IMG/VR virus record: IMGVR_UViG_3300032323_001119
Location: 1-64,000 of that record
Origin: a virus
Length of the DNA stretch: 64,000 nt
Strand: one strand, 5' to 3'
The position numbers and the translations under genes were made by a program. How positions within the stretch are numbered: position 1 is the stretch's first letter; every line of letters starts with the position of its first letter. Below the pieces are notes generated by a model. It was given only the letters and a program-made list of their open reading frames with translations, searched no databases and was not told the origin of the DNA. Below, in pieces: positions 1 to 64,000 of the stretch.

Positions 1-686
1 ACTGCATCATCTGCGTGATCCTTTGCTCTTTCTTCTGCAAGACCAATCTCTGTACTTGTCTTGTATGATGACCAAGTTGTTGTTGATGTTGTTTGAGAAT
101 CTTGAACTTGAGCATCTGCATAACTTTGAGCATCTGTAAGTGCTTGTGCTGCTGCGCCCTTTGCATCATATGTATTAGGAAGGTTTAAGTCTGTGATTGC
201 ATTAGCAATTGCATTGTTTCTGTTTGTCTGCTCACGGCCTTCTGCTAAATCTGTGTAAGCATTTGCTGTTACAACTGCTGCTGCCTCTGCTGCGTTAGCC
301 TTGTTTGTAGCATCAGTTGCTGCTGTGGCTTCTGCTGCAGCCTGTGCTGCGTTAGCCTTGTTTGTAGCATCAGTTGCTGCTGTGGCTTCTGCTGCAGCCT
401 GTGCTGCGTTAGCCTTGTTTGTAGCATCAGTTGCTGCTGCTAACTGTGCATCTGTTGCTGAACCGTATGAGTCAAATGTATTGACATTAATTGTAAGGTT
501 GCCAGCATTGTCAACGGTAAATACGTCTGTGTCTACTGACTTTACAAGTGTGGCTCCACCTACGAGGTTGAGGATATAAGAATCGCCAGCGACTTCTGAA
601 AGTATATTATTGCCATTAAGGGTTGCGGTTGATCCTTCGATAACCAGCCCATTTTTAATTCTAAAGTTTTTATCTACTGTTGCCAT
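1..686 (-). CDS. Virion/tail-fibre protein, N-terminal part (runs off left edge)
   Basis: Read manually: ATG at 686 after GGGAG; MATVDKNFRIKNGLVIEGSTATL...; open to position 1; ATDATNKANAAQAAAEATA repeats like those in 3590..5770. Confidence 0.8.
   Translation of the reverse strand, partial: MATVDKNFRIKNGLVIEGSTATLNGNNILSEVAGDSYILNLVGGATLVKSVDTDVFTVDNAGNLTINVNTFDSYGSATDAQLAAATDATNKANAAQAAAEATAATDATNKANAAQAAAEATAATDATNKANAAEAAAVVTANAYTDLAEGREQTNRNNAIANAITDLNLPNTYDAKGAAAQALTDAQSYADAQVQDSQTTSTTTWSSYKTSTEIGLAEERAKDHADDA
288..438. repeat. 57-bp tandem repeat (~2.6 copies) encoding a 19-aa coiled-coil unit
   Basis: tgctgcgttagccttgtttgtagcatcagttgctgctgtggcttctgctgcagcctg repeated with period 57. 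Confidence 0.9.
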
Positions 687-719
687 TTTTATGACTCCCT
701 GTACTGCTTTATTTTTTTA

Positions 720-1277
720 CTACGCCTTTACTGCTGTGCGAATAAATCTTACTGAAATTTCACCAGAAGTAGGGGTGATTCTTAAACTAATTATACCTGA
801 ATTTTCTTCAAAGGTATAACTAAATAGACTGTTTTCTGTGTTAGACATAATGTTTGTCTCTGATATCATGATGTCTGTACCATCATGTGATGCAAGGATC
901 TCTGATGTATAAAGCTCAGAGCCTTTTCTAACCTGAAGATTATATCTTACTGTTCTCCAGATTGCCTTTGCAAATGAGTCAACGTTTGTAGGATTTTCAA
1001 TTCCATAAACTGTAAGGTCATTGTTGCCTTCCAGCCCAAGTAGCTCTATGGTTGCATCACTACTGTTGTTTACATCATTAAGTAGAGTTTCTATTGCACC
1101 CACCTTGTATGACAAAGAGTCTGGATCTTGAGAACCGTCTATGCCAACTTTAACCTGAAGAGCTTCAATTGCATCATTTGCATTTGCATGCTGTTCAGAG
1201 TGTGATGGCGCTGACAATTGATCAGTTCCATTTGGGTTAATAAATTCGTCTAAATTGTTTGGATAACTGGTGGCCAT
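720..1277 (-). CDS. Putative virion structural protein
   Basis: 185-aa ORF with RBS; MATSYPNNLD...HANANDAIEALQ N-terminus typical of phage tail proteins; structural-gene context. Confidence 0.6.
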   Translation of the reverse strand: MATSYPNNLDEFINPNGTDQLSAPSHSEQHANANDAIEALQVKVGIDGSQDPDSLSYKVGAIETLLNDVNNSSDATIELLGLEGNNDLTVYGIENPTNVDSFAKAIWRTVRYNLQVRKGSELYTSEILASHDGTDIMISETNIMSNTENSLFSYTFEENSGIISLRITPTSGEISVRFIRTAVKA

Positions 1278-1336
1278 TGGCTACCCCCTATGTGAATTAC
1301 TTTACTTAGATAATTATACCGCAAAACATTCTAACG

Positions 1337-1573
1337 CTACCACTTATTTAAAGGGCAGGTAGCATTTAAAAGCTTAGTTTTTGCTGACATAAAACATCCG
1401 CATTTTTTACATGTTTTAGTTAATTGAATTAGTTCTGGGCAGGACTTACATGTATTGTATCTTGATTCTGCTAGATCATCTGAAGCATATTCTGTGTTAG
1501 GATTTAAAAAATCCCATGGCTTTACATCTCTAGTTTTTTCTTGATACTTTTCCCATTCGGTTTTTTCTGTCAT
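1337..1573 (-). CDS. Small Cys-rich protein (DUF6171-like)
   Basis: RYxxCxxCP...CKKCGCFM...CPLNKW motif. Confidence 0.6.
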   Translation of the reverse strand: MTEKTEWEKYQEKTRDVKPWDFLNPNTEYASDDLAESRYNTCKSCPELIQLTKTCKKCGCFMSAKTKLLNATCPLNKW

Positions 1574-1962
1574 TCAAGTTCTCCTGGAATTATGAAGTCG
1601 CCATTAACATATTTCCAGCCTACACCAATCATTTCGGCATATTTATTTTTTTCTGTCCATCCAACTAATGTAGGATTAGAAAGAAGAATAGCTCTAATCT
1701 TTTCTGGACAAACTAAAATATCTACAACTAATCCGTCTTTTATTAGTTCTACGGCATACTCTTCTTCAGAAGAATACTCAGCATTATCTTTAAATTCATC
1801 TATTGTTTCCATTAAATCAGAAAACCATCTATCTGTTGCGAGTGTTTCTACAACTGTTCCATCTATAATAAATGCTAAAGGTTTTCCGCCTTCAATATTA
1901 TTATCAACTCTATGTTGTTTTATTCCTGGAGTAGACCAGTCTATTTCTGAATAAATAATCAT
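1570..1962 (-). CDS. Hypothetical protein
   Basis: 130-aa ORF overlapping the next gene (ATGA). Confidence 0.6.
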   Translation of the reverse strand: MIIYSEIDWSTPGIKQHRVDNNIEGGKPLAFIIDGTVVETLATDRWFSDLMETIDEFKDNAEYSSEEEYAVELIKDGLVVDILVCPEKIRAILLSNPTLVGWTEKNKYAEMIGVGWKYVNGDFIIPGELE

Positions 1963-2002
1963 AATTTATTATATCCTTTTTTATACAGATCTGTCAACAC
2001 CA

Positions 2003-3580
2003 TTATGAATAGCAAGCTGCTCTGCTTCCATCTGGGTTTCTATTAGCTTGACATGCTCCAACTGTAAAGCATGTAGAATAATTTGTACTTGCAGGATTAT
2101 TAACGTCAAAGGAACTGCAGGCAAACCGCCCAGTAGCTGTTCTAGATACATTTGGGCAGCATGAATTTACAGTAGTACCACTTAGTGTTCCAGTTCTTTG
2201 TGACCCTCCAGGACAGCATTGTGGTGAATAATGTATTGGGTCGGTTGGTCCACTATTTGAATAGTTGCATACACAAGGTGGTGGTGGTGTGGTATATCCG
2301 CAAAGTCCGTCTACTTGACGATAATTACCGTATGTAGTTGTTACATCAGCTGCACAATTATAATCATATTGACCAGTAGGAGTTCCATTGCTAAGTTGAG
2401 TTTTTCTTTTTTCTTTTACATTTGTATAAACTTCTCTATAAAATGTTCCAGAGCATTCAGATCCACTAAAATTGCTTTCTGAATATACTTCGCATCCAGT
2501 CCAAGTAATTACTGGTGCTGGAGGAACATATACATCTGTAGTGTAATATGCAGTTGAGCTAACTGTTCCTTCAGAGTTAGCAATACTAGCTGTACATGAA
2601 ATGGTTTGGCCATTTCTGTCAGCCAACATAAAGTTTCCGCCATTCCACACAAACCCTGGACCCCAATAATAATCTAAAGAGCCTGCTGGACTTCCAAAGC
2701 TTCCAACGTTAACATTCATTCTTAGTTCTACTAAGCTTGGATATTGAGACGACTGAGTAGCAGTAATAAAAGAGCTATTGATTGATGGTGGAGTAGATGT
2801 TCTAATTGTTGATAGAGCAACAGATCTTGCTCCTCCTTGAATTCTTGAACCAAGTATATTAGAAAAAGGATTTGAGTTGCTTGTAGGCCAAATAGTTATG
2901 CCCAGCGTTCCTCTTTTGTTTGTTCCTAGATCTAAGTATTTATTACCAAAATCGGTTCCTACTGAAGTTCCTGGCTCTTCATTGTGTGATGGCAGAACAA
3001 GTTCTGTAAAAGAAACTTCTGGTCCTTGATACTGAACATAATATCCATTTGCACCCTTAGATTTTTGCCACAACATATATATTCTTCCGTCTGAAACTGG
3101 ATATGCTGTAAAAAATGGAAGTTTTTCTGGGCCAAGTATAATTCCTGGCTCAACTATCTTTGGTTGTGACTCTCCAACTGCATTTGAAGCATAAACTTTG
3201 CATCTAATTAAATATCCAACATAGTTAAAATTGACATATGCGGTAGCTCCAACTTGAGCAACTCCATTGTGAATAAGTGGTGACCATGAATATGATGAGT
3301 TTGAATATGGTGCCGCTTCCCAAACATATCTGTAGGATGTTGGTGTATTATCCCATGTTCCAGTTGTTATAGAAACTGTTTGCTCTACTAAACCTTCTAG
3401 ACCACTTTGCTGAGAAAATGATGGAGCAACTGTATTTTCTGGAACTCCTGTTGAAAACAATTTCCATTCTGTACCATTCCAGATATAAGAAGCCTTTGAA
3501 TCAACCCATGTTGACCCATTGTGTACCTGTATTTTTTTAAATGGGTTCCAATTAGAACCATTAAAAATATTTAGCGGCAT
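2003..3580 (-). CDS. Minor tail/adhesin-like protein with Ig-like repeats and Pro/Cys-rich C-terminus
   Basis: PENTVAP...TGTWDNTPTSYRYVW Ig-like motif; PPPPCVC...CC C-terminal region. Confidence 0.65.
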   Translation of the reverse strand: MPLNIFNGSNWNPFKKIQVHNGSTWVDSKASYIWNGTEWKLFSTGVPENTVAPSFSQQSGLEGLVEQTVSITTGTWDNTPTSYRYVWEAAPYSNSSYSWSPLIHNGVAQVGATAYVNFNYVGYLIRCKVYASNAVGESQPKIVEPGIILGPEKLPFFTAYPVSDGRIYMLWQKSKGANGYYVQYQGPEVSFTELVLPSHNEEPGTSVGTDFGNKYLDLGTNKRGTLGITIWPTSNSNPFSNILGSRIQGGARSVALSTIRTSTPPSINSSFITATQSSQYPSLVELRMNVNVGSFGSPAGSLDYYWGPGFVWNGGNFMLADRNGQTISCTASIANSEGTVSSTAYYTTDVYVPPAPVITWTGCEVYSESNFSGSECSGTFYREVYTNVKEKRKTQLSNGTPTGQYDYNCAADVTTTYGNYRQVDGLCGYTTPPPPCVCNYSNSGPTDPIHYSPQCCPGGSQRTGTLSGTTVNSCCPNVSRTATGRFACSSFDVNNPASTNYSTCFTVGACQANRNPDGSRAACYS

Positions 3581-3589
3581 TAGAACTCC

Positions 3590-5770
3590 TTAGTATTGAA
3601 TGTAAATATCTCCAGCAGAGTTTCCGCTAGCTGGTGGGGTTGCACTAGTTCCATAAGTAATTTTATTTACATTGGCACCGCTCATTCCATTGGTATATCC
3701 AGTTATTACTGAACTTCCAAGTGAGACCGCTGATCCGTTTATTGTAATGGAATTATTTTGAAGCATAGAATTAGATATTGTTGGTATTGCAGATGTTGAT
3801 ATCTTGCCACTTAAATCAAGTCCAGCATATCCTCCAGCCTGATTTCTATCTGATGCTAATGCATAGTCATCAAGTGAGTTATTAATTCCATTTATAGCTG
3901 TATCGGTATATGTTTTAGCTTCTGCTATACCAGATGTTAGTGCTATTGTTGTTGCATATGATGAAGTAATGCTATTTAGCTGAGACTGAACTCCAGAAGT
4001 AACACCACTTAATCTTTGTATTTCATCGTTAGTAACAGAACCTATTGTTGCAGATGTTGCTTCAAGTCCTCCAACTGCAAGATCATCCAGTAAGCCCTGA
4101 GTAAAATTAATTACTGTGGTTGGCTCATCTGTAACGCCCTTAAAGAATTTCCATTTATTTGATGAAGAATCACGCACAATACCTGAGTGCTGATATCCTG
4201 ATTCATCTACAAAAGAAGAAACTATTCCAAGATCTACCGTATTGGCAGCATTTCCTTCTCCAAGATATATGAGTGCGTCTGAAGTTGAAAAATTAGCTGT
4301 GTCTACTGTTGTTGTTGTGCCATTTACAGTTAAATTGCCATCTACAACCAAATTGTTTTCTATATTTACATTTCCACTAAATGAAGGTCCTGAAACTCTA
4401 GCTATAGTGCTAGGAATTATTGAATCAGAAATCTTTCCAGATGAATCAAGACCTGCTACTCCTTCGGCAACTCCTCTATCTGCATTTGGAATATAGTTTG
4501 TAAGATATCCCTGAACCTCGGTCCTTAAATCATCTACAGATGAGAGAGCTGACAAAAGTATATTTGTTCTTGCTGCATTTGTAGCTGTTACTGCTCTAGC
4601 ATTTGTAAAGTATAGATTGTTGCCTTCTGGCAAATCTGTAGTTGAAGTTATAGAGCTTCCTCCATCTGGAATTGCTGCTATTGCATCTGCTATATCTGAC
4701 GCAACTGCCTGCTTTGCTCTAGCTTCTGTAAAATAAAGTCTGTTTCCTTCTGGAATATCAGAAGTGGTTAAATCAGCAATTGCTGAGCTTGTAAAGCCTT
4801 CTGCATGCATATTAGCATTTTCTAGAACTATTAAATCTTGACTTTCTGCATGAGTTGCTGCTGCTGCAATTGCAGCAGATTGTGCAGCATTTGCTTTATT
4901 TGTTGCATCTGTTGCTGCTGCAGATATAGCAGCAGATTGTGCAGCATTTGCTTTGGTGGTTGCATCTGATGAAGATAGGGCAAGCACTTCTAGCTTTGCT
5001 GCGTTTACTTTATTTGTTGCATCTGTTGCTGCTGTTGTAACAGCAGCATTTGCTTTGGTGGTTGCATCTGATGCAGCTGTAGATACGGCAGCATTTGCTT
5101 TAGTTGTTGCATCTAATGAAGCTGCTGCCTCTGCTAGATCTGCTGCTCCTTTATCGTCATAAACATTATCAGATACTGAAATTGTGTTACCTACTATAGA
5201 TATAGCATTTCCCGCAGTTAAAATATTTTGTTTTCCAGCTACCAAGTTAACTACATCTTCTACATAGTTTTCATTATCTTGTATTGCTGCTGCTAGTTCA
5301 CCTAGAGTATTTAATACTTCTGGAGCAGAATTAAGCAAGTCACTTATTTTAGTGGCAGTATTAGTTGCCGCCGTTGCAACTGCTTGAGTTGATGAGCCAT
5401 AAGGATCAAAAACTCCCTGACCTGCTGCAATTGCTCTAGCTGGAGTAAAGTATAGGTTCGTTCCTTCTGCAAGATTAGAGGTTGTTCTTGAAGAAAAGGC
5501 TTGTTGTATTGCTGCCTCTAAATCTTCAATGGTATCAAATGCTGGGAGTTGTGAAGCTGGAATTTTTCCAGAAGAATCTAGTGTAGCAACTCCATTTGGA
5601 GATCCTATTTTAAAAGCATAGAAATTAATGGCATTCCATCTTTGAGAACCGTTACCAATTTTAAACTTTAGTGTGTCGGTTTCTATTCCTATTTCACCGT
5701 TTAAAAGAAGTGGATTGTTTGCTGTCCAATTCGCTGCTGTGTCTCTTCTTAATTGAATTTTAATTGCCAT
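3590..5770 (-). CDS. Tail fibre protein with Mtd_N-like N-terminal domain
   Basis: IKIQLRRDTAANWTANNPLLLNGEIGIETDTLKFKIGNG; GVATLDSSGKIP and EGTNLYFT repeats; DATTKANAA coiled-coil repeats. Confidence 0.8.
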   Translation of the reverse strand: MAIKIQLRRDTAANWTANNPLLLNGEIGIETDTLKFKIGNGSQRWNAINFYAFKIGSPNGVATLDSSGKIPASQLPAFDTIEDLEAAIQQAFSSRTTSNLAEGTNLYFTPARAIAAGQGVFDPYGSSTQAVATAATNTATKISDLLNSAPEVLNTLGELAAAIQDNENYVEDVVNLVAGKQNILTAGNAISIVGNTISVSDNVYDDKGAADLAEAAASLDATTKANAAVSTAASDATTKANAAVTTAATDATNKVNAAKLEVLALSSSDATTKANAAQSAAISAAATDATNKANAAQSAAIAAAATHAESQDLIVLENANMHAEGFTSSAIADLTTSDIPEGNRLYFTEARAKQAVASDIADAIAAIPDGGSSITSTTDLPEGNNLYFTNARAVTATNAARTNILLSALSSVDDLRTEVQGYLTNYIPNADRGVAEGVAGLDSSGKISDSIIPSTIARVSGPSFSGNVNIENNLVVDGNLTVNGTTTTVDTANFSTSDALIYLGEGNAANTVDLGIVSSFVDESGYQHSGIVRDSSSNKWKFFKGVTDEPTTVINFTQGLLDDLAVGGLEATSATIGSVTNDEIQRLSGVTSGVQSQLNSITSSYATTIALTSGIAEAKTYTDTAINGINNSLDDYALASDRNQAGGYAGLDLSGKISTSAIPTISNSMLQNNSITINGSAVSLGSSVITGYTNGMSGANVNKITYGTSATPPASGNSAGDIYIQY

Positions 5771-6225
5771 TATGAATTTCCTCCGTCGAGTGATGGAGCA
5801 TCAAAATCTTCTGATCCTCCCCCTCCTAGTATTGTATCTTTTATTTCAGCTTCTCCATTAAATAAACCTCCATCAAACAAAGTTTCTTCAACAAATGAAG
5901 GTCCATCTAGGTTACTTCCTGGATTTCCTCCGTCATAACCAATAATTTCTGGCAAAACTAGGCCAGGAGTTGATGGGTTGGAAAGTGACTTAAAGTCAAC
6001 TTGATTTTGAATATCAATTGTATGTACATCTCCATCAAAGGTATGAGTGTGCATGTAAAATGGAGTGGGATCAGTACTTGGTGGTGTAAGTTCTATCCAG
6101 ACATTGCCATTATGAACACGCAAATTTTTAGTCAAAGTGTTAATATAAACTTCACCAACTTGACCAAAGGCTGGGTCTTCTGACAAAGCTAAAAGTCTTA
6201 ATGGGACTAGCATTTGTCTAGACAT
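5770..6225 (-). CDS. Putative virion protein
   Basis: 151 aa; GEVYINT...LRVHNGNVW tail-fibre-like motif; DGG repeats. Confidence 0.6.
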   Translation of the reverse strand: MSRQMLVPLRLLALSEDPAFGQVGEVYINTLTKNLRVHNGNVWIELTPPSTDPTPFYMHTHTFDGDVHTIDIQNQVDFKSLSNPSTPGLVLPEIIGYDGGNPGSNLDGPSFVEETLFDGGLFNGEAEIKDTILGGGGSEDFDAPSLDGGNS

Positions 6226-6227
6226 AA

Positions 6228-7433
6228 TTAACCTACTACAACTACTCTATATTCTCCAGCTGATGGTGCAGAAGCAAAGTTAACAGTTACAGAGTTTACA
6301 CCTGATCTTTGAACATCTGCTTCTACCTGTGCAAAAGGAGTAAGAGCTTCAAATATTTGAACTGTGACATCAGTTGTTCCCAGATTATGGGTTATAGTGT
6401 ATGATGTTGCAGAAGATCCTAAAGTAGTTGCGTACTTTCTTGCAATAGCATGATAATCTGAACCATTGTTTGTTAATGTCCACTTGTCAGATGTTTCATT
6501 CCATAGAATTTCTACATCTGATTCTGTTCCACGCTCTACTGTTATTCCAGCATCTGTTGTTGGAGCTCCAGTAAAATTGCTATTAAGCTTTACTTTATTA
6601 TCTTCAATGTTAATCTGTGTAGTATTTACAGAATTAACAGTTCCAATTACATTTAAGTTTCCGCCAACCTGCAAATTACCAACAATTTCAACATCTTCTG
6701 GTAATCCAATTGTTACGGCAGCATTATGTCCGCTATTTGGTGATACAGTGATTTCATTTTCTGTGCCAACAATTGTAGCAACATAATCGCCTGTAGTTTG
6801 TTCATCTAAATCAATATCTTTTATAGATACAACGCCTGCATTTACATTAAAGTCTGCTGCTGCAAATGATGCAATACCTTTGTTTGTTGTAGATGCATCT
6901 TCTCCAGAAATTGTTATCTTTAGTCCACCGTCATTGGTGACATCAATTCCTTCTCCGCCTTCAATCTTTAATGTTTCGTTTAAAAGATTTACTTGAATTC
7001 CAGCAGCATCATCGTTATTGATTGAAAGTGTTGTAGCTACATCAACTTCTCCAGCTTCAGTAAGTCTACCTTGCTGATCTACTGTAAATGTAGGTATTTT
7101 TGTTTGTGATCCGTATGAGCCAGCATTTACTGCAGTATCATCTAAATCTAATGTTGTTACTCCTGTATTATCAACATATGTTTTTGTTAATCCGACTCCG
7201 CCTTCAACATATGTTCCAATTGCATCTGTAATAACTTCCACAGAAGCAGACATTGGCATCCATGGACCGTTAGGAGATGAAAGTCCATTGTAGTAGTACA
7301 TGACATTATTTGATGTGTCATAATAAACTTGACCAGATACTGGACTCGATGGAGCAGTTCCTAAGTTTTGAATCCTAGCATTGAGTAATTCATTTTTGTT
7401 TAAATCAATGCTTACTAAAAATTTTCTTGCCAT
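6228..7433 (-). CDS. Putative tail/virion protein
   Basis: GQVYYDT, IPTFTVDQQGRLT, GNLNVIGT...IEDN and THNLGT motifs shared with phage fibres. Confidence 0.7.
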   Translation of the reverse strand: MARKFLVSIDLNKNELLNARIQNLGTAPSSPVSGQVYYDTSNNVMYYYNGLSSPNGPWMPMSASVEVITDAIGTYVEGGVGLTKTYVDNTGVTTLDLDDTAVNAGSYGSQTKIPTFTVDQQGRLTEAGEVDVATTLSINNDDAAGIQVNLLNETLKIEGGEGIDVTNDGGLKITISGEDASTTNKGIASFAAADFNVNAGVVSIKDIDLDEQTTGDYVATIVGTENEITVSPNSGHNAAVTIGLPEDVEIVGNLQVGGNLNVIGTVNSVNTTQINIEDNKVKLNSNFTGAPTTDAGITVERGTESDVEILWNETSDKWTLTNNGSDYHAIARKYATTLGSSATSYTITHNLGTTDVTVQIFEALTPFAQVEADVQRSGVNSVTVNFASAPSAGEYRVVVVG

Positions 7434-7447
7434 TTTTTATCTCCTTT

Positions 7448-7885
7448 TTAGGACAGGTATGCTGTCCCCGAAAATGGCTGGGCCATTGTCAATGTTATTT
7501 GGTTAATACTATTATAGTCTATTCCCGTTTCTAATAAGTCTCCAGAGCTTGACTTAACAGATACGTTAGGGTTAAACTGCAAATTGTGATTTATCACTAC
7601 TGAATATATTCCGTTTACTGGACCAGTTATTTGACTCATTTCCCAAGAATACATATAGGATATTTGCTTGTCTAATACGAAGCTATTTTCCACGCTCCAA
7701 GAATCTGTCTCTAAAGACTTAGGGCCCCAGAATCTTGTTGTAATTGTGTCAAAATAAAAGTCCCCTGGGACACCAAGTGAGTTTGAAGGATTTCCTTCTC
7801 CACTGATAATGGTTCTTCCAGGGGCACCAGAAGCTCTTACTACTACTAACGGATTATTTTCAGTTACGATTAAGCGGGTTGCCAT
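7448..7885 (-). CDS. Putative virion protein
   Basis: G.PGDFYFDT motif; structural operon context. Confidence 0.55.
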   Translation of the reverse strand: MATRLIVTENNPLVVVRASGAPGRTIISGEGNPSNSLGVPGDFYFDTITTRFWGPKSLETDSWSVENSFVLDKQISYMYSWEMSQITGPVNGIYSVVINHNLQFNPNVSVKSSSGDLLETGIDYNSINQITLTMAQPFSGTAYLS

Positions 7886-8229
7886 TATAGGGTTACCGCC
7901 CTATTTAATGTAAGATATCCTTCTAGTAATCTAGTAACATTTACACTTGGATCTATTACAACTAAATCGTAAGCAGATTTTGGGTAAAATAGCTTTTTGG
8001 TTCTTTCAGCTGAAACAGATATTGAAAGTTTTCCAAGAGATGGGGTTATTGTGATTCCGTCTGTATGATCTAGTGTAAATGCTAATTTTTTCCCACCTTG
8101 AGTGTCTCTAACTTGCATTTTTGCTGTATGATGGTTTAGCTGTATTGGTTCGTTGTCTTCATCAAGGTACTGCACCTCAAAAGTAAACGTCGCGTTCTCG
8201 TCTACTTGAAAATTTTTTTGAGCTGCCAT
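7885..8229 (-). CDS. Conserved phage beta-sandwich structural/adaptor-like protein
   Basis: ATFTFEVQY...TAKMQVR...YDL...RLLEG motif pattern. Confidence 0.55.
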   Translation of the reverse strand: MAAQKNFQVDENATFTFEVQYLDEDNEPIQLNHHTAKMQVRDTQGGKKLAFTLDHTDGITITPSLGKLSISVSAERTKKLFYPKSAYDLVVIDPSVNVTRLLEGYLTLNRAVTL

Positions 8230-8296
8230 TTTTACCCCTAAAAAGAAAATACCCTTACACTATTTTAGCATAAGGGCATTCTCAATTGACTAATAA

Positions 8297-8539
8297 CTAC
8301 TTGCTCTTAAATCCAAAGCTCTGGTCGCTTGGGCTTAAAGCCTTCAGTATTACTGGAGCAATTGCTGCGAAGCCTGCTGCCACCAAATCTTTTGGATCTG
8401 TATTTCCAGTCATATAAAGTGCTGTTGCGGCTGCTAAAAATGCTCGCCCGTAAGTTCCTAATGCTGCTAGAATTTGTTCTTGCACTGTCACTTTCCCATC
8501 TTTATTTAAATCAGCTTTATCAAATTTTTTGATAGCCAT
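8297..8539 (-). CDS. Holin-like membrane protein with N-terminal EF-hand loop
   Basis: Two hydrophobic segments; DLNKDGKVTVQE fits the 12-residue EF-hand loop. Confidence 0.55.
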   Translation of the reverse strand: MAIKKFDKADLNKDGKVTVQEQILAALGTYGRAFLAAATALYMTGNTDPKDLVAAGFAAIAPVILKALSPSDQSFGFKSK

Positions 8540-8605
8540 TTTATCTTCTCCTCGTAGGCGGGTTGCCCATGAATTTTGGTTTTACCCAATACTATAATTC
8601 TACCA

Positions 8606-10540
8606 TTATGCAGATATATCTACAAGCTCACAATTACCGTCTGAACTACAGGCAAGTGTGGCGTTTGTGGAAGTTCCATCTTCTGTCTCATAAAAAGATA
8701 GGTCTTCCCATCTAATGTTTTCTGGCATTCTGGAAACAAGCTCGTCGTACTCTTCTTTGGTTATTTCTTGGTATGGAGCCTGCTTGTATGAATGATCTGA
8801 GTGAGGTAAAAATGAAATTCCTGAGCATTCGTCAAAATGTTTATAAACCCAGGCACCTACTTCCATCCATTCTTCTTCTTTAACAGAAACTGTAATTGAT
8901 GGCTTATGCTCACACCATGCTCTTTGATAAACAAGCCACATGTTTAGATGTTCAATTGCTGTTAAGTCATTTCTTGTTATTGCTCCTTGTGGTGCCTTTA
9001 CTGGAAACGAAAAAACATAAGTTTCATTTGGTTTCATTACATCGTCTTCGGTTGGTATTCCAACTTCTTTTAAAAATATTGAAATAGGATCAGCCTTAGA
9101 CCCACGTACAGTTCTAATATAATAATCTGAATGCCATGCATGCATTCCAGATGAAACTCCAACTAACTGTGACACTGTTCCTGATGGCTTAACGCATGTA
9201 ATTGCTGCTGACTCCTGAATTCCAATTTTTGACGACTCATCAGAGTTAGATAAACGTGCATGTTCTCTAGCTGTCATTAAAAAGGCCTCTAGTCCAATAA
9301 GGTCTTGTTTTCCAGACATAAAGTTGTGACCAAACTGCCCAGTTAGAGAAACTCCTAAAAGTCTTTCTTCTTCTGTGTTGTCTTTCCATATCTTTCTAAG
9401 ATATTTAAAATCTGTAAGTGTTGATTGCCATGTTCCCAAGACTGTGGCTAACCTAACTTTATTCAAAATGTCTTCTTTTGTATCAGACTCTCTAATAACT
9501 ACTTCAGACAAATTACAAAATTGGTAAGGCCTTAATATAATTTCAGAGCAAGGGTTGGTTCCATAGTGAATTTCAGGATCCCTGCGTCCGTATTTTGCTG
9601 CTTGTGCTTGTGCTGCAGCAACATTGTAGATTCCACGCTCACCAGACTTTGAATCGTAAAGAGATTTCCACTCAGTAATAAACTGTTCCATTGCTGGTTT
9701 GCGTGAGTATGCTACTGAGTTATTAGCAAGTGCTCTTTGTCCATTGTTTTCCCACCAGTTACCAGATTTAGCTGCAGCCATTTCAATATCATTAATGTTT
9801 GACAAAGATATCATTGCTGATCTGCGAACTCCACCTACCACAACGATTTCTCCAATTTTACACATTAGATCATGAGCCTCAATTGGCTTTAACTGTCTAC
9901 CAGCTGCTGCTTTAAACTTTGCAATTGTAAAATCAAAAAGATTTACCAGTGGCTGTGGACCAGAAGATCTTCCGCCCATAGTTTTCAATCTTGCTCCAGC
10001 TGGTCGAACTTTAGAAACATCAATCATTGGAATCTGACCAATCCACAATAGTGCAAGAAGTTCTCTATAAGCTTTTGCCCACCCTTGCTTTGAATCTTCA
10101 ACAGAAACTACTGTTTCTGACTTATCAAATGAGTCTGGGACGGCAGGAAGCTTATTTACATACTTATACTCAACAGAGAATCCAACACCAGTTCCACACA
10201 TAGAGATATACATTGCTTCATCAAAAGATCTTGGTGAATCTACTGGCAAGAATGAGCAGTTGTATCCAGCCACATTGTCTCTTGCAAGTGCTGGTCCAGC
10301 AGTCATTACGGAGCGCATTGATGGCATTATGTTTCTATCAAATACAGATTTTCTTAATTCTTCTACAAGACTTGAATCTGGCTCGTATGCATGGTTTTCA
10401 AAAAGATGATCAAGCATGAAATCAAAATATCTATCTACTGTTTCGCCCCATGTTTCACGACGATTTTCATCAGATATCCATCTTGCATATCGTGACAGTG
10501 CAATAAAGTTTTCGTATGGGTTTTCAATAGTATTTTTCAT
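8606..10540 (-). CDS. nrdJ: Class II (B12-dependent) ribonucleotide reductase
   Basis: YNCSF, GGVRRSA, TNPCSEI, CNLSE, TCVKPSGTVSQL and C-terminal Cys pair. Confidence 0.93.
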   Translation of the reverse strand: MKNTIENPYENFIALSRYARWISDENRRETWGETVDRYFDFMLDHLFENHAYEPDSSLVEELRKSVFDRNIMPSMRSVMTAGPALARDNVAGYNCSFLPVDSPRSFDEAMYISMCGTGVGFSVEYKYVNKLPAVPDSFDKSETVVSVEDSKQGWAKAYRELLALLWIGQIPMIDVSKVRPAGARLKTMGGRSSGPQPLVNLFDFTIAKFKAAAGRQLKPIEAHDLMCKIGEIVVVGGVRRSAMISLSNINDIEMAAAKSGNWWENNGQRALANNSVAYSRKPAMEQFITEWKSLYDSKSGERGIYNVAAAQAQAAKYGRRDPEIHYGTNPCSEIILRPYQFCNLSEVVIRESDTKEDILNKVRLATVLGTWQSTLTDFKYLRKIWKDNTEEERLLGVSLTGQFGHNFMSGKQDLIGLEAFLMTAREHARLSNSDESSKIGIQESAAITCVKPSGTVSQLVGVSSGMHAWHSDYYIRTVRGSKADPISIFLKEVGIPTEDDVMKPNETYVFSFPVKAPQGAITRNDLTAIEHLNMWLVYQRAWCEHKPSITVSVKEEEWMEVGAWVYKHFDECSGISFLPHSDHSYKQAPYQEITKEEYDELVSRMPENIRWEDLSFYETEDGTSTNATLACSSDGNCELVDISA

Positions 10541-10772
10541 GTGTCGCCTTTTCTTCCGCCTTACGGATTGATTGTTTTTTGAATGAGTTCTAAGTGTATC
10601 AAACTTTTTTATAAAAGAAAAGGAAAATTGTTTTTATCGTTGTTTTTTAGTTAACTATAATATATAATACTTACTATATATAATATATATTGATTTGTAT
10701 TGATTTGTTGACCCCCCGACCCCCCTATTGGAAGTATACTATTTAGATATTCTATGTCAAGAGAAAAATGAT

Positions 10773-10802
10773 TTGACATGTTCTTTGTTGCAATGGTATG
10801 AT
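10773..10802 (+). promoter_or_regulatory. SigA-type promoter for the transglycosylase gene
   Basis: TTGACA-N18-TATGAT with TG extension; a divergent TTGACA-N16-TATACT lies at 10760-10733 on the minus strand. Confidence 0.6.
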
Positions 10803-10835
10803 TATATCTCGCTATCTCTAAAGGAGGAAATGCCA

Positions 10836-11384
10836 ATGGAGAATATAAAAGAAAGTTTGAGCAGTGTTGTTCATCACTGGACAGCAATTGCAGTAGCAAC
10901 AATGTTTTTGTTTTCAAACAGCAATACTGTTGCACTAGCTCAAGCAGAAATAGTAAAACCAAAGACAGAAGTACAACTTAAGAAAGAAACCTTAGAAAAG
11001 TACAGCACTACTGTTTATAAGCCTTCAGAAATGCTTACTGACGCAGAACTTAAAGAACTGTTGTCTATAGTAGGATTCGAAGGAAAAGCCCTTAGAACGG
11101 CTTGGGCCATTGCTAAGAGGGAGTCTAATGGACGACCATTAGCTTACAATGGTAACAGAGAAACTGGAGACAGTTCTTACGGAATTTTTCAGATCAACAT
11201 GTTGGGTAATCTCGGCGTAGATCGTAAAGAAAAATTTAACTTGAAGTCAAATGACTCGTTATTTGACCCAACTAAAAATGCAGAGATAGCGTACCACATG
11301 ACTAATGGCGGAGTCGATTGGTCAGCTTGGAAGGGTTTAACCCCAAGAGCAATGGAATTTTATTTAAAATTTCCAAGTAATTAG
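10836..11384 (+). CDS. Secreted lytic transglycosylase (SLT/lysozyme-like)
   Basis: AAGGAGG 8 nt before ATG 10836; signal-like segment; AIAKRESNG, SYGIFQIN, WSAW motifs. Confidence 0.85.
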   Translation: MENIKESLSSVVHHWTAIAVATMFLFSNSNTVALAQAEIVKPKTEVQLKKETLEKYSTTVYKPSEMLTDAELKELLSIVGFEGKALRTAWAIAKRESNGRPLAYNGNRETGDSSYGIFQINMLGNLGVDRKEKFNLKSNDSLFDPTKNAEIAYHMTNGGVDWSAWKGLTPRAMEFYLKFPSN

Positions 11385-11396
11385 AAAGGGGATATA

Positions 11397-11612
11397 GTGA
11401 AGATACAGTATGTGTCTACCTATATAAACCTTTCGCTAGAGGGCCTTGTTCCTAAGCTTTTATGCCCACAGGATCAAGGCCTTCTATTTTGCAATGGCGA
11501 TGGTGAGTCATTAATATACCTTTATTGCCTAGAGTGCGAATATAAAAACACTATGGGAATACAAAAGTATGAAAGTATAGTAAAATTAGTAGATGAACAA
11601 AAAAGAGTTTGA
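11397..11612 (+). CDS. Hypothetical Zn-ribbon-like protein
   Basis: CPQD...CLEC. Confidence 0.55.
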   Translation: MKIQYVSTYINLSLEGLVPKLLCPQDQGLLFCNGDGESLIYLYCLECEYKNTMGIQKYESIVKLVDEQKRV

Positions 11613-11671
11613 TTTTGAGTCAAACATGATATCCCCTACGGATGCCATGGGTAGAGAAATTTGGTGGGAAG

Positions 11672-11884
11672 ATGCAGGAAGACCAGAAGGCGGAGACAAG
11701 TAATTTAGAAGATAACCTTCCGATGGTTACCTATATTATGCTCCACAGAATCTATGACTTGCTATCTTTAATAGCAAATAAAGTAGTCGGTTCACAAGAT
11801 GTTGAAAAAATGATAGAATATCATGAGGCGGGATACTTATTGGGTCCAGTTCCGTCTTTTAAACCAGGAGAAGAAAATGAATAA
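11672..11884 (+). CDS. Hypothetical protein
   Basis: ORF in operon; start uncertain. Confidence 0.55.
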   Translation: MQEDQKAETSNLEDNLPMVTYIMLHRIYDLLSLIANKVVGSQDVEKMIEYHEAGYLLGPVPSFKPGEENE

Positions 11885-12068
11885 AGCAGACTTTACTGAA
11901 CTGATGATTGATGAGTTTCAGCTGGCCAACAAAGAGGCTATGATTAAAATTGGAATGACAGAAGAAGAAGCAGAAGAAAAAAATGCAGAATTTTACCCTT
12001 CAATATCATTCCTACTTGGTCAAGTAGCAGAAAAAATCTTTGCTACAGATATTGTATTAGAAAAGTAA
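11877..12068 (+). CDS. Hypothetical protein
   Basis: AGGAG RBS before ATG 11877. Confidence 0.55.
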   Translation: MNKADFTELMIDEFQLANKEAMIKIGMTEEEAEEKNAEFYPSISFLLGQVAEKIFATDIVLEK

Positions 12069-12082
12069 TAATACTATAATAT

Positions 12083-12155
12083 TACGTCAGTTGAGTAAAT
12101 CCTGACGTATGCATGCAAATGCAGCTAACCCCCTGGATCCGCCTCCAGGGGGTTA
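12083..12155 (+). ncRNA. Putative small structured RNA (three hairpins)
   Basis: TATAAT at 12075; stems TACGTCAG/CTGACGTA, TGCAT-GCAA-ATGCA, TAACCCCCTGGA/TCCAGGGGGTTA. Confidence 0.45.
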
Positions 12156-12331
12156 CGCATGCTATAATAAGTATATTATGACTAGAGATTATTTTGCTAA
12201 ATATATGGCCAGTCCACAATTTCAGCAGGATGAAAAAAATAAAAAAGAGCATAAAGAAATTTGCGAAAGATGCAGATTGGGAATTATAAGATTCTATTTT
12301 AAAAAATTTACAAAAGGAGTTGGCGAATAAA

Positions 12332-13180
12332 ATGTTTTACGACAGAGAAGATTGCACAAAACTTTCATTTTTCCCAGACGACTACGGAACACCTAGCGGA
12401 GTATTTTTATTCAAAGGATTTTACACAGACGAAGAGTGCAAGATAGTTGAAGACGCTCTTCGGGAATACAAATATGATGACGTATACGAACAGACATTGA
12501 TAAGCTGGTATGCAGATAAACTTTCTCCTCCAATTAAAGGACTGCACAAGCTGTGGGAAAAGGCTAGCGACCTTCTTTATCCAGAATACGTTATTCATCC
12601 TCAAAACAATGTTCTTGTTATTAGCGAGCATATGAAGCAGGGCATGTTTACCCATTCTGACTCTCCAGGAAAGGGTGAATGCCACAGACTTTCTCAAGTA
12701 GATGTCTGGAAAACATGCTGCGAGTTAGATTACGGTCTAGTTGCATATTTCGGTGATTTTGAAGGCGGAGAAATATTTTATGTTAATATTAATGAAGATG
12801 GCTCAAAAAAGGATCCAGATATAGATTCCAAGATACTTGAGTTTAAGCCAGTAAGGGGAGACCTTGTAGTACATGGAGCATTTTCTCCACACACTCACGG
12901 AGTAAAGCCAGTTACTAAAGGTGTTAGATATGCTTTCTCAAACTTTGTGTTAAAGGCCGAGGACAATCCAGGAACTTTTTACAACTACAAAACACCAGAG
13001 TATTACGAACAGATAAAGGATGTTGATACTGATTTTGAAAAGTTTCAGCACACATGGATGCAGCCATTAAAACAGAACCCTCAATTTACTGATGAACGAA
13101 TTAAAGAAATGCAGGCTTCAGGTCTTGAAGGCGTAGAACTAGCTAACGCATTCCCATTCCATCACGAAAAAGATGCCTGA
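12332..13180 (+). CDS. 2OG-Fe(II) oxygenase (prolyl-4-hydroxylase-like)
   Basis: HSD...FEGGE...HGVKPVTKGVRY. Confidence 0.85.
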   Translation: MFYDREDCTKLSFFPDDYGTPSGVFLFKGFYTDEECKIVEDALREYKYDDVYEQTLISWYADKLSPPIKGLHKLWEKASDLLYPEYVIHPQNNVLVISEHMKQGMFTHSDSPGKGECHRLSQVDVWKTCCELDYGLVAYFGDFEGGEIFYVNINEDGSKKDPDIDSKILEFKPVRGDLVVHGAFSPHTHGVKPVTKGVRYAFSNFVLKAEDNPGTFYNYKTPEYYEQIKDVDTDFEKFQHTWMQPLKQNPQFTDERIKEMQASGLEGVELANAFPFHHEKDA

Positions 13181-13742
13181 AAGATTTGAATCTAGGCCAG
13201 AAATAAAAAAAATACATGAAGGAATATTCCTTTATAAAAATTTTATTACTGAAGAAGAGGCATCTAAGTTCAACGAAGAGCTATCATCATTTAAGCCAGA
13301 AGAATGGTTTAAGCATGAAAACATAGTTCCAGGAGACATAAGTGGGGAATACTGGGATGGCAAATTAAGTTTAGACATATTAGATCATTGGTTTCATAGC
13401 AAGTTTATAAATTACTTTGCTCCTGAATTTTGGATTTTTTCTTATGGAAATTTCTTAAAGCTAGATGCTGGAGAGTCTTCTTTACCAGAGCACTCTTTGG
13501 CACAAAATATGGAATATTACAATAAAATAATACCTTATAAGCTTGCGCTTTATATTAGTGATTTCGGCGGTGGAGAGATAGTTTTCCCTAACTTAGACTT
13601 TGAATATAAGCCAGAGCCTGGAGACCTGCTAATATTTAAAGCCAGCCTAGAACATGAACATTATACGAAAGAAGTTACATATGGAACTAGATACGTCTAT
13701 ATAGACTATTTAGTTAAGAATCCACGATACTTCATGCCTTAA
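13173..13742 (+). CDS. 2OG-Fe(II) oxygenase-like protein (HxD motif degenerate)
   Basis: FGGGEIVF...PEPGDLLIF...HYTKEVTYGTRY; HSL in place of HxD. Confidence 0.7.
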   Translation: MPERFESRPEIKKIHEGIFLYKNFITEEEASKFNEELSSFKPEEWFKHENIVPGDISGEYWDGKLSLDILDHWFHSKFINYFAPEFWIFSYGNFLKLDAGESSLPEHSLAQNMEYYNKIIPYKLALYISDFGGGEIVFPNLDFEYKPEPGDLLIFKASLEHEHYTKEVTYGTRYVYIDYLVKNPRYFMP

Positions 13743-13787
13743 AGTGCGAAAAAAGTGCGGCGGCGAAAGAAGACCAATATTTTTATA

Positions 13788-14165
13788 TTATTCCCACCAG
13801 TAATAAATTACAATTTGCTGTCCAGTATTTTCTGTTCCTGGCAGTAAAGATCTATATGGGTTAAATTCATGAACAGTTGCCACGGTATTAATTCCTGTAG
13901 ATGGACCAGGGTTTCCACCAGATCCTGAAAACAATCCGTCTGGATAGGCAGAATAACCAGTATAAAATTTCCAACCTTGTGACTCTAATAAAATTTTAGC
14001 TTCATTTTTATTCATCCCTATTACATTCGGCAGACCAGTAGGAAAAGCATATACCCCCTGGTATGGATATTCGGGAGCAATGTCAACAAATGAAGTATCT
14101 ATAGGTTGATTATTAAATAAAGAAAATGATGTCTGCTGTAATTCAGAATTATAAAAAGAGTCCAT
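13788..14165 (-). CDS. Hypothetical protein with PASTA-like motif
   Basis: LPNVIGMNKNEAKILLESQGW. Confidence 0.45.
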   Translation of the reverse strand: MDSFYNSELQQTSFSLFNNQPIDTSFVDIAPEYPYQGVYAFPTGLPNVIGMNKNEAKILLESQGWKFYTGYSAYPDGLFSGSGGNPGPSTGINTVATVHEFNPYRSLLPGTENTGQQIVIYYWWE

Positions 14166-14239
14166 ACCTATATTGTATCATTTGACTGCATAAAAGTGCG
14201 TCGCCGAGAAGAACAACATTTAGTCAACTGTAATATATA

Positions 14240-14253
14240 GTTTCACGTGAAAC
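14240..14253. promoter_or_regulatory. parS: parS (ParB-binding) palindrome
   Basis: GTTTCACGTGAAAC, exact match to the actinobacterial/firmicute parS core; intergenic. Confidence 0.75.
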
Positions 14254-14316
14254 ACAATTGGGTAGTGTAACACAGAATGCACCGCAAAAGGGCTACAAGG
14301 GTCCTATAAGGACATT

Positions 14317-14988
14317 TTAGCTAATGTCGGTCCACTTGTGAAGAGCTGGTACAGATTCTATATGTTTGGCTATAGCCTTACCCTTTAAAAAGCTCATATG
14401 CAAAAGATCTTCCGATCTATCTTCTAATTCTAGAAATTCTGATCCAAGGCTAATATCGATAGGTTCTGGCAAAGACAGCTCTGAACAAATATCGGTCAAA
14501 TGCTTTACAAAATTTTTATGTTCAGCAGATCTTATATCTGCGTCAAATGAGAAATCTTCTCCGTCAAGGGTTACTGTATATTCTGTACTTGTTTGAGGCA
14601 ATGGAGTCAAAAAGAATACTTCGTTATCTGGGAAACTTTTCACTGTATTATTAACATAAGCCTCTACTACTTCTTTGGTGTTATTGTATTTATGCAAGTA
14701 GAGTCTTATATCACATTCACCCATAGAGGCTACTATTTTATCCCCCGCCTTTATTAATTTAGAAAAAGCTAAATTTGTGTAATCTGAATTATATGCTAGC
14801 CTTCCAGGCTTTATGTGAAAGCTATACAGTGTGTCTGTAGACATTTTGTATGCGCCTCTCCACTCTTCATTTGGATAATCCAAAAAAACATCTTCATTAT
14901 TAATTTGCTTAGTGCTAGATAAACACAATGCTCCATTATATATTGGAACTAGATGTGAGTCTCCTATAAAGTGAATTGATTTAGTCAT
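14317..14988 (-). CDS. SGNH/GDSL hydrolase-like protein
   Basis: FIGDSH, GECDIR and D-x-x-H (DLLH) blocks. Confidence 0.7.
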   Translation of the reverse strand: MTKSIHFIGDSHLVPIYNGALCLSSTKQINNEDVFLDYPNEEWRGAYKMSTDTLYSFHIKPGRLAYNSDYTNLAFSKLIKAGDKIVASMGECDIRLYLHKYNNTKEVVEAYVNNTVKSFPDNEVFFLTPLPQTSTEYTVTLDGEDFSFDADIRSAEHKNFVKHLTDICSELSLPEPIDISLGSEFLELEDRSEDLLHMSFLKGKAIAKHIESVPALHKWTDIS

Positions 14989-15052
14989 GTATATAATTAT
15001 ACTACATATATATTCTAGTTGACTAATATTATCTGCATGCTATAATATATAC

Positions 15053-15703
15053 ATGAACTACACAATTGAGCCATGGAGCGAAAAAGTATTAGACACAGAA
15101 TTTCTTGAAGTTTTAAAAGAAATCATTGATTTAGAATTAAACCTAGCTGCAGTTCCAGAAGAAGAATTAAAGCTCTGGGATCCCGCCGAAAGATACTATA
15201 TATTGTGGAGTGCGCTAAAGCAAATTTCTCACATTCCAGGTGACTTTGTGCAATGTGGTATCTATAGAGGAGAACAAGCCTTCTATATGGCCAAAGAGTG
15301 CAAGACACATGTTCACTTGTTTGACTCATTTGAAGGATCAGTAGATCTAGGAGAATTTGATAACGAGTACTACGAAGAAAATCCTTACAAGGCTTCTCTT
15401 GATGAGGCAGAGGCTGTACTTGCACAGTTTGATAACGTAACTATTAATGTTGGCAGAGTTCCAGAAAATTTTGAAAAAGTAGAATCAATTGCATTCTTAC
15501 ATGTAGATGTTAACCTGTATACACCGACAAAAATTACACTAACCGAGCTGTGGCCAAAGGTCGTATCTGGTGGTATGGTTATGGTTGACCTACATGACTC
15601 ATATTCTTCAGGAGCAGAGCTTGCAGTTGCAGAATTCTTTGCAGCTTTAGACTTACCGATTCAAATGCTGCCTACTGGTATTGCAGTAGTTTACAAGCCC
15701 TAA
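15053..15703 (+). CDS. TylF/MycF-family O-methyltransferase
   Basis: PGDFVQCGIYRG, LFDSFEG, LHVDVNLY, GG motifs. Confidence 0.8.
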   Translation: MNYTIEPWSEKVLDTEFLEVLKEIIDLELNLAAVPEEELKLWDPAERYYILWSALKQISHIPGDFVQCGIYRGEQAFYMAKECKTHVHLFDSFEGSVDLGEFDNEYYEENPYKASLDEAEAVLAQFDNVTINVGRVPENFEKVESIAFLHVDVNLYTPTKITLTELWPKVVSGGMVMVDLHDSYSSGAELAVAEFFAALDLPIQMLPTGIAVVYKP

Positions 15704-16401
15704 TTATTGTAAGTCCCATCAGGAATATAGGTTTCCATAAACTTCTTTAGTGCAGGATTTTCTGACTCTCCATGATGAGAAGAGTAAAAAAATCTAGGAT
15801 CATCTAGATTAAATTCGCCTTCTGGAAAATCAATTTTATTATAGGTTTCCATGCTTACCCATATATCATCTTCAATTGTAGAAGTGTGTGTAAACCTTAC
15901 ACCGTAATCAACTTTTTTAACAGCATGAACATTTTTAACGTCATGCACAATCAGTTCACCAGCTTTTGGTTTATGACATAAGTTTTGCATAGGATAGCAT
16001 ATTTCACCGCCAAGATAATCGTCATTGAAATAAAGAACGTAGCTGTATCTTGCAGACACAAGCTTTATTTTTTCTATATCTGATTGTTCATCTATTTCAT
16101 TGTAATATGCTAGGTTAAAATGATTTTGTATATCTACGTGAGGGTCCATTCCCTGATCTGTGTATCTAATTATTACGTGGTCTAATGGTTGTATTTTACA
16201 GTTTGGCATGTTTAAAGATTTAAGTAGTCTTTCTCCATATTTTGCAAAACTAGTGAACTCTCTATGGTGATGATTCTCTACCGTCCACTCCCTTGATCTT
16301 ATTTCTTTCATAACAGGAATCAATTCTTCTTCAGATAAAAAATTTTCCCAAGACCAGACGCCTTCTCCTATTTGCTTATATTGCTCTTTAAAGTGGCTCA
16401 T
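15700..16401 (-). CDS. 2OG-Fe(II) oxygenase
   Basis: HVD...YFNDDYLGGE...HAVKKVDYGVRF. Confidence 0.85.
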   Translation of the reverse strand: MSHFKEQYKQIGEGVWSWENFLSEEELIPVMKEIRSREWTVENHHHREFTSFAKYGERLLKSLNMPNCKIQPLDHVIIRYTDQGMDPHVDIQNHFNLAYYNEIDEQSDIEKIKLVSARYSYVLYFNDDYLGGEICYPMQNLCHKPKAGELIVHDVKNVHAVKKVDYGVRFTHTSTIEDDIWVSMETYNKIDFPEGEFNLDDPRFFYSSHHGESENPALKKFMETYIPDGTYNN

Positions 16402-16419
16402 AATTATATTATACCATCG

Positions 16420-16494
16420 TAGGGATAATCGGATTTGAACCGATAGTCGATTGTATATAAGACAATTGCTTTAACCAGATTAAGCTATATCCCC
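16420..16494 (-). tRNA. tRNA-Ile(UAU)
   Basis: Cloverleaf; anticodon arm ATTGT-CTTATAT-ACAAT; T-loop TTCAAAT; no encoded CCA. Confidence 0.85.
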
Positions 16495-16945
16495 TAGTTC
16501 ATATTAAATTGCAGAATTATTCCGCATATATGTACTATGATAGCTACTACTCCGATCCAAATGATTAATTTCATTTCCCGCCCTTTATTAACTTCTGAAT
16601 GCAATTAACGCAAAAGCTTTCTAGTACGCCTTTTGAGTTTAATCTCTCAACGTATTTTGTGTTGTCACAGAAGTTACATTTCATAATATGAGTATAGCAT
16701 AATTCTGGTCAACTAGCATTTCATATTTTCTAAAATGTTAATATTTTTTTAATTTGTATGATACACGTATTTTATAGAAACGGACATTTGGTATAGTCCG
16801 CACATATTGAGCGTGAGCATACGGTCAATGTGATAGACCTCACAAAGTATTTTTTTGATTTGTCCCTAATGTCCGAATTGCGACTTGCAATTTGTCAGAC
16901 CCCCATGCAATAATTAAGGTATAACAAAAAGAAAGGAGCAATTAA

Positions 16946-17098
16946 ATGCTCACTCAAAAAACACTAGACGCAATCGTCTATGAATACCAACATGGTGGCG
17001 TTAAGTCTAACCACCCTGAATTAACTACCTATGAGCGCAAGGCTCTACTTAAGCACTTGTTCTCCCTCCCTACTTATTGCGCTTGTTGTGTGAGGTAA
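16946..17098 (+). CDS. Small early protein (50 aa)
   Basis: GAAAGGAG RBS; MLTQKTLDAIVY...YCACCVR (not in ORF track). Confidence 0.6.
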   Translation: MLTQKTLDAIVYEYQHGGVKSNHPELTTYERKALLKHLFSLPTYCACCVR

Positions 17099-17184
17099 CT
17101 CACACGACACACCCCCTCAACATCCCCATAATGTCAGACCTATCCGCTACAATTACAACATAACAACAACGAAAGAGGCACTAA

Positions 17185-17367
17185 ATGTCATACGCTTACT
17201 CATACGAAACTAACTCGGTCTCTAAATGGGAGACTATCCAATCAGATGTTGCAGATGCATACTCATACTTAGATGAGGTAGATGATGAGCAACCACCCGT
17301 TGATGATTTTGATGATGCAGATGATGAAGAACTAGCAAAACTATTCACACTAACTTGGGAGAACTAA
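17185..17367 (+). CDS. Small acidic early protein
   Basis: ACGAAAGAGG leader; D/E-rich. Confidence 0.65.
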   Translation: MSYAYSYETNSVSKWETIQSDVADAYSYLDEVDDEQPPVDDFDDADDEELAKLFTLTWEN

Positions 17368-17369
17368 TA

Positions 17370-17540
17370 ATGACTATCACTTACTCAATTTGGCAAGGCT
17401 CTCGCTTACTATCTATCGACAATGTAGCGCATGAGGTTAAGGCTATTGACCACCTAATCGAATCGCTTAACGCTAGCGAACTAGGTAAGAAAACAAAATT
17501 CACCGCTAATGTAATGTCTATCAAGGTAGGGGATAATTAA
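17370..17540 (+). CDS. Small early protein
   Basis: MTITYSIW...; stop overlaps next start (TAATG). Confidence 0.6.
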   Translation: MTITYSIWQGSRLLSIDNVAHEVKAIDHLIESLNASELGKKTKFTANVMSIKVGDN

Positions 17541-17909
17541 TGAGAAAATGTAAGATAGATGTATGCGATTCAACCGAACTAGTGTATAGCGGTGTAGATG
17601 CTTTCCTATTGGGTGTGCCAACCGAAACTTATTGCTATGATTGCTCTAACAATGGAGATGCACATAGAGAATTGCTAGAGGTAACTAACTAATGAATAGA
17701 CTACTAACTACACTAGTGCAATTGGCTATTGCTATCCCCGCCCTATATATGGGGCGCTTAATGTGGCACGAACTAAAGGCAGACCTAAGAGAGATGATGA
17801 GGGGCAACTAATGGAAGACCTATTCGGATTTGAAAAGGCGATTCAACTAGATCACCTTAACCTAGAACAACTAAAAGAACTAGAAAAGATTCTAGATAAA
17901 ATTAAATAA
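17540..17909 (+). CDS. Three coupled micro-ORFs (17540-17692, 17692-17811, 17811-17909)
   Basis: Each joined by a TAATG overlap; 50, 39 (hydrophobic) and 32 aa. Confidence 0.55.
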
Positions 17910-17939
17910 ATACGGCGTGTCGACTTGACAAAAGTTGGC

Positions 17940-17974
17940 ACCCGCACATAGCTGCGGGGTCGGGCGTGTCGTTA
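17940..17974 (+). repeat. 35-bp direct repeat, copy 1 (copy 2 at 19564-19598)
   Basis: acccgcacatagctgcggggtcgggcgtgtcgtta identical in both; contains a CCCGCA/TGCGGG hairpin. Confidence 0.9.
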
Positions 17975-18161
17975 TGAACATGTTATAAAATCCCCCGAAA
18001 TTTACGGCGTGTCGATTTGACAGACAAATCGGACATTTTTTATGTGATGTAAAACACATGACTTGAGCGTCTCACATCTTGGAATTACTGGTTAGTAATT
18101 AGATAAATGTCAGTCCCCTAATGTATAATGTCTACTATAACAACAACGAAAGAAGGTCACC

Positions 18162-18278
18162 ATGAACCTAGAGCAATTCAAGGCTCACGTTATCGCACAA
18201 CGTGAAGCAAGCAAGGCAGAAGCCTTGTCAGTCCTATCTGCTACAATTACCAAATCAACAACGAAAGAAGGCAACTAA
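18162..18278 (+). CDS. Micro-ORF (38 aa) containing the next promoter and leader
   Basis: ACGAAAGAAGG leader; MNLEQFKAHV...LSVLSATITKSTTKEGN. Confidence 0.5.
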   Translation: MNLEQFKAHVIAQREASKAEALSVLSATITKSTTKEGN

Positions 18279-18475
18279 TGTCAGCAAATGTCTACTCCGT
18301 AGAGAGTCTGCTAATCGGCAAGGCTTACAATTCCCGTTCCGTATCTGGCGAAATAATTGACGCAGAAAAAACCGATAAAGTTTGGTATGCGGATTGCGAT
18401 ACTTATCGCGTTCAGGTTAGACCACGCCACGGATTTAACGATACTTATCGTTATCTAGCGGTAAAAACTTCATAA
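18278..18475 (+). CDS. Small early protein
   Basis: Own promoter and leader. Confidence 0.65.
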   Translation: MSANVYSVESLLIGKAYNSRSVSGEIIDAEKTDKVWYADCDTYRVQVRPRHGFNDTYRYLAVKTS

Positions 18476-18566
18476 CTAAATAATCGAAACAGGGGCAGTT
18501 TAGAGAGTGTTCTCGCCCAATGTCGTAAGTAAGAACTCTCACCAATTTTTTAACGAAAGGAAAACT

Positions 18567-18731
18567 ATGTTAAACATAATCGACAAAACCGATTTCTATG
18601 AAATCGCAGATGAGCAACACTTTTGCTGTGATGAAAGTCAGTTTAAGTATTACTGTATCGAGCACCTAGAGTTTATGGGTTGCTACTTTTGCGGATTTGA
18701 CTATGACAAGGATTGCGAGGAACAACACTAA
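18567..18731 (+). CDS. Small Cys-rich early protein
   Basis: ACGAAAGG leader before ATG 18567. Confidence 0.6.
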   Translation: MLNIIDKTDFYEIADEQHFCCDESQFKYYCIEHLEFMGCYFCGFDYDKDCEEQH

Positions 18732-18905
18732 TGGGACACATTGAGTTTTTCCGCCTTGATGATGAAGGCGCTGGGTGGGTAGATTTGGATCAAGCCACTC
18801 CAGAGGAATTGCTAACTCTTGAGATAGGCTTATTTCAAGAGGGCGCCCTCTAATTTGTCAGACCCCTCTGCTACAATACTCTAAATAACTACGAAAGGGA
18901 AACTA

Positions 18906-19112
18906 ATGTATAAAGTAACTTGCCAGTATGACTTTGAGGAAAGCCCTCATTGGTCTGCAAACTACGAGGACGAATTCGAAGCGTGGAAATCTTTTTTCTC
19001 ATTCACCGACTGGGGAATGGCTAACGAATACTCAACTGTAAATATTTACACACCAGCATTGAAATGCTACACAAAAGTTTTTTATCGCAACGGAATGGTG
19101 GTAACGAAATGA
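18906..19112 (+). CDS. Small early protein
   Basis: Promoter 18856 and ACGAAAGG leader. Confidence 0.65.
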   Translation: MYKVTCQYDFEESPHWSANYEDEFEAWKSFFSFTDWGMANEYSTVNIYTPALKCYTKVFYRNGMVVTK

Positions 19113-19303
19113 TGACCCGTAAAGATTATGTAGCAACCGCAGAAATTCTAAAGTATGCAAGCAACAAAACGCACCCAGCGTTATTTTCTAAAATCGTAAA
19201 TGATTTTGCGGAAATGTTTGCAAAAGATAATCCTCGATTTGATGTCGTGAGATTTCACGAAGCCAGCAACTACACAACAATTTTTGGAAAGGTTGAAAAA
19301 TGA
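19109..19303 (+). CDS. Small early protein
   Basis: MMTRKDY...FAKDNPRFD..RF motif; similar motif at the C-terminus of 43384..43842. Confidence 0.65.
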   Translation: MMTRKDYVATAEILKYASNKTHPALFSKIVNDFAEMFAKDNPRFDVVRFHEASNYTTIFGKVEK

Positions 19304-19432
19304 TTTTAGAAATGTCAGCAATTTATTGTGAAGCGTGTGAGGACTCAGCGTTTATCGTTCAACATGAGGATATGATAGAAATTTCTGCGTGTGCTTGCGA
19401 ACAAGATTTGCAACAATTAGCGGAGTGGATAA

Positions 19433-19552
19433 ATGAACCTTAAAGAAAAAATAAAACGCATTCAGGAATTGCGGAGATCAAACGCCGCAACTCCTGTTCG
19501 CAATAAGAAAAAATACACACGCAAGCGCAAGCATAAAAATTCAGAGTATTGA
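19433..19552 (+). CDS. Small basic protein, ArfA-like tail
   Basis: GGAG RBS; ...LRRSNAATPVRNKKKYTRKRKH. Confidence 0.55.
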   Translation: MNLKEKIKRIQELRRSNAATPVRNKKKYTRKRKHKNSEY

Positions 19553-19806
19553 ATATTTATGCGACCCGCACATAGCTGCGGGGTCGGGCGTGTCGTTAAG
19601 TAGGTGATCAAAATCACCCTGGAATTTTTGGGCGTGTTGTAGAAAATGTCAGTGGGCCATGGTATTATTCTCTTAAATCTAACGAAAGGCTCATCCATGG
19701 ATTTTTATGATGAATACTATGAAACAGATATGATACGCCCAGACGCTAAGTCTTGCTATTGCACTAATCATTCTATTTGTACTAATTGTGTTAAGGGGTA
19801 TAACTA

Positions 19807-20529
19807 ATGACTAAACTAAAGCGCTCAAATGATAGAAAGGTGGCTAACCTTGTCACAAAAAATGGAAAGCAAGCCGCAATTGCCAATACATTCGGATTAC
19901 CTGCAGGAAAGGCTTATTCATGTCCTGGCGCTACGAGTATCTGCGAAAGTGTTTGCTATGCAGGCAAATTGGAAAAACTCTTCCCTGGTGTAAAAACTAA
20001 TCTATTGCACAATTGGGAATTGTTACGCAATGCAGACATGGATAGCATGTTGCTATTGCTTGATGAAATGATTGTAGAATTTGTTGCAGACTGTGAAAAG
20101 AAAGACGCCCCTAAGTTATTCCGTATACACTGGGACGGGGACTTCTTTAATGATACCTACGCATATGCCTGGAAGACTATTATCATGAACCACCCCGATG
20201 TTCAATTCTGGGTTTATACACGTGTAAAGTCTGCAGCACTTATTCTTAAGGATGTATCTAATCTGTCTCTTTACTATTCAACGGATGACGAGAATAAAGA
20301 AATAGCATTCGATTTGAAAACTAATTCTAAGGTCCGCCTTGCTTATCTAGGCAAGACATTCGCAGACACTGAGGGCACCATGAAAGAATTAACTGGTAAG
20401 CCTGGCGCTAAGTGTCCTGAGAATATGAAATCAATTCCGCTTATTAGCAATGCAGGGTCCGCATGTGTTTCATGTGGCCTATGTGTTTATGGTAAAGCAG
20501 ACATTCGATTCTCTGCGAGTAAAAAATAA
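19807..20529 (+). CDS. Gp88-like (radical-SAM-related) Fe-S protein
   Basis: CPGATSICESVCYA, FRIHWDGDF, WVYTR, C-terminal CxxCxxC. Confidence 0.75.
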   Translation: MTKLKRSNDRKVANLVTKNGKQAAIANTFGLPAGKAYSCPGATSICESVCYAGKLEKLFPGVKTNLLHNWELLRNADMDSMLLLLDEMIVEFVADCEKKDAPKLFRIHWDGDFFNDTYAYAWKTIIMNHPDVQFWVYTRVKSAALILKDVSNLSLYYSTDDENKEIAFDLKTNSKVRLAYLGKTFADTEGTMKELTGKPGAKCPENMKSIPLISNAGSACVSCGLCVYGKADIRFSASKK

Positions 20530-20814
20530 TGTATGAAGTTATTGGAGCTATTGTAGGATTCTTAATGATATTAACTTCCTTATTACCGTTTGCCCTTGTG
20601 TACTATTTATTTAAACACTTATAACGGCGTGTTGACTTGACAAGATCAAGTCAGCCCCCATATTTGAGGGGTTATCCACAGGTTTAAGTGGAGTTATCCA
20701 CAATCCCTGGAATTTTGTGATTAATCTCACAAAAGCTGCGACACGCCGAGGATGGATTAGGTAATGTCAGTGGGTAATGCTAAAATACTCTTATCCAACA
20801 ACGAAAGGTAACAA

Positions 20815-21039
20815 ATGCCAAATGTAATCACCGTTCCACACACAGTGGAGTTTGTCGCTACTATTGATTTAGATAAGATTGACTCCAACCTATTACCCAC
20901 CCTATTATCTTTATCTGAGGATGAACTAACAAAGATGTGTTCAGAAGCAACACACTCTGCACTAGACATAGCAGATGTATTAACAGTTGCTAACAAAGGT
21001 TATTCTTGGGCTGAACTATCTATCAAGAAGGGAAACTAA
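20815..21039 (+). CDS. Hypothetical early protein
   Basis: Promoter 20765 and CAACGAAAGG leader. Confidence 0.65.
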   Translation: MPNVITVPHTVEFVATIDLDKIDSNLLPTLLSLSEDELTKMCSEATHSALDIADVLTVANKGYSWAELSIKKGN

Positions 21040-21041
21040 TA

Positions 21042-21308
21042 ATGGGATACACAACAGCGTTATCTATTGCTGAGGACTTATCGCTAGAGGCAGGACTTGC
21101 TTATCACTTACAGGGTAATCATTACCCACCCGTTCCCGTCTCAATGGTGCAACCTTGCATAGATGCTATTGATGCGTTCTATGATGAGGAATACAGCCGT
21201 GAGATCAATTTACCTGAAGGTATAACTTGGAGAGGTCAGACTTCCTGCCCTGCGTCTGCGATAGTAGATGCCCACCACTTGGAAGCGTGGCTACCTGAGT
21301 ATGACTAA
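21042..21308 (+). CDS. Hypothetical early protein
   Basis: HLQGNHYPPVP motif; operon context. Confidence 0.65.
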   Translation: MGYTTALSIAEDLSLEAGLAYHLQGNHYPPVPVSMVQPCIDAIDAFYDEEYSREINLPEGITWRGQTSCPASAIVDAHHLEAWLPEYD

Positions 21309-21403
21309 GGTCACACAATAACTTTCTCAAATAATGAGATAGGGCTTGATAAATGTCAGCCCCCAATGCTACAATACTACCCTACACAGAAAGAAGGAAG
21401 CAA

Positions 21404-21586
21404 ATGACAGTACAAGATAAGTTGTATCAGGTTGGAGATTTATTCACCACCCTAAAGTCAAAAAAGACAGGTGTGATTAAAGAAATCCACCCACAGGCAT
21501 CTGGCTCGGTGCGTGTGTTGCTAGAAATGCCAAACAAGGAAACTCGCTGGACATCAGTATCAGCAAGCACCCTAGCAGGTAATTAG
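21404..21586 (+). CDS. Small SH3/KOW-like protein
   Basis: QVGDLF...TGVIKEI; start after AGAAGGAAG. Confidence 0.55.
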   Translation: MTVQDKLYQVGDLFTTLKSKKTGVIKEIHPQASGSVRVLLEMPNKETRWTSVSASTLAGN

Positions 21587-21659
21587 CATAGGGCAGGGGG
21601 GTTGTCAGACCCCCCTGCTATAATACTCTCAACAACAACCAACCAACGAAAGGTAACAA

Positions 21660-22076
21660 ATGTCAAGAGCAATCACAGTAAAGGTGGCAACACCAAAGGT
21701 AATCAAGGCTTTGGAAACAAAGTTAGCAACAATCAAGAAAGACTATGCAGAGCAAGGTGCAAACGAGGCTAAGTATGAAAAGGCTCGTAAGATTTGGCAG
21801 AAGGAACTTCAGGACTATGCAATCGCAAACATCAAGAAGTCAGAGAACCTTCGCACTTCTTACCGCTCTTGGAATAACACTCTCAACATTGACTTTGATT
21901 TGACAGTATCCGAAAAGGATTTGCCAAAAGAGCCTGAGCGTGATTTTGTAACAATGCACCAACACACATACAATGAATTAGTTGAGGACATCACAAATGC
22001 TCTCACAATTCTAAAGATGACAGATGAGGAAACAGTAAATGCTTCTACAATGAAGCAAATTGCTCGTTATCTCTAA
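21660..22076 (+). CDS. Hypothetical early protein
   Basis: Promoter 21603; AACCAACGAAAGG leader. Confidence 0.7.
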   Translation: MSRAITVKVATPKVIKALETKLATIKKDYAEQGANEAKYEKARKIWQKELQDYAIANIKKSENLRTSYRSWNNTLNIDFDLTVSEKDLPKEPERDFVTMHQHTYNELVEDITNALTILKMTDEETVNASTMKQIARYL

Positions 22077-22085
22077 CTAATCCAA

Positions 22086-22113
22086 CGACCTGAGTATGTC
22101 GCCAAACTGCTCA
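22086..22113 (+). ncRNA. H-type pseudoknot motif, copy 1
   Basis: CGAC-C-TGAGTA-T-GTCG-CCAAAC-TGCTCA. Confidence 0.6.
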
Positions 22114-22148
22114 CACCTTCGGGTGTAACTACTAACAAAGGTAAAGCA

Positions 22149-22376
22149 ATGCGTTTCAAAATTGAAATGTACGATGAAGTAAAACAAAATGATTTAACAA
22201 TCTATTCAGAAGAGGGCTATGATAACGAAAGCCTTAAAGAACTTGTCTTCTCAAACCTAAAGAGGTTTGATGGAAATGTTAAAGCTTTTGTCTATGATCA
22301 AAAAAATAAAAAGAAAACATCAGCGGCGTTTGTTCCTATGGAAACAGTCAATTACGTAAAATCATTGTCAAAGTAA
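22149..22376 (+). CDS. Hypothetical protein
   Basis: AAAGG RBS. Confidence 0.6.
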   Translation: MRFKIEMYDEVKQNDLTIYSEEGYDNESLKELVFSNLKRFDGNVKAFVYDQKNKKKTSAAFVPMETVNYVKSLSK

Positions 22377-22380
22377 AATG

Positions 22381-22410
22381 AGCGGGGCAGTTATTCTGCC
22401 CCGCTTGTTT
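22381..22410 (+). terminator. Intrinsic terminator
   Basis: AGCGGGGCAG-ttatt-CTGCCCCGCT then TGTTT. Confidence 0.7.
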
Positions 22411-22582
22411 GGCCCGCAATAATGTGGGGGGTTATCCACAGGTTTAAGTGAGCTTGTGGAAAACCCCTGAAATTATGTGAGATTACTCACACTGATCAAT
22501 TCGGACATATTGTAACTAATCCTAGACAATGTCAGTGGGGTCTGTTATACTTACAACTAATCAAACGAAAGGTAATAAATAT

Positions 22583-23590
22583 ATGGCTCACAATCTCGAA
22601 GTCGAAAACGGCGAAGTTGCATTTGCATTGCGTGGCGCTCCTGCTTGGCACAATCTTGCAAATCGCATCTTTACAAAAGATGAAGAAGTTACAACTCAAA
22701 CAATGCTTGATGAAGCAAAACTTTCTAATTGGAATGTTCGCTTGTCTCCATTGACCGACCACATTTCAGAATCTTGGAATGATGTATCGAATGCTCAATT
22801 AGTTATTCGTGATAACCCATTTAATAAGGGTACTGATGTTCTCGCAACTGTTGGTAAGCGTTACAAGCCTGTGCAGAATGAAGAACTATTCGCATTCGCT
22901 GATGCAATTCACGATGCAAATGCTGATTGCCGTTGGGAATCTGCTGGTTCTCTTAAGAAGGGCAAAGTTGTATTCGGAACTGTGGATATTCCTCGCACAA
23001 TGGTTCTTGACCCACAAGGTGCAAACGATGAAACTAAACTCTATCTAATCGTATGGACATCTCACGACGGGTCTGTTGCTGTTCAGGCTGCTGTTACTCC
23101 TGTTCGTGTTGTATGCCAAAACACTTTGAACCTTGCAATGCGTAATGCAAAGCAATCTTTCAAGATTCGCCACACGCAATCTGTTGAAGGTCGCATTCAA
23201 GTTGCTCGTGAAACTCTTGGGCTTGCTCTTGGTTACTTTGATGAATTCGAAGCCGAAGCAAAGTCTCTCTACTCACAAGCAATTACCGATGCTGAATTCT
23301 CAAAGTTGATTCAGACAATTTATCCTAAGCCAGATAAAGATGCTGCAAAGGTTGCGCTAACTAAGTGGGAGAACAAGGTTGTTCTGCTTGATGACCTTTA
23401 CCACAATTCACCAACGAATGCTAATATCAAGGGAACAAAGTGGGGTGCATTCAATGCACTTACTGAGCGCCTTGATTACTATCGTTCAGGTCGTGGCAAT
23501 TCTGAAACACTAATGGCTGGTGCATCAGGGTTTGACCCAATTCTAACCGCAGAAAAAAATAAAATTAAGAAATTAATTTCTGCGTTTTAA
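22583..23590 (+). CDS. DUF932 family protein
   Basis: MAHNLE...PAWH, YKPVQN, ESAGSL, SHDGS, TPVRVVCQNTL, WGAFNA. Confidence 0.85.
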   Translation: MAHNLEVENGEVAFALRGAPAWHNLANRIFTKDEEVTTQTMLDEAKLSNWNVRLSPLTDHISESWNDVSNAQLVIRDNPFNKGTDVLATVGKRYKPVQNEELFAFADAIHDANADCRWESAGSLKKGKVVFGTVDIPRTMVLDPQGANDETKLYLIVWTSHDGSVAVQAAVTPVRVVCQNTLNLAMRNAKQSFKIRHTQSVEGRIQVARETLGLALGYFDEFEAEAKSLYSQAITDAEFSKLIQTIYPKPDKDAAKVALTKWENKVVLLDDLYHNSPTNANIKGTKWGAFNALTERLDYYRSGRGNSETLMAGASGFDPILTAEKNKIKKLISAF

Positions 23591-23595
23591 TAAAT

Positions 23596-23624
23596 AAATC
23601 CTGAGCAAGATTTAAAACTGCTCA
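23596..23624 (+). ncRNA. H-type pseudoknot motif, copy 2
   Basis: AAATC-C-TGAGCA-A-GATTT-AAAAC-TGCTCA. Confidence 0.6.
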
Positions 23625-23630
23625 CCATTT

Positions 23631-23704
23631 GGTCTGTTAGCTCAGTTGGTTAGAGCGCTACCCTGTCACGGTAGAGGTCGACGGTTCAAGTCCGTTACAG
23701 ATCG
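23631..23704 (+). tRNA. tRNA-Asp(GUC)
   Basis: CTACC-CTGTCAC-GGTAG anticodon arm; canonical D/T arms. Confidence 0.9.
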
Positions 23705-23840
23705 CAAATTATATTTATGCAGATCAATGCATAACTATGCGCCCGCAATATTAAGGGAAAAAAAATTGTGTTAAGTGTCACATAAAAAATTCCCTGGAAT
23801 CTGTAGACAAATGTCAGTGTGGTCCTGTATAATTCTCGTC

Positions 23841-24500
23841 ATGACCAACTATCAGAAGTATACATGGGTGTGCACAGGCGACTGTGACGCATTGATCGAA
23901 TACACAATTAAAGATGGATATGGTTGGCCAGCGGGTGTGATGGACCTCACATGCCGTTGCAACTCTAACTGTACATTATTGTCAGTGGAAGATGCTACAA
24001 TACCGTATACAGATTCACCCCTACCAACGAAAGAGGAACAAATGGAAACAACAATTGGCTCGGATGCATTCCACTCGACTGCAGTCGAATACAATCCTGA
24101 TTTACTAGTTACATATAAAGTAATTAAGGGTTACTCTGACCCTGAATACACAACATCTAAAGTTACATCTCTTGAATGGGATTTGCATAACGGGCGCCAA
24201 GCACAGAAGCGTGTTGGTCTTCTTGAGTCTAACATTAACACAGTTAAAGATATTATCTCTGAGGCATATGCTGATTCAGATGACCAAGATACTCTCCGTG
24301 CAATTGCCGAAGCGCTTAGCATTGAATTAACTAGAACTGTAGAGTTCACCGCAACTATCGAGGTTAGCGGAACAATTGACCTCAACCTTCTTGAAGACTA
24401 TGATTTTGAAACAGAAATCACAGACAACCTTTATGTTGATTCACAGAGTGGAAACATTGAAATTGGCGATACTGAAATCTGTTATGTGAGGGAAGCATAA
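23841..24500 (+). CDS. Hypothetical protein (leaderless start; internal in-frame start at 24042)
   Basis: ATG 7 nt after TATAAT; second promoter (23980) and leader precede ATG 24042. Confidence 0.6.
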   Translation: MTNYQKYTWVCTGDCDALIEYTIKDGYGWPAGVMDLTCRCNSNCTLLSVEDATIPYTDSPLPTKEEQMETTIGSDAFHSTAVEYNPDLLVTYKVIKGYSDPEYTTSKVTSLEWDLHNGRQAQKRVGLLESNINTVKDIISEAYADSDDQDTLRAIAEALSIELTRTVEFTATIEVSGTIDLNLLEDYDFETEITDNLYVDSQSGNIEIGDTEICYVREA

Positions 24501-24715
24501 TGTATTTCGAACTCACCGCTCCTAATAGGCTCTCCATGGAGAGAGCCTATTGGGATGCACATATCATTGGACTGGACCCTACTGTAATGTCAGCATTGAC
24601 TTTCAACATTGGAACTGGTAGTATTGAGAAGGTAAGTCGTATTCGTGATAAGTATAACTTGATTGAAAGTTATACATCAGACTATGAGCCAACAGAAATT
24701 TATAATAGGAGATAA
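24500..24715 (+). CDS. Hypothetical protein
   Basis: TAATG coupling. Confidence 0.6.
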   Translation: MYFELTAPNRLSMERAYWDAHIIGLDPTVMSALTFNIGTGSIEKVSRIRDKYNLIESYTSDYEPTEIYNRR

Positions 24716-24716
24716 T

Positions 24717-24863
24717 ATGTCAGACTACAAAGATGGTTTTGAGGACGGGTACAAGTTTGCTCGTGAAGAGATGATGGAGAAGTTATCAGAGATTGATATC
24801 GCCGATATCGACTCTTGGATTCTTGACCGTCTTTCTGAGATGATTGAAGGCGGGACACTATGA
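24717..24863 (+). CDS. Hypothetical protein
   Basis: AGGAG RBS; YKDGFEDGY. Confidence 0.6.
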   Translation: MSDYKDGFEDGYKFAREEMMEKLSEIDIADIDSWILDRLSEMIEGGTL

Positions 24864-25069
24864 CATCTGAGGACCTAACAAGATGGATTGGCTGTGATCA
24901 ATGCCATACAGCTCAAGCAATGTATATGGTCAAGCTAGTAGAGGGTGAGCTATTCTTTTGTGGCCACCACTACAACGCAAGCAAGGCAGGCCTTGACAAG
25001 GTCGCATACGAAGTGATAGAATTAAACAAAATCGAAGAAGCGGTACCTCAACTAGAAACGGCGGAATAA
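24860..25069 (+). CDS. Zn-finger-like protein
   Basis: CDQC...LFFCGHH. Confidence 0.65.
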   Translation: MTSEDLTRWIGCDQCHTAQAMYMVKLVEGELFFCGHHYNASKAGLDKVAYEVIELNKIEEAVPQLETAE

Positions 25070-25070
25070 A

Positions 25071-25466
25071 ATGGGCGACAGAGCAAACTTTGGATTCAAG
25101 CAATCTAATGATGAAACAATCGTATTATACGGTCACTGGGCTGGACATGAAATGCTTGCTAATCTTGCAGAAGCAGTAGAGAAAGCACGTTCACGCTGGA
25201 CCGATGAATCATATGCAACACGTATTGTTGTATCTAATTTAATTGGAGATAACTGGCATGAGACCACGGGTTGGGGTCTAACGGTTAACAACATTCTAGA
25301 CAACGAGCACAAAATTCCTGTTATCGATTGGCGCTCAGGGACCTTTAGTCTTCATGAGGAAGCCTCGTGGGAAGAAGATACCAAGGTTAAAGGTATGATG
25401 GATGAACCAATGTTCACAATGACATTAGATTCATTTGTTAATAAGTACTCTAGGGTAAACGCATAA
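25071..25466 (+). CDS. Hypothetical protein
   Basis: MGDRAN...LYGHWAG motif. Confidence 0.7.
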   Translation: MGDRANFGFKQSNDETIVLYGHWAGHEMLANLAEAVEKARSRWTDESYATRIVVSNLIGDNWHETTGWGLTVNNILDNEHKIPVIDWRSGTFSLHEEASWEEDTKVKGMMDEPMFTMTLDSFVNKYSRVNA

Positions 25467-25475
25467 ATTAATTCA

Positions 25476-25559
25476 AGGGTGCCTCTAGCAGTCACACGAC
25501 GTGGCCAGGGGTTAAATAAAGCATCGGATTTTACTTTCGTTGGTTACCGATAGCAGCCT
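25476..25559 (+). ncRNA. Putative structured antisense RNA (loop complementary to early-gene leaders)
   Basis: Closing stem AGGGTGC/GCAGCCT (one mismatch), GTCAC/GTGGC hairpin, ATCGG/CCGAT hairpin with loop containing TTACTTTCGTTGGTT. Confidence 0.5.
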
Positions 25560-25761
25560 GTGTAAGAACTTGACAAATAGATCAATGGCCCGCAAAAAAT
25601 AAGGGTAACATATTTTGTTTACGGGGTCAATATAAAAAACCCTGGAATTTTGTGATCTTGACCACATAGCTTGGAAAATGTGGTGTGAAACACACCCAAA
25701 TAGTATTCCAATTGTCAGTGGTCCAATGTATAATTATCACATATCAACGAAAGGATATAAT

Positions 25762-26535
25762 ATGCCAAATTGGGTATATAACACATTGACTATTCAAGGA
25801 CCTAAGTCTGAGATAGATATGATTAAAGATAGATTGAATAAGCCTTTTACATTAGCACAAGAGACATTCGGTATGGGTGATATTTCTTCTATGGGTTTCC
25901 CCACCAAAATTAAGCAGGTTGAATATAATAATCCTGTCTTTGCTTTCTACAATATACACTCATATAAAGATGACGGTATTACTGATGAAGAGTATGCCTG
26001 CCAGCCTGACCGTTCAGGTGTTGACATGAAAGACCCTCAATGGTTTGCTAAGTCTGTTGCATTCGCAAAGACTCAGAAGGATTGGTATTCTTGGAACAAC
26101 TCTAATTGGGGAACTAAGTGGGATGTTGCTGTATCTGATGATGACCAGTATCCAAACACAGAACTACTTGAATATAAATCAGATGGTGATGATAATTGGC
26201 TTGTCTACAAATATGAAACTGCTTGGTCACCTGCTGTAACTATTCTAACTAAACTATCTAATCTTGTTCCGAACTGCCTGCTCACATTAGAGTATGAGGA
26301 GGAAACAGGTTGGGGTGGAGAGTATGAGATTGTCCGTGGTGATGTTAAAACTATTCTAGAATATGAAAACCGCTGCTACGCTTGCCAGTCTTTTGATACA
26401 TTAGATTATTGTGAAGATGACTGCGGTGAATTTTGCTCCGAATGTAATCAAGGCTCTTGGCAAGATGAGGTGGCTATGAAAGAATGTCAGACCCACATGG
26501 TATTATTGGAATCTAAAGAAAAGGCGGATGCATAA
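25762..26535 (+). CDS. YubB/DUF1281-like ferredoxin-fold protein
   Basis: MPNWVYNTL, DWYSWNNSNWGTKWD, YETAWSP. Confidence 0.75.
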   Translation: MPNWVYNTLTIQGPKSEIDMIKDRLNKPFTLAQETFGMGDISSMGFPTKIKQVEYNNPVFAFYNIHSYKDDGITDEEYACQPDRSGVDMKDPQWFAKSVAFAKTQKDWYSWNNSNWGTKWDVAVSDDDQYPNTELLEYKSDGDDNWLVYKYETAWSPAVTILTKLSNLVPNCLLTLEYEEETGWGGEYEIVRGDVKTILEYENRCYACQSFDTLDYCEDDCGEFCSECNQGSWQDEVAMKECQTHMVLLESKEKADA

Positions 26536-26747
26536 TGGAAGCATTTACAGATACAGTTGGAGAACATATCCTTGGAGCAATTCAAGTAGATATTGAGCAA
26601 CATCTATTTGAGCAATGGAACAATGCTAATTTAGATGAGGGAGAAGCATATGCTGAATATAAGTTTATGCAATTTGCTCCTGATAGCCTAAAGCAATCAT
26701 ACAATGAATACTATGGCTATATTGAGGGAGATGAGTTTCTATTATGA
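26535..26747 (+). CDS. Hypothetical protein
   Basis: TAATG coupling. Confidence 0.6.
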   Translation: MEAFTDTVGEHILGAIQVDIEQHLFEQWNNANLDEGEAYAEYKFMQFAPDSLKQSYNEYYGYIEGDEFLL

Positions 26748-26883
26748 TTACATCACAAGAACTCATTGATTACATGTATGATGACAACTTAATCCATTTT
26801 GACGACAGAGATACATCAGATGATTGTGATTGTCACATTCATATAACACTTAATACTATGATTAAATATATGGAGGCAATTGA

Positions 26884-27069
26884 ATGCTAGGTTATGAGAT
26901 GTCTGATATTAATGAGATGATTAATGCTGTACATGATGCTAAGTTATTCTATCTTAGGTCCCCGTCCGATTTGATCGATAAGGAGCCTTTAATTAAAAGC
27001 TTGGAAAAGACAAATGATTTTCTTCAAGGCTTGTGGGCAGAGGGGTATTTTGATGGCTACCAAGACTAG
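26884..27069 (+). CDS. Hypothetical protein
   Basis: GGAGG RBS; LQGLWAEGYF. Confidence 0.6.
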   Translation: MLGYEMSDINEMINAVHDAKLFYLRSPSDLIDKEPLIKSLEKTNDFLQGLWAEGYFDGYQD

Positions 27070-27253
27070 TACATTTATGGAGTATCTAAAGATACATCTA
27101 ATTAGTTTAGAACAAGACTTAGAACAGATTGATTATGTAAATAGTCATCATTTCTATAGAGTCAAAGAGGCTGAAATTGCAAATACGAAACACATTTTGT
27201 CAGTGGCTACTGATATAATGAACTCTTCTAACGAAAGGTATAACAATGAATAG
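27053..27253 (+). CDS. Hypothetical protein
   Basis: Start after AGAGGGG; contains promoter 27198. Confidence 0.55.
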   Translation: MATKTSTFMEYLKIHLISLEQDLEQIDYVNSHHFYRVKEAEIANTKHILSVATDIMNSSNERYNNE

Positions 27254-27560
27254 AGAAGACATTGGGCTCCCGCCCCATTTGCAACGCATGATTAACCTAG
27301 GTATGGACGGTGCAGACATTATGCATGGAGAACTAAAGGTGCTCATGCTAGAGGCGGAAAAGCAATTAGAACTAGCACAACAAGCCGAAGACGAATCTGA
27401 AGAGGCAATGGATTCTATGGAGCGAAAGTACTGGGAAGGTGTACTTGATACATATGGAGAACTATACGGTCTTACATATGACATAGCATTTGCTAAAACA
27501 GAAAAAGATAAAGAAAACATGCTAGCAGCAATTAGTCAGAGGAGATACAATGAAGCCTGA
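27246..27560 (+). CDS. Hypothetical protein
   Basis: ACGAAAGG leader. Confidence 0.65.
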   Translation: MNREDIGLPPHLQRMINLGMDGADIMHGELKVLMLEAEKQLELAQQAEDESEEAMDSMERKYWEGVLDTYGELYGLTYDIAFAKTEKDKENMLAAISQRRYNEA

Positions 27561-27867
27561 TGATAAAGATAAACTAAACAAATGTTTAGAGATTCTAGAC
27601 ACTACCGACCTAGGTCTGTCCATGGTATGGCTATGGACATGGTCAACAATTGGCAATATATTAGATGATGAAACATTCAGGGCCAATGTAACCAAGGACC
27701 AGATGTGGGACCACCTGTGCGAGGCTGTACAGGCTGGCCAAGGCTTCTCTCTGGAATACGGTGCCGAACAGCACCATGAAGAAGTACAAGAATGGATGTT
27801 AAATCGTGAATACATTGTAGACACAATGTTTGAAGAAGATGAGGAGGAAGAAGATGAAGATGAGTGA
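27550..27867 (+). CDS. Hypothetical protein with acidic tail
   Basis: GGAG RBS. Confidence 0.65.
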   Translation: MKPDDKDKLNKCLEILDTTDLGLSMVWLWTWSTIGNILDDETFRANVTKDQMWDHLCEAVQAGQGFSLEYGAEQHHEEVQEWMLNREYIVDTMFEEDEEEEDEDE

Positions 27868-28093
27868 TGTATATATTAATGATCAATTAAGTAAGGCTCA
27901 ACAATTGTTATGGGGTGGCTCCGAAACTGAAAACATCGAAGCGCATAACATTATATCTAAACTAATTAAAGATAGAGTAGAGCAAGTAGATCAAATTTAA
28001 GGGCAGAAAAAATGTCTTACGGCAACTATTTACAATTTCGTGGAAAGTTGCTATAATTAACAAAACAACTATCTCTTGAAAGGGGATTATCAA

Positions 28094-28240
28094 ATGGCAA
28101 CAAAGCGTGAATATCTAAAGCAGCAGGGCATTACTGTAGGTGTACGTGGTCGCTTCTCAGGAGCAGCCAAGGTAGCTCTAGCTGAGGCGGAAGCTAAGGG
28201 CATTAAGTTTACAGCCGAAGTTACAAAGAAGGCTAAGTAA
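28094..28240 (+). CDS. lsr2: Lsr2-like DNA-binding protein (DNA-binding domain only, 48 aa)
   Basis: MATKREYLKQQGITVGVRGRFSGAA resembles the Lsr2 C-domain (REWA..NG..V..RGRI); TTTACA-N17-TATAAT promoter at 28029-28057. Confidence 0.7.
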   Translation: MATKREYLKQQGITVGVRGRFSGAAKVALAEAEAKGIKFTAEVTKKAK

Positions 28241-28249
28241 ACCAGGGAC

Positions 28250-28278
28250 GGGGTCAGGGTTCGTTGGTCCTTGACCCC
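28250..28278 (+). ncRNA. Hairpin/terminator with anti-leader loop
   Basis: GGGGTCAGGG-TTCGTTGGT-CCTTGACCCC followed by a pyrimidine-rich tract. Confidence 0.55.
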
Positions 28279-28324
28279 CTTCCTTATTTTTGGTATAATC
28301 GAGAGTTAACGAACAGGGGCGGAC

Positions 28325-28600
28325 ATGGCAAAGACACAATCACTAGAAACAAAAGCGGCTGAAAAAGTACTGGAGGCTATGGATAGCCATTGGTTTAATC
28401 CAACTATCATGGCTAGAGCATTAGTAAATGGTTGCGGATACTATACTCAATCTAAGGTAATGGAGTTAGTCGTAGAAATTATCAAGCAAACTGCAAGTCA
28501 ATTAGATAATGCGTGGGAAGAAGGGGTTACAACAGAAGCCCTATTCATGGCAGATAGACTAGCAGATTACATTGCTAACTTTGAACCAATAGAAGCATAG
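28325..28600 (+). CDS. Hypothetical protein
   Basis: TGGTATAAT promoter upstream. Confidence 0.65.
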   Translation: MAKTQSLETKAAEKVLEAMDSHWFNPTIMARALVNGCGYYTQSKVMELVVEIIKQTASQLDNAWEEGVTTEALFMADRLADYIANFEPIEA

Positions 28601-28665
28601 CCATCATATAGATCAAGACCGAAAAGATATATCTATCTAAGTATTACTCTTGATCATATAGCCCA

Positions 28666-28709
28666 AGATATCCATAGGATCTACACAGGTCCTGTGGATA
28701 TCTTTTTTT
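28666..28709 (+). terminator. Intrinsic terminator closing the plus-strand region
   Basis: AAGATATCCATAGGA...TCCTGTGGATATCTT then TTTTT. Confidence 0.75.
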
Positions 28710-29062
28710 GTATGGGCATGTGGGCAAAATTATCCGTTTACGACCAAGCTAAAAAAATCGCTGGAATATTTGGCAGAATATAATAAAATGAATATAATAT
28801 CTATTAAAATATATAATAAATTAGGCATAATATAGCCAAAATCTGTCAGAATTTATATCAAATTGTTATACAAAATATGTTGACAATGTGGGCCAAATAT
28901 GCCTTTTACGACGCTATTGACAAAATCGCTGGAATATGCGCTATGTCTCATATAAGTCCATATGGCCCTATTGACATTACGGTTATGATTATGATAAGCT
29001 CAATTACATAGTATTGTTTATCTAAGTATAACTATAGTATATAGATCTGAATTTATAGTAAA

Positions 29063-29096
29063 TATTCTCCACTTTACTCCACAATACTCCACTTTA
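29063..29096. repeat. Three short direct repeats (CTCCAC core) in an AT-rich non-coding region
   Basis: ttctccactttactccacaatactccacttt. Confidence 0.6.
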
Positions 29097-29309
29097 AAAG
29101 CCTCTAGAAGGCTCATAGAGAGGAGATAAATGGGAGGGGGATATAGGAGTTAGGACCTGTTTGCTTGCAATTTCTACCTATTGGTAGAGGAGCAAGAGAG
29201 ACAGATAAATGGGTCATCATTAGCCTTATCAAACAATACTAGACATTGACTGCAAGCTACCTTGAATCTAATGTATTTGCTATATGATGACTTAAACGCA
29301 TTCATGGTC

Positions 29310-29657
29310 TTATTTTACAGCACATTCTTTGCAAACATGATCTACAAATATCTTAGTTGACAGGGATGTATGTTCTATCTTAGTCTTGGGATTAGTTCTC
29401 TTGAATACATCTCTTAATAGTTCTATTGGTGAAGTTCTTATTTCTTCTGGTAGCCCGCCGTGTTTGTGCAGTATCTTCAATAGGATGCCTGCGATGAATA
29501 GATCATCGCTAAATGCCATCCAGGGAAATAGTATATCAAATGGGTCAATTGGGACAGATAGGTACATAACGCACAAAATGGCGATAATCTTTATATGTCT
29601 AGGTGATCTATCAAATTGAGCTTTATAGGGCTTAAATACTTCATTTAGGTTCTTCAT
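29310..29657 (-). CDS. YkvA/DUF1232 family membrane protein
   Basis: YLSVPIDPFD...FSDDL. Confidence 0.7.
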   Translation of the reverse strand: MKNLNEVFKPYKAQFDRSPRHIKIIAILCVMYLSVPIDPFDILFPWMAFSDDLFIAGILLKILHKHGGLPEEIRTSPIELLRDVFKRTNPKTKIEHTSLSTKIFVDHVCKECAVK

Positions 29658-29825
29658 GATGCCTATCTAAGTCAGGTACTGACTAAATGGTCTCTCCCGC
29701 CGCGAATTCACTTTCTAGGCGGTCAATATACTGCTATATATCTTCTTTATCTATATCTTCAGTTAAATCAAGATCATCTAATAGATCTAAATCAATATAT
29801 GCTTCAAGGTTGTCTAGTATGCCCA

Positions 29826-30473
29826 TTATTTAAGGAACGTACCTTTCCATATAGACTTCTCTACCTGACCTGCTTCAGATAGATCCTCCGCCTTTTCAAT
29901 GGGTACGCAGTTAGGTACCTTCCGACCATTCTTATCTTTCATGCCTCTCTGGGTATATCCACGCCAGCAAGCTTTTTCCATATTATCCCATTTGTCTTCA
30001 TCTTCATCTTCTGACTCATAGGTCTTTGAAATCTCTTCATCTGTCATATCATCTTCAGTATCAATTACTTTTGTAATTGGATTAACTATATCATCTAGGA
30101 TATCAGCAATTTCTTCAGCAAGTTCGAATGACTCTAGTGACTTCTTCATGTTCTTTTCTCTTTCAACAATCTTACGAGACCATGAGTATCCTGCATCCCC
30201 GCCCCAAGCAAGCCACATGATCTTGCCGTTTGATGGGTTTTCAGCGTTGTCCCAATCTTTACCTTTTTTATCTACTTCATGTCTAGAGAAATATGAATAC
30301 ATACGCTTAACAGTAGAAAGACTTAATGTCTCTCCCCTTGCCAACTGACCAGCTCTTGTCCAGCCCACAGAAGTTCCCGCACCCTTGGCCTTGCCCTGCT
30401 CTTTTAATTTAATAGCACGTCGTGCTGCTGACTTCATGCCTGATGTTGGCTTATATCCTGTTTTTTCGCTCAT
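29826..30473 (-). CDS. Conserved phage protein (domain often linked to head morphogenesis)
   Basis: GTSVGWTRAGQLA...VKRMYSYFSRH...AWGGDAG; CWRGY...VPNCVP motif; start moved to ATG 30473. Confidence 0.65.
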   Translation of the reverse strand: MSEKTGYKPTSGMKSAARRAIKLKEQGKAKGAGTSVGWTRAGQLARGETLSLSTVKRMYSYFSRHEVDKKGKDWDNAENPSNGKIMWLAWGGDAGYSWSRKIVEREKNMKKSLESFELAEEIADILDDIVNPITKVIDTEDDMTDEEISKTYESEDEDEDKWDNMEKACWRGYTQRGMKDKNGRKVPNCVPIEKAEDLSEAGQVEKSIWKGTFLK

Positions 30474-30523
30474 AATACTATTGTACCATTTCTTATATTT
30501 TATGTAGTTTAAACATGCGTAAG

Positions 30524-30594
30524 CTTTGGGTACAGGAATCGGACCTATATTCCCCGCTTCGGAGGCGGGTGTCCGACCATTAGACGAACCCAAA
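30524..30594 (-). tRNA. Atypical tRNA-Arg(CCG)
   Basis: TTTGGGT/ACCCAAA acceptor; CCCGC-CTCCGAA-GCGGG; T-loop TCCGATT. Confidence 0.6.
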
Positions 30595-30668
30595 TTGTAT
30601 TATATAATCAGTATACCATGAATGTCACGTAGTGACAGAATGCTCTCTACCGCCGCACTTTTTTCGCA

Positions 30669-30905
30669 CTATAATGGGATCTTATTTACTGGTTCTTTAG
30701 ACCAATGTATGTAGGATCTAATATAGACTACACCATAAGCTAAGGCTGCAAAGATAAATCCGTACTGCTCAGTTGTAAGAGCATAGACTATCCACAAGCA
30801 CTCATTAAACAATAGCAAAAGCCATGCCCAAACAAGCTTGCGTCCTACAAAAAATATTCCAGTCACACCAATTGCTGCTAATATCCAAGACCAGTACTGC
30901 ATCAT
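30669..30905 (-). CDS. PnuC-like short membrane protein
   Basis: Three hydrophobic helices; W-rich pattern. Confidence 0.5.
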   Translation of the reverse strand: MMQYWSWILAAIGVTGIFFVGRKLVWAWLLLLFNECLWIVYALTTEQYGFIFAALAYGVVYIRSYIHWSKEPVNKIPL

Positions 30906-31258
30906 TTGTTATCTACTCCTTCAGATTCCCACGCCCATTGATCTTCCCATAAAGCCATCAAAGACTTGTTTCCAATATCGTTAAAATAATAACGCTTCTT
31001 TTCTGTACTATAAGTCCAGCCATACCAAGTGTCACCTTCGGCCCATGTTAAATTATCACTTATCATTGTCTATGCCTTTTCTTGTTACCGTATCTGTCTT
31101 TAACTTCCGCCTTTGCCTTATCTACAATAGATTTAGTTAGCGCTTCAAGCTCTTCCTTTGTCATCTGGATCCTTTTCCCATGTAAGTTTGCCATCTGTGT
31201 ATACAGGCCAGTAGCCTAATGGACGCCAATCCATCTTTATAATCTTAGGCTCTTTCAA

Positions 31259-31726
31259 TTACTGAATTCCTAAAACTCTTTTTAGGTATACCTCTATTTG
31301 ATCTAAAGTACCATTTGGCCCAATAGCTACCACCTTGCCATTATTTACAACAAATTTAGTAAAGTTCCATGGAACTTCTTTAAAGTCTGATGCTTCAGCT
31401 ACATCTATCCACAATGGGTGCGCTTTATCTCCCATAACATCTATCTTTTTGGACATTGTAAATGTTACTCCATAATTAGATTGACAGAAATCTTTAATTT
31501 CTTCGTCAGTTCCAGGCTCTTGTTCTCCAAATTGGTTGCATGGGAATCCGATTACTACTAATCCATTTTCAGAATATTTTTCATGAAAATATTGCAGCCA
31601 TTCGTACTGTTTTGTAAATCCACATCTACTGGCTACATTTACTAACATTAAAGTTTTGTCTTTAAAATCAGACATATGAACTACATTGTTGTTGTTATCT
31701 ATAAAGCTGTGATCAAATATTGACAT
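31259..31726 (-). CDS. gpx: Glutathione peroxidase family (Cys-type) peroxidase
   Basis: NVASRCGFT, GFPCNQFGEQEPG, WNFTKF. Confidence 0.92.
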   Translation of the reverse strand: MSIFDHSFIDNNNNVVHMSDFKDKTLMLVNVASRCGFTKQYEWLQYFHEKYSENGLVVIGFPCNQFGEQEPGTDEEIKDFCQSNYGVTFTMSKKIDVMGDKAHPLWIDVAEASDFKEVPWNFTKFVVNNGKVVAIGPNGTLDQIEVYLKRVLGIQ

Positions 31727-31765
31727 TGTTAATCTTTCTGTTAGGGTGTTATAATAATTATACTA

Positions 31766-32008
31766 TTAAGGAAGATGACTGTCAATAGGTGTATATCTGT
31801 CGTCGTCCATCAATATCTCGTAATACAGCATATCTGGTATATTGTGTCCCGCCTTAAAATGATCTTTTATATGAATAAATAGATGATCGTCATTGTTTAT
31901 TATTTCAGATTTAGCTTCATCTGACAGCCAGCAGCAAGCGCAGCAAACATATCCGTCTACATGTGGATAGATATATATGTCGCTATCCCAGAACCTGCTG
32001 TAAGCCAT
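31766..32008 (-). CDS. Hypothetical protein
   Basis: MAYSRFWDSDIYIY...CCACC. Confidence 0.6.
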   Translation of the reverse strand: MAYSRFWDSDIYIYPHVDGYVCCACCWLSDEAKSEIINNDDHLFIHIKDHFKAGHNIPDMLYYEILMDDDRYTPIDSHLP

Positions 32009-32276
32009 TTTATCCCATGTACTTTAAATGGAAATGTTTATCGCAGACATCAATTACCTGCCCCGTTTTTGGCTCTGGCTCAGAGTATTTGCTTGCTTCA
32101 GGACAATAAAAGCATGGTGGTGTATTGGTTTCCATATTTATATTATACCAAACTAATTTAATTTTGTCTTTTCAAAAATTTTTGTGCATCTTTTGCATAT
32201 AAGATATTCTTTGTGCGTAAATGGACAATTGCCAGCTTCATGTAAATTATGTTTAAATAAGGCACATATAAAAATA

Positions 32277-32819
32277 TTAATCAGCTGCATTTATGTGCTC
32301 ATCTATCTTACTATACATTTCTTCTATGCTGTAATCGTTTTGGATTACGTAATCAAAGTTATAATCGTCTAGATCAATTTCAGATACATGACCAGTTACT
32401 GGCTTAACTGATACTCTATTCACACGCCAAATTTGCCCGCCCATAGATCTAATTCTATCTGCTTCATTTTTAAACCTTACATCAGTTACTACTATGTTTT
32501 CGCTGCCTGCATTTTTTAATGCTAAGTCTACCCAAAAATTTTCTCCAAACATTGAGCGACCAACTTCTGTTCCAAAAATTTGTAGTAGTCTTCTTATTTC
32601 TGGAGTATCCTCTTTTGCTTTATCTAGCCCATATACATCTACAAGGTCTTTATATCTAAAGTTACCAATTGAGTCTGATGACACTATTGGGTTCAATATG
32701 TACATAGCTTTTTTCATAGGTGCTGCAAAAGACACTCTAGAAAAATTGTACTTATCTACTAAGTGGTCTGCTGCAGTATCTTTGCCAGACCTTGCGTATC
32801 CAGATACTCCTATAATCAT
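32277..32819 (-). CDS. Deoxynucleoside monophosphate kinase
   Basis: GYARSGKDT P-loop; RRLLQIFGTEVGR; DVRFKNE. Confidence 0.88.
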   Translation of the reverse strand: MIIGVSGYARSGKDTAADHLVDKYNFSRVSFAAPMKKAMYILNPIVSSDSIGNFRYKDLVDVYGLDKAKEDTPEIRRLLQIFGTEVGRSMFGENFWVDLALKNAGSENIVVTDVRFKNEADRIRSMGGQIWRVNRVSVKPVTGHVSEIDLDDYNFDYVIQNDYSIEEMYSKIDEHINAAD

Positions 32820-33286
32820 CCCTTTACTCCGTCCCAATTACCTATTTTGGTTGTGCTAATTCCGTTTTCTTCCCATAGCTTAATAATTCCTGGATGATCA
32901 TCTACTGCATGCTTTATATTCCAATATTCTTGAATATGCTCAAGTATATCTTTTTTGACCTCATAGTCTTCTCTGTGGTCATCATCTTGTCTCATGAATA
33001 ATGCATCGTGTGGCACATTATTATTTTTAAGCCATCGAGCAGTTAATGCTCTATACTTTTCTTTTCTTGCAGTAACTATAATTATATCTAAGTTATCACA
33101 AACTTGCCATACCATATCTAAGACATCTTGGTTTGGGTCGCAAGTAAGAGATGCCTTATGAAAGGCATCAAAATCTTTTTTAAAAGACTCACTGGACCTG
33201 TCTTTATTTAATATATGATGAAGCACTGGGTCAACATTAACAAGTGTGCCATCGACATCAAATATCCAAGCTGGTCTTTTTATCAT
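32816..33286 (-). CDS. HAD phosphatase (PNK 3'-phosphatase-like)
   Basis: DVDGTL, VTAR, LFMR, VDD. Confidence 0.85.
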   Translation of the reverse strand: MIKRPAWIFDVDGTLVNVDPVLHHILNKDRSSESFKKDFDAFHKASLTCDPNQDVLDMVWQVCDNLDIIIVTARKEKYRALTARWLKNNNVPHDALFMRQDDDHREDYEVKKDILEHIQEYWNIKHAVDDHPGIIKLWEENGISTTKIGNWDGVKG

Positions 33287-33329
33287 TAATTAATTATCTC
33301 ATTTCTAAATAGTCATGTCAATAAAATAT

Positions 33330-33356
33330 TGGGCAGTTTTAAGTCTTGCCCAGGAC
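33330..33356 (-). ncRNA. H-type pseudoknot motif, copy 3
   Basis: GTC-C-TGGGCA-A-GAC-TTAAAAC-TGCCCA. Confidence 0.6.
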
Positions 33357-33361
33357 ATTTA

Positions 33362-33496
33362 TTAATTACGTTTAGTAAAGCTAAATGCTTTAGACTTTAC
33401 GTTGTTTGCGGCCTGCTTAAAGCCATAAGCATATGAACCAATCATTAAGCCAATAATTGCTGTTGAATGTAATAGATAAAACAATGCACTTCTCAT
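33362..33496 (-). CDS. Small membrane protein (44 aa)
   Basis: MRSALFYLLHSTAIIGLMIGSYAYG..., directly after the katG stop. Confidence 0.5.
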   Translation of the reverse strand: MRSALFYLLHSTAIIGLMIGSYAYGFKQAANNVKSKAFSFTKRN

Positions 33497-35560
33497 TTAC
33501 TTTCTCTCCTTAATAAATAGATCAGCATTCATTACTTTTGTCCAAGCAGAAACAAAATCTTGAACAAACTTATCTTTAGCATCATCTGAGGCATAAACCT
33601 CAGCAATAGCTCTGAGTTCAGAGTTAGACGCTAAAATTAAATCAACTTTTGGTACGTCTAAAGCATCGCTAGCATTTACATAAGAAAGCAATTTAACCAA
33701 ATAAGTGTTGTCCAGCTTATTATTCTTTAGCAATCTCATTCCAGATAGCAAGACTACCATGTCTACTGCCGTTAAGCCAAGCAGGTTAGATTTTTCTACA
33801 AGTAAAACTTCTTCTGGAGCAGTGACACTTTGGTCAATATAGTTGCGGAATGCATCAAACTTTGGCTCAAGAACTGAAAATGATTCAACATCTGTTTGCT
33901 CTTGTGTGGCATCCCCTCTTCCAATTTTTATCATTGGCTCAACATCTATACCACTATTGCCTGCGGCTGATTGGATACCAATCATTCCTCCTAATACAAT
34001 TAGGTCAGCAAGTGAAATTTTAAACTCATCTTTAATTGGATTTAAAACAGAAATAACCTTATTGATTACATCTTGATCATTTACCTTCCATGTATTTTGT
34101 GGAGCAAGGTTTATACGGGCACCATTAGCACCGCCACGCTTATCTGTCTTTCTAAATGTAGATGCAGATGCCCATGCTGTTGTAGTTAATTCATTTGGGG
34201 ATAGCCCAGAAGAAATAATTCTTTCTTTAATAGCGTCTACATCTTTTACTGATAGGCTGCTTCTTGTTGGATTGCCTACTGGATCCTGCCAAATAAGTTC
34301 TTCTGACGGAACTTCCTTACCAAGATATCTTGCAATTGGACCCATATCACGATGAGTTAGCTTGAACCAAGCACGAGCAAACTGATCTGAGAAGTAGTCG
34401 AAGTCTTCAAGGAATCTACGTGAAATCTTTTCATACTCTGGATCAAACCTCAATGCAAGGTCTGCTGTTGTCATAACTGGGGCATGAAACTTGCCTTCAA
34501 CATGTGCATCTGGTACTAAATTAGCTGCAGACTCATCTGTTGGAATCCATTGTGTTGCGCCAGCAGGTGATTTTGTTTGCTTCCATTCATACTTAAATAA
34601 TAACTTTAGGTATGAGTTATCCCACTTAGTTGGTGTTGCGGTCCATGCACCTTCAATACCGCTTGTGATTGTGTCTTCTGCATTGCCCTTACCAAATGAG
34701 TTCTTCCATCCAAGACCAAGGTCTTCAAGTGGAGCAGCCTCTGGATTAGGACCAACATGTGAAGGATCTCCAGCACCATGTGCCTTACCAAATGCGTGTC
34801 CACCTGCAATAAGAGCAACGGTCTCTTCATCATTCATCGCCATGCGAGCAAAAGTTTCACGAATGTCTCTTGCAGAAAGAACTGGATCAGGGTTTCCATT
34901 AGGCCCTTCTGGGTTTACATAGATGAGACCCATCTGAACTGCAGCAAGTGGGTTCTCTAGCTCACGGTCTCCGCTATAACGGTTATCTGCAAGCCATTCT
35001 TTTTCTGTACCCCAATATGTATCATCAGACTCCCAAACATCTTCACGACCTCCACCAAAACCAAAAGTCTTAAAGCCCATGTTTTCAAGAGCAACATTAC
35101 CTGCAAGAATCATAAGGTCTGCCCATGAAATCTTCTTGCCATACTTCTGCTTAATTGGCCATAGCAAACGACGTGCCTTATCTAAATTGCCGTTATCTGG
35201 CCAAGAATTTTGTGGAGCAAATCTATGTAGCCCTTCTCCAGCACCGCCACGACCATCACTAGTTCTGTATGTTCCTGCACTGTGCCATGCCATACGAATA
35301 AAGAATGGTCCATAGTTACCGTAATCTGCTGGCCACCACTCTTGTGAATCTGTTAAAAGATTGTTAATATCATTTTTAAGGGCATCAAGATCTAGGCTAT
35401 CGAACTCTTTTGCGTAATTAAAATCTTTTCCCATCGGATTAGATTTTTCTGAATTCTTTCGTAATCCTGATAGATCTAGCTTATTCGGCCACCAATCTTT
35501 ATTTGTTCTTGCTTCTGTGCTTGATGAATGTCCAGTTACTGGGCACTTTGCTTCGCTCAT
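33497..35560 (-). CDS. katG: Catalase-peroxidase
   Basis: [34 protein letters not shown]; duplicated peroxidase fold. Confidence 0.96.
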
Positions 35561-35595
35561 TTATTTCTCTTTCTGTTTGATATTACATTTATTCG

Positions 35596-35668
35596 TATCC
35601 CCAGATGGGCTCGAACCATCGACCCGCAGATTAAAAGTCTGCTGCTCTACCAACTGAGCTATAGGAAC
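35596..35668 (-). tRNA. tRNA-Lys(UUU)
   Basis: GCAGA-CTTTTAA-TCTGC. Confidence 0.9.
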
Positions 35669-35669
35669 G

Positions 35670-35742
35670 CTGCCCCACCTGGCCTCGATCCAGGGACATC
35701 CAAATTAACAGTTTGGCGCTCTACCATCTGAGCTATAGGGCA
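35670..35742 (-). tRNA. tRNA-Asn(GUU)
   Basis: CCAAA-CTGTTAA-TTTGG; T-loop ATCGAGG (atypical). Confidence 0.85.
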
Positions 35743-35785
35743 TAGATACATTAATTATACAATTTACTAAAATGGCTGTCAAGAC

Positions 35786-36004
35786 TTATTTGTCTTTTAG
35801 TCGCATCCATTTACCATATTTATTTGGCTCTTTAGAGCCTATATACTCTTGTCCAGTTTCTAGGTCTATAAGCAACCACTTACCTGGAGCTTTTGTATGA
35901 ACAGTTAAGTCTACTGCCTCTTCATACTCAACAACTTCGACGCCTTGATACATTCTTGGAAGGAAAGTGTATGCATTATCTAAAAGTTTGCGTGTTTTTT
36001 TCAC
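35786..36004 (-). CDS. Hypothetical protein
   Basis: TKAPGKWLLIDLETGQEY. Confidence 0.6.
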   Translation of the reverse strand: MKKTRKLLDNAYTFLPRMYQGVEVVEYEEAVDLTVHTKAPGKWLLIDLETGQEYIGSKEPNKYGKWMRLKDK

Positions 36005-36101
36005 AAAAATCCTAACTAAAATGGAAGATCTAATACTATATCTACTGCATCATCAATTGTAGGTGCATGCTCTTTAGAGCATGCACCACAACTTTTACAC
36101 A

Positions 36102-36478
36102 TTATACTTTTTTACGTCCTGTTTTTTTAGGAGGTCTTGGACTAGTATTAAGTTCACGGCGTATACCATGTCTATTAATATCTGTCTTAAGTCCCTGTCG
36201 TGGATTCTTGCGAGTTGCCTCACGACTAGTGACTGCTCCTGCTGCTGCACCACTTGGTGGTGGAGTCATTCCTGTTCCGTCCATTGACATTAGTCCATAT
36301 CCTCTTCTGATTCAACATTAGATCCACGAAATTCTTGTGAAGATCCAAGGGGATTAGATGAGTCTGTTCCGAACATGATTGGGGATGGTAGTTGGCCTGG
36401 ACCAACATCATAAACATTTTGATTAGGCATCTCTACGCCCATAAAGGCTTCTGAGCTGCATCCACACATAGCGCACAT
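36102..36478 (-). CDS. Two coupled small proteins (36290-36478, 36102-36290)
   Basis: TAATG overlap; MCAMCGC N-terminus; basic C-terminus in the second. Confidence 0.55.
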
Positions 36479-36975
36479 TATACGCCTCGATTTGCCCAGG
36501 CATTTGCCCAGAAGTCTACTTGATCTTCAGCCTTAACCTCTGCAGGCTTTGGCGCTTCTGACTTTATTGGCGCTGTGGGTGCTACATCAGGCTTTGATGT
36601 TAAGTTTTCTGACATGTTACTTACCGTTGTTTCCTACTCCAGATCCATCTTGTGATGACTTGTCTGCTGCTGGAAATGCAGAAGCTGGTGCCTCTGTGTA
36701 ATTTTCTGTAGGCCAAGGTGATGAGCCTGCTGGCTTTGTATCGTTAAATCCTGTTAAATTCAATCCGTCTGTCATTTTTTTTCTCCTATAGGTTATTATT
36801 TAAGCGGGACTAGTAATCCGCTTATCAGTCTATTATACCATCTGGTTGATTAGAACTAGAATCGATATACTCTGGGTGTGCCTCTAAATAAGATTTAGGA
36901 GGTTGCTTTAGGCCATATTTTGCCATCAAAATATGTATTGGTGCTTGCTTCGAATCATCTATTTTCATATTGTCA

Positions 36976-37518
36976 TTACCTTTCATTATCTTTATCTGGC
37001 CAACAAAATCCCACTAAAGCTTGTCGTGACCCTCCAGTTACTTCTTCTACGTTATGCAATAAATCTTTTTCACCTTTAAAAAATACAAGCATTCCTGGCT
37101 CTGGAATAAGCACCAAGTTGTGGTTAATAAATTTTAATAGGCCTCCACTAAAATCATTGTTTAGATAAAGTAAAGCTGAAACATCTTCTTGCTGAGACTG
37201 CTCTTGATTATCCCAATGTGGGGGATTTACTGCTCCTCTTTCCATAATGCTGTGGAACATGGATTTTATCTTCATTTTTGTCCCGTAATGATTTGATATT
37301 TCATTAGATATTTTTTTTAACACTGAAGACTCAATGCTGTCTTCATTCATTAAATCATGATATTCTTTTTGATCAAAGGATATAGAAAATCCACTTTTAA
37401 TTAGTTCTGAGTCTGGAGTAGAAGTAACATCTTTGCTAAATTTACTTATTAGATTTTTACTTTCTTCTTTAGTTATAAATCCTCTAATAACAAAAATTTT
37501 ATTTAAATATGTTTCCAC
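36976..37518 (-). CDS. 2OG-Fe(II) oxygenase
   Basis: HWD...YLNNDFSGG...HNVEEVTGGSR. Confidence 0.85.
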   Translation of the reverse strand: METYLNKIFVIRGFITKEESKNLISKFSKDVTSTPDSELIKSGFSISFDQKEYHDLMNEDSIESSVLKKISNEISNHYGTKMKIKSMFHSIMERGAVNPPHWDNQEQSQQEDVSALLYLNNDFSGGLLKFINHNLVLIPEPGMLVFFKGEKDLLHNVEEVTGGSRQALVGFCWPDKDNER

Positions 37519-37658
37519 TTAAGACTTCTTTGCTCTTTGTCCTCTATACCCAGTCTTCTTTTTATTCATTGAACCTGGCTTTTTGTAGCCCGCTCCATTT
37601 GGAGTTGCTGCAATTCTTTGTTCAAGAGCCTTCTTTATTTTATCTAAATGCTTTGACA

Positions 37659-37868
37659 TTACTTTACGCCTTTCCCAAATATTGCCCATAATCTTTCATG
37701 AATAAAATACCCTGCTGCTTCAAAAACAATATATAATAATGCGCCTAGAGTTGCATACTCCCACTCGCCAGTAAATAAAAATATAATGCCAGCAAGAACT
37801 ACAAGGTGAAAGGTTTCCCAGCTTAAAGTTTTTATTGAACTTCTTTTATTTGATTCCATTTTGATCAT
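37659..37868 (-). CDS. DUF2061-like membrane protein
   Basis: RSSIKTLSW...YFIHERLW. Confidence 0.7.
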   Translation of the reverse strand: MIKMESNKRSSIKTLSWETFHLVVLAGIIFLFTGEWEYATLGALLYIVFEAAGYFIHERLWAIFGKGVK

Positions 37869-38643
37869 CTACCATTTCTTTTACTAAGTAATGAATTGAA
37901 GAAACATTGTTGTCAGATGGGTGATAGCTTATTAATAAGTCAGTAACTCCCATATTCTTCAATTTTAAAATTTCAGATTTAATTTTATCTTTGTTACCAT
38001 ACATAGTCCACTGTCCTGATCCTGGGTTACTATCTAGCATACCAGATATTTCTTCTTCTGAATCGTTTATTATTATGCTTATTGATACCATTTGTTTTTT
38101 ATTTACTATAAAGTCTGGATTATTTAAAGACTGCTTATACATGTTTAATGCAGATAAGTGAGTGGCATTATATTTTTCTGCCATCTTTTTTGTTTCATTT
38201 GAGTGTCCAGCCATTACAATTACAGGCAAGCTATCGCCTGCAAGCTCTACAAATTTCGACATCCATTTATCAGTGTACACAAGCCTTTTTTCAGGTGTCT
38301 CCAAATCCCCTATAGAAGAGACAAGATCTTCTAGTGAGCTTTCTTCTGAATGTATATCACCAGAAACAATATTTAACATTAGTCTATTTGGAGATATGTC
38401 TTTAAAGGCCTTGCACATCATGGCGCAATATTCTGGACTGATTGCATAGGTTCTAATTGCTGGCATATATTTAAATTTATGATTTATATCCAGAACCCTT
38501 GCTGCTTTAATCCAATTATCAGAAATTTTGGAATGATAGACTAAAAGCACTGACTCGTATTTAAACTCATCTAATATATTAGAAATTGATTTTAAATACT
38601 CAACACTGCTATTGTTTCCTCTTTCCATCCAGTGAAAGTTCAT
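37846..38643 (-). CDS. Luciferase-like (LLM) flavin monooxygenase
   Basis: KYMPAIR...SPNRLMLNIVSG pattern of the SsuD/LLM family. Confidence 0.7.
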   Translation of the reverse strand: MNFHWMERGNNSSVEYLKSISNILDEFKYESVLLVYHSKISDNWIKAARVLDINHKFKYMPAIRTYAISPEYCAMMCKAFKDISPNRLMLNIVSGDIHSEESSLEDLVSSIGDLETPEKRLVYTDKWMSKFVELAGDSLPVIVMAGHSNETKKMAEKYNATHLSALNMYKQSLNNPDFIVNKKQMVSISIIINDSEEEISGMLDSNPGSGQWTMYGNKDKIKSEILKLKNMGVTDLLISYHPSDNNVSSIHYLVKEMVDDQNGIK

Positions 38644-38669
38644 ATTCCCATTCTATCATTTATAGGGTA

Positions 38670-38701
38670 AAGGGGCAAGACCCTAGGATCCTGCCCCTTT
38701 A
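38670..38701 (-). terminator. Intrinsic terminator
   Basis: AAGGGGCAGGA...TCTTGCCCCTT hairpin after 38713..39792. Confidence 0.65.
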
Positions 38702-38712
38702 ATTGAAGTTAA

Positions 38713-39792
38713 TTACTTCTTTAGCTTAACCTTTGCACGTGGGTTCTTTGCATTCCACTTCTTTGCTAGGTCATTGTACTCTGCAATAAAAGTTGCTCTA
38801 GCAATTGCTGCTTGTGCTTTTGCTGTTGCTTCCGCTGCTCTTGCTGCTGCTACTGCAGCTGTTGCAGTTGCTGAGTCAGTTGCAAACTTTGCTGCTGCAT
38901 CTGCTAGTGCTTTGTCTGATGCCGCCTTGTCTGCTGCACGACCAGCTCTTTCTGCTGCAAGTGCTGCGTTAGCGACTGCTAGCTCTGAAGTTCTAGTTGC
39001 AAGCTCGCCTGCAAGATCACGTACGGCAATTGTTGCAACTACAGAACCTACTGGTACTGCAAGGCCTGTTACGGCTGCTGCTACTGTTGCGTATGCTGTA
39101 ACAACTACTTGTCCAGAAGCAGGAAGTGTAACTGTCTGCTCCTTTGTTCCAATAGTTGCTACTGCTGTGTCTGTTGTTAGCGCTGTTACAATAGCTGCAC
39201 CGTTTGAGCTTACAAGAGTGTTAATTGTTGATCCACCCTTTAGGTTACCAAACACATCGTATCCTGCTACTCTGAGTGTTGCAACTGTTCCAGCTGCTCC
39301 AGATGATGGTGCAGTGATAGCGATTGAGTTCAAGGCACCTGCGGTACCCTGCACATAGTAAACTGTTGTAGTTCCAGCACGAGTGATTGATACTGTTCCT
39401 ACTGCTGTACTTTTAGTGTATACATAAAAGTCTGCTGAGTTTCCAGTCCCTGTTGAAACTGAAAGTGTTGATGAACCGCTTGAAGCGGTTACTGGTGCTG
39501 TTGGTGTTGCTAAAGCAGGTACAATAGTTGCATTGGTTGCAACTGCTGTTACAACTGTTCCAGTGTCAACTGATGTTACTGCAATACGCAATGCATCTGC
39601 TGCATCGATACTGTTATCTGCTGGCACTGGTAGTGCTACAGGAGTTCCTACTACTGTACCACCTGTTGCTGCAGATCCCGCCACCGTTAGGGTAACAGTT
39701 CCAGCATTAGCCTGAGCTGCTGGCGATACAAGCATTGTGCTAGTCAGGGCTGCAGCGATGATTAGCGATACTTTCTTAAATGAATTCATCAT
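38713..39792 (-). CDS. Secreted Ala/Thr/Val-rich cell-surface protein (host-like)
   Basis: Sec signal MNSFKKVSLIIAAAL...AQA; beta-rich body; coiled-coil then basic tail. Confidence 0.7.
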   Translation of the reverse strand: MMNSFKKVSLIIAAALTSTMLVSPAAQANAGTVTLTVAGSAATGGTVVGTPVALPVPADNSIDAADALRIAVTSVDTGTVVTAVATNATIVPALATPTAPVTASSGSSTLSVSTGTGNSADFYVYTKSTAVGTVSITRAGTTTVYYVQGTAGALNSIAITAPSSGAAGTVATLRVAGYDVFGNLKGGSTINTLVSSNGAAIVTALTTDTAVATIGTKEQTVTLPASGQVVVTAYATVAAAVTGLAVPVGSVVATIAVRDLAGELATRTSELAVANAALAAERAGRAADKAASDKALADAAAKFATDSATATAAVAAARAAEATAKAQAAIARATFIAEYNDLAKKWNAKNPRAKVKLKK

Positions 39793-39992
39793 TCTCCTTA
39801 TTTTAATCTAATTCTTAAACGAATCAGAAACTTAGTGTAATTCTATCATTTTGACATGGAAAGAGCAAGGGTCTCCACCCTCATCCAATTCCTTCATTTC
39901 TTCTTCTGACATTGGTGGGCCATCATGCGTATCGCAAAACACGTCTGATATCCATCCTTTATCATAACCAAATTTAACCCAATCTTCAAATC

Positions 39993-40295
39993 CTAAATCC
40001 ATTCAGATATCTCTTCTAGGAATTTATGCTTTGGCATTGCGCCCTTGGTTCTTTTTACTTCTTTTCCGCCTTTAAAAACAATTACTGTAGGCAAAGAAAT
40101 AACATTATACTTTTCTGCACTTATAGTGTTTTCATCAGCATCAATTTTTCCTATCCAAACATTATTTTCTGCTGCTATTTCATCTAAAATAGGAGAAAAT
40201 CGTCTGCATGGACTGCACCACTCTGCCCAAAAATCTACAAGAACTACGTCGTGAGACGATATAACTTCATCAAAATTACTATCAGTTACAATCAT
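39993..40295 (-). CDS. trxA: Thioredoxin
   Basis: VDFWAEWCSPC; SLPT. Confidence 0.92.
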   Translation of the reverse strand: MIVTDSNFDEVISSHDVVLVDFWAEWCSPCRRFSPILDEIAAENNVWIGKIDADENTISAEKYNVISLPTVIVFKGGKEVKRTKGAMPKHKFLEEISEWI

Positions 40296-40501
40296 TCTTT
40301 ATCCTTTAGGGCTTCTGCTGCATCATTAAATCGAATCATAAAATTTTGGATTACCCAAAATGTTGTTTCGCCAGCGTTTTTAGACATGGCTTCAGATGCC
40401 TCTGGAGTTCTATCTTCTTCCGCTAATGAATTATACCATTTCTGATATAGTTCATGACCAAGATCTTTAATAATTCCGTCTAGAACCGTTAGCTCAGCCA
40501 T
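40292..40501 (-). CDS. Hypothetical protein
   Basis: MAELTVLD... overlapping neighbours. Confidence 0.55.
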   Translation of the reverse strand: MAELTVLDGIIKDLGHELYQKWYNSLAEEDRTPEASEAMSKNAGETTFWVIQNFMIRFNDAAEALKDKE

Positions 40502-41666
40502 TAAGTTTTGCCATCCAAGCTGCTTTAGATGCATTAAGCTTATCTTGTGCAGCCTTTAGCTCAATGGCATACTGTGCTTCTGCTGCTGCAATTCCTGCAT
40601 TAACCTCAGCTCTGATCGCTGCTGCCCTTGCTGCTGCTTCTGCTGCCTTTGCTGCTGCTTCTGCTGCCTTTGCTGCTGCTTCTGCTGCTGCCTTTTCTGC
40701 TGCAGAATTATCAATCTTCTTAGGTAATTCAACAGGGATTGCAGTACTAGCCACATTTAAGGAACTTGGCATTAGCTTTGCAAATGTGCCTTGCCTTCCT
40801 TTTGTTTGCAAAGAGTTTGCAGATAACATAGAAATTAATTGGCTACCAGCAATTCCAGTTCTGCTAGATACAGACAAATAGGTTGCTGCTGCTACCTGTG
40901 TAGCAGATGATGTTCCAGCAATATTTTTTGAAACATTTCCTGGTCCTGGCAAACTCATGCTTCCTAGCGCAAAGAAGTCAAGTAAGGCTGAGTCGTTATT
41001 GCTGTATGAAGCAATCTCGCCAATCTGATCTACTGCTCCTACTGCTACAACATCTGAAATGCATGAAGGCCAATCAATTCTTGAGTAATCACGAGCATTA
41101 CCTACTGCTGAAAAAACTGGAATAGACATTGAATTTAAAGATTGAACTACAGAAATTGTACGAGTAAATGTTGGACAATACTGTGTTCCAGCCCTGCCCA
41201 GAAGTCCGTTACTTCCTTGAGAAAGTGATACTGCCTTTACATTATACTTTGATGCATTGTCTCTTACCCATGCAAGTGCTGCAGAGATTGTAGGCTCTCC
41301 TGCTGGCTTTCTAAGGCCAGCTGGGGTATTAGCAATAATCTTTACAAAAAGAATTTTAATATTAGGGTTAGTTCTTACTGCTGCGCTAGCCATAAATGTT
41401 CCGTGATCAAATCCATTTCTAGTAATAAGATCTGATGGCATTGATGCGGAGCCAGCTCCCTCTTGAAAGTTGGTTCCATTAGGGCAAAGAGCCCATTCAA
41501 GAATACAAACTTCTCCAACAATCTTTCCTTGTAGTTCTGGTAGTGATGTGTCGATAGCAGTGTCTAGGATAGCCAAGACTGGGGCATCGACATTATTAGC
41601 CTTTGCAATTGCAATAGGTGATAGAAGTGATAAAGTAAGTACCGCCGTTATTAGTTTATTTTTCAT
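40494..41666 (-). CDS. Secreted S8 (subtilisin-like) peptidase with Ala-rich tail
   Basis: Signal peptide; ILDT, HGT, GN, GTS triad motifs; 21-bp repeats at ~40630-40690. Confidence 0.85.
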   Translation of the reverse strand: MKNKLITAVLTLSLLSPIAIAKANNVDAPVLAILDTAIDTSLPELQGKIVGEVCILEWALCPNGTNFQEGAGSASMPSDLITRNGFDHGTFMASAAVRTNPNIKILFVKIIANTPAGLRKPAGEPTISAALAWVRDNASKYNVKAVSLSQGSNGLLGRAGTQYCPTFTRTISVVQSLNSMSIPVFSAVGNARDYSRIDWPSCISDVVAVGAVDQIGEIASYSNNDSALLDFFALGSMSLPGPGNVSKNIAGTSSATQVAAATYLSVSSRTGIAGSQLISMLSANSLQTKGRQGTFAKLMPSSLNVASTAIPVELPKKIDNSAAEKAAAEAAAKAAEAAAKAAEAAARAAAIRAEVNAGIAAAEAQYAIELKAAQDKLNASKAAWMAKLNG

Positions 41667-41835
41667 ACCCTAAGTATACTAAATTGACTGGGTTTGTCAA
41701 GACTTTGGCCGATACCATTTCCCTGAATCTAATTCAAGACCTGACTTTTCGTTAATAAGATCATTTACAAGAACTATCAGTATATCTGTTACGGCGCTGA
41801 GCTCTTCTACTCTATTTTCAAGAGCCTTTATTTTT

Positions 41836-42207
41836 TTAGATTTCCTCACTATTTGCCTTATCTATGGGTGTAGGTGCAGTAGCCAAACTACCGCACATCA
41901 TGCATTCCATATCTAAAAAGTAATTAGATATTTCATAATCTGAGAATGTTACCTTTAGTAGCCAAACTTGTGAACCACAAGGGCAGGTGTGAGTTGGTGT
42001 GCCTCTGAGATCCATTGCATTATCATAATCAATAGGGGGTATGTAGTTAGGGTCACTTTTAACAATTGATATCAGTGCGTCCTGTACAGCCTCTTCGTAC
42101 TTATCAATGTAATAAAAGCCCACTTTAAATCTTTTAAAAAACATTCTAAGAAAAAATGTTAAAAGAATTGCGCTTATTGTTACAGATATAATGAATGCAA
42201 TTTTCAT
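41836..42207 (-). CDS. Membrane-anchored Zn-ribbon protein
   Basis: N-terminal TM; CPCGS...CMMCGS. Confidence 0.6.
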   Translation of the reverse strand: MKIAFIISVTISAILLTFFLRMFFKRFKVGFYYIDKYEEAVQDALISIVKSDPNYIPPIDYDNAMDLRGTPTHTCPCGSQVWLLKVTFSDYEISNYFLDMECMMCGSLATAPTPIDKANSEEI

Positions 42208-42221
42208 ATAATCATTATACC

Positions 42222-42779
42222 TTAAACTTGAATATATGTATAGGGTGCTGCTACGCTCATATTAAATTCAGTTGCAGCTTCAAGAGCAGCTTTTAGTCTT
42301 AGTTTCGGGTTCTTTTGATTTTTTGTGGCATATAAAGCACCAAGTGCTATCTGACCACCGCTTCCCTCAGCCATATAATTTACAACATTTTCTCCAACAT
42401 GAAAGTCTTCATCTACAGTAAAAAGCCTTCCGCATACACCAACTATAAATATTCCTCCAGTGTCTTCATCTGAAGAAGATCCTATGCTGCCGTATCCGTT
42501 ATCTTTAAATGCCTGCTTAACTGAGTCTACAAATTTAGTTCTCATAAACTTATCTAAGCCTGAATTAGTTTTTGTTGGAGTATATTTTGGTGGAGTCCAA
42601 GAATACTGCAGAATCTGTCCCATTCTAAATGAATCAGTAAAAGCTATTCCGTACTGTCCAACCTTGAAACACTTTGGTTCTTTTCTAGATATGATCCAGC
42701 CAGTTTTATCATCTGAGGCTGCGTGGTCGGAACCCATATAAACTGTCCCATTTTGAGCAATAGCAACTATACATGTCAT
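42222..42779 (-). CDS. Ntn-hydrolase, HslV/proteasome-beta-like peptidase
   Basis: N-terminal MTCIVA, GSD, GSGGQIALGAL. Confidence 0.8.
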   Translation of the reverse strand: MTCIVAIAQNGTVYMGSDHAASDDKTGWIISRKEPKCFKVGQYGIAFTDSFRMGQILQYSWTPPKYTPTKTNSGLDKFMRTKFVDSVKQAFKDNGYGSIGSSSDEDTGGIFIVGVCGRLFTVDEDFHVGENVVNYMAEGSGGQIALGALYATKNQKNPKLRLKAALEAATEFNMSVAAPYTYIQV

Positions 42780-42811
42780 GATACCAGTATACTATTTATA
42801 AATTCGTAGTG

Positions 42812-43117
42812 CTAGTCCTCATTTATGTGAATTTCAACATGCTCTAATTTAAGCAGGGACTCTTCTAGGTCCGCCTTAACATGAATTAGCTCCTGTAAAG
42901 CCTCATAATATTTATTTTTCCATTCATCTAGATCTTTTTCTAATTTATATAGCTTTATCTGCAAATCTTTAAGCTCAATTAAAAGTCCATCATGGAGTTT
43001 TTCTTGAAGTCTAATCTGCTCTTTTTTCTTTTCTCTTTTATAATTAAACAAAACACCTATTAAGCCACTAGAAACAGAGGCCAAGATAGTTATAATTATT
43101 TGAGTAGTATTTAGCAT
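42812..43117 (-). CDS. TM plus coiled-coil protein
   Basis: N-terminal hydrophobic helix, heptad repeats. Confidence 0.6.
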   Translation of the reverse strand: MLNTTQIIITILASVSSGLIGVLFNYKREKKKEQIRLQEKLHDGLLIELKDLQIKLYKLEKDLDEWKNKYYEALQELIHVKADLEESLLKLEHVEIHINED

Positions 43118-43147
43118 TATTACATAATTATACCGTAATATATACCT

Positions 43148-43384
43148 TTATACGAGCAGTTCAGAAGCCTTTATTTCTTCTCCAACATATTTCTTTTTGG
43201 CGATATAGTCTTTTACTGTTTCGTGACCATATTGTCTACCAGATAATATTACAGTCCATCTAGGCTCAAATTTATTAGATATACATGTTTCACACATTAG
43301 CAAATTAATTGGCAAAAGTGAGGACCTTTTTAAGTTCAAGTTAGCCTTGCTCTTATTGCAGCTATAGCATAGCACCTTTTCCAC
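43148..43384 (-). CDS. Zn-binding hypothetical protein
   Basis: CYSC...CETC. Confidence 0.6.
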   Translation of the reverse strand: MEKVLCYSCNKSKANLNLKRSSLLPINLLMCETCISNKFEPRWTVILSGRQYGHETVKDYIAKKKYVGEEIKASELLV

Positions 43385-43842
43385 TATTCAATTACCTCTC
43401 TGTCGCATTGGGTGTTAGCAAAAAATCTTTCTGAATCAAATCTCCAGCTATCTAATGAAAATATCTTTGCAAAATCATAAACTAAATTAGAGTATGTCTC
43501 TTCGTCTGTCTTGTCTTTAACCTTTAATATTGCATCCGTTGCTTGATAATACTGTTCTCTTAAAAATACACACTCTCCTGCTGGAGGCCTTCTAAGAACT
43601 TTTGAATGCACCTTGCCGCTAGGCTCATAAAGAGTTACTGTAAGAAAATGTTTTGCAAATCCCCAGTCTTTGTACTCATTGTATCCATTAACTGCAAGCA
43701 AGGCGTCTGGCCACATATATATTGCTCTTTCTGGATACTCTCCGTCTCTAGATGTAGTTAGCATATACATACCCTTTGGATCTTCTTTGTATGCAGCAAT
43801 CTGTACTTCATGCGATGCGTGTGCTTTTACGTACTCTGACAT
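43384..43842 (-). CDS. Hypothetical protein
   Basis: Coupled ORF. Confidence 0.6.
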   Translation of the reverse strand: MSEYVKAHASHEVQIAAYKEDPKGMYMLTTSRDGEYPERAIYMWPDALLAVNGYNEYKDWGFAKHFLTVTLYEPSGKVHSKVLRRPPAGECVFLREQYYQATDAILKVKDKTDEETYSNLVYDFAKIFSLDSWRFDSERFFANTQCDREVIE

Positions 43843-44016
43843 TAATTTATCTCCTTGTTTATTTTGATTTCATCTAAAATAATAAAATCATTAGAATCAA
43901 AAGGCTCTACAACCTCTTCAAAACCGTCGTGATACTTTATTGCTGACATATAAGCTCCATAAGAAACAATTATGCCATGCTTTTGCTCTGGTATTATAAA
44001 TACCTTCGAAGGTATA

Positions 44017-44340
44017 TCAAATTCTTCTTCCACCTGGCTTGCCCTCCAACTCGACTCGTACCCCGTATGATTCCAGGATCCTTTTAACCATTTCAATATA
44101 ATCTATAACTTTTAATCTCATACTTCCATCGTACTGTGAAAAATTATCTTCATATAATCTTATTGCTAAAAACTCAGGATACTTTACTATATCCATCTGT
44201 AAGTCGGTAGAAGGGCTTTTTAGCTCTCTGACCTTTCGTGACATTTCTTTTGTATAAAAAACTGGTTTATTTGCTTCACCAGTCCATTGATTAATTCCAT
44301 ACTTAAAGTGATTTTTATCTTTATCTATAAAGTTAGCCAT
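44017..44340 (-). CDS. Hypothetical protein
   Basis: Coupled ORF. Confidence 0.6.
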   Translation of the reverse strand: MANFIDKDKNHFKYGINQWTGEANKPVFYTKEMSRKVRELKSPSTDLQMDIVKYPEFLAIRLYEDNFSQYDGSMRLKVIDYIEMVKRILESYGVRVELEGKPGGRRI

Positions 44341-45040
44341 TTAGCCACCTTTCAAGTGACTCCTTTGACCTATCTTTTATTGCTTCAAGATACTCTGGCG
44401 TGTTATAGTGCAAGAATGTTCCAGGAGACATACCAATCTCAGTTGCAAACAAAGAATAGGCATATCTAGTACCAGATAAAACTGGTTTTGTTCCATGGAA
44501 ATATGGTGCTTCTGCATGGTGAATTATTACATCTCCAGGCTCTGGTTTATAAGAAAGCTTTCCTTCTGGTGAAGGATCGTACTCATCTAATAATTTACCA
44601 CTCTCATCAAATGCTGGATAGAAAACTTCCCCACCTTCAAAATCACCTAGATATGCAACTAAACCATATGATATAAGGCTGCATGTACCATATCCATCTT
44701 CTTGAGTTAGCATGTCTCTATTCTCCATGCCAGGGCTATCACAATGAACAAACATTCCTGCTTGACCTGGCCTTGAAGCAATAACCTTATCCTGTGGGTT
44801 AATGATGTATTCTGGATAAATTAAATCAGAAACTTTTTCCCAAATATCAAAGAACTCTGGTATTGAAGGGCTCATTTTATCATAATACCATTCGATAAAA
44901 TCATCATCTTCCCAAAATTCTTTAGGGTCTATTGTTTCTAAAAGAGAAACAAATTTGTCTACCATGTCTTTAGGTATATATCCTTTAAACAAATATATCT
45001 CATCTGCTAGCTTTATGCATCCTGGCTTATCCGAAAACAT
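44333..45040 (-). CDS. 2OG-Fe(II) oxygenase (paralogue of 12332..13180)
   Basis: HCDSPG...YGLVAYLGDFEGGE...HGTKPVLSGTRY. Confidence 0.85.
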   Translation of the reverse strand: MFSDKPGCIKLADEIYLFKGYIPKDMVDKFVSLLETIDPKEFWEDDDFIEWYYDKMSPSIPEFFDIWEKVSDLIYPEYIINPQDKVIASRPGQAGMFVHCDSPGMENRDMLTQEDGYGTCSLISYGLVAYLGDFEGGEVFYPAFDESGKLLDEYDPSPEGKLSYKPEPGDVIIHHAEAPYFHGTKPVLSGTRYAYSLFATEIGMSPGTFLHYNTPEYLEAIKDRSKESLERWLNG

Positions 45041-45041
45041 T

Positions 45042-45353
45042 TTAACCCCCGTGTTTTTTCTTTAAGATCTTATCTATATCTTTAGTTTTGTGTATATTTT
45101 TTGATTTATCTCTTACCCCATTAGACAAGTATACACCACCCCATACGCCATAGTTCTCAGACTCTTTACCGTATTCATAGCATATTGCTATCACTGGGCA
45201 GGATATGCATGCTTGATCAATGCTTTTTGCAACATTGATGTCGGACTCATATAGATCAAAAAATAGGTTAGTGTCCATGCCTAAGCATAGGGCAAGATCT
45301 TGCCATTGAACTGAGTCTTTATCTACCCCTAGGCTATTTAAAAAATTTGACAT
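45042..45353 (-). CDS. whiB: WhiB family transcription factor
   Basis: WQDLALC...CISCPV...C...GVWGG. Confidence 0.92.
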   Translation of the reverse strand: MSNFLNSLGVDKDSVQWQDLALCLGMDTNLFFDLYESDINVAKSIDQACISCPVIAICYEYGKESENYGVWGGVYLSNGVRDKSKNIHKTKDIDKILKKKHGG

Positions 45354-45564
45354 ACTTTACTGGCAGCCTCCATGTTCCGTCATTTTCAACGAAAAATTTC
45401 TCTGCAGTACCCCAATCATTTCTAAACATTCCTTTAGGGTTTGTAAAACCAGAGGCATCCTTTTTCCAAACAACTAGGTCGTAGTTTTCCCAAAACGCTT
45501 TAACGTTTTTATGTTTATTTTTTTTAATTAGAACTTCTACACCAAGCTCAGTTAAGTTAAGCAA
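45334..45564 (-). CDS. Hypothetical protein
   Basis: TTG start after AGGAAG. Confidence 0.6.
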   Translation of the reverse strand: MLNLTELGVEVLIKKNKHKNVKAFWENYDLVVWKKDASGFTNPKGMFRNDWGTAEKFFVENDGTWRLPVKYVKFFK

Positions 45565-45580
45565 CTAACTTCCTATCTAG

Positions 45581-45664
45581 TACCCATAGTCGGATTTGAA
45601 CCGACACTCCACAGTTGGAGGCAAATTTTAAGTCTGCTGCGTCTGCCGATTCCGCCATACGGGC
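45581..45664 (-). tRNA. tRNA-Leu(UAA)
   Basis: GCAGA-CTTAAAA-TTTGC; long variable arm. Confidence 0.9.
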
Positions 45665-45863
45665 ATAATGCTTAACATTATTATACCGTGATCGACATAG
45701 CATGTCAACTGTTTTTTGAAGTTTTTAATATTTTGACAGACTTTATTTCATCATCTATATTAAATATATCTGATATATAGTCCTTGGCATCATCTTCGGA
45801 AAAAGCTTCAACTTCTGCTATTACCTCTAACTTAATGCTGTATTTGTTCATAATATAATTATA

Positions 45864-46154
45864 CTACTGTTGAGCTTTTTTATCTACTGATGTAAATGCT
45901 GCATTAATTTCATCAATTGTTAGTTTGCCGTCGTCTAGAAAACCTCTTGCAAGCCTTTCAACCACGGTGGCAACGCCAAGAGTACCTGCTAGTATTACTG
46001 CTTTATATGTTTCTATTCCTACGACTGCGCCTGCTCCAATTACTGAAAGACCAGATGCGGCAAATACGGCTACTATACGCATAAATATATTGTTTATGCT
46101 TGCTATAGCACCTCCGCCAACATGCTGTGGTTCATTAATATTTTTTCTTGCCAT
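45864..46154 (-). CDS. Two-TM membrane protein
   Basis: Hydrophobic helices; DDGKLTIDE tail. Confidence 0.65.
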   Translation of the reverse strand: MARKNINEPQHVGGGAIASINNIFMRIVAVFAASGLSVIGAGAVVGIETYKAVILAGTLGVATVVERLARGFLDDGKLTIDEINAAFTSVDKKAQQ

Positions 46155-46155
46155 C

Positions 46156-46338
46156 TTATTCCTCATTTCTATTTCTAATCGGACTTGTAATTATCCAAAG
46201 AGCTGTGGTTGCCATGATTCCATAACCAACAACAGTCTTTGCACTTCCGTCCAGAACTACCCAAGCAATAAACATACCAAGAAGGGTCCATGCTTGGTCA
46301 ACCATATCCTTTAGAATATTTTTTACTATTCTTACCAT
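46156..46338 (-). CDS. Small two-TM membrane protein
   Basis: WTLLGMFIAWVVL; overlaps upstream gene. Confidence 0.6.
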   Translation of the reverse strand: MVRIVKNILKDMVDQAWTLLGMFIAWVVLDGSAKTVVGYGIMATTALWIITSPIRNRNEE

Positions 46339-49172
46339 TTTCTTCCTCCTCGTGAACCTGGTGAATTTGCTCCTGACGAGCCTCCCCCAGAACTTCCTCC
46401 GCCTGTACCTGTGCCACCCCCTGTGGCTCCTCCTGCAGCGACTGCTGCTGCGTTAATCGCTGCACCTGCTGCTACAACTGTAGCAACTACCATATCTGTT
46501 GCTTCTTCTCTTTCTTCATCTGACATATCAGCGCCAATACTTCCAAATGCTGCTAATGCTGCTGCTGGATTAGTAAATAATTCTTCTACCAGTGCTCCTG
46601 GGTTCTGTAGTAATTCTACTTGAGCAGCGACTTCTGCAGTAATCACAACTGCATTTCCATTTTCATCAGTACGAATATCTACTGGTGTTGATGGTGGCAA
46701 ATCAGAATATGATACACCTGCTGCTTTTATATCTGCAGATGAAACGGCTTCTCCAGGTTTAATTTCTTCAAGCAGTTTATTTACAACTACTTCTTTTTGT
46801 TTTTCAGTTAACTTACCTTCTTCTGCCGCTTTCTTTAATTCCTCTGCTTCCTTTTTTGCTGCTTCTAATTCTGCAGCTTTTGCTTCAGCTTCAGCTTTTG
46901 CATCTGCGGCTTCTTGTGCTTTAGCTTCCGCCTCTGCCTTAGCATCTGCTTCTTCTTGAGCCTTTGCTTCTGCTTCAGCCTTAGCATCTGCCTCTGCCTG
47001 CGCTGCCGCTTCAGCCTCAGCCTCTAATCTATCCGCCTCTGCTTTTGCATCTGCTTCAGCTTGTTCTTTGGCTTCTTGTTCTGCCTGCGCTGCTGCTTCT
47101 TCTGCTGCTATACGATCAGCCTCTGCTTTAGCAGCGGCTTCCTCTGCGGCTACACGGTCTGCCTCAGCCTTAGCTGCCGCTTCTTCTGCGGCTTTAGCTT
47201 CTGCTTCTGCTTTTGCTGCAGCTTCCGCTGCTGTTTTGGCGGCTGCTTCTGCGGCTGCTGCTTGTGCAGCTGCTTGTTGTGCTGCAGCCTCCGCTGCTGC
47301 TGCTTCTTGTGCTGCTTGGGCTGCTGCAGCTGCTGCTGCGGCATTTGCAGCGGCTTGTGCTGCTGCTTGTTGCTCTGCATAATAATTAACTGTAACCTGT
47401 GCTGCATTTGTCATTGCAGTTACTGCTTCATTTACTTTAGTTATTGCTATATTAGCCAATGTATCTGCTGTCTGTACAGCTACTGATAGATTTTGATTTG
47501 CAGTTGCAAGGTTCTGCTGCTCTGTTGATAAGGTTTGATTAGCATTAGTTAAATTTGTTTGAGCAGCTGTTAGGTTTGTTTCTGCTACTACCTTTTCTGC
47601 TGTGACAGTTGTTAATACTGCTGTGCTAGCAGCAAGATCAGTAGTGGCTGATTGTAATGCTGCTACCTGTTGTGGTGTAGCAGATGATGTTGAGAACTCT
47701 GATGCTGGAATTACTTCCCAGGTTGACCCGTTATATCTACGTAATGATACTGCTGCCCCTCCACCATTTTCGTAATACCACATTTCAAGGGTCTTTCCAA
47801 CACCAGCAGTAGTTTCAACATCTGCTGTGGATCCTCCACCACCCTTGTCAAACCAGTCATTGATAACGGTCTGCCCGTCTAGCTTTAAAAGAACTCCGTC
47901 ATCTGCAGGTGCTGTAATATATTGCGTTCCAGTAGTTTGTGGAGTCCAGATACCATCCCATTTAACCTGAAATCCTTCTGTAATTGTTGTAGTTCCTTGC
48001 TTAGTTGCAGACACATTGTCTACTCCATAGTAGTCCCAATTTGCTGGTATATTTATAGATGCAATCTTTTTGCCTTCTGGGGCAGTAATAACTTCTTGAT
48101 GCACATAGCTAGGGTATGTTGAGTTAACATTATCCTGAATATTAAAAGTGCTTGTAGTTCCATCAGTGTATGTAACTACTGCATTATGATCTCCATTTTT
48201 AGCAAAGACTTGGAAGCTTGCAGCAACTGTATTTGCTGGCATGGTAATAAGAGTGTCTGCAGTTGATCCTCTAAGAGTTAGGGATGGATCTTGTCCAGGA
48301 CCAGGAAATCCAATAGACCCAATATATACTTGATTATTATTTGTAGTTGAGACTGGAGTTCCATTTACTGTAATTCCTATCTCAGTGTTTAGTCTATTAT
48401 TAGCAAAGGTTTCGGTTACTGTTGTTGTACCGCCATTTACTGTCGGTCCTCCACTACCCCACTGCTCATTAATTCCATTTGTATCTTTTCCAGTGTAAAC
48501 AACTGTTCCTTCTCCAACTGTGGGAGAAGCTCCATTATCTGCGCTATCAATAACTGTTATATTTAGTCCAAGAGAGGTATTTGCATTTACTACTGCTGTG
48601 GCAGACTCTACAGCTTCTGCCTTTACCTCTACTACTGCCGTCTGAGATTCAACTGCTGCTGTTGCTGTAGCCAATGTAGTAGTTGCTGTGGCGACTGTTG
48701 CTGTAGCTGACTCAACTACTGTTACTGCTGTAGCTACCACTGCTGTCTGTGAATCAACATTAGCCTGTGCTGTTGTGGCAACTGCTACGGCTGTCTCTGC
48801 AGATTGAATAGCAGTATTCGCTTCTGACACCTTTACTGTTGCCTCTGCGACTGCTGTGGCTATAGGCTCTTGAGTTGTAGCAATTTGGGTAGCAGTCTGA
48901 GTATCTGTGTTTGGAACATTGGATTGAATAGTATTTACAATAGCTGTTGCTTGAGTTTCAGCAGCTTGCTGTAGTGTTGTTTCTGCTGTTTCTATTTTAG
49001 CTGCAACTGTCTCAACTGTAATAGGAGTGGTTGCTGTGGCTGTATCTGAAGATGGGTTTGCTGGAGTTACTTGAACGGTAACTTCTTCAGCATGTGCGTT
49101 GCTTGGTCCAAAAAGAAAGAGCCAGCCGATTATAAAAAGGCTGGTTAAAAAATACTGTAACTTTCTAGTCAA
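46332..49172 (-). CDS. Large secreted protein: PA14-like domain on Ala/Thr and Ala/Glu coiled-coil stalks
   Basis: Signal peptide (AHA); ADDGVLL...INDW...YYENGGGA PA14 motifs; AEAEAKAQEEADAK repeats; C-terminal hydrophobic and Gly-rich segment. Confidence 0.75.
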   Translation of the reverse strand: MTRKLQYFLTSLFIIGWLFLFGPSNAHAEEVTVQVTPANPSSDTATATTPITVETVAAKIETAETTLQQAAETQATAIVNTIQSNVPNTDTQTATQIATTQEPIATAVAEATVKVSEANTAIQSAETAVAVATTAQANVDSQTAVVATAVTVVESATATVATATTTLATATAAVESQTAVVEVKAEAVESATAVVNANTSLGLNITVIDSADNGASPTVGEGTVVYTGKDTNGINEQWGSGGPTVNGGTTTVTETFANNRLNTEIGITVNGTPVSTTNNNQVYIGSIGFPGPGQDPSLTLRGSTADTLITMPANTVAASFQVFAKNGDHNAVVTYTDGTTSTFNIQDNVNSTYPSYVHQEVITAPEGKKIASINIPANWDYYGVDNVSATKQGTTTITEGFQVKWDGIWTPQTTGTQYITAPADDGVLLKLDGQTVINDWFDKGGGGSTADVETTAGVGKTLEMWYYENGGGAAVSLRRYNGSTWEVIPASEFSTSSATPQQVAALQSATTDLAASTAVLTTVTAEKVVAETNLTAAQTNLTNANQTLSTEQQNLATANQNLSVAVQTADTLANIAITKVNEAVTAMTNAAQVTVNYYAEQQAAAQAAANAAAAAAAAQAAQEAAAAEAAAQQAAAQAAAAEAAAKTAAEAAAKAEAEAKAAEEAAAKAEADRVAAEEAAAKAEADRIAAEEAAAQAEQEAKEQAEADAKAEADRLEAEAEAAAQAEADAKAEAEAKAQEEADAKAEAEAKAQEAADAKAEAEAKAAELEAAKKEAEELKKAAEEGKLTEKQKEVVVNKLLEEIKPGEAVSSADIKAAGVSYSDLPPSTPVDIRTDENGNAVVITAEVAAQVELLQNPGALVEELFTNPAAALAAFGSIGADMSDEEREEATDMVVATVVAAGAAINAAAVAAGGATGGGTGTGGGSSGGGSSGANSPGSRGGRKW

Positions 49173-49239
49173 CTAGGTATCTCCTAAGTAATGCAATATT
49201 TTTGCTTACTTAGTAATTATAGCAGAATGTTAGTTTAAA

Positions 49240-49866
49240 CTAGTTAGATATGTAAGTTCCATTAACATAAATATTTGTGTTTGTTGTTAGCGTTACTGGT
49301 TTCCCCTGCTTTAAAATTGCTTCCATAACTGGAGAGTTTGATCCAGGAATTTGCTTTATGTAATGAAGATCAAGTGTTTGTGTGTTGGGCAAATGATCAG
49401 CATTGACAATGATATGTCCAGCTAAGTCTGGGTTAGCTGTTTCATCAACAAAAACCCAACCTGGGAAATGATTCATAGTTCCCGATAATGGAGCAAATGG
49501 TAGTTCTAAATTTAACTGTCCTGTTCCAAAACTTGTTACTGTTGAACAGTCTACTGCTATCCAAAATGAAACTAACTGTCCCTGCTTAACATAATAAGAA
49601 TTGTATGTTGGGTGATTTACGCCTGTTCCAGTAAATGTTAGTCCAGTTGCTGTAAAGCTTGGAGTCCATCTAACTGATTGAAAAGAAACATCTGCATCTG
49701 CACCTGGCTCGCCTTGTGGACCTTGTGGACCTTGTGGACCAGGCGTTAATGATACATTCGTTATGGCTTCTGCCAACTCTTTTATTGAGTTTAAATTTGA
49801 TGGGGCAGCAGCAATTTCTAGCTCCTGTGGAGTAACTGCTCTATATGCATAAGTTTCTGGTGACAT
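49240..49866 (-). CDS. Short collagen-repeat virion-like protein
   Basis: GPQGPQGPQGEPG; fibre-tip-like C-domain. Confidence 0.6.
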   Translation of the reverse strand: MSPETYAYRAVTPQELEIAAAPSNLNSIKELAEAITNVSLTPGPQGPQGPQGEPGADADVSFQSVRWTPSFTATGLTFTGTGVNHPTYNSYYVKQGQLVSFWIAVDCSTVTSFGTGQLNLELPFAPLSGTMNHFPGWVFVDETANPDLAGHIIVNADHLPNTQTLDLHYIKQIPGSNSPVMEAILKQGKPVTLTTNTNIYVNGTYISN

Positions 49867-49892
49867 ATATTTATTATACCCTATATGCTTGT

Positions 49893-50516
49893 CTAGTAGC
49901 TAATCATATCAAATATGAAAGCTGCTCGTATGCTTGAATTGTCTATAGAGTGTATCGTGCCCTTTGGCATAAAAAGAATATCATTTTTTTCCATTAAATA
50001 CTCTTTGTGCTCTCTACCTGTAACATCTATAGGGCTACCATATGGGTCATTTTCGTCTGATTCATGAATAACATATCTTGCATTACCTAAAACTTGCGTT
50101 AGTAAAACGTGGTGAGGGTCTCTGTGTGGATCTAGCTGTGGAGTATTTTCTGTCATGTTTACAGCAAGCTTTAAATGGGTATGGAAATCGTCAGAGATGT
50201 TAGACAATTCCTGATGAATAGCAAATACTTGATTGTATTTTATTGGATCTAGTCCATTATTTCTTTCTAGCAAATCCGTGCAATGAAATGTTAGACCGTG
50301 TTTTGCAGCCTGCATTAGGCTTGTAAATTTTTTTTCTTTGTCATTAAATAGCATTGAGGAGTTTTTATAGCTGTCTCTATGTTCATCTGACAACAAAAAA
50401 TTGTAAGATATGCTTAAAGTCTTTATTGCATCTTCCCAATCAAAATTATAATCTAAGCAGGACTTTATAAATACAGGCTTTCCAGTTTTAATTGAATTTT
50501 TAATTTCATCTATCAT
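49893..50516 (-). CDS. JmjC/cupin-4-like oxygenase
   Basis: HRD..HVLLTQVLG...DILFMPKGTIH. Confidence 0.75.
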   Translation of the reverse strand: MIDEIKNSIKTGKPVFIKSCLDYNFDWEDAIKTLSISYNFLLSDEHRDSYKNSSMLFNDKEKKFTSLMQAAKHGLTFHCTDLLERNNGLDPIKYNQVFAIHQELSNISDDFHTHLKLAVNMTENTPQLDPHRDPHHVLLTQVLGNARYVIHESDENDPYGSPIDVTGREHKEYLMEKNDILFMPKGTIHSIDNSSIRAAFIFDMISY

Positions 50517-50520
50517 ATAC

Positions 50521-50709
50521 TTAGCTCCTGTGGTCTGTCTTATAAAATCCGTTACCCTTAAATTGTATTCCAAATGAACTAAAATGTCTAACCATATTTG
50601 ATTCACACTCTTGGCATAAGTAGCCTGGGTCATCTTCTGATATTGATCGTGTTACTGAAAGTAGCGCATGGGCATCGTCTTGGCTACACTTGTATTCATA
50701 TACTGGCAT
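50521..50709 (-). CDS. FmdB-family zinc-ribbon protein
   Basis: MPVYEYKC...CQEC...FKGNGFYKTD. Confidence 0.85.
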   Translation of the reverse strand: MPVYEYKCSQDDAHALLSVTRSISEDDPGYLCQECESNMVRHFSSFGIQFKGNGFYKTDHRS

Positions 50710-50727
50710 CTTAATCCTTTTGTTTAA

Positions 50728-50755
50728 TGAGCAGTTTAAAGAGATGCTCAGCTCT
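50728..50755 (-). ncRNA. H-type pseudoknot motif, copy 4
   Basis: AGAG-C-TGAGCA-T-CTCT-TTAAAC-TGCTCA. Confidence 0.6.
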
Positions 50756-50800
50756 ATTCTGTTAACTTCCTACGCTATTAGCGCCCACCCACTAACAGAA

Positions 50801-51220
50801 TTATTTAATTTTAATTGTTTTAGGCTTCTTTTCTTCTGGAATAATTCTGTCTACATTAACATGAAGCATTCCATCCTCAATAGTTGCCCCAGTAACTTCC
50901 ATGTATTCACCCAAAGCAAATGTTCGAGTAAATTTACGTGCAGCTATACCTTTGTGCAGATATTCGCCGTCTGTTACCTCAGTTATTTCACCCTTGACAA
51001 TAAGTGTACCATTTTCTACTGATACGTCAATATCGTCTTTTGTAAAACCTGCTACTGCTATTGATACCTGAAAGGTATCTTCGTCTAGCTTCAATACGTC
51101 ATACGGAGGGTATGTCTGTCTTGTGGCTGCTTGATGTACTGTAGCCATTCTTTCAAGTTCACGATTAAAGCCAATAAAAAATGGATCTCTAAAAAGATCC
51201 ATAGCAAACTGTGTTACCAT
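50801..51220 (-). CDS. hsp20: Small heat-shock protein Hsp20
   Basis: YPPYD, AVAGF, YLHKGIAARKFTRTF, DGML. Confidence 0.93.
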   Translation of the reverse strand: MVTQFAMDLFRDPFFIGFNRELERMATVHQAATRQTYPPYDVLKLDEDTFQVSIAVAGFTKDDIDVSVENGTLIVKGEITEVTDGEYLHKGIAARKFTRTFALGEYMEVTGATIEDGMLHVNVDRIIPEEKKPKTIKIK

Positions 51221-51275
51221 TTTGTGCTCCTTTTAAGCGAGTTAAATTAGTACCCCCATTTGGCAGGTACTAACC
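51221..51275 (-). promoter_or_regulatory. ROSE-like RNA thermometer in hsp20 5'UTR
   Basis: CUC-G-CU-UAAA-AG-GAG pairs over the SD with a bulged G; upstream TTAGTACC/GGTACTAA hairpin. Confidence 0.5.
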
Positions 51276-51307
51276 TATTATATCATTTGGTTGATTAGAA
51301 CTGCAAG

Positions 51308-51715
51308 CTACTTTTTATTGCTTGATCTTGCTTTTGCAAGCACTGAAAAGTCTTTAACCTTAGTATCTCCTAGGTATCCCCAGGCATAACCTTCGTCTAT
51401 CATTTTCTGGTTTATAGATTTATCTGCACCATCTAAAAAAACCCATCCAAGTATTCGGCCATATTTTTCTGAGGAGTCTATTTTTTCCGTTTTGATTACA
51501 ATAGTTTTTGCGGAATCAATTGCATTTTTTAAATAAGCTTTAGATTCTAGACCTAATGCCTTTTCTGCTTTATTTGTTGTTCTGCTTTCTGGCGTATCTA
51601 TACCAGCAAGCCTAACTCTGGAGCTAAATGAGATATCAAATCCTAAATCTATATCTACATCTATAGTGTCCCCATCAACTACCTTACTAACTTTTTTGAC
51701 GTAATATTCAAACAT
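51308..51715 (-). CDS. SNase-like (thermonuclease) nuclease
   Basis: VVDGDTID, RLAGIDTPE, KYGRIL. Confidence 0.88.
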   Translation of the reverse strand: MFEYYVKKVSKVVDGDTIDVDIDLGFDISFSSRVRLAGIDTPESRTTNKAEKALGLESKAYLKNAIDSAKTIVIKTEKIDSSEKYGRILGWVFLDGADKSINQKMIDEGYAWGYLGDTKVKDFSVLAKARSSNKK

Positions 51716-52758
51716 TATATTCTGTTACCTGACTCTCTTAAAGATTGTGGAGATACCTCTATATATTCAAGTGACGACTGCAACTCTTTTATATTGCCCG
51801 CGCCTGAATATGTAAAAGCACTTTTTGTATTATTAAGTATATTCCATAGTCCTTCAAATGCTGGGCCCCTAGACTCTATTTCTCCAGCAACACCTTCAAA
51901 ATTAAATATAGGATTTTTAATCCCAGACAAACCTTCTTCTTTTGCAGCAAACTCTTTTGATCCAAGACCTATGAGTGAGTACTTGCCATTCTCAGAACTA
52001 CACTCATCGTGTCCTGCCAACATATACCCTAGCATTACAGCACTTGCACCTGCGCCTAAAGCTTTTACTATATCACCAGATGTTTTTATGCCACCATCTG
52101 CAATAATTCCATTGACGCTGTCTTCTTTTACCATTTCGTATATATTCATAATAGATGATAATGTAGGAGCTCCGAATCCAGTCATTATTCTAGTCGTGCA
52201 TGCTGCTCCACCCCCGATACCAACCCTAACCGAGTCACATCCAGCATCCATTAACATCTTATAGGCACCATATGAAGATACGTTGCCACACATTATATGT
52301 GTTGATTTAGGAACAGATTTTCTTAAATGAGATACTGCATCTGCAACCAGCTTCAAGTGCCCATTTGCAACATCAAGAAGTATTATCTTAATATTGTTTT
52401 TAACAATTTTATTTACTGAATCTTGATCGTAAACATCTTTTATTTTTATAGTTACTGCAACTCTACTAGGATTTACCTCTAATGATTTTTGAATTTTTTC
52501 TTCTAGACTGTAAGTCCTAACTGTTGTCCCAATGCACCCAGATGTTACCAGTATGGAAAGCATCTCCTTAGAGGAAATGCTTTCCATAGGTGCTGAAATT
52601 ATAGGGGACTCAAACTCTATAATTGCATCTGGATTATTTGGATTACCTATTTTAGTAGTAAGATCAATATGATGTCTACTTAAAAGAGGGGATGAGTCAT
52701 TTGGAACTAAGAGTATGTCATCAAAACACAATCCGTTTATGGAAGTATTTTTTTTCAC
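51715..52758 (-). CDS. IMP dehydrogenase/GMP reductase family
   Basis: FDDILLVP, DVANGH, VGIGGGAACTT, ADGGIKTSGD. Confidence 0.85.
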   Translation of the reverse strand: MKKNTSINGLCFDDILLVPNDSSPLLSRHHIDLTTKIGNPNNPDAIIEFESPIISAPMESISSKEMLSILVTSGCIGTTVRTYSLEEKIQKSLEVNPSRVAVTIKIKDVYDQDSVNKIVKNNIKIILLDVANGHLKLVADAVSHLRKSVPKSTHIMCGNVSSYGAYKMLMDAGCDSVRVGIGGGAACTTRIMTGFGAPTLSSIMNIYEMVKEDSVNGIIADGGIKTSGDIVKALGAGASAVMLGYMLAGHDECSSENGKYSLIGLGSKEFAAKEEGLSGIKNPIFNFEGVAGEIESRGPAFEGLWNILNNTKSAFTYSGAGNIKELQSSLEYIEVSPQSLRESGNRI

Positions 52759-52762
52759 AGAC

Positions 52763-53365
52763 TTATTTCTTTTTGGCTGTTGGTTTTGCTTCTGTCTTTA
52801 CTGCAGCTTTTTTAACTGCTGGCTTATCTGACTTTGGCTTAACTGCTTGACCGAATGCTGGTCTTCCAAATCCTACAATAAATACTGGCTGCGACTTACG
52901 AAGCTTTGAGCCGTTCTTCTTTTTGTATGCACGATTCTTTAGGCATGCCTCTCCACCATTTCTCTGATCTCCCTTTTTATCTGGGCTGGTGTTTCCTTCT
53001 GCAACATCGACTGTTCCATCTGTATTAACTGCAGTTACAATTCCTACGTGAGAAATTCTGTCGACCCCATCATTTGGAAAATCAAAATAGACAATGTCTC
53101 CGACTGCAGGTGCTGCTGTCTCTACTGGTTGCCATGTTCCTGCTTTAATAAATGCTTGTGCTCCTGCTGGAGTGTAAACTGTATTGGGGACTTTTACGCC
53201 AGCTTCATTGGCGCACCACATAACAAACGATCCACACCAAGGCTGGAAATTAGCTTTTGTAAACTTTCCATACTTTGTTTCATTATCTTTTGGACCCTCT
53301 ATGTATCCAATTTCGCCTAATGCTACTTCTACTAATCTTGCTGCTGATCCTTGTACTGCTGCCAT
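52763..53365 (-). CDS. CHAP-domain endolysin
   Basis: PWCGSFVMW, GDIVYF, SHVGIV, EGNT. Confidence 0.85.
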   Translation of the reverse strand: MAAVQGSAARLVEVALGEIGYIEGPKDNETKYGKFTKANFQPWCGSFVMWCANEAGVKVPNTVYTPAGAQAFIKAGTWQPVETAAPAVGDIVYFDFPNDGVDRISHVGIVTAVNTDGTVDVAEGNTSPDKKGDQRNGGEACLKNRAYKKKNGSKLRKSQPVFIVGFGRPAFGQAVKPKSDKPAVKKAAVKTEAKPTAKKK

Positions 53366-53430
53366 TTTATTTCTCCTTAATTATTGGTTGATTACATTAT
53401 TAGTATACCATTTTTTATTACATAAATGCT

Positions 53431-53506
53431 TGGTGCCCCTGAAAGGAATCGAACCTCCGACACGCAGGGTAGAAACCTGCTGCTCTATCCACTGAGCTAC
53501 AAAGGC
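53431..53506 (-). tRNA. tRNA-Arg(UCU)
   Basis: GCAGG-TTTCTAC-CCTGC; CCA encoded. Confidence 0.85.
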
Positions 53507-53510
53507 TTAG

Positions 53511-53584
53511 TGTGCCAGGTAGGACTTGAACCTACGATTACCGAATTATGAGTTCGGGGCTTTAACCAACTAAGCTACTGGCAC
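53511..53584 (-). tRNA. tRNA-CAU (elongator Met or Ile2)
   Basis: CCGAA-CTCATAA-TTCGG; G1-C72 pair, so not initiator. Confidence 0.85.
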
Positions 53585-53604
53585 CTAAGCTTAATTTTAC
53601 TATA

Positions 53605-53841
53605 TTAATTATCAGTGTCAATAGCGGAAGCCACTATATCCTGAACATATTCAGAAAAATGCTTTCTTATGCTTCCAGCTGGCCTAGATCCGTAAGATTC
53701 CCAAATTCTTTTATACTCTATAACATTGTCATATGTTGTTGGACATAAAACAATATCGTTATATTTTTTTAATGTGGTTGGAAGCGGAACGTGCTTGGTA
53801 CAGCATTTACATTCCTTTGCTCTTGCTTGATATTCACTCAT
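53605..53841 (-). CDS. Hypothetical protein
   Basis: CKCC..H...LCPT. Confidence 0.6.
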   Translation of the reverse strand: MSEYQARAKECKCCTKHVPLPTTLKKYNDIVLCPTTYDNVIEYKRIWESYGSRPAGSIRKHFSEYVQDIVASAIDTDN

Positions 53842-55643
53842 ATTATCTCCATACTTTCTATAGATCTAGCTAAACTTTCTGGCATTCTTGGTGCACGAAT
53901 CATGTTTTGGACATACTCTACTTCACCGTCGTTTCTGTTGGCAAAATCGTTATCGTAACTCATTGATTCGTAATCATGAATCTTTATTTCTTCATCCCTT
54001 TTTATTCTACTTCTGCTTATAGCATTATATATAGCCCCACATACAGCGTCAGCTAAATCTTTAGAGCCTTTTCTTGGGTGATCTACTTTATCTCTCATAA
54101 TTCTTAATTGAAGTAATTCGTCTATAAGCAAGGGTATGTGTGGACCAGATAATCTTTCTTCTAGTACAACCATAGCCATGTCGTCATAATGTTTTTTTGC
54201 AACAGAAAGGATTTCTGTATTAATGCCATATGTTTTTAGTTGCTGCATCATATCGTGAGAATTCCATCTGTCAAATGTACAGACTTTTATGTTGAACCCC
54301 CTAGTTTTTAAAGAAAGGATATAGTCTTTTACTTCTGTAAAGTCTACAGACTTATCTGGTGTTGGCGTCCAAAATCTAACTGCATCAATTTCTACAATAG
54401 GTGCTGGCTGGTTATATGTATCTGTCACCTTTATGTCAACCCATTTATTTACATGTCCCATTGCTACTGCACAATGATCATGCTTTTGAGCTAAGTCTAC
54501 ATGTATAAAGTAATCTTTTCCTTCTTCTGGCTTAAACCATTCCTCAAGCCTTCCAAAATTATCTACTGCTAGGTGAGCTTTATTAAATGCCTTTTCAATT
54601 TTTTCTCTAGACTTAAAAAATGCATCAACTGCATCTGATGGCATGCATGCAAATCTTCCTAGTGCGTCCGCTGGATTTTTATGAAATGCAACAGTAAAAT
54701 CTGTTATTTTTTTGGTAGGATTAACTTCCCACGTTGGTCTTTTTAAAGCAAACACTCTTGGATAAACGTAAGAAACTATATGATCCTCTTCCCATGAAAC
54801 CTCAAACTCATTGCCCTCTGTACCGTCTGGAAGATCTTGGTCTAGCTTTAATATTTCTGTTCTAATTATTGTTTCTTTTTCTGCTATCACAGACTGATAA
54901 AATTTTTGTATAGGGTCATTTTTAAAACGAGGGAAGGAAAGCAGTATCACCTTACCGAAATCTGGAAAACGAGAATCTACAGATGCACGATACATATCGT
55001 ATATGGCATCTGCTGTTTTTGCTTGGTCATGGCCGCTTGTATTCTCTGTTGCAAATCCAGAAATTTCATCAAGGATAACTACAAGAACGTTGTAACCTTC
55101 CCAAGCTTCTCTTTCAGAGTGACCTGAATGAACGGTTATTGATTTATCAAATTTAATCTCTGATGCTTTATCTGTATATTTTCCAGCAAACCATGGAGAC
55201 GACTCAATACGCATCTTAAATCCTTTAAAGAAAACATTGTTTGCCTGCTGTGCGTTAATTGCAATATTAAGTATGTCTATTGCATCTCTTGGTGGCTTAC
55301 CATAATATGCTGCTGGATCTTTTAAGCACAGCAATAAATAAACAATGTATGCTACGGCAATAGTAGAAGAGTAATCTTTGCCAGAACCTTTTCCTAGCTG
55401 AGCAATAACCTCGACACAAGTTTGCCTAAACATCTGCTTTCCAAGATCTTCTCCGTAAAGTTTTATCAAAGTAGATTCTTTATATATCTGAGAACTTCTT
55501 GCAATTAAAGTGTACTGATTTTCAGACAGTGGGGGTAGGCCTAAATAGTCTGGGCTTGTAACAAAAGTTTTAAGGTCTACTGGCCTTTCTTCAAACTCTT
55601 CCCCGTCAAGAATCTCTATAAAATCAGAAAAATCAAACGCCAT
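53838..55643 (-). CDS. terL: Terminase large subunit
   Basis: LGKGSGKD Walker A, VILDE Walker B, HVDLA and KDLADAV nuclease motifs. Confidence 0.88.
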   Translation of the reverse strand: MAFDFSDFIEILDGEEFEERPVDLKTFVTSPDYLGLPPLSENQYTLIARSSQIYKESTLIKLYGEDLGKQMFRQTCVEVIAQLGKGSGKDYSSTIAVAYIVYLLLCLKDPAAYYGKPPRDAIDILNIAINAQQANNVFFKGFKMRIESSPWFAGKYTDKASEIKFDKSITVHSGHSEREAWEGYNVLVVILDEISGFATENTSGHDQAKTADAIYDMYRASVDSRFPDFGKVILLSFPRFKNDPIQKFYQSVIAEKETIIRTEILKLDQDLPDGTEGNEFEVSWEEDHIVSYVYPRVFALKRPTWEVNPTKKITDFTVAFHKNPADALGRFACMPSDAVDAFFKSREKIEKAFNKAHLAVDNFGRLEEWFKPEEGKDYFIHVDLAQKHDHCAVAMGHVNKWVDIKVTDTYNQPAPIVEIDAVRFWTPTPDKSVDFTEVKDYILSLKTRGFNIKVCTFDRWNSHDMMQQLKTYGINTEILSVAKKHYDDMAMVVLEERLSGPHIPLLIDELLQLRIMRDKVDHPRKGSKDLADAVCGAIYNAISRSRIKRDEEIKIHDYESMSYDNDFANRNDGEVEYVQNMIRAPRMPESLARSIESMEII

Positions 55644-56172
55644 GCGACTCTTCAATTATTGTTATAGGCTCTACTATCCCAGTTATTTGAGACAGGCGTT
55701 TTGCCACTTCTATTTTGCAATGACTGCAGCTTGACGTTACTTCTTTTAATATGCCGACAAGCATCTCTTGCTTTCTTTCTGTTTCTAAAATCTGAGAAGC
55801 CATCTCATTGTTTTCTAAAACACCAACAGATTGAAGCATAGCTATTCTTTTATTTTCTATGTCCGCAATCAACTTTAATGTGCCAGACTTTACATTTAAT
55901 TGGCCTTGCGTGTCTGCATCTTCTACAGTCTTCCAGGCCTCTTTAATTAGCATATCGTAATGTTGATCTGCACCCATTAGTGCTTCTTTGGCTCTGTCTC
56001 TAACATTAGTGTCGTTATGGACTACAGACTTCCACTCATCAATATATTCAAGTACTTCTTTGCGAGTAAATCCAGTAAGGGTGGCTATTTGTGTTGCTGA
56101 GCTTCCCTTGAGTAGCTCTGAAACAACCCTATTCATCTTGTCAAAGTGTACTGAAGGCTCTATTTCGGTCAT
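55633..56172 (-). CDS. HTH protein, candidate terminase small subunit
   Basis: SATQIATLTGFTRKEV HTH; immediately upstream of terL. Confidence 0.55.
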   Translation of the reverse strand: MTEIEPSVHFDKMNRVVSELLKGSSATQIATLTGFTRKEVLEYIDEWKSVVHNDTNVRDRAKEALMGADQHYDMLIKEAWKTVEDADTQGQLNVKSGTLKLIADIENKRIAMLQSVGVLENNEMASQILETERKQEMLVGILKEVTSSCSHCKIEVAKRLSQITGIVEPITIIEESHGV

Positions 56173-56350
56173 TTATTAAGTATACTTCTAGTTGACTAAA
56201 ATGTCAATTAACGCTTTACTTTTATGCCAAATTTTTCTATATATCTTTGTATTGTCATGGCAGATACACCGCACTCTTTTGATATGTCAACAATATTTTT
56301 TTTCTGAATTATATATCTATTGTAAAGCCAAGCCTTATCCTGATACAATT

Positions 56351-56917
56351 TCATCTTTTAGTAAGCTCCTTATTGGCATAATGTGCGATCCCAAATGAAT
56401 CAGCTACATCAAAATCTTCTATAGATAAATTATACTTTGAATTAAAATAGTTTGCAGTTCTTTGCTTCCTCATATTTCTTATCTGGTTCTTGTACCATGA
56501 GTCTGCATACCCTGGATTAGCTAATCTTATTCCCGCTTTTTCTTCTTTTGTAGGATTTTTATTTCCTATATATGCCTGCCATGAAGTTGGAGATATTGTT
56601 ATAACCTTTGCACCAGTTGACATAAGCTCTGCAATTACAACTCCATATACATAAGAAAGCTTTATGACGGCATCTGCTGATCTTACTAAAACTGCACCTT
56701 CAACTGCAATATAGTCCGCTTGTAATTCATCTAGCATAACGCTCATCTTTATTTTTGCATCATATATTTTTTCGTATATGTCGTTACCAGATAAATTTAT
56801 TTTGCCCCATTTTAAAGGAATGTCATTTTCCATCAAACAAAACGCAATAGAGCTTGTAGATGCGTCTATGCCAAGAACTCTGGATGCTTTAGTTTTTACC
56901 AGACTAGCCAATGTCAT
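56351..56917 (-). CDS. RuvC-like Holliday junction resolvase
   Basis: LGIDAS, IAVEG, DVADSFGIA. Confidence 0.8.
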   Translation of the reverse strand: MTLASLVKTKASRVLGIDASTSSIAFCLMENDIPLKWGKINLSGNDIYEKIYDAKIKMSVMLDELQADYIAVEGAVLVRSADAVIKLSYVYGVVIAELMSTGAKVITISPTSWQAYIGNKNPTKEEKAGIRLANPGYADSWYKNQIRNMRKQRTANYFNSKYNLSIEDFDVADSFGIAHYANKELTKR

Positions 56918-57182
56918 CGACTATTCCCATCAATGTATTTTTATTTTTGTTGTGCTTAGACTTTATGCATTTAGCGCAGTACAATTCTGAATTATATCTG
57001 CTTAAAAATCCTGGGCAGCCTTTGCATTTTCTGGGAGCTCCATTTTTGATTGCTTTTTTTTCATAATATTTTTCCATTATTCTTTTATTTGTTGCAACCC
57101 TGCAGCACTCGTCAGAACAATATTTTTGATTATGAGTCTTTGACTCAAAGTTTTTAGCGCACTCAGAATTTAAACAAATCAT
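56904..57182 (-). CDS. Zn-finger protein
   Basis: CxxxxC...YCSDEC...CKGC...CAKC. Confidence 0.65.
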   Translation of the reverse strand: MICLNSECAKNFESKTHNQKYCSDECCRVATNKRIMEKYYEKKAIKNGAPRKCKGCPGFLSRYNSELYCAKCIKSKHNKNKNTLMGIVDDIG

Positions 57183-57970
57183 TACTTCACAACCTTCATT
57201 AAATCAATTTCTATTGTGCCAGGATTAGAGCCTTTTGCCCAGCATTCTTTTTTGACTGGACAATATGTGCAAGGTAGCTTATATTTGGTAGCGCCTTCTG
57301 GTCGTTTTGGAAGATCTCCCTCTATAAAGTTGTCCCACACATCCCTCATCCACTGAAATGCGTCTTCAATTATCTTTTTATTTTTATCATTCATAGAAAT
57401 TGGAATGATCAATATCTCTTGAGTATTTTTATTTTCATACAAGAAGAAGCCTTCTTTAGCATTCTTTAGCTTCATGTATGTGAGCAACTGAAGCATATGG
57501 TTAGGAGAAGACTTCATCTCTGCCTGCCTAGTATCCCATACCTCTTGCTTGGCTGTTTTAATTTCACCAATGACTGTCTCACCATCATACTCCATGATCA
57601 AGTCTATAAAGCCACGGATTGGAGGGTATTCGTTTATAATTTCTTCTTCTTCTGCCCGCCACTCTGGCATAGTCTTAATTAGGTTCTGTAGCCTCTCATG
57701 AGCTTGTGTTCCCTGAGCCATATTGGCTACAGCAACAGCATCGTTGTCATCAATAAACACTGCACCAGTAAATGCCATATACCAATATCTTGGACAGGTT
57801 CCGTGACCATAACCTAGAGAGCTTGGACTAAAAGATTTTTTAGTGGTGTCTCCATCTGGACGTTTTGTATTTCTATAAGACTCATCAAGCAGTTGTGCAA
57901 ATCTTTCTGGGTCAAAGAAGTTGCCAGTATGTTTTTTAAACTTAAGGTTCTTTACAATATCTCTAGCCAC
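57182..57970 (-). CDS. Cas4-like PD-(D/E)xK exonuclease
   Basis: CPRYW, GTQAHE, GFID, EIKT, QLLTY, CTYCPVKKEC. Confidence 0.82.
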   Translation of the reverse strand: MARDIVKNLKFKKHTGNFFDPERFAQLLDESYRNTKRPDGDTTKKSFSPSSLGYGHGTCPRYWYMAFTGAVFIDDNDAVAVANMAQGTQAHERLQNLIKTMPEWRAEEEEIINEYPPIRGFIDLIMEYDGETVIGEIKTAKQEVWDTRQAEMKSSPNHMLQLLTYMKLKNAKEGFFLYENKNTQEILIIPISMNDKNKKIIEDAFQWMRDVWDNFIEGDLPKRPEGATKYKLPCTYCPVKKECWAKGSNPGTIEIDLMKVVK

Positions 57971-58309
57971 TTATGAATTATACCTAACGACATATTTAAG
58001 TGCATCTACGAGTTTGTCTATGGACTCCTTAACTGAGTAATAAATATTCTTCTTGTTATTATTAACTGTACCAGCCTTGTCTTTAGCAATTGTTGAATAT
58101 ACTGACGCAAGCACAGCAAATTTTGTAGACATGGCCTGAAGCTCCATAATTAAATGTGGAGCTTTTGCAGACGGAACATCAGGATTCATTAGAATCTTTA
58201 CAACAATAGCAAGAGCTTTATCAAGATGCTCGTCATGCATGAATTCATGCAGATCATTAAACTCTGTGATATCACTAATTAGCTCTAAAGTGTTTTTATC
58301 TTCTGGCAT
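57971..58309 (-). CDS. Hypothetical protein
   Basis: Helical ORF in replication operon. Confidence 0.6.
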   Translation of the reverse strand: MPEDKNTLELISDITEFNDLHEFMHDEHLDKALAIVVKILMNPDVPSAKAPHLIMELQAMSTKFAVLASVYSTIAKDKAGTVNNNKKNIYYSVKESIDKLVDALKYVVRYNS

Positions 58310-58417
58310 CTTTAATCCTTCTATCTATCTTGTCTATAAACAGCCCTAGGCCATATCCTAGTGATACACCAATTAAAAATCCTAGAAAAAATGGGTAAAC
58401 GCTAGACATCATAAATG

Positions 58418-59353
58418 CTACCCCTTCCAAGTTTCAACACTTTTAGGGAAAAAGGGTATTCCGTTGCCATGCATTCTTTCATGAACTGAAACCCCTGGAA
58501 GATAAACATCTTTTTGGTATAGCCCTAGCAGGTCTTCAGTTTCTCTAATTATTTCTTGCATTGCTTCCCATTGCTCTTTACCAAACTTTGCTTGACCCTC
58601 TTTGTATCTATCTGATCCAGAGTGGTACCATAACAAAAAGTTTCTAATAAGGTATTTATCTTTATTTTTTAATGGAAAAGCTGCATGAAAGAATGGTTTT
58701 GCAGACGGGAATATAATCATATCCCCCTTTTCTGGTTTATAGTTTACTATGGTGCTATCAAATTCGTTTAGGAAAGATATTTCTCCACCTTCATAATCAT
58801 CATTTAAATAAATTGTTCCAGTAATAATAGCCTTTGGTCCAGCTGCATCTTTTGAATTAAATGCATCTAGATGATATCCAATAGCAAGCTCAAGGCCTTC
58901 TATTTGGTGATCATGCCTTAAAAATTCAACTGATCCTTTTAACCAGCCCTCTTCTCCTTCGCTTCCACTAAACTTATCAAAATTTTCCCAGTCGCTTGCA
59001 AATTCTCCAAAGACATACTTCCAGTCGTCATGATATGTTGCATTTGGATTTATATACTTTTTAATTATATCGTCGTGAACCCATTCTGATATATAATCTT
59101 TGTAGCCAGAAATTAATGTGTCATTAACTGTGTTATACACCTCTAGATGCTTTTTTTCTTCTTCAGTTAAGTTATGATTCCCACTAAAATTCATTCTAGT
59201 TCTTGTGCCTAGCTCATACCATGGCTCCCACTCTAAAAATATATTAGATGTATTGAAGCTTTTAACTGATTCTAAAAGCCCATCTACATCTTCAAAAACG
59301 TTTTTATATAGATTAACAAAAGGTATGATTGTTTTTTTATTAGATAAGTTCAT
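58418..59353 (-). CDS. 2OG-Fe(II) oxygenase
   Basis: HLD...YLNDDYEGGE...FHAA...KY. Confidence 0.82.
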   Translation of the reverse strand: MNLSNKKTIIPFVNLYKNVFEDVDGLLESVKSFNTSNIFLEWEPWYELGTRTRMNFSGNHNLTEEEKKHLEVYNTVNDTLISGYKDYISEWVHDDIIKKYINPNATYHDDWKYVFGEFASDWENFDKFSGSEGEEGWLKGSVEFLRHDHQIEGLELAIGYHLDAFNSKDAAGPKAIITGTIYLNDDYEGGEISFLNEFDSTIVNYKPEKGDMIIFPSAKPFFHAAFPLKNKDKYLIRNFLLWYHSGSDRYKEGQAKFGKEQWEAMQEIIRETEDLLGLYQKDVYLPGVSVHERMHGNGIPFFPKSVETWKG

Positions 59354-59651
59354 TGTTTTTCTCCCAAAATTGTATTAGTTCTTCTAGTACTGCCCACTCT
59401 ATTATACCAAGTCTTACCTTGGATTCGCTTCCTATTATTATTTTTAAAGCTGGGTGCATGTCCCTATTAACTTTAAATGTATCTGTACAAATCTTTGCCC
59501 AAACTTCTTTATTTAAAGTAAATGATTTGTTGGCCTCCTTGTAGTCTACAAGGAACTGATTCCACTGGGCATCACCTTTTTGATAATCTCCCCTTCCAGA
59601 ATTTTTTTGGGCTTTTGCCCCATCTCTTTTTACTTCAGACCTTTCAGACAT
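59340..59651 (-). CDS. PD-(D/E)xK resolvase-like nuclease
   Basis: NSGRG..KGDA...VDYKE. Confidence 0.65.
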   Translation of the reverse strand: MSERSEVKRDGAKAQKNSGRGDYQKGDAQWNQFLVDYKEANKSFTLNKEVWAKICTDTFKVNRDMHPALKIIIGSESKVRLGIIEWAVLEELIQFWEKNNELI

Positions 59652-59658
59652 ATAAATA

Positions 59659-60465
59659 CTATTCCACTATGCTTTCTACAGGTGTTACTTTTATAAGCTG
59701 CAGATCATTTCTTACATACTCTTCTTCCTTTTGCTTTATTTTATTCCAGTCTAGCATTTCTCCTGGAATATTTTTTATGCTATATTCAAAAAATGATCTT
59801 AAGAAATACCTGCTATGATTTCTGTAAGATTTAACTGCATGGTAAAATGGATATGTCGAAGGCATAATTACCGCATCGCCAGGTCTTGGCTTATACTGAT
59901 AGCTTTTATTTGACAATGAATCATACATACAAATTTCTCCTCCGTCGTACTCATCATTAAGATAAAAATTAATTGTTGCAACTTCCCTTGACTCTTTAAA
60001 CTGACCTGGAATAATAAACTCGTCTACATGATATGGCATCATTATTTGATCTTTATCGAGCTCTGAGCTTGTGTGAAGTGTGTATTTAAAATAATCAATA
60101 TACTTTGTTCCAGGGTATTGATCAAAAGCAGACCAGTCGTTTATATACTCTGGCCATATACCATTGCTTGCTTTAAAATCATTAAAGTAGTCTTTGTATA
60201 TAAACTCTAGGCATCTTGATATTTCATCCATAAAAAATTTTTCTTTTTTTAGTGGTTCTGGACTTAAATCATTAACCTCTGAGTAGTAGCTATATGGAAC
60301 ATCTTTTCTAATTCCTTGCCCATACCATTCTCTCCATTTTGAAAACTTAGAATTCTCTGTGTCTTCTTCAAGAAGCTCTATTAAGCTATCGCTGTACTTA
60401 AAAATGTTTTTGTATATAACAATTTGAGGTGCTACTATAACTTTTTTTATTTCAGAGTAATTCAT
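59659..60465 (-). CDS. 2OG-Fe(II) oxygenase
   Basis: HVD...YLNDEYDGGE...YHAVK...RY. Confidence 0.85.
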   Translation of the reverse strand: MNYSEIKKVIVAPQIVIYKNIFKYSDSLIELLEEDTENSKFSKWREWYGQGIRKDVPYSYYSEVNDLSPEPLKKEKFFMDEISRCLEFIYKDYFNDFKASNGIWPEYINDWSAFDQYPGTKYIDYFKYTLHTSSELDKDQIMMPYHVDEFIIPGQFKESREVATINFYLNDEYDGGEICMYDSLSNKSYQYKPRPGDAVIMPSTYPFYHAVKSYRNHSRYFLRSFFEYSIKNIPGEMLDWNKIKQKEEEYVRNDLQLIKVTPVESIVE

Positions 60466-60466
60466 T

Positions 60467-60664
60467 TTATCCAATCTTGTGCACTGTTTCATGTCCATCA
60501 GAGCATGTCCATGACATTATTAAATTTTCAGGATCCCACAACCCACCATCCACATCAATATTACATTTAGAACAAGGCCGCAAGCCAGGTAAGACCTCAA
60601 ATGTGGAATTAAGATCTTTTTTTTCTTGAGTTTTTTTATTTAAAAACTCATTCAAATTTGGCAT
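60467..60664 (-). CDS. Zn-ribbon hypothetical protein
   Basis: CSKC...WTCSDGH. Confidence 0.6.
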   Translation of the reverse strand: MPNLNEFLNKKTQEKKDLNSTFEVLPGLRPCSKCNIDVDGGLWDPENLIMSWTCSDGHETVHKIG

Positions 60665-61652
60665 TTATTTCTTTTTCTAGTGCATGTAATACATCTGGAT
60701 TCTCTTTAATGTATTGGACTGCCTTAGCCCTTCCTTGTAAGCGCTCACCATTTACTGTATACCAGGCTCCACCTTTTTCTATAACGCCACACATTTCTGC
60801 AACATCTAACGTTTCTCCAACTCTATCTACACCAAGAGCTTCCCCTTGGTAGTAAAAGTCATATTGTCCTGATAGATTTGGGGGGCCGAGTTTGTTGTAA
60901 TCAATAATCCAGTTAACTGGCCTTCCGACCCTTTGCTCAATAATCTTGTCGCCAACTTTAATGCCAGCCTTGATAGCATTAGCCTCAGCTTCAGACGACC
61001 AAAGCTTAATGACGGTGGAAGAAAAGAACTTGACTGCCATGCCACCTGTTGGGATGTGACTAGCATGCATAGATCCAAACTGATTTCGTTGTTGAGATAT
61101 GAGAACAAGTAGTGTGTTTTTGTTTGCATAGTTTAACATTTTGACTGCGTGGGTCATATCCTTTGCTTCTGCGCCTATCTGCTTGGTATCCTGCAAATCT
61201 TTCATTTCATTCCCATCTTTTTCAAAATAGATGGCTGGGAGTAAGGCTGATATTGAGTCAACAACAATCATGTCGACTCCTGCATCCATAAGTTTTGTAG
61301 CAACATCAACCATATCGTTTACTGTTTTAGCTGGAGAATAAATAAGGGAAGACGAATCTACTCCAAGAAGCTCTGCCCATGACTGATCGTATGAAGCTTC
61401 TGCATCAATCCATGCACATGTCTTGCCTTCTTTTTGGGCCAAAGCAATCATCTGTAAGCAAAACGAGGACTTTCCAGCTGATTTATTTCCCCACACTAAT
61501 ACCTGTCGACCATATCCTAGACCGCCTTTAAGAGCCATATTCAGTCCTATACTAGGTGTTAGTTGTTTTTCAACTTTTACATCTTGTGCAGACTGCACCC
61601 TAGATCTTGTTTTTGGGTCTAGCTTAGATAATATATTGTCTATAGCTATCAT
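60648..61652 (-). CDS. recA: RecA-like recombinase
   Basis: GNKSAGKS, IDAE, VVDS, TGGMAVKF, KGGAWY. Confidence 0.92.
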   Translation of the reverse strand: MIAIDNILSKLDPKTRSRVQSAQDVKVEKQLTPSIGLNMALKGGLGYGRQVLVWGNKSAGKSSFCLQMIALAQKEGKTCAWIDAEASYDQSWAELLGVDSSSLIYSPAKTVNDMVDVATKLMDAGVDMIVVDSISALLPAIYFEKDGNEMKDLQDTKQIGAEAKDMTHAVKMLNYANKNTLLVLISQQRNQFGSMHASHIPTGGMAVKFFSSTVIKLWSSEAEANAIKAGIKVGDKIIEQRVGRPVNWIIDYNKLGPPNLSGQYDFYYQGEALGVDRVGETLDVAEMCGVIEKGGAWYTVNGERLQGRAKAVQYIKENPDVLHALEKEINAKFE

Positions 61653-62029
61653 TAGTTTTTGTAAAGAGGGCTAGTGTGATCAACAAATCCTACTTCGGTT
61701 TTGTTTCTTGTGCATGTATATCCAACTAAATCTACTGGGTCATCATTATCCATGCTGTATCTAAGCTCAAAGCCAAATTCATCTGTATTTGGGTTGTAGG
61801 TTATTGCCATTGATGAGCCGTGATTGTAAATAAAATCGTTTGGCCAAAGCTGCTCGACCTCTGCCAATTCCATTAAATTTTTTCTTGGAACAGTAAGCTT
61901 TCCATAATGAGCTAAGATAGCAACTAGTGTGTTCGTTCCTTTTAGATTTGATGCAATTTTTCCGTTTAGGTCCCAATCCTCTTGAGACACATTATATCCG
62001 TTTTCATAAACAACGTCATGATCTTTCAT
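61652..62029 (-). CDS. Hypothetical protein
   Basis: Own upstream -10; weakly similar in layout to 62094..62291. Confidence 0.55.
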   Translation of the reverse strand: MKDHDVVYENGYNVSQEDWDLNGKIASNLKGTNTLVAILAHYGKLTVPRKNLMELAEVEQLWPNDFIYNHGSSMAITYNPNTDEFGFELRYSMDNDDPVDLVGYTCTRNKTEVGFVDHTSPLYKN

Positions 62030-62093
62030 AATTTCTTCCTTCTTCTCTGTATTAGTATACCATTTTAAAATAGACTTGGGAATAGAATTTTCA

Positions 62094-62291
62094 TTAATCT
62101 TTTAATTTTAATTTAAAAGTAAATGTTCCATTTTCTTGATTATAATCAACTTGAAGCTCTTTATCCTCATTTGTAGCGTTTAAAAAATCTGTAACTGGTA
62201 AAGATATTTCACCAATGCTTTGAATTGTTGCAACTAAAATCTTGGCAACATTAAGCTGTGCGTACACCTCTTCAATATTTAAATCACTCAT
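62094..62291 (-). CDS. Hypothetical protein
   Basis: ATGA overlap with dnaE. Confidence 0.6.
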   Translation of the reverse strand: MSDLNIEEVYAQLNVAKILVATIQSIGEISLPVTDFLNATNEDKELQVDYNQENGTFTFKLKLKD

Positions 62292-64000
62292 TTTATTTCC
62301 TTTATATTTAAAGTTCCATCATCTAGTTTAGATAGAACAACCTTGCATTTCATTCCTTCACGCATCTTAGCAAGAGTCATTTTATACATTGTAGGGAATG
62401 CAATTGCTCTAGTCAATTCTTTATTTCTATTTGAAAGGACTATGTGGCTCATTGTCTTTCCTGCTTTTGTTGTGTATGGCGTAAAGTTAACAACAATATA
62501 TTCATCTTCTTCTAAATCATATTCTTTTCTATATAAATAATCTACAAACATATCTTTTGATGATGGATCAATATCTGACACCTTAATATATCTAGCAATT
62601 CTATTGTCTCCAACTAGAATAAAATACATCTGACCAACTTCAATTTGTGTTTGTTCATTATGGAAAAGTCCAATTGATCCAGTTTCATCTACAATCTCTA
62701 CTCTTGCCCATCCAGAACCACGCTTAATTCCCTTGACCATTCCGAACATAACAAAAGAGCCGAGATCGTCAAATTCTTCAATGGGTCTAGCTTGTGCTTT
62801 AACTCTAGGGGGTATTCCCTCTAAGTTAAATGTTGGGATACCTAAATATTCATAGTAGTTATCCTTTTCATTGCCCTGTCTTGGGTTATCCTTAAATGCT
62901 GCTGCACCAATTGCATTTAGGGAGCTTACTGCCCTGCTGTTAATGCCGCTTCCTTTAGACGAAGCAACTGAAACAAACTGGTTGTAGTTGTCGTAAGGTC
63001 TATTATCAATAATTTTATTTGCAATGTTATCAGAAATAAATTTAATTTCAGATAAACCAAATCTAATAGCATCTTTTTGCAATGAAAAATAAAGATCAGA
63101 TTCATTAACATGTGGAAGAAGAACTTTTAGTCCTAGTCTTTTAGACTCAATAAGGTACTCTGTTCTCGCATCTTTATCATTTTCATTCTTAAGGATTGAA
63201 AACATGAACTCAAGTGGGTAGTAAAACTTAAGCCAAGCAGTATAATAGCTAAGCATAGAGTAAGCAACAGCATGGGAACGGTTAAAAGAATAGCCAGCAT
63301 GCGCTTCAAAATCGTGCCATAGCGCCTCTGCTTTTTTCTTAGTAATGTGCTCTGAAGCCCCAGTAACAAACCTATCTTTGAACTGGTCAAACTCTTTTGC
63401 ATCTTTTTTCTTTCCAATAATCTTGCGGACCTTATCAGCCTCTGCCCAAGTCATACCACCCAAGTGTACGCATGCCTGCATAACTTGCTCTTGATATATA
63501 ATAACACCATATGTGTTCTCGGTAAATGGCTTCATAATTGTATGCATGTAGTCTACTGCTTCATCCCCATGCTTACGCTTGATGTAGGCAGCTCCAACAG
63601 TATTCATGGCTCCTGGTCTTACCAAAGCGTTTGAAGCAACTAAATCTTCAAACTTGTCTGTACCCATTTTAATTAAAAGATTTGTGTAGGGTGTAGCTTC
63701 TGCCTGAAACACGCCCTTAGTGTAACCTTCGCTAAGCATTTTATAAACTTCTGGATCATCTAATGATATATCTGACAGTACTATGTCCTTGCCAGTTCTG
63801 GACTTAATAGACTTAATTGTGTCTGATATAACAGAAAGAGTTTTTAGTCCCAAAGCATCGAGTTTAATAAGACCAATATCTGCAACAGTGTCCATGTCAT
63901 ATGCAACTACTGGTATTCTGCCAGATACTTTATCCTGTGCATCTTCTCTGGATTCAACTGGAGCAAACTTTCTAAGGTCATCCTTTGCAACTACAACTCC
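62288..64000 (-). CDS. dnaE: DNA polymerase III alpha subunit, C-terminal part (begins beyond right edge)
   Basis: KLDALGL, GVFQ, RPG, YQEQVMQ, YSFNRSHAVAY; frame open to 64000. Confidence 0.93.
   Translation of the reverse strand, partial: GVVVAKDDLRKFAPVESREDAQDKVSGRIPVVAYDMDTVADIGLIKLDALGLKTLSVISDTIKSIKSRTGKDIVLSDISLDDPEVYKMLSEGYTKGVFQAEATPYTNLLIKMGTDKFEDLVASNALVRPGAMNTVGAAYIKRKHGDEAVDYMHTIMKPFTENTYGVIIYQEQVMQACVHLGGMTWAEADKVRKIIGKKKDAKEFDQFKDRFVTGASEHITKKKAEALWHDFEAHAGYSFNRSHAVAYSMLSYYTAWLKFYYPLEFMFSILKNENDKDARTEYLIESKRLGLKVLLPHVNESDLYFSLQKDAIRFGLSEIKFISDNIANKIIDNRPYDNYNQFVSVASSKGSGINSRAVSSLNAIGAAAFKDNPRQGNEKDNYYEYLGIPTFNLEGIPPRVKAQARPIEEFDDLGSFVMFGMVKGIKRGSGWARVEIVDETGSIGLFHNEQTQIEVGQMYFILVGDNRIARYIKVSDIDPSSKDMFVDYLYRKEYDLEEDEYIVVNFTPYTTKAGKTMSHIVLSNRNKELTRAIAFPTMYKMTLAKMREGMKCKVVLSKLDDGTLNIKEIK

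Follow-up and report, generated by a model that had tools for sequence, protein, structure and literature searches.

The 16-bp palindrome TGTGA-N6-TCACA is a CRP site conserved across phyla, including the sites of Mycobacterium Crp and Corynebacterium GlxR (PMC10187061). The mycobacterial PafBC 'sigma adaptation' promoters carry a GTC element at about -26, followed by N10 and TA(N3)T, and have no -35; the PafBC-type hybrid promoter motif of actinobacteria is tGTCgg(N10)tA(N3)T, and PafBC is present in almost every actinobacterial species (PMC8635444). In the virulent Bacillus phages phi29 and Nf, Spo0A boxes are located at the early promoters, so that host state gates infection (PMC2731898). 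In the PeSL cassettes of T4-type phages, many small nonessential genes are each flanked by a stem-loop and a repeated strong promoter (PMC2839356), and the small-gene blocks in the terminal repeats of BE1 phages of Streptomyces have been compared with T5 and SPO1 (PMC5764925).

We analysed a window of 64,000 nucleotides from the 110-kb genome (110,437 bp) of an uncultured, abundant lake-water phage infecting actinobacteria. A scan of genome collections for the host returned a misbinned 2.8-kb contig as its sole match. The small-gene block of the phage occupies 16.9-28.6 kb on the plus strand and is made up of short cassettes with one promoter per cassette. It contains about 33-35 ORFs, the majority without a family, and its gene content is highly variable among relatives. 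These are probably host-takeover genes, and their layout suggests that they are the earliest expressed. The terminase of the phage shares up to 65% identity with those of Streptomyces phages, and the block contains DUF932 and GP88 genes, both common to the ~11-kb (10.8-kb) terminal repeat of Streptomyces BE1 phages and 50-54% identical to the genes in the 10.8-kb repeat of Jay2Jay (BE1; PMC5764925). Both phages have many short cassettes with their own promoters and share the CGGACA word; of the 17 intergenic regions in the Jay2Jay terminal repeat, about 15 contain it. In contrast, examination of this homologous terminal repeat revealed no CRP-type boxes, DnaA boxes or PafBC-type promoters, but ordinary -35/-10 promoters.

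In the phage studied here, the cassette promoters share a different core:

16893..27219, plus strand: 15 PafBC-type promoters, TGTCAG-N10-TAnnnT, each followed by a ..ACGAAAGG.. leader
16893, 17132, 18108, 18226, 18856, 19647, 20765 and 21354, plus strand: TGTCAG starts of the first eight
21603, 22530, 23812, 23980, 25713, 26485 and 27198, plus strand: TGTCAG starts of the last seven

The N10 spacing between TGTCAG and TAnnnT is found 14 times, compared to 0-2 times for the other spacings of 6-14 bp, while hardly any information is contained in positions -9 to -2 counted from TGTCAG, so that no -35 is conserved. With the transcription start assumed to lie 7 bp after the -10 hexamer, the TGTCAG element is found at nominal positions of about -28 to -23. 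Judged by its sequence, the core is a PafBC-type hybrid promoter and not a -35/-10 promoter, with the same GTC element, N10 spacing and TA(N3)T as the mycobacterial promoters and, like them, no -35. It differs from these in that its element is TGTCAG and not tGTCgg and in that a phage carries it 15 times, in many cases with an extra upstream palindrome. The phage promoters thereby appear to copy the DNA-damage (PafBC-type) promoters of the host.

Eleven CRP-type boxes lie upstream of 10 of the 15 promoters (two thirds), the remaining five having none. They are listed with the distance of the box centre from TGTCAG:

16829..16844: perfect CRP-type box (TGTGATAGACCTCACA); TGTCAG 16893, 56.5 bp
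17089..17104: perfect CRP-type box, overlapped by the stop codon of ORF 16946-17098; TGTCAG 17132, 35.5 bp
18043..18058: CRP-type box with one mismatch; TGTCAG 18108, 57.5 bp
19603..19618: variant CRP-type box GGTGATCAAAATCACC with an intact GTGA-N6-TCAC core, overlapping CCCTGGAAT; TGTCAG 19647, 36.5 bp
20716..20731: perfect CRP-type box of the off-phase class; TGTCAG 20765, 41.5 bp
21300..21315: CRP-type box with one mismatch, overlapping ORF 21042-21308 at its end; TGTCAG 21354, 46.5 bp
22476..22491: perfect CRP-type box; TGTCAG 22530 (DUF932 gene), 46.5 bp
23767..23782: CRP-type box with one mismatch; TGTCAG 23812, 37.5 bp
23936..23951: perfect CRP-type box within coding sequence; internal promoter 23980, 36.5 bp
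25651-25666 and 25679-25694: two weaker CRP-type boxes (one and two mismatches, 28 bp between centres); TGTCAG 25713, 54.5 and 26.5 bp

The perfect palindrome occurs five times in the whole 110,437-bp genome (at 16829, 17089, 20716, 22476 and 23936), always inside 16.8-24 kb, whereas first-order Markov simulations give an expectation of 0.16 per genome. The flagged region represents 8.1% of the genome, and the probability that all five perfect sites land in it is 3.5e-6. When up to one mismatch is allowed, the genome contains 11 sites, nine of which are in the flagged region (five perfect and four with one mismatch; binomial P = 7e-9). Two-mismatch sites were accepted only with other supporting evidence, because their window-wide count is at chance level (36 seen versus 37 expected). 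The first-pass annotation had reported ten palindromes, four of them perfect, and had proposed to compare their frequency inside and outside the region. The sites are real and concentrated as anticipated, but five and not four are perfect, and the variant at 19603, where relatives have TGTGAT..ATCACC, is an eleventh box. The ten centre-to-TGTCAG distances of the first-pass annotation (26.5, 35.5, 36.5, 37.5, 41.5, 46.5, 46.5, 54.5, 56.5 and 57.5 bp) were reproduced exactly, and its assignment of the palindrome to the CRP/GlxR consensus agrees with the 16-bp inverted repeat and conserved GT(N10)AC core found here. The match extends to the symmetric preference at positions 6 and 11, which is the same as in class I CRP promoters and actinobacterial Crp/GlxR sites: in a logo built from 252 distinct sites of relatives, position 6 is T, G or C (A in only 2 of 252) and position 11 is A, C or G (T in only 4 of 252), while the centre is free.

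Mapping the boxes in hundreds of related phages shows the same pattern of fixed arms and free centre. At the DUF932 promoter, a box with at most one mismatch is found 46.5 bp upstream in 81 of 81 related loci. The 52 distinct upstream sequences that were aligned never depart from TGTGA and TCAC, and hardly ever from the final A, in contrast to their variable N6 centre and flanks.

The earlier observation that the boxes fall near 10-bp steps also holds well beyond this genome. In the phage alone (n = 10), the Rayleigh R is 0.67 (p = 0.01) at 10 bp. Using perfect boxes from 161 related viral loci, grouped by non-homologous spacer into 64 groups, we obtained R values of 0.71 for a 10-bp period and 0.73 for one of 10.5 bp (p about 1e-15), with distance peaks at 26.5, 36.5, 46.5, 56.5 and 67.5 bp and an off-phase minority of four groups at 41.5-42.5 bp. 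Even the boxes inside coding sequence (17089, 21300 and 23936) keep the promoter distance. No comparable phasing signal was obtained for the DnaA boxes, CCCTGGAAT, CGGACAT, GGCGTGTCG or TTGAGCGT.

As in class I CRP promoters of the E. coli lac type, the boxes are located upstream of the core at distances stepping by one helical turn. Here, however, they belong to a lytic-type phage, number about 11 in one block and accompany a PafBC-type core instead of a -35/-10 one. The E. coli class I ladder has CRP sites at -61.5, -71.5, -82.5 and -92.5, from which the nominal box centres, calculated from predicted starts at about -54.5, -64.5, -74.5 and -84.5, deviate by 2-3 bp. Their siting upstream of the core promoter, and not over it, is easier to reconcile with face-dependent action than with simple steric repression. 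The cores of box-bearing promoters are no weaker than those of box-less ones, which indicates neither activation nor repression by the box; considering also the five box-less promoters, nothing in the genome itself indicates that activity requires the box.

The spacers contain several other recurring elements:

20672..20702, plus strand: DnaA boxes TTATCCACA as a direct pair, at 20672 and 20694, immediately 5' of CCCTGGAAT and the box at 20716
22432..22463: DnaA boxes, TTATCCACA on the plus strand and TTTTCCACA on the minus strand at 22455
17914..18014, plus strand: three GGCGTGTCG words (17914, 17963 and 18006) flanking the hairpin 17940-17958
19587, 19631, 20626, 20739 (minus strand): further GGCGTGTCG copies
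22502..22508, plus strand: CGGACAT word, also at 16781, 18030 and 28320, and at 16869 on the minus strand
19617..19625, plus strand: CCCTGGAAT word, also at 20705, 23792 and 25640, usually 2 nt upstream of a box

The predicted DnaA boxes conform to the 9-mer TTWTNCACA in either orientation, and their pairs adjoin two of the CRP-type boxes. All three plus-strand copies of TTATCCACA in the genome are in the region. Among the 52 distinct upstream sequences of relatives at the 22432 locus, the first DnaA box is invariant, while the second flips its orientation and stays a DnaA box. The genome copies of CCCTGGAAT are likewise confined to the region (four of four; five of nine for a looser pattern), and CCCTGAAAT at 22465 is a variant of this word. 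Among the spacer words singled out in the first-pass annotation, three are region-confined: GGCGTGT[CT]G (seven of seven, often extended to TCGGGCGTGTCG), plus-strand CGGACAT (four of four) and the CCCGCA hairpins, with identical 34-nt copies at 17940 and 19564. The bare pentamer, in contrast, shows no notable enrichment (8 of 30 GACAC and 6 of 78 GTGTC in the region). GACAC, which we take to be the WhiA motif, had been read as a WhiA site. This assignment was not supported, as the pentamer lacks notable enrichment in the region and sits inside the longer conserved word GGCGTGT[CT]G of at least nine bases, whose TGTC core is an equally good match to the GTC triplet read by PafB. The whiB gene that the annotation had ascribed to the phage is indeed present.

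For the CRP-type boxes, we give an even chance to the action of a host Crp/GlxR-type dimer from one helix face on the PafBC-type promoters. In actinobacteria, the housekeeping RNA polymerase of the host reads promoters of this type only with the activator PafBC, which, activated by single-stranded DNA, inserts between sigma region 4 and the DNA. A dimeric host regulator of the CRP/FNR family (the Crp/GlxR orthologue) would bind the palindromes upstream of TGTCAG. From boxes whose centres lie, to within 1 bp, at distances of 26.5, 36.5, 46.5 or 56.5 bp to this element, and thus on one helix face, it would touch the PafBC-RNA polymerase complex or bend the DNA towards it. The box would then act as a second input dependent on host state, stimulation being likelier than repression, with the paired DnaA boxes placed farther upstream at two promoters. 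Since the promoters resemble host DNA-damage promoters and the boxes are phased, the phage probably couples the start of infection to host regulators; as the first-pass annotation proposed, it may read host cAMP and cell-cycle state. The broader idea of host-factor site arrays put forward earlier is strengthened by the PafBC-type core, the paired DnaA boxes and the absence of matching domains from the phage. As in phi29 and Nf, sites for a host global regulator would be present at early promoters, although they are putative here. However, the Spo0A boxes overlap promoters and origins and repress, whereas the phage boxes are upstream, phased and of another regulator family.

As the main alternative, the palindrome might be the operator of a phage-encoded dimeric protein, early or virion-delivered and of unrecognised fold, that times or tunes the cassette promoters, the likeness to CRP sites being convergent or coincidental. 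We consider this possible but rather unlikely. Such an operator would be consistent with the constant co-occurrence of boxes and TGTCAG promoters across a wide phage clade, and most of the roughly 35 ORFs of the block, which encode small early proteins mostly without recognisable fold or family, could hide its reader. CGGACAT and GGCGTGTCG, found in the same spacers, have no known host reader, and the occurrence of CGGACA in Streptomyces BE1 phages suggests that family-specific readers exist. The boxes are absent in Streptomyces relatives although Streptomyces has Crp. This absence, seen in Jay2Jay together with that of PafBC-type promoters, also speaks against the Crp/GlxR-type reading, as do the four off-phase groups, the 2-3 bp offset from the E. 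coli ladder, the five box-less promoters and the familyless early proteins. On the other hand, searching the whole phage genome for DNA-binding families (HTH, CRP-like or other) revealed none, with no HTH_Crp_2, cNMP-binding, HTH_3, sigma region 4, WYL or DnaA domain IV. An Lsr2-like protein aside, none of 33 small-gene-block ORFs matches a known regulator. A model (pLDDT of 95.5) of one universally conserved, box-less early protein, encoded at 21660-22073, shows no fold of a DNA-binding type and matched nothing in the PDB. As the gene content of the block varies among relatives, a phage reader must be among its few conserved genes. Moreover, the ten specified bases correspond exactly to the CRP consensus, along with positions 6 and 11, which is much for coincidence.

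Far less probable than either a Crp/GlxR-type dimer or a phage protein is a decoy function, in which the boxes, DnaA boxes and orphan TGTC words would titrate host regulators as phage DNA accumulates. Each genome copy offers about 11 high-quality sites, and probably twice as many if the block is part of a terminal repeat, as it is in BE1 phages. Consensus-grade sites bind tightly, and small streamlined hosts may contain few regulator molecules. However, a sponge needs neither the fixed helical phase nor the one box per promoter seen here, and the sites have no copies in the other 90% of the genome (nine of the 11 with at most one mismatch are in the region). The sponge suggested in the first-pass annotation is thus unsupported as stated, since a pure sponge needs no phasing.

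Least probable, though only slightly less so than the decoy, is that the repeated upstream blocks are chiefly PeSL-like recombination substrates of cassette shuffling with the palindrome as a passenger. In its favour, a given gene can have different upstream modules and box distances from one relative to another, close relatives differ in neighbouring genes and the T4-type cassettes provide a documented precedent (PMC2839356). Against it, the same set of distances is reached by non-homologous spacers, and the arms of a single orthologous site stay conserved as its centre and flanks drift, both of which argue for selection on the site itself; shuffling and regulation can also coexist. Cassettes are exchanged between relatives in both systems, but PeSL consists of a plain sigma-70 promoter and a terminator, without phased palindrome, DnaA boxes or PafBC-type core. 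The layout described here is preserved even in divergent loci that have almost no genes in common with the phage.

The CRP-type box, a 16-bp TGTGA-N6-TCACA palindrome, is strongly concentrated in one small part of this genome. First-order Markov simulations predict 0.16 perfect copies per genome, while five are present, and all five lie within 8.1% of the genome (P = 3.5e-6); the first-pass annotation had counted four. With at most one mismatch, nine of the 11 sites in the genome fall in the region 16790-25740 (P = 7e-9), and when two mismatches are allowed the site count is at chance level. The ten distances measured earlier from box centre to the TGTCAG of the next promoter were reproduced exactly, and one further box was recognized. 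The boxes at 17089, 21300 and 23936 lie inside coding sequence or overlap gene ends, and nonetheless keep their promoter distance. The perfect and additional boxes are as follows.

16829, perfect TGTGA-N6-TCACA
17089, perfect TGTGA-N6-TCACA
20716, perfect TGTGA-N6-TCACA
22476, perfect TGTGA-N6-TCACA
23936, perfect TGTGA-N6-TCACA
19603, eleventh box, GTGA-N6-TCAC core, 36.5 bp from its promoter, in better form in relatives

The TGTCAG promoters share the unit (A/T)(A/T)TGTCAG, then (T/A)(G/C)(G/C), then TGnTAnAAT, and their -35 position is uninformative. In 14 cases TGTCAG and TAnnnT stand exactly 10 bp apart (N10), versus 0-2 cases for spacings of 6-14 bp. The in vivo motif of PafBC, a regulator found in nearly every actinobacterial species and activated by single-stranded DNA, is tGTCgg(N10)tA(N3)T (Muller et al., PMC8635444). 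Judged by sequence, the phage core promoters are of the PafBC type. A shifted -35 element or a reversed TTGACA was rejected as the origin of TGTCAG, as upstream information is lacking and the PafBC motif has the same N10 spacing. An ECF-type promoter (GGAAT-N18-GTT) in CCCTGGAAT was also considered and rejected for want of the downstream GTT.

The annotation had proposed that the boxes stand in helical phase with the promoters, and the distances bear this out. In this genome alone (n = 10), the Rayleigh R is 0.67 at 10 bp (p = 0.01). For the wider sample, box-to-promoter spacers were clustered by sequence similarity so that orthologues were not counted repeatedly. An initial set of 81 sources, made up of this genome and 80 related loci, fell into 56 spacer groups, for which the 10-bp R was 0.67 (p ~1e-11). 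For the perfect boxes of 161 loci, which form 64 groups, R reaches 0.71 at a period of 10 bp and 0.73 at one of 10.5 bp (p ~1e-15) and drops off at periods below 9 and above 12 bp. The 46.5-bp class contains at least six unrelated spacer sequences, so the ladder of distances is not a single module copied repeatedly. Four groups form an off-phase class at 41.5-42.5 bp, where one of two spacer types has a second, in-phase box 25 bp further upstream. In the same phasing test, the DnaA boxes, CCCTGGAAT, CGGACAT, GGCGTGTCG and TTGAGCGT gave no comparable signal at 10-10.5 bp; the phasing is specific to the palindrome.

Related viral stretches found with the DUF932 protein number 284, and the top 80 are at least 93% identical in DUF932; a pattern scan for further relatives returned many loci beyond this set among the matches listed. 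The small-gene blocks of the relatives share 0-80% of their sequence with this genome, at ~70-80% identity, with as many as eight perfect boxes and as many as 15 TGTCAG promoters in a single block. Two loci with next to no similarity, even at the protein level, retain the same layout. A box with at most one mismatch stands 46.5 bp from the promoter in all 81 DUF932 loci. When 52 distinct DUF932 upstream sequences are aligned, the flanks and the N6 centre of the box vary, and the half-sites TGTGA and TCAC(A), GGGGTT[AT]TCCACA, a second DnaA box, CCCTGGAAT, ATTCGGACATAT, TGTCAG, the -10 element and ACGAAAGG are invariant or nearly so. Among 252 distinct boxes, the logo gives T, G or C at position 6 (A in 2/252) and A, C or G at position 11 (T in 4/252). 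These two positions, outside the core used to find the boxes, obey a symmetric, CRP-like rule. Of the DnaA boxes upstream of the DUF932 gene (window 22432-22463), the second keeps its position in the related loci L006-L085 while its orientation flips between close relatives (TGTGGATAA/TGTGGAAAA versus TTATCCACA), as expected for a monomer-read site such as that of DnaA.

The 110,437-bp virus record, of which the window is the first 64 kb, has terminal-repeat ends and a G+C content of ~38%. The large terminase (53841-55655, minus strand) shows as much as 65% identity to Streptomyces phage terminases, and the record also encodes a protein of the mycobacteriophage GP88 family. The DUF932 protein (22583-23587) has ~50% identity to a gene of cluster BE1 phages, e.g. 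Jay2Jay (Stanwilliamsviridae), and the WhiB protein (45132-45305, minus strand) is placed solely among viral clusters in the protein atlas. By these relationships, the phage is actinobacterial; megablast gave no match to cultured phages. In BE1 phages, the DUF932 gene lies within a direct terminal repeat of ~11 kb, and the G+C content is ~20% under that of their own hosts (PMC5764925), so the host of the present phage is not necessarily as AT-rich as the phage. Its lifestyle seems to be lytic, as profile searches of the phage detected neither an integrase nor an HTH_3 repressor nor a sigma factor. The sole Rfam match is tRNA, with eight tRNA genes in the window. The host-like cargo that Pfam identifies on the minus strand of 29,300-64,000 includes a catalase-peroxidase-type peroxidase, glutathione peroxidase, thioredoxin, Hsp20, an IMPDH/GMP-reductase domain, RecA, ribonucleotide reductase and several 2OG-Fe(II) oxygenases. 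A scan of a genome collection with the GMP-reductase-like protein (window 51718-52758) had as its sole match a 2.8-kb contig, JBILQZ010000225.1, which encodes a protein 92% identical to it and has been assigned to a Lake Mendota Sediminibacterium MAG; this contig is very probably a piece of phage DNA that was wrongly placed in a Bacteroidota genome.

Between 16.9 and 28.6 kb, the plus strand carries a block of ~35 small genes that, from its layout, probably represents the host-takeover or early genes. DUF932 and GP88 are common to this block and the Jay2Jay repeat. By contrast, Jay2Jay has ordinary -35/-10 promoters, and its terminal repeat is without PafBC-type promoters, boxes or DnaA boxes; these three are therefore features of the freshwater lineage. 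In Jay2Jay (1-10,800), CGGACA was read in most intergenic regions (~15/17). Being common to both phages, CGGACA(T) is an old word of the family and a family-wide motif. In Jay2Jay it sits between the terminator hairpin and the promoter, and it recurs in the spacers of the present phage (window 16781, 18030, 22502).

TGTGA-N6-TCACA is kept by CRP proteins across distant phyla, Mycobacterium and Corynebacterium included (PMC10187061). Since the phage site is this cross-phyla CRP site, we give a host Crp/GlxR-type regulator about an even chance of being its reader, and consider a phage-encoded reader possible but rather improbable. We found no literature on a cAMP receptor protein in Nanopelagicales. 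A phage reader gains from the fact that most of the small proteins are still uncharacterized: Pfam and PHROGs recognize just GP88, DUF932, DUF7455, an Api92-like domain and an Lsr2-like protein among the block ORFs. The Pfam searches took in 96 window proteins (best 25 of the 51 families matched) and each block ORF by itself, the PHROGs search took in 33 of the block ORFs, and searches in six frames covered HTH_Crp_2, cNMP-binding, HTH_3, sigma region 4_2, WYL, DnaA domain IV and integrase. Against it, these searches revealed no phage regulator apart from WhiB and the Lsr2-like protein, and the six-frame searches found no encoded CRP-type HTH, cNMP-binding, HTH_3, sigma region 4, DnaA domain IV or WYL-domain protein. 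As a direct test, we folded the best-conserved early protein whose promoter is always box-less.

21660-22073, plus strand, 138-aa early protein

This protein is conserved clade-wide (4,287 clusters at 90% identity, 280 representatives at 50%), and its promoter has no box in 77 of the 77 relatives examined. The confident model (pLDDT 95.5) combines a helix of 46 residues with a hairpin and two more helices and has no HTH and no fold match in the PDB, which lowers the probability of a phage reader and does not remove it. A few JGI records label it 'predicted nucleic acid-binding protein'.

PeSL-type cassette shuffling, a documented process (PMC2839356), could account for the repeated modules and clearly happens here, the same gene lying behind different modules in different relatives; it leaves the conservation of the box arms and the convergent spacing unexplained. 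A pure sponge for host regulators, as suggested in the annotation, does not explain the phasing.

Assuming a transcription start 7 bp past the -10 hexamer, the box centres lie at -54.5, -64.5, -74.5 and -84.5. These are 2-3 bp off the positions of E. coli class I promoters. In the PafBC complex the upstream DNA follows a straighter path (PMC8635444), so a geometry unlike that of E. coli class I is unsurprising. Lying upstream of the core, the boxes are more easily reconciled with a face-dependent activator or an architectural function than with steric repression. The promoters themselves do not reveal the sign of the effect: weaker cores or poorer -35 regions would be expected of box-bearing promoters (10 of 15 in the block) if these were activator-dependent, and they have neither.

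The takeover block of this highly abundant freshwater actinophage clade might be written wholly in host regulatory grammar, with copies of PafBC promoters, phased Crp/GlxR sites and some DnaA boxes, a reading we hold only tentatively. In each cassette, transcription would start from a copy of the host DNA-damage promoter (PafBC, sensing single-stranded DNA), with a phased host Crp/GlxR site as its gate and DnaA boxes at some. The entering phage DNA would itself be the inducing signal, and cAMP and replication status would set the gain. Reading by host Crp and PafBC would tie the first minutes of infection to nutritional state (cAMP) and to DNA damage or single-stranded DNA, in a lake phage group that is extremely abundant (one conserved block protein has >4,000 clusters at 90% identity). 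Such multi-input, enhancer-like control logic would be undescribed for any phage, and sigma adaptation by PafBC would then be found in viruses too. Virulent phages with sites for host regulators are already known, as for Spo0A on phi29 and Nf (PMC2731898). There the host global regulator acts as a repressor, whereas the present phage would offer a testable case of a virulent phage with such regulators as activator inputs. Class I CRP promoters and PafBC promoters are likewise known separately; we found nothing in the literature on a phased array combining CRP-type sites with PafBC-type promoters on a phage, and this combination appears to be unpublished. The present analysis contributes phasing controls, the comparison with a Streptomyces phage and the fold test. 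If read by host Crp and PafBC, the array would also supply natural graded promoter parts for actinobacteria, with one core and a box at 26, 36, 46 or 56 bp.

One promoter is nested within an open reading frame.

23841-24500, plus strand, ORF containing all of the following
23936, box
23980, promoter
24027, ACGAAAG leader
24044, in-frame ATG

This arrangement may reflect expression of the gene in two versions, the longer of which has a Cys-rich N-terminal part, or a fusion of two genes in this genome.

The presence of further motifs, GGCGTGT[CT]G, CCCTGGAAT, CGGACAT, TTGAGCGT, a TTACTGGTTAGTAA palindrome and CCCGCA hairpins, was confirmed, and all occur solely in the region, which holds all seven genome copies of GGCGTGT[CT]G. 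The annotation's assignment of a WhiA motif fares less well, the bare pentamer being not notably enriched and the conserved unit longer; the TGTC core of GGCGTGT[CT]G could equally be an orphan PafB-type element. An identical 34-nt unit, the hairpin CCCGCACATAGCTGCGGG followed by GTCGGGCGTGTCGTTA, occurs at 17940-17973 and 19564-19597, consistent with cassette boundaries having been copied or exchanged. Outside the block, a further palindrome represents another host-type site on the phage.

14239-14254, intergenic, AGTTTCACGTGAAACA, palindrome with a perfect 14-bp core GTTTCACGTGAAAC

It is parS-like, with one mismatch to the 16-bp consensus.

Follow-up and report, generated by a model that had tools for sequence, protein, structure and literature searches.

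A conserved three-way-junction RNA of uncultured freshwater phages displays a loop complementary to the ribosome-binding leader of the early genes

The first of two intergenic hairpins detected in a 64-kb stretch of phage DNA (64,000 nucleotides, in the following referred to as the window) is the arm P3 of a conserved three-way-junction RNA of uncultured freshwater phages. Its loop exactly mirrors the ribosome-binding leader common to the early genes, and it therefore probably switches the translation of these genes as a group. With moderate confidence, we consider that the loop of this conserved sRNA from the + strand covers the early leaders and lowers the translation of the early class, and that the second hairpin is primarily a terminator. 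We infer that the RNA is produced, that it pairs with the leaders and that repression is the effect. The original prediction had described a multi-target antisense circuit formed by both hairpins. This is supported in part: for hairpin 1 the relatives show a conserved loop on covarying stems, with core flanks that covary with the leaders, whereas hairpin 2 is mainly a terminator. The RNA consists of the following parts:

25475 to 25561, + strand: conserved three-way-junction RNA, sRNA core of about 85 nt (covariance model R1, 68.4 bits, E 1e-13)
25477 to 25480 paired with 25556 to 25559, + strand: stem P1
25481 to 25486 paired with 25507 to 25512, + strand: stem P2, with a variable apical hairpin
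25513 to 25520, + strand: J2/3 (UAAAUAAA)
25521 to 25527 paired with 25547 to 25554, + strand: stem P3, with the bulged A 25552
25523 to 25551, + strand: hairpin 1, the distal part of P3 (ATCGG 25523 to 25527, CCGAT 25547 to 25551) with a 19-nt apical loop (25528 to 25546)
25534 to 25541, + strand: anti-leader core CUUUCGUU, exactly complementary to AACGAAAG

The larger three-way fold suggested earlier around hairpin 1 is real, as the junction was recovered by RNAalifold and by a covariance model. In the consensus fold, 98.3% of the cells are paired and compensatory changes occur in 7 of 14 pairs (slid controls 23–51%). The MFE structure of the single window sequence is the same fold, and the individual MFE folds of the relatives agree; judged from the single sequence, the folding energy was no better than that of shuffled sequences (z -0.10). 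The P3 stem covaries among the relatives (AUCGG/CCGAU, AGGGU/ACCCU, GGAUUU/AAAUCC and others), and the conservation of the junction positions (GGUGC, UAARUAAAGC, the bulged A and GCAGCC) exceeds that of every stem. If read from the minus strand, one invariant U.G pair and numerous further G.U pairs would turn into A.C mismatches, which assigns the RNA to the + strand. For the same reason, the proposal that minus-strand loops serve as decoys for a leader-binding protein found no support. Two further candidates were rejected: a pseudoknot between J2/3 and L3 (AAGUAAA with UUUACUU), because its covariation was inconsistent across the subtypes, and an origin of hairpin 1 as a relic of a minus-strand promoter plus leader, because its spacing disagrees with that of the promoter class and the G.U pairs speak for the + strand.

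The RNA is carried by more than 100 related uncultured phage contigs, and the family (R1, >100 members) is a new, undescribed structured RNA. Rfam, searched with the window, the region and seven relatives at both gathering and E-value thresholds, yielded only tRNAs and noise. Neither the region nor the small RNA had a homologue among the GenBank phages in megablast and blastn searches, and the scaffold was not found in Streptomyces phage Jay2Jay, the nearest cultured relative at the protein level. In prokaryote genomes (596 Gb), 28 pattern matches were obtained, among which the only true copies are located on two short MAG contigs that are probably phage; the RNA is therefore no mimic of a host RNA. 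The phages carrying it are large and uncultured, and probably actinobacterial. In the literature searched, no regulatory RNA was found described for phages of freshwater Actinobacteria, and to our knowledge almost none is known from virulent phages.

The leaders complementary to the loop belong to a block of early genes with the following features:

17168 to 27238, + strand: early block with the leader (A)ACGAAAG(G/A), the motif lying 7–11 nt 5' of the start codons
17169, 18146, 18261, 18553, 18891, 19682, 20801, 21646, 22565, 24027, 25747 and 27231, + strand: starts of the ACGAAAG leaders
17132 to 27219, + strand: non-canonical promoter class TGTCAG-N10-TAYAAT ahead of the leaders, with 11 exact copies and variants
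25741 to 25758, + strand: leader of gene 25762 to 26535, in which a 5-bp stem (AUAUC/GAUAU) could present AACGAAAG as an 8-nt loop

The positions originally reported for the motif sites and for both hairpins were all confirmed when the sequence was read again. The enrichment of the motif was borne out as well: ACGAAAG occurs 17 times in the window (4.4 expected), a number reached by none of 100 shuffled sequences, and 14 of these copies are on the + strand. At all 12 predicted leader sites the motif is located 7–11 nt ahead of an ATG; the two other + strand copies (13665 and 22225) lie within ORFs. Both hairpin loops are as described; on the + strand, TTCGTTGGT occurs just twice in the 64 kb, once in each of the loops of hairpins 1 and 2. 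In total, this sequence was counted five times in the window (0.27 expected), and its three minus-strand copies represent the sense motif, namely the leaders 21646 and 24027 and one intragenic site. Based on 166 genes called by our own ORF heuristic, AACGAAAG is present in the TIRs of 8 of the 27 early genes in comparison to none of the 139 genes outside the early block. Furthermore, CUUUCGUU is the sole 8-mer of the RNA with a complement in many TIRs (8 of the 166 called genes). Genes beyond the early block possess ribosome-binding sites of the GGAG/AGGAG type.

According to the proposed mechanism, the apical loop 5'-CUUUCGUU-3' would pair with 5'-AACGAAAG-3', overlapping the Shine-Dalgarno (SD) sequence GAAAGG of at least 12 early messages. 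This pairing would cover the ribosome-binding sites and lower the translation of the whole early class, and genes outside the block with GGAG/AGGAG-type sites would remain untouched by the sRNA. With its C, AACGAAAGG differs from the canonical AGAAAGG, and this C would pair with the G of the loop. It appears to be a private mark, by which the RNA could tell early leaders of the phage from ordinary sites. Beyond the anti-SD part, the loop bases GUU match the AAC of the leaders. The predicted accessibility of loop and leaders exceeds that of the sequence around them, with a mean unpaired probability of 0.63 for CUUUCGUU in comparison to 0.41 for the remainder of the RNA. The duplex with the leader would comprise 8 bp, and the first two bases of the core are often paired within P3 (unpaired probability 0.36–0.44). 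Unconstrained duplex energies of the loop against all TIRs did not separate the targets from shuffled-loop controls; these energies were dropped as uninformative, and seed counts in the TIRs were used instead. The leader at 25741 to 25758 has a predicted unpaired probability of 0.99, and variants of its stem occur in relatives (AUUC/GAAU and UAUU/AAUA). It is possible that this leader hairpin acts as a kissing partner of the sRNA loop, which we regard as a weak suggestion.

A repeated promoter class is located immediately upstream of the motif, and AACGAAAG might also be a double-stranded DNA site of a DNA-binding regulator that occurs in both orientations, as such a protein would ignore the strand; the complementarity of the RNA would then be a by-product. 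However, in the nine leaders behind a matching promoter, the distance from the motif to the ATG is 7–10 nt (sd 0.9), whereas the distance from the promoter to the motif varies between 11 and 25 nt (sd 4.3). The motif keeps its position relative to the start codon and not to the promoter, which favours pairing. The motif moreover includes the SD sequence, and its inverted copy forms part of an RNA hairpin loop borne on stems that covary with G.U pairs, so that a DNA site is extremely improbable.

Loop and leaders can be compared among the relatives, where the original prediction had asked for loops on variable stems that follow the leader motif. Such loops were found for hairpin 1 in more than 100 relatives keeping the leader: the loop is conserved on variable, covarying stems, and its flanks covary. 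A pattern search that was blind to the loop detected CUUUCGUU in 107 of 119 scaffold copies, and this sequence is kept unchanged while the P3 stems vary. If a C precedes the core of the loop, a G follows AACGAAAG in 91% of the leaders in comparison to 68–69% with other loops (p 8e-8; p 3e-4 if counted per loop type), and if a G follows the core, a C precedes AACG in 41% of the leaders in comparison to 18% (12/65; p 3e-4; p 0.008 per loop type), where these statistics, like those on co-occurrence, count related genomes and are uncorrected for kinship. A marker-gene tree intended to count independent losses could not be used, being too mosaic or of too poor resolution. ACGAAAG leaders occur at 0.76 per kb with the loop and at 0.14 per kb without it, and are thus about 5-fold rarer where the scaffold bears another loop; whole genomes contain 7–14 clustered leaders with the loop in comparison to 3–5 without. 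In one genome with the same promoters but a different P3 loop (G004), the locus has 16 AGAAAGG leaders and no ACGAAAG leader, and the leaders of lineages with the scaffold but without this loop are mostly canonical AGAAAGG. Seed and targets thus appear to covary, both core flanks with the leaders and the loop type with the leader type, which favours pairing. The C of the leader is not strictly dependent on the RNA, because five ACGAAAG leaders are kept in a genome in which the scaffold is absent (G001) and lineages with a minimal P3 retain one to three.

About 10% of the scaffold copies bear P3 loops unrelated to this one, and the junction therefore has a role which does not need this loop. 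It might be a protein- or ribosome-binding scaffold (a decoy, an assembly or a stability factor) that functions through the invariant junction, and to which the loop was added in certain lineages or as a mimic of the 16S tail, taking no part in the regulation of the early genes. The conservation of junction nucleotides beyond that of any stem and the survival of the junction with quite different P3 loops are in line with this, as is the resemblance of CUUUC to the 16S 3' tail, which carries the anti-SD sequence in Actinobacteria. A mere scaffold is nevertheless unlikely, since the exact 8-mer is kept in 90% of the copies, GUU matches the AAC of the leaders, the core flanks covary with the leaders, and no RNA-binding protein was recognised among the neighbouring genes with Pfam and PHROGs. 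Leaders complementary to the alternative P3 loops of G004, L143 and L211 were also sought, but no convincing targets came to light.

In most relatives, the junction RNA appears to be a stand-alone sRNA gene of about 150 nt, in which an early-class promoter is followed by a stabilising hairpin at the 5' end, the junction and finally an intrinsic terminator. Among 107 distinct copies, a promoter was found 30–43 nt upstream in 63, a terminator at a distance of at most 90 nt in 87, and both in 60. This promoter (AGTCAA-N10-TATAAT) has the same geometry as the class TGTCAG-N10-TAYAAT and is overlapped in the relatives by the 3' end of the homologue of the upstream gene. For the window copy, two features upstream are relevant:

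24993 to 25022, + strand: sigma-70-like promoter TTGACA-18-TAGAAT with TG, which would serve gene 25071 to 25466 and the RNA element
25071 to 25466, + strand: upstream gene, 131 aa, phrog_31860, function unassigned

In the window copy, neither a promoter nor a terminator of its own could be recognised, and the 5' hairpin of the stand-alone unit is lacking. The stop codon of gene 25071 to 25466 is located 11 nt ahead of the invariant GGUGC opening the RNA, and no terminator lies between them. Judging from this arrangement, the RNA in the window is probably made as the 3' part of the message of this gene.

Since no terminator separates the element from the next leader (25747) either, both could share one transcript in the window. 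The element might therefore act in cis, as a riboswitch-like aptamer or attenuator governing read-through into the downstream gene, as a processing or stability element of a 3'-UTR, or by sequestering the SD sequence of the next gene only, and the conserved junction followed by a terminator in the relatives resembles an aptamer with its expression platform. However, the element matches no riboswitch in Rfam, and no anti-terminator pairing was seen by eye. Promoters of the downstream gene itself intervene between the sRNA terminator and its start codon, the element occurs in a different context, 2–2.4 kb from the marker gene, in L038, L066, L073 and L079, and its complement is present in 12 leaders and not in one. 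A function in cis is thus very unlikely.

The closest analogue of the junction RNA is the C4 antisense RNA of phages P1 and P7, although it is outside that family. In C4 and the related P4 CI RNA, a loop-exposed antisense segment occludes a ribosome-binding site, and release of the RNA by cleavage of a longer transcript is possible (PMC5320573). Like these, the junction RNA is phage-encoded, has a size of about 77–87 nt, begins with GGW, and combines a conserved structural core with variable loops; the window copy is also without its own promoter. The three-stem architecture, a closing stem P1 with two hairpins, is found in the consensus fold and its covariation, and the complementarity of CUUUCGUU to AACGAAAG at the SD position of 12 leaders corresponds to the C4-type loop directed against a phage ribosome-binding region. 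However, the RF01695 model (gathering 45 bits), which gave 68.8 bits with phage P1 as positive control, detected nothing at E<=10 in either the 401-nt region or the whole genome, and reciprocally the R1 model found no match in P1 c4. C4 acts on one operon (icd/ant) in the lysogenic immunity of proteobacterial phages, whereas one loop matches at least 12 separate early leaders here. Covarying pairs also prolong stem P1 on the 5' side of the invariant GGU, which differs from an RNase P-type end.

In RNAIII and RsaE of S. aureus and in the actinobacterial 6C RNA, the 16S tail is copied in pyrimidine-rich hairpin loops, which base-pair with several mRNAs at their SD regions. These Gram-positive sRNAs are cellular, have C-rich UCCC loops and different folds, and none of them was found here by Rfam; the loop of the junction RNA extends past the anti-SD part with GUU and thereby matches a leader private to the phage. 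In T4, early messages are shut off as a class via a signal in the ribosome-binding site by the endoribonuclease RegB and the repressor RegA. These effectors are proteins, whereas the effector proposed here is an RNA and the class signal an extension of the SD sequence. If true, the control of a whole temporal class by one sRNA, by way of an extension that their ribosome-binding sites have in common, would parallel RegA/RegB at the RNA level and would explain the invariant AACGAAAG in a dozen unrelated early genes. It would also offer a simple testable system with an 8-nt seed, at least 12 natural targets, natural control leaders with A instead of C and natural scaffold variants that lack this loop. 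Tentatively, the private SD dialect (AAC+GAAAGG) on one temporal class and the matching, retargetable scaffold RNA might be regarded as an orthogonal on/off switch of this class, the scaffold having no relation to C4. It appears that individual lineages have relocated or exchanged the sequence on display: this is CUUUCGUU in P3, L013/L020 have CCUUUC(G/A)G in P2, L143, with leaders of the GGAG type, has a CCUC loop, and the Lsr2 terminator has an anti-leader loop.

This terminator corresponds to hairpin 2, which is located in the following surroundings:

28094 to 28240, + strand: Lsr2-like gene, 48 aa, with a promoter at 28029 to 28057, ended by hairpin 2
28245 to 28291, + strand: hairpin 2 in full, stem 28245 to 28259 with 28269 to 28283, one C.C mismatch, U-tract 28284 to 28291
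28250 to 28278, + strand: inner stem of hairpin 2, GGGGTCAGGG (28250 to 28259), loop TTCGTTGGT (28260 to 28268) and CCTTGACCCC (28269 to 28278)
28260 to 28268, + strand: loop of hairpin 2, UUCGUUGGU, 9 nt
28271 to 28299, + strand: promoter TTGACC-17-TATAAT of gene 28325 to 28600, with its -35 box within the 3' arm of hairpin 2

The Lsr2-like gene expected ahead of hairpin 2 was identified as phrog_6269 (E 1e-7). Hairpin 2 starts 5 nt past its stop codon, has a folding energy of -25.5 kcal/mol (z -2.7) and is followed by the tail UUAUUUUU. It is primarily the intrinsic terminator of this mini-Lsr2 gene and overlaps the -35 box of the next promoter. A GC-rich stem of 14 pairs with a U-tract right after the stop codon is typical of rho-independent terminators; hairpin 2 differs from these in its unusually long 9-nt loop, solely because of which (>8 nt) a consensus terminator scanner passed over it, and in the 3' arm that doubles as the next -35 box. 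The relatives possess homologous terminators, in which TCGTTGGTCCTTGACC is invariant within the related clade and the 5' arm drifts via G.U pairs. This conservation is explicable at the DNA level, because TCGTTGGTCCTTGACC includes the -35 box.

The anti-leader function proposed for hairpin 2 is weakly supported: its loop matches two leaders over 9 nt, but the general leader over only 6 nt. It might still be a true second anti-leader RNA, the 3' hairpin of a short Lsr2 message targeting the ACCAACGAA leaders, which we consider doubtful. Both + strand copies of TTCGTTGGT in the 64 kb lie in hairpin loops, and three loop families of the homologous terminators, UUCGUUGG, CUUUCGUU (L051/L052) and CCUUUCGG (L010/L129), complement the extended leader over at least 7 nt, for which the chance is roughly estimated at 0.003 per loop. 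These three families may, however, share ancestry, and about 11 other families of this terminator have unrelated loops. Variants with U-to-A or U-to-C changes or deletions break the match to AACGAA in several relatives, an extra C in most relatives is predicted to let UGG pair, leaving a 5-nt loop, and only two leaders match over the full 9 nt. Hairpin 2 may be a second, weaker anti-leader site.

At least 12 genes of the early block share a leader motif, AACGAAAG, which contains ACGAAAG, and most of them a promoter class.

17-28.6 kb, + strand: block of small genes
17132-27219, + strand: promoter class TGTCAG-N10-TAYAAT, 11 exact copies, every one inside the early block

The observations of the original prediction were correct with regard to all coordinates, the motif enrichment and both loops. 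ACGAAAG occurs 17 times in the window (4.4 expected; 17 copies were reached in 0 of 100 shuffles), and at all 12 sites listed in front of early genes an ATG follows 7-11 nt downstream. TTCGTTGGT was found five times (0.27 expected); three minus-strand copies represent the sense motif, and the sole two copies on the + strand are the loops of hairpin 1 (25523-25551) and hairpin 2 (28245-28291). Most of the 12 leaders are preceded by a TGTCAG-N10-TAYAAT promoter, whose hexamer lies too near the -10 box for a normal -35 element. In the nine leaders behind a matching promoter, the distance from motif to start codon is 7-10 nt (sd 0.9), whereas that from the -10 box to the motif is 11-25 nt (sd 4.3). 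Since the spacing is fixed to the start codon and variable to the -10 box, the motif is part of the ribosome-binding site and not of the promoter. GAAAGG complements the 3' end of 16S rRNA in Actinobacteria; the AAC ahead of it in the leaders does not match this end. According to a crude whole-genome gene call, AACGAAAG is present in the region around the start codon (TIR) of 8 of 27 early genes vs 0 of 139 others, and genes other than the early ones prefer AGGAG/AAGGA.

Hairpin 1 had been placed inside a larger three-way fold, and the comparison of relatives bears this out. Via the neighbouring gene 25762-26535, 80 related loci were retrieved, in which TTCGTTG recurs about 225-250 nt upstream of this gene even with unalignable flanks. 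Invariant across the aligned copies (36-38 distinct) are GGUGC..CU, AG..G(Y)UAARUAAAGC, the loop core CUUUCGUU and GCAGCC. The RNAalifold consensus is a three-way junction (25475-25561, + strand, about 85 nt; referred to as scaffold), of which hairpin 1 is the distal part of arm P3. RNAalifold gave these elements:

P1: NGGU paired with GCCN'
P2: GCNNCU/AGNNGC, capped by a variable hairpin
Joiner after P2: 8 nt, A-rich
P3: GC and a variable stem; one A bulged

When 48 distinct sequences were aligned with the model, 98.3% of the cells were paired and 7 of the 14 pairs exhibited compensatory changes; when the partners were slid by 1-3 columns as a control, pairing was just 23-51%. One invariant U.G pair plus many G.U pairs identify the + strand as the RNA strand, and the same junction is predicted in most individually folded sequences. 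The window sequence by itself is no more stable than its shuffles (z -0.10), and the case for the structure therefore relies on covariation. No Rfam family was matched by the junction RNA, even at E<=10. R1, a covariance model of the scaffold RNA, detects a single true copy per genome; a weak match at 49151-49228 (+ strand; 17 bits, E 0.1-0.5) is without the conserved motifs and probably noise.

It had been proposed that both loops act as antisense to the shared leader. For hairpin 1 this interpretation is supported by the comparative tests that the original prediction had called for, namely retention of the loop on variable stems and its covariation with the leader. CUUUCGU lies in P3 of 107 of the 119 scaffold copies among the matches listed, on differing stems, and along the 87-nt RNA CUUUCGUU is the only 8-mer with a complement in many TIRs (8 TIRs). 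The genomes counted in the covariation and co-occurrence statistics are related to one another, and independent events could not be counted on the marker-gene tree, which is too mosaic for this; in these statistics both flanks of the loop core covary with the leader. If C precedes the core (CCUUUCGUU), G follows AACGAAAG in 91% of the distinct leaders, vs 68-69% with A or U (Fisher p 8e-8; medians per loop type 0.93 and 0.71, p 3e-4). If G follows the core, C precedes AACG in 41% of the leaders vs 18% (12/65) otherwise (p 3e-4; per loop type p 0.008). ACGAAAG leaders reach 0.76 per kb in loci with the loop vs 0.14 in loci with another loop, and AGAAAGR leaders are equally frequent with or without it (0.24-0.25 per kb). 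Whole genomes with the loop contain 7-14 clustered AACGAAAG sites vs 3-5 in three genomes without it. The locus of the related phage genome G004 combines a different P3 loop with AAAGAAAGG leaders (16 AGAAAGG, 0 ACGAAAG). Furthermore, predicted accessibility exceeds that of the surroundings for the loop (0.63 vs 0.41) and the leader motif (0.78 vs 0.58). It follows that the C of ACGAAAGG, opposite the G of the loop, is the distinguishing base; a canonical A in its place would face the last U of the 16S rRNA.

The predicted loop-leader duplex comprises just 8-9 bp, its first two bases are often predicted to pair within P3, and free duplex energies did not separate targets from controls. The scaffold is absent from the complete relative G001, in which R1 finds no copy, yet 5 ACGAAAG leaders are kept there; minimal-P3 lineages keep 1-3. 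Among the matches listed, about 10% of the scaffolds carry other P3 loops, and therefore the invariant junction must have its own role; candidates for this role are folding, a protein partner and processing.

The leader of gene 25762 (25741-25758) can itself fold as AUAUC-AACGAAAG-GAUAU with the motif as an 8-nt loop; the stems in relatives are AUUC/GAAU and UAUU/AAUA. A loop-loop kiss with the small RNA could thereby be possible.

In most relatives the scaffold RNA appears to be a gene of its own, with the order AGTCAA-N10-TATAAT, small covarying 5' hairpin, junction, about 12 nt and strong intrinsic terminator. The geometry of this promoter is identical to that of the early TGTCAG-N10-TAYAAT promoters. 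Among 107 distinct copies with flanks, the promoter lies 30-43 nt upstream in 63, a terminator follows within 90 nt in 87, and 60 possess both. In the window subtype the 5' hairpin is absent, AGGGTA-N10-TTAATT occupies the promoter position, and unrelated sequence stands where the terminator would be. The RNA starts 11 nt past the stop codon of gene 25071-25466 and is most likely the 3' portion of the message of this gene, which has a promoter of its own:

24993-25022: sigma-70-like promoter of gene 25071-25466, good match

Located 3' of the RNA, at 25589-25632, is a block (GCCCGCAAAA..(T)RAGGGTAnCAT..TTTACGG..GTCAAT) kept in nearly all relatives despite differing flanks; it may represent one or two TANNNT-type promoters.

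A loop-blind scaffold pattern matched at least 119 viral contigs. In prokaryote genomes (596 Gb) it matched 28 places, with true copies on two short MAG contigs only. Both copies score in full (L217:453-530 and L242:1882-1964; about 79 bits). Their contigs, 3.5 and 2.9 kb long and assigned to a Bacteroidia MAG and to an unclassified bacterial MAG, are probably mis-binned phage contigs. R1 finds no copy in Streptomyces phage Jay2Jay. Several loci carry deviating scaffolds. L013:3717-3783 and L020:3716-3783 have an unrelated P3 loop and carry CCUUUCAG or CCUUUCGG in the P2 loop; these loci retain 4-6 AACGAAAG leaders, and the other arm may have taken over the anti-leader display. At L143:2994-3059 the scaffold lies behind a TTGACG-17-TACAAT promoter and has a P3 stem AGGAG/CUCCU with the loop CCUCGAAAA. 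The leaders of this contig are of the GGAG/GAGG type, and this scaffold could be a retargeted version; a target search with its loop gave no clear match. G004 (L090) kept the TGTCAG promoters, its early-region leaders are all (A/T)AAAGAAAGG (19 AGAAAGG in 20 kb), and for its G-rich P3 loop CUGGGGGUGUU no target was found. A minimal 51-nt scaffold (L211:2258-2308, L155 identical; P2 GCUUCU/AGAAGC, P3 loop GUAAUU) apparently belongs to another group of phages, and tRNA-like sequences lie close to it.

The closest known system is the C4 antisense RNA of phages P1/P7, an RNA of about 77 nt with three stems, a GGW start after RNase P cutting, a conserved core and variable loops, one of which occludes a ribosome-binding site (PMC5320573). 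The likeness is one of design only: the RF01695 model, which scores P1 c4 with 68.8 bits as positive control, finds no match in this phage, and R1 does not find P1 c4. In use the two differ greatly: C4 controls one immunity operon, whereas the scaffold loop is complementary in sequence to at least 12 separate early leaders. Functional parallels to the proposed role are the T4 proteins RegA/RegB and Gram-positive RNAs with anti-SD loops. Literature searches turned up no account of an RNA of this kind in actinophages.

For hairpin 2 the anti-leader interpretation is weak. This hairpin is the terminator of an Lsr2-like gene (14 pairs plus one mismatch, 9-nt loop, UUAUUUUU tail, -25.5 kcal/mol).

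28094-28240: Lsr2-like gene, 48 aa, matching positions 6-47 of 188 of phrog_6269; own strong promoter at 28029-28057

The encoded protein is much shorter than this 188-position profile. TCGTTGGTCCTTGACC is invariant in the related clade and the 5' arm drifts via G.U pairs; this invariance can be explained by a constraint at the DNA level, and the 3' arm holds the -35 box of the TTGACC-17-TATAAT promoter of the next gene. The loop variants ATCG and CTCG match the leader less well, most relatives possess an extra C, with which UGG can pair so that a 5-nt loop remains, and the loops of about 11 related terminators are unrelated. Homologous terminators show the full CUUUCGUU in L051/L052 and CCUUUCGG in L010/L129; leader-matching loops in these terminators would hardly be expected by chance, unless all three descend from a common ancestor. 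Overall, a regulatory role of hairpin 2 is less likely than not.

The window covers the first 64 kb of an IMG/VR phage record of 110,437 bp with direct terminal repeats; the GC content is about 38%, and eight tRNA genes are present. No relative at the DNA level was found among GenBank phages; by protein, large Streptomyces phages with terminal repeats come closest among cultured phages, and Mycobacterium phages and other actinophages come next. From these relatives and the Lsr2-like gene we infer an actinobacterial host, probably of a low-GC freshwater lineage. The DUF932 protein at 22583-23590 (E 4e-56) is about 50% identical to gp5 of Jay2Jay; in Streptomyces BE-type phages this protein is encoded in the terminal region, and an Lsr2-like gene lies close to it there as well.
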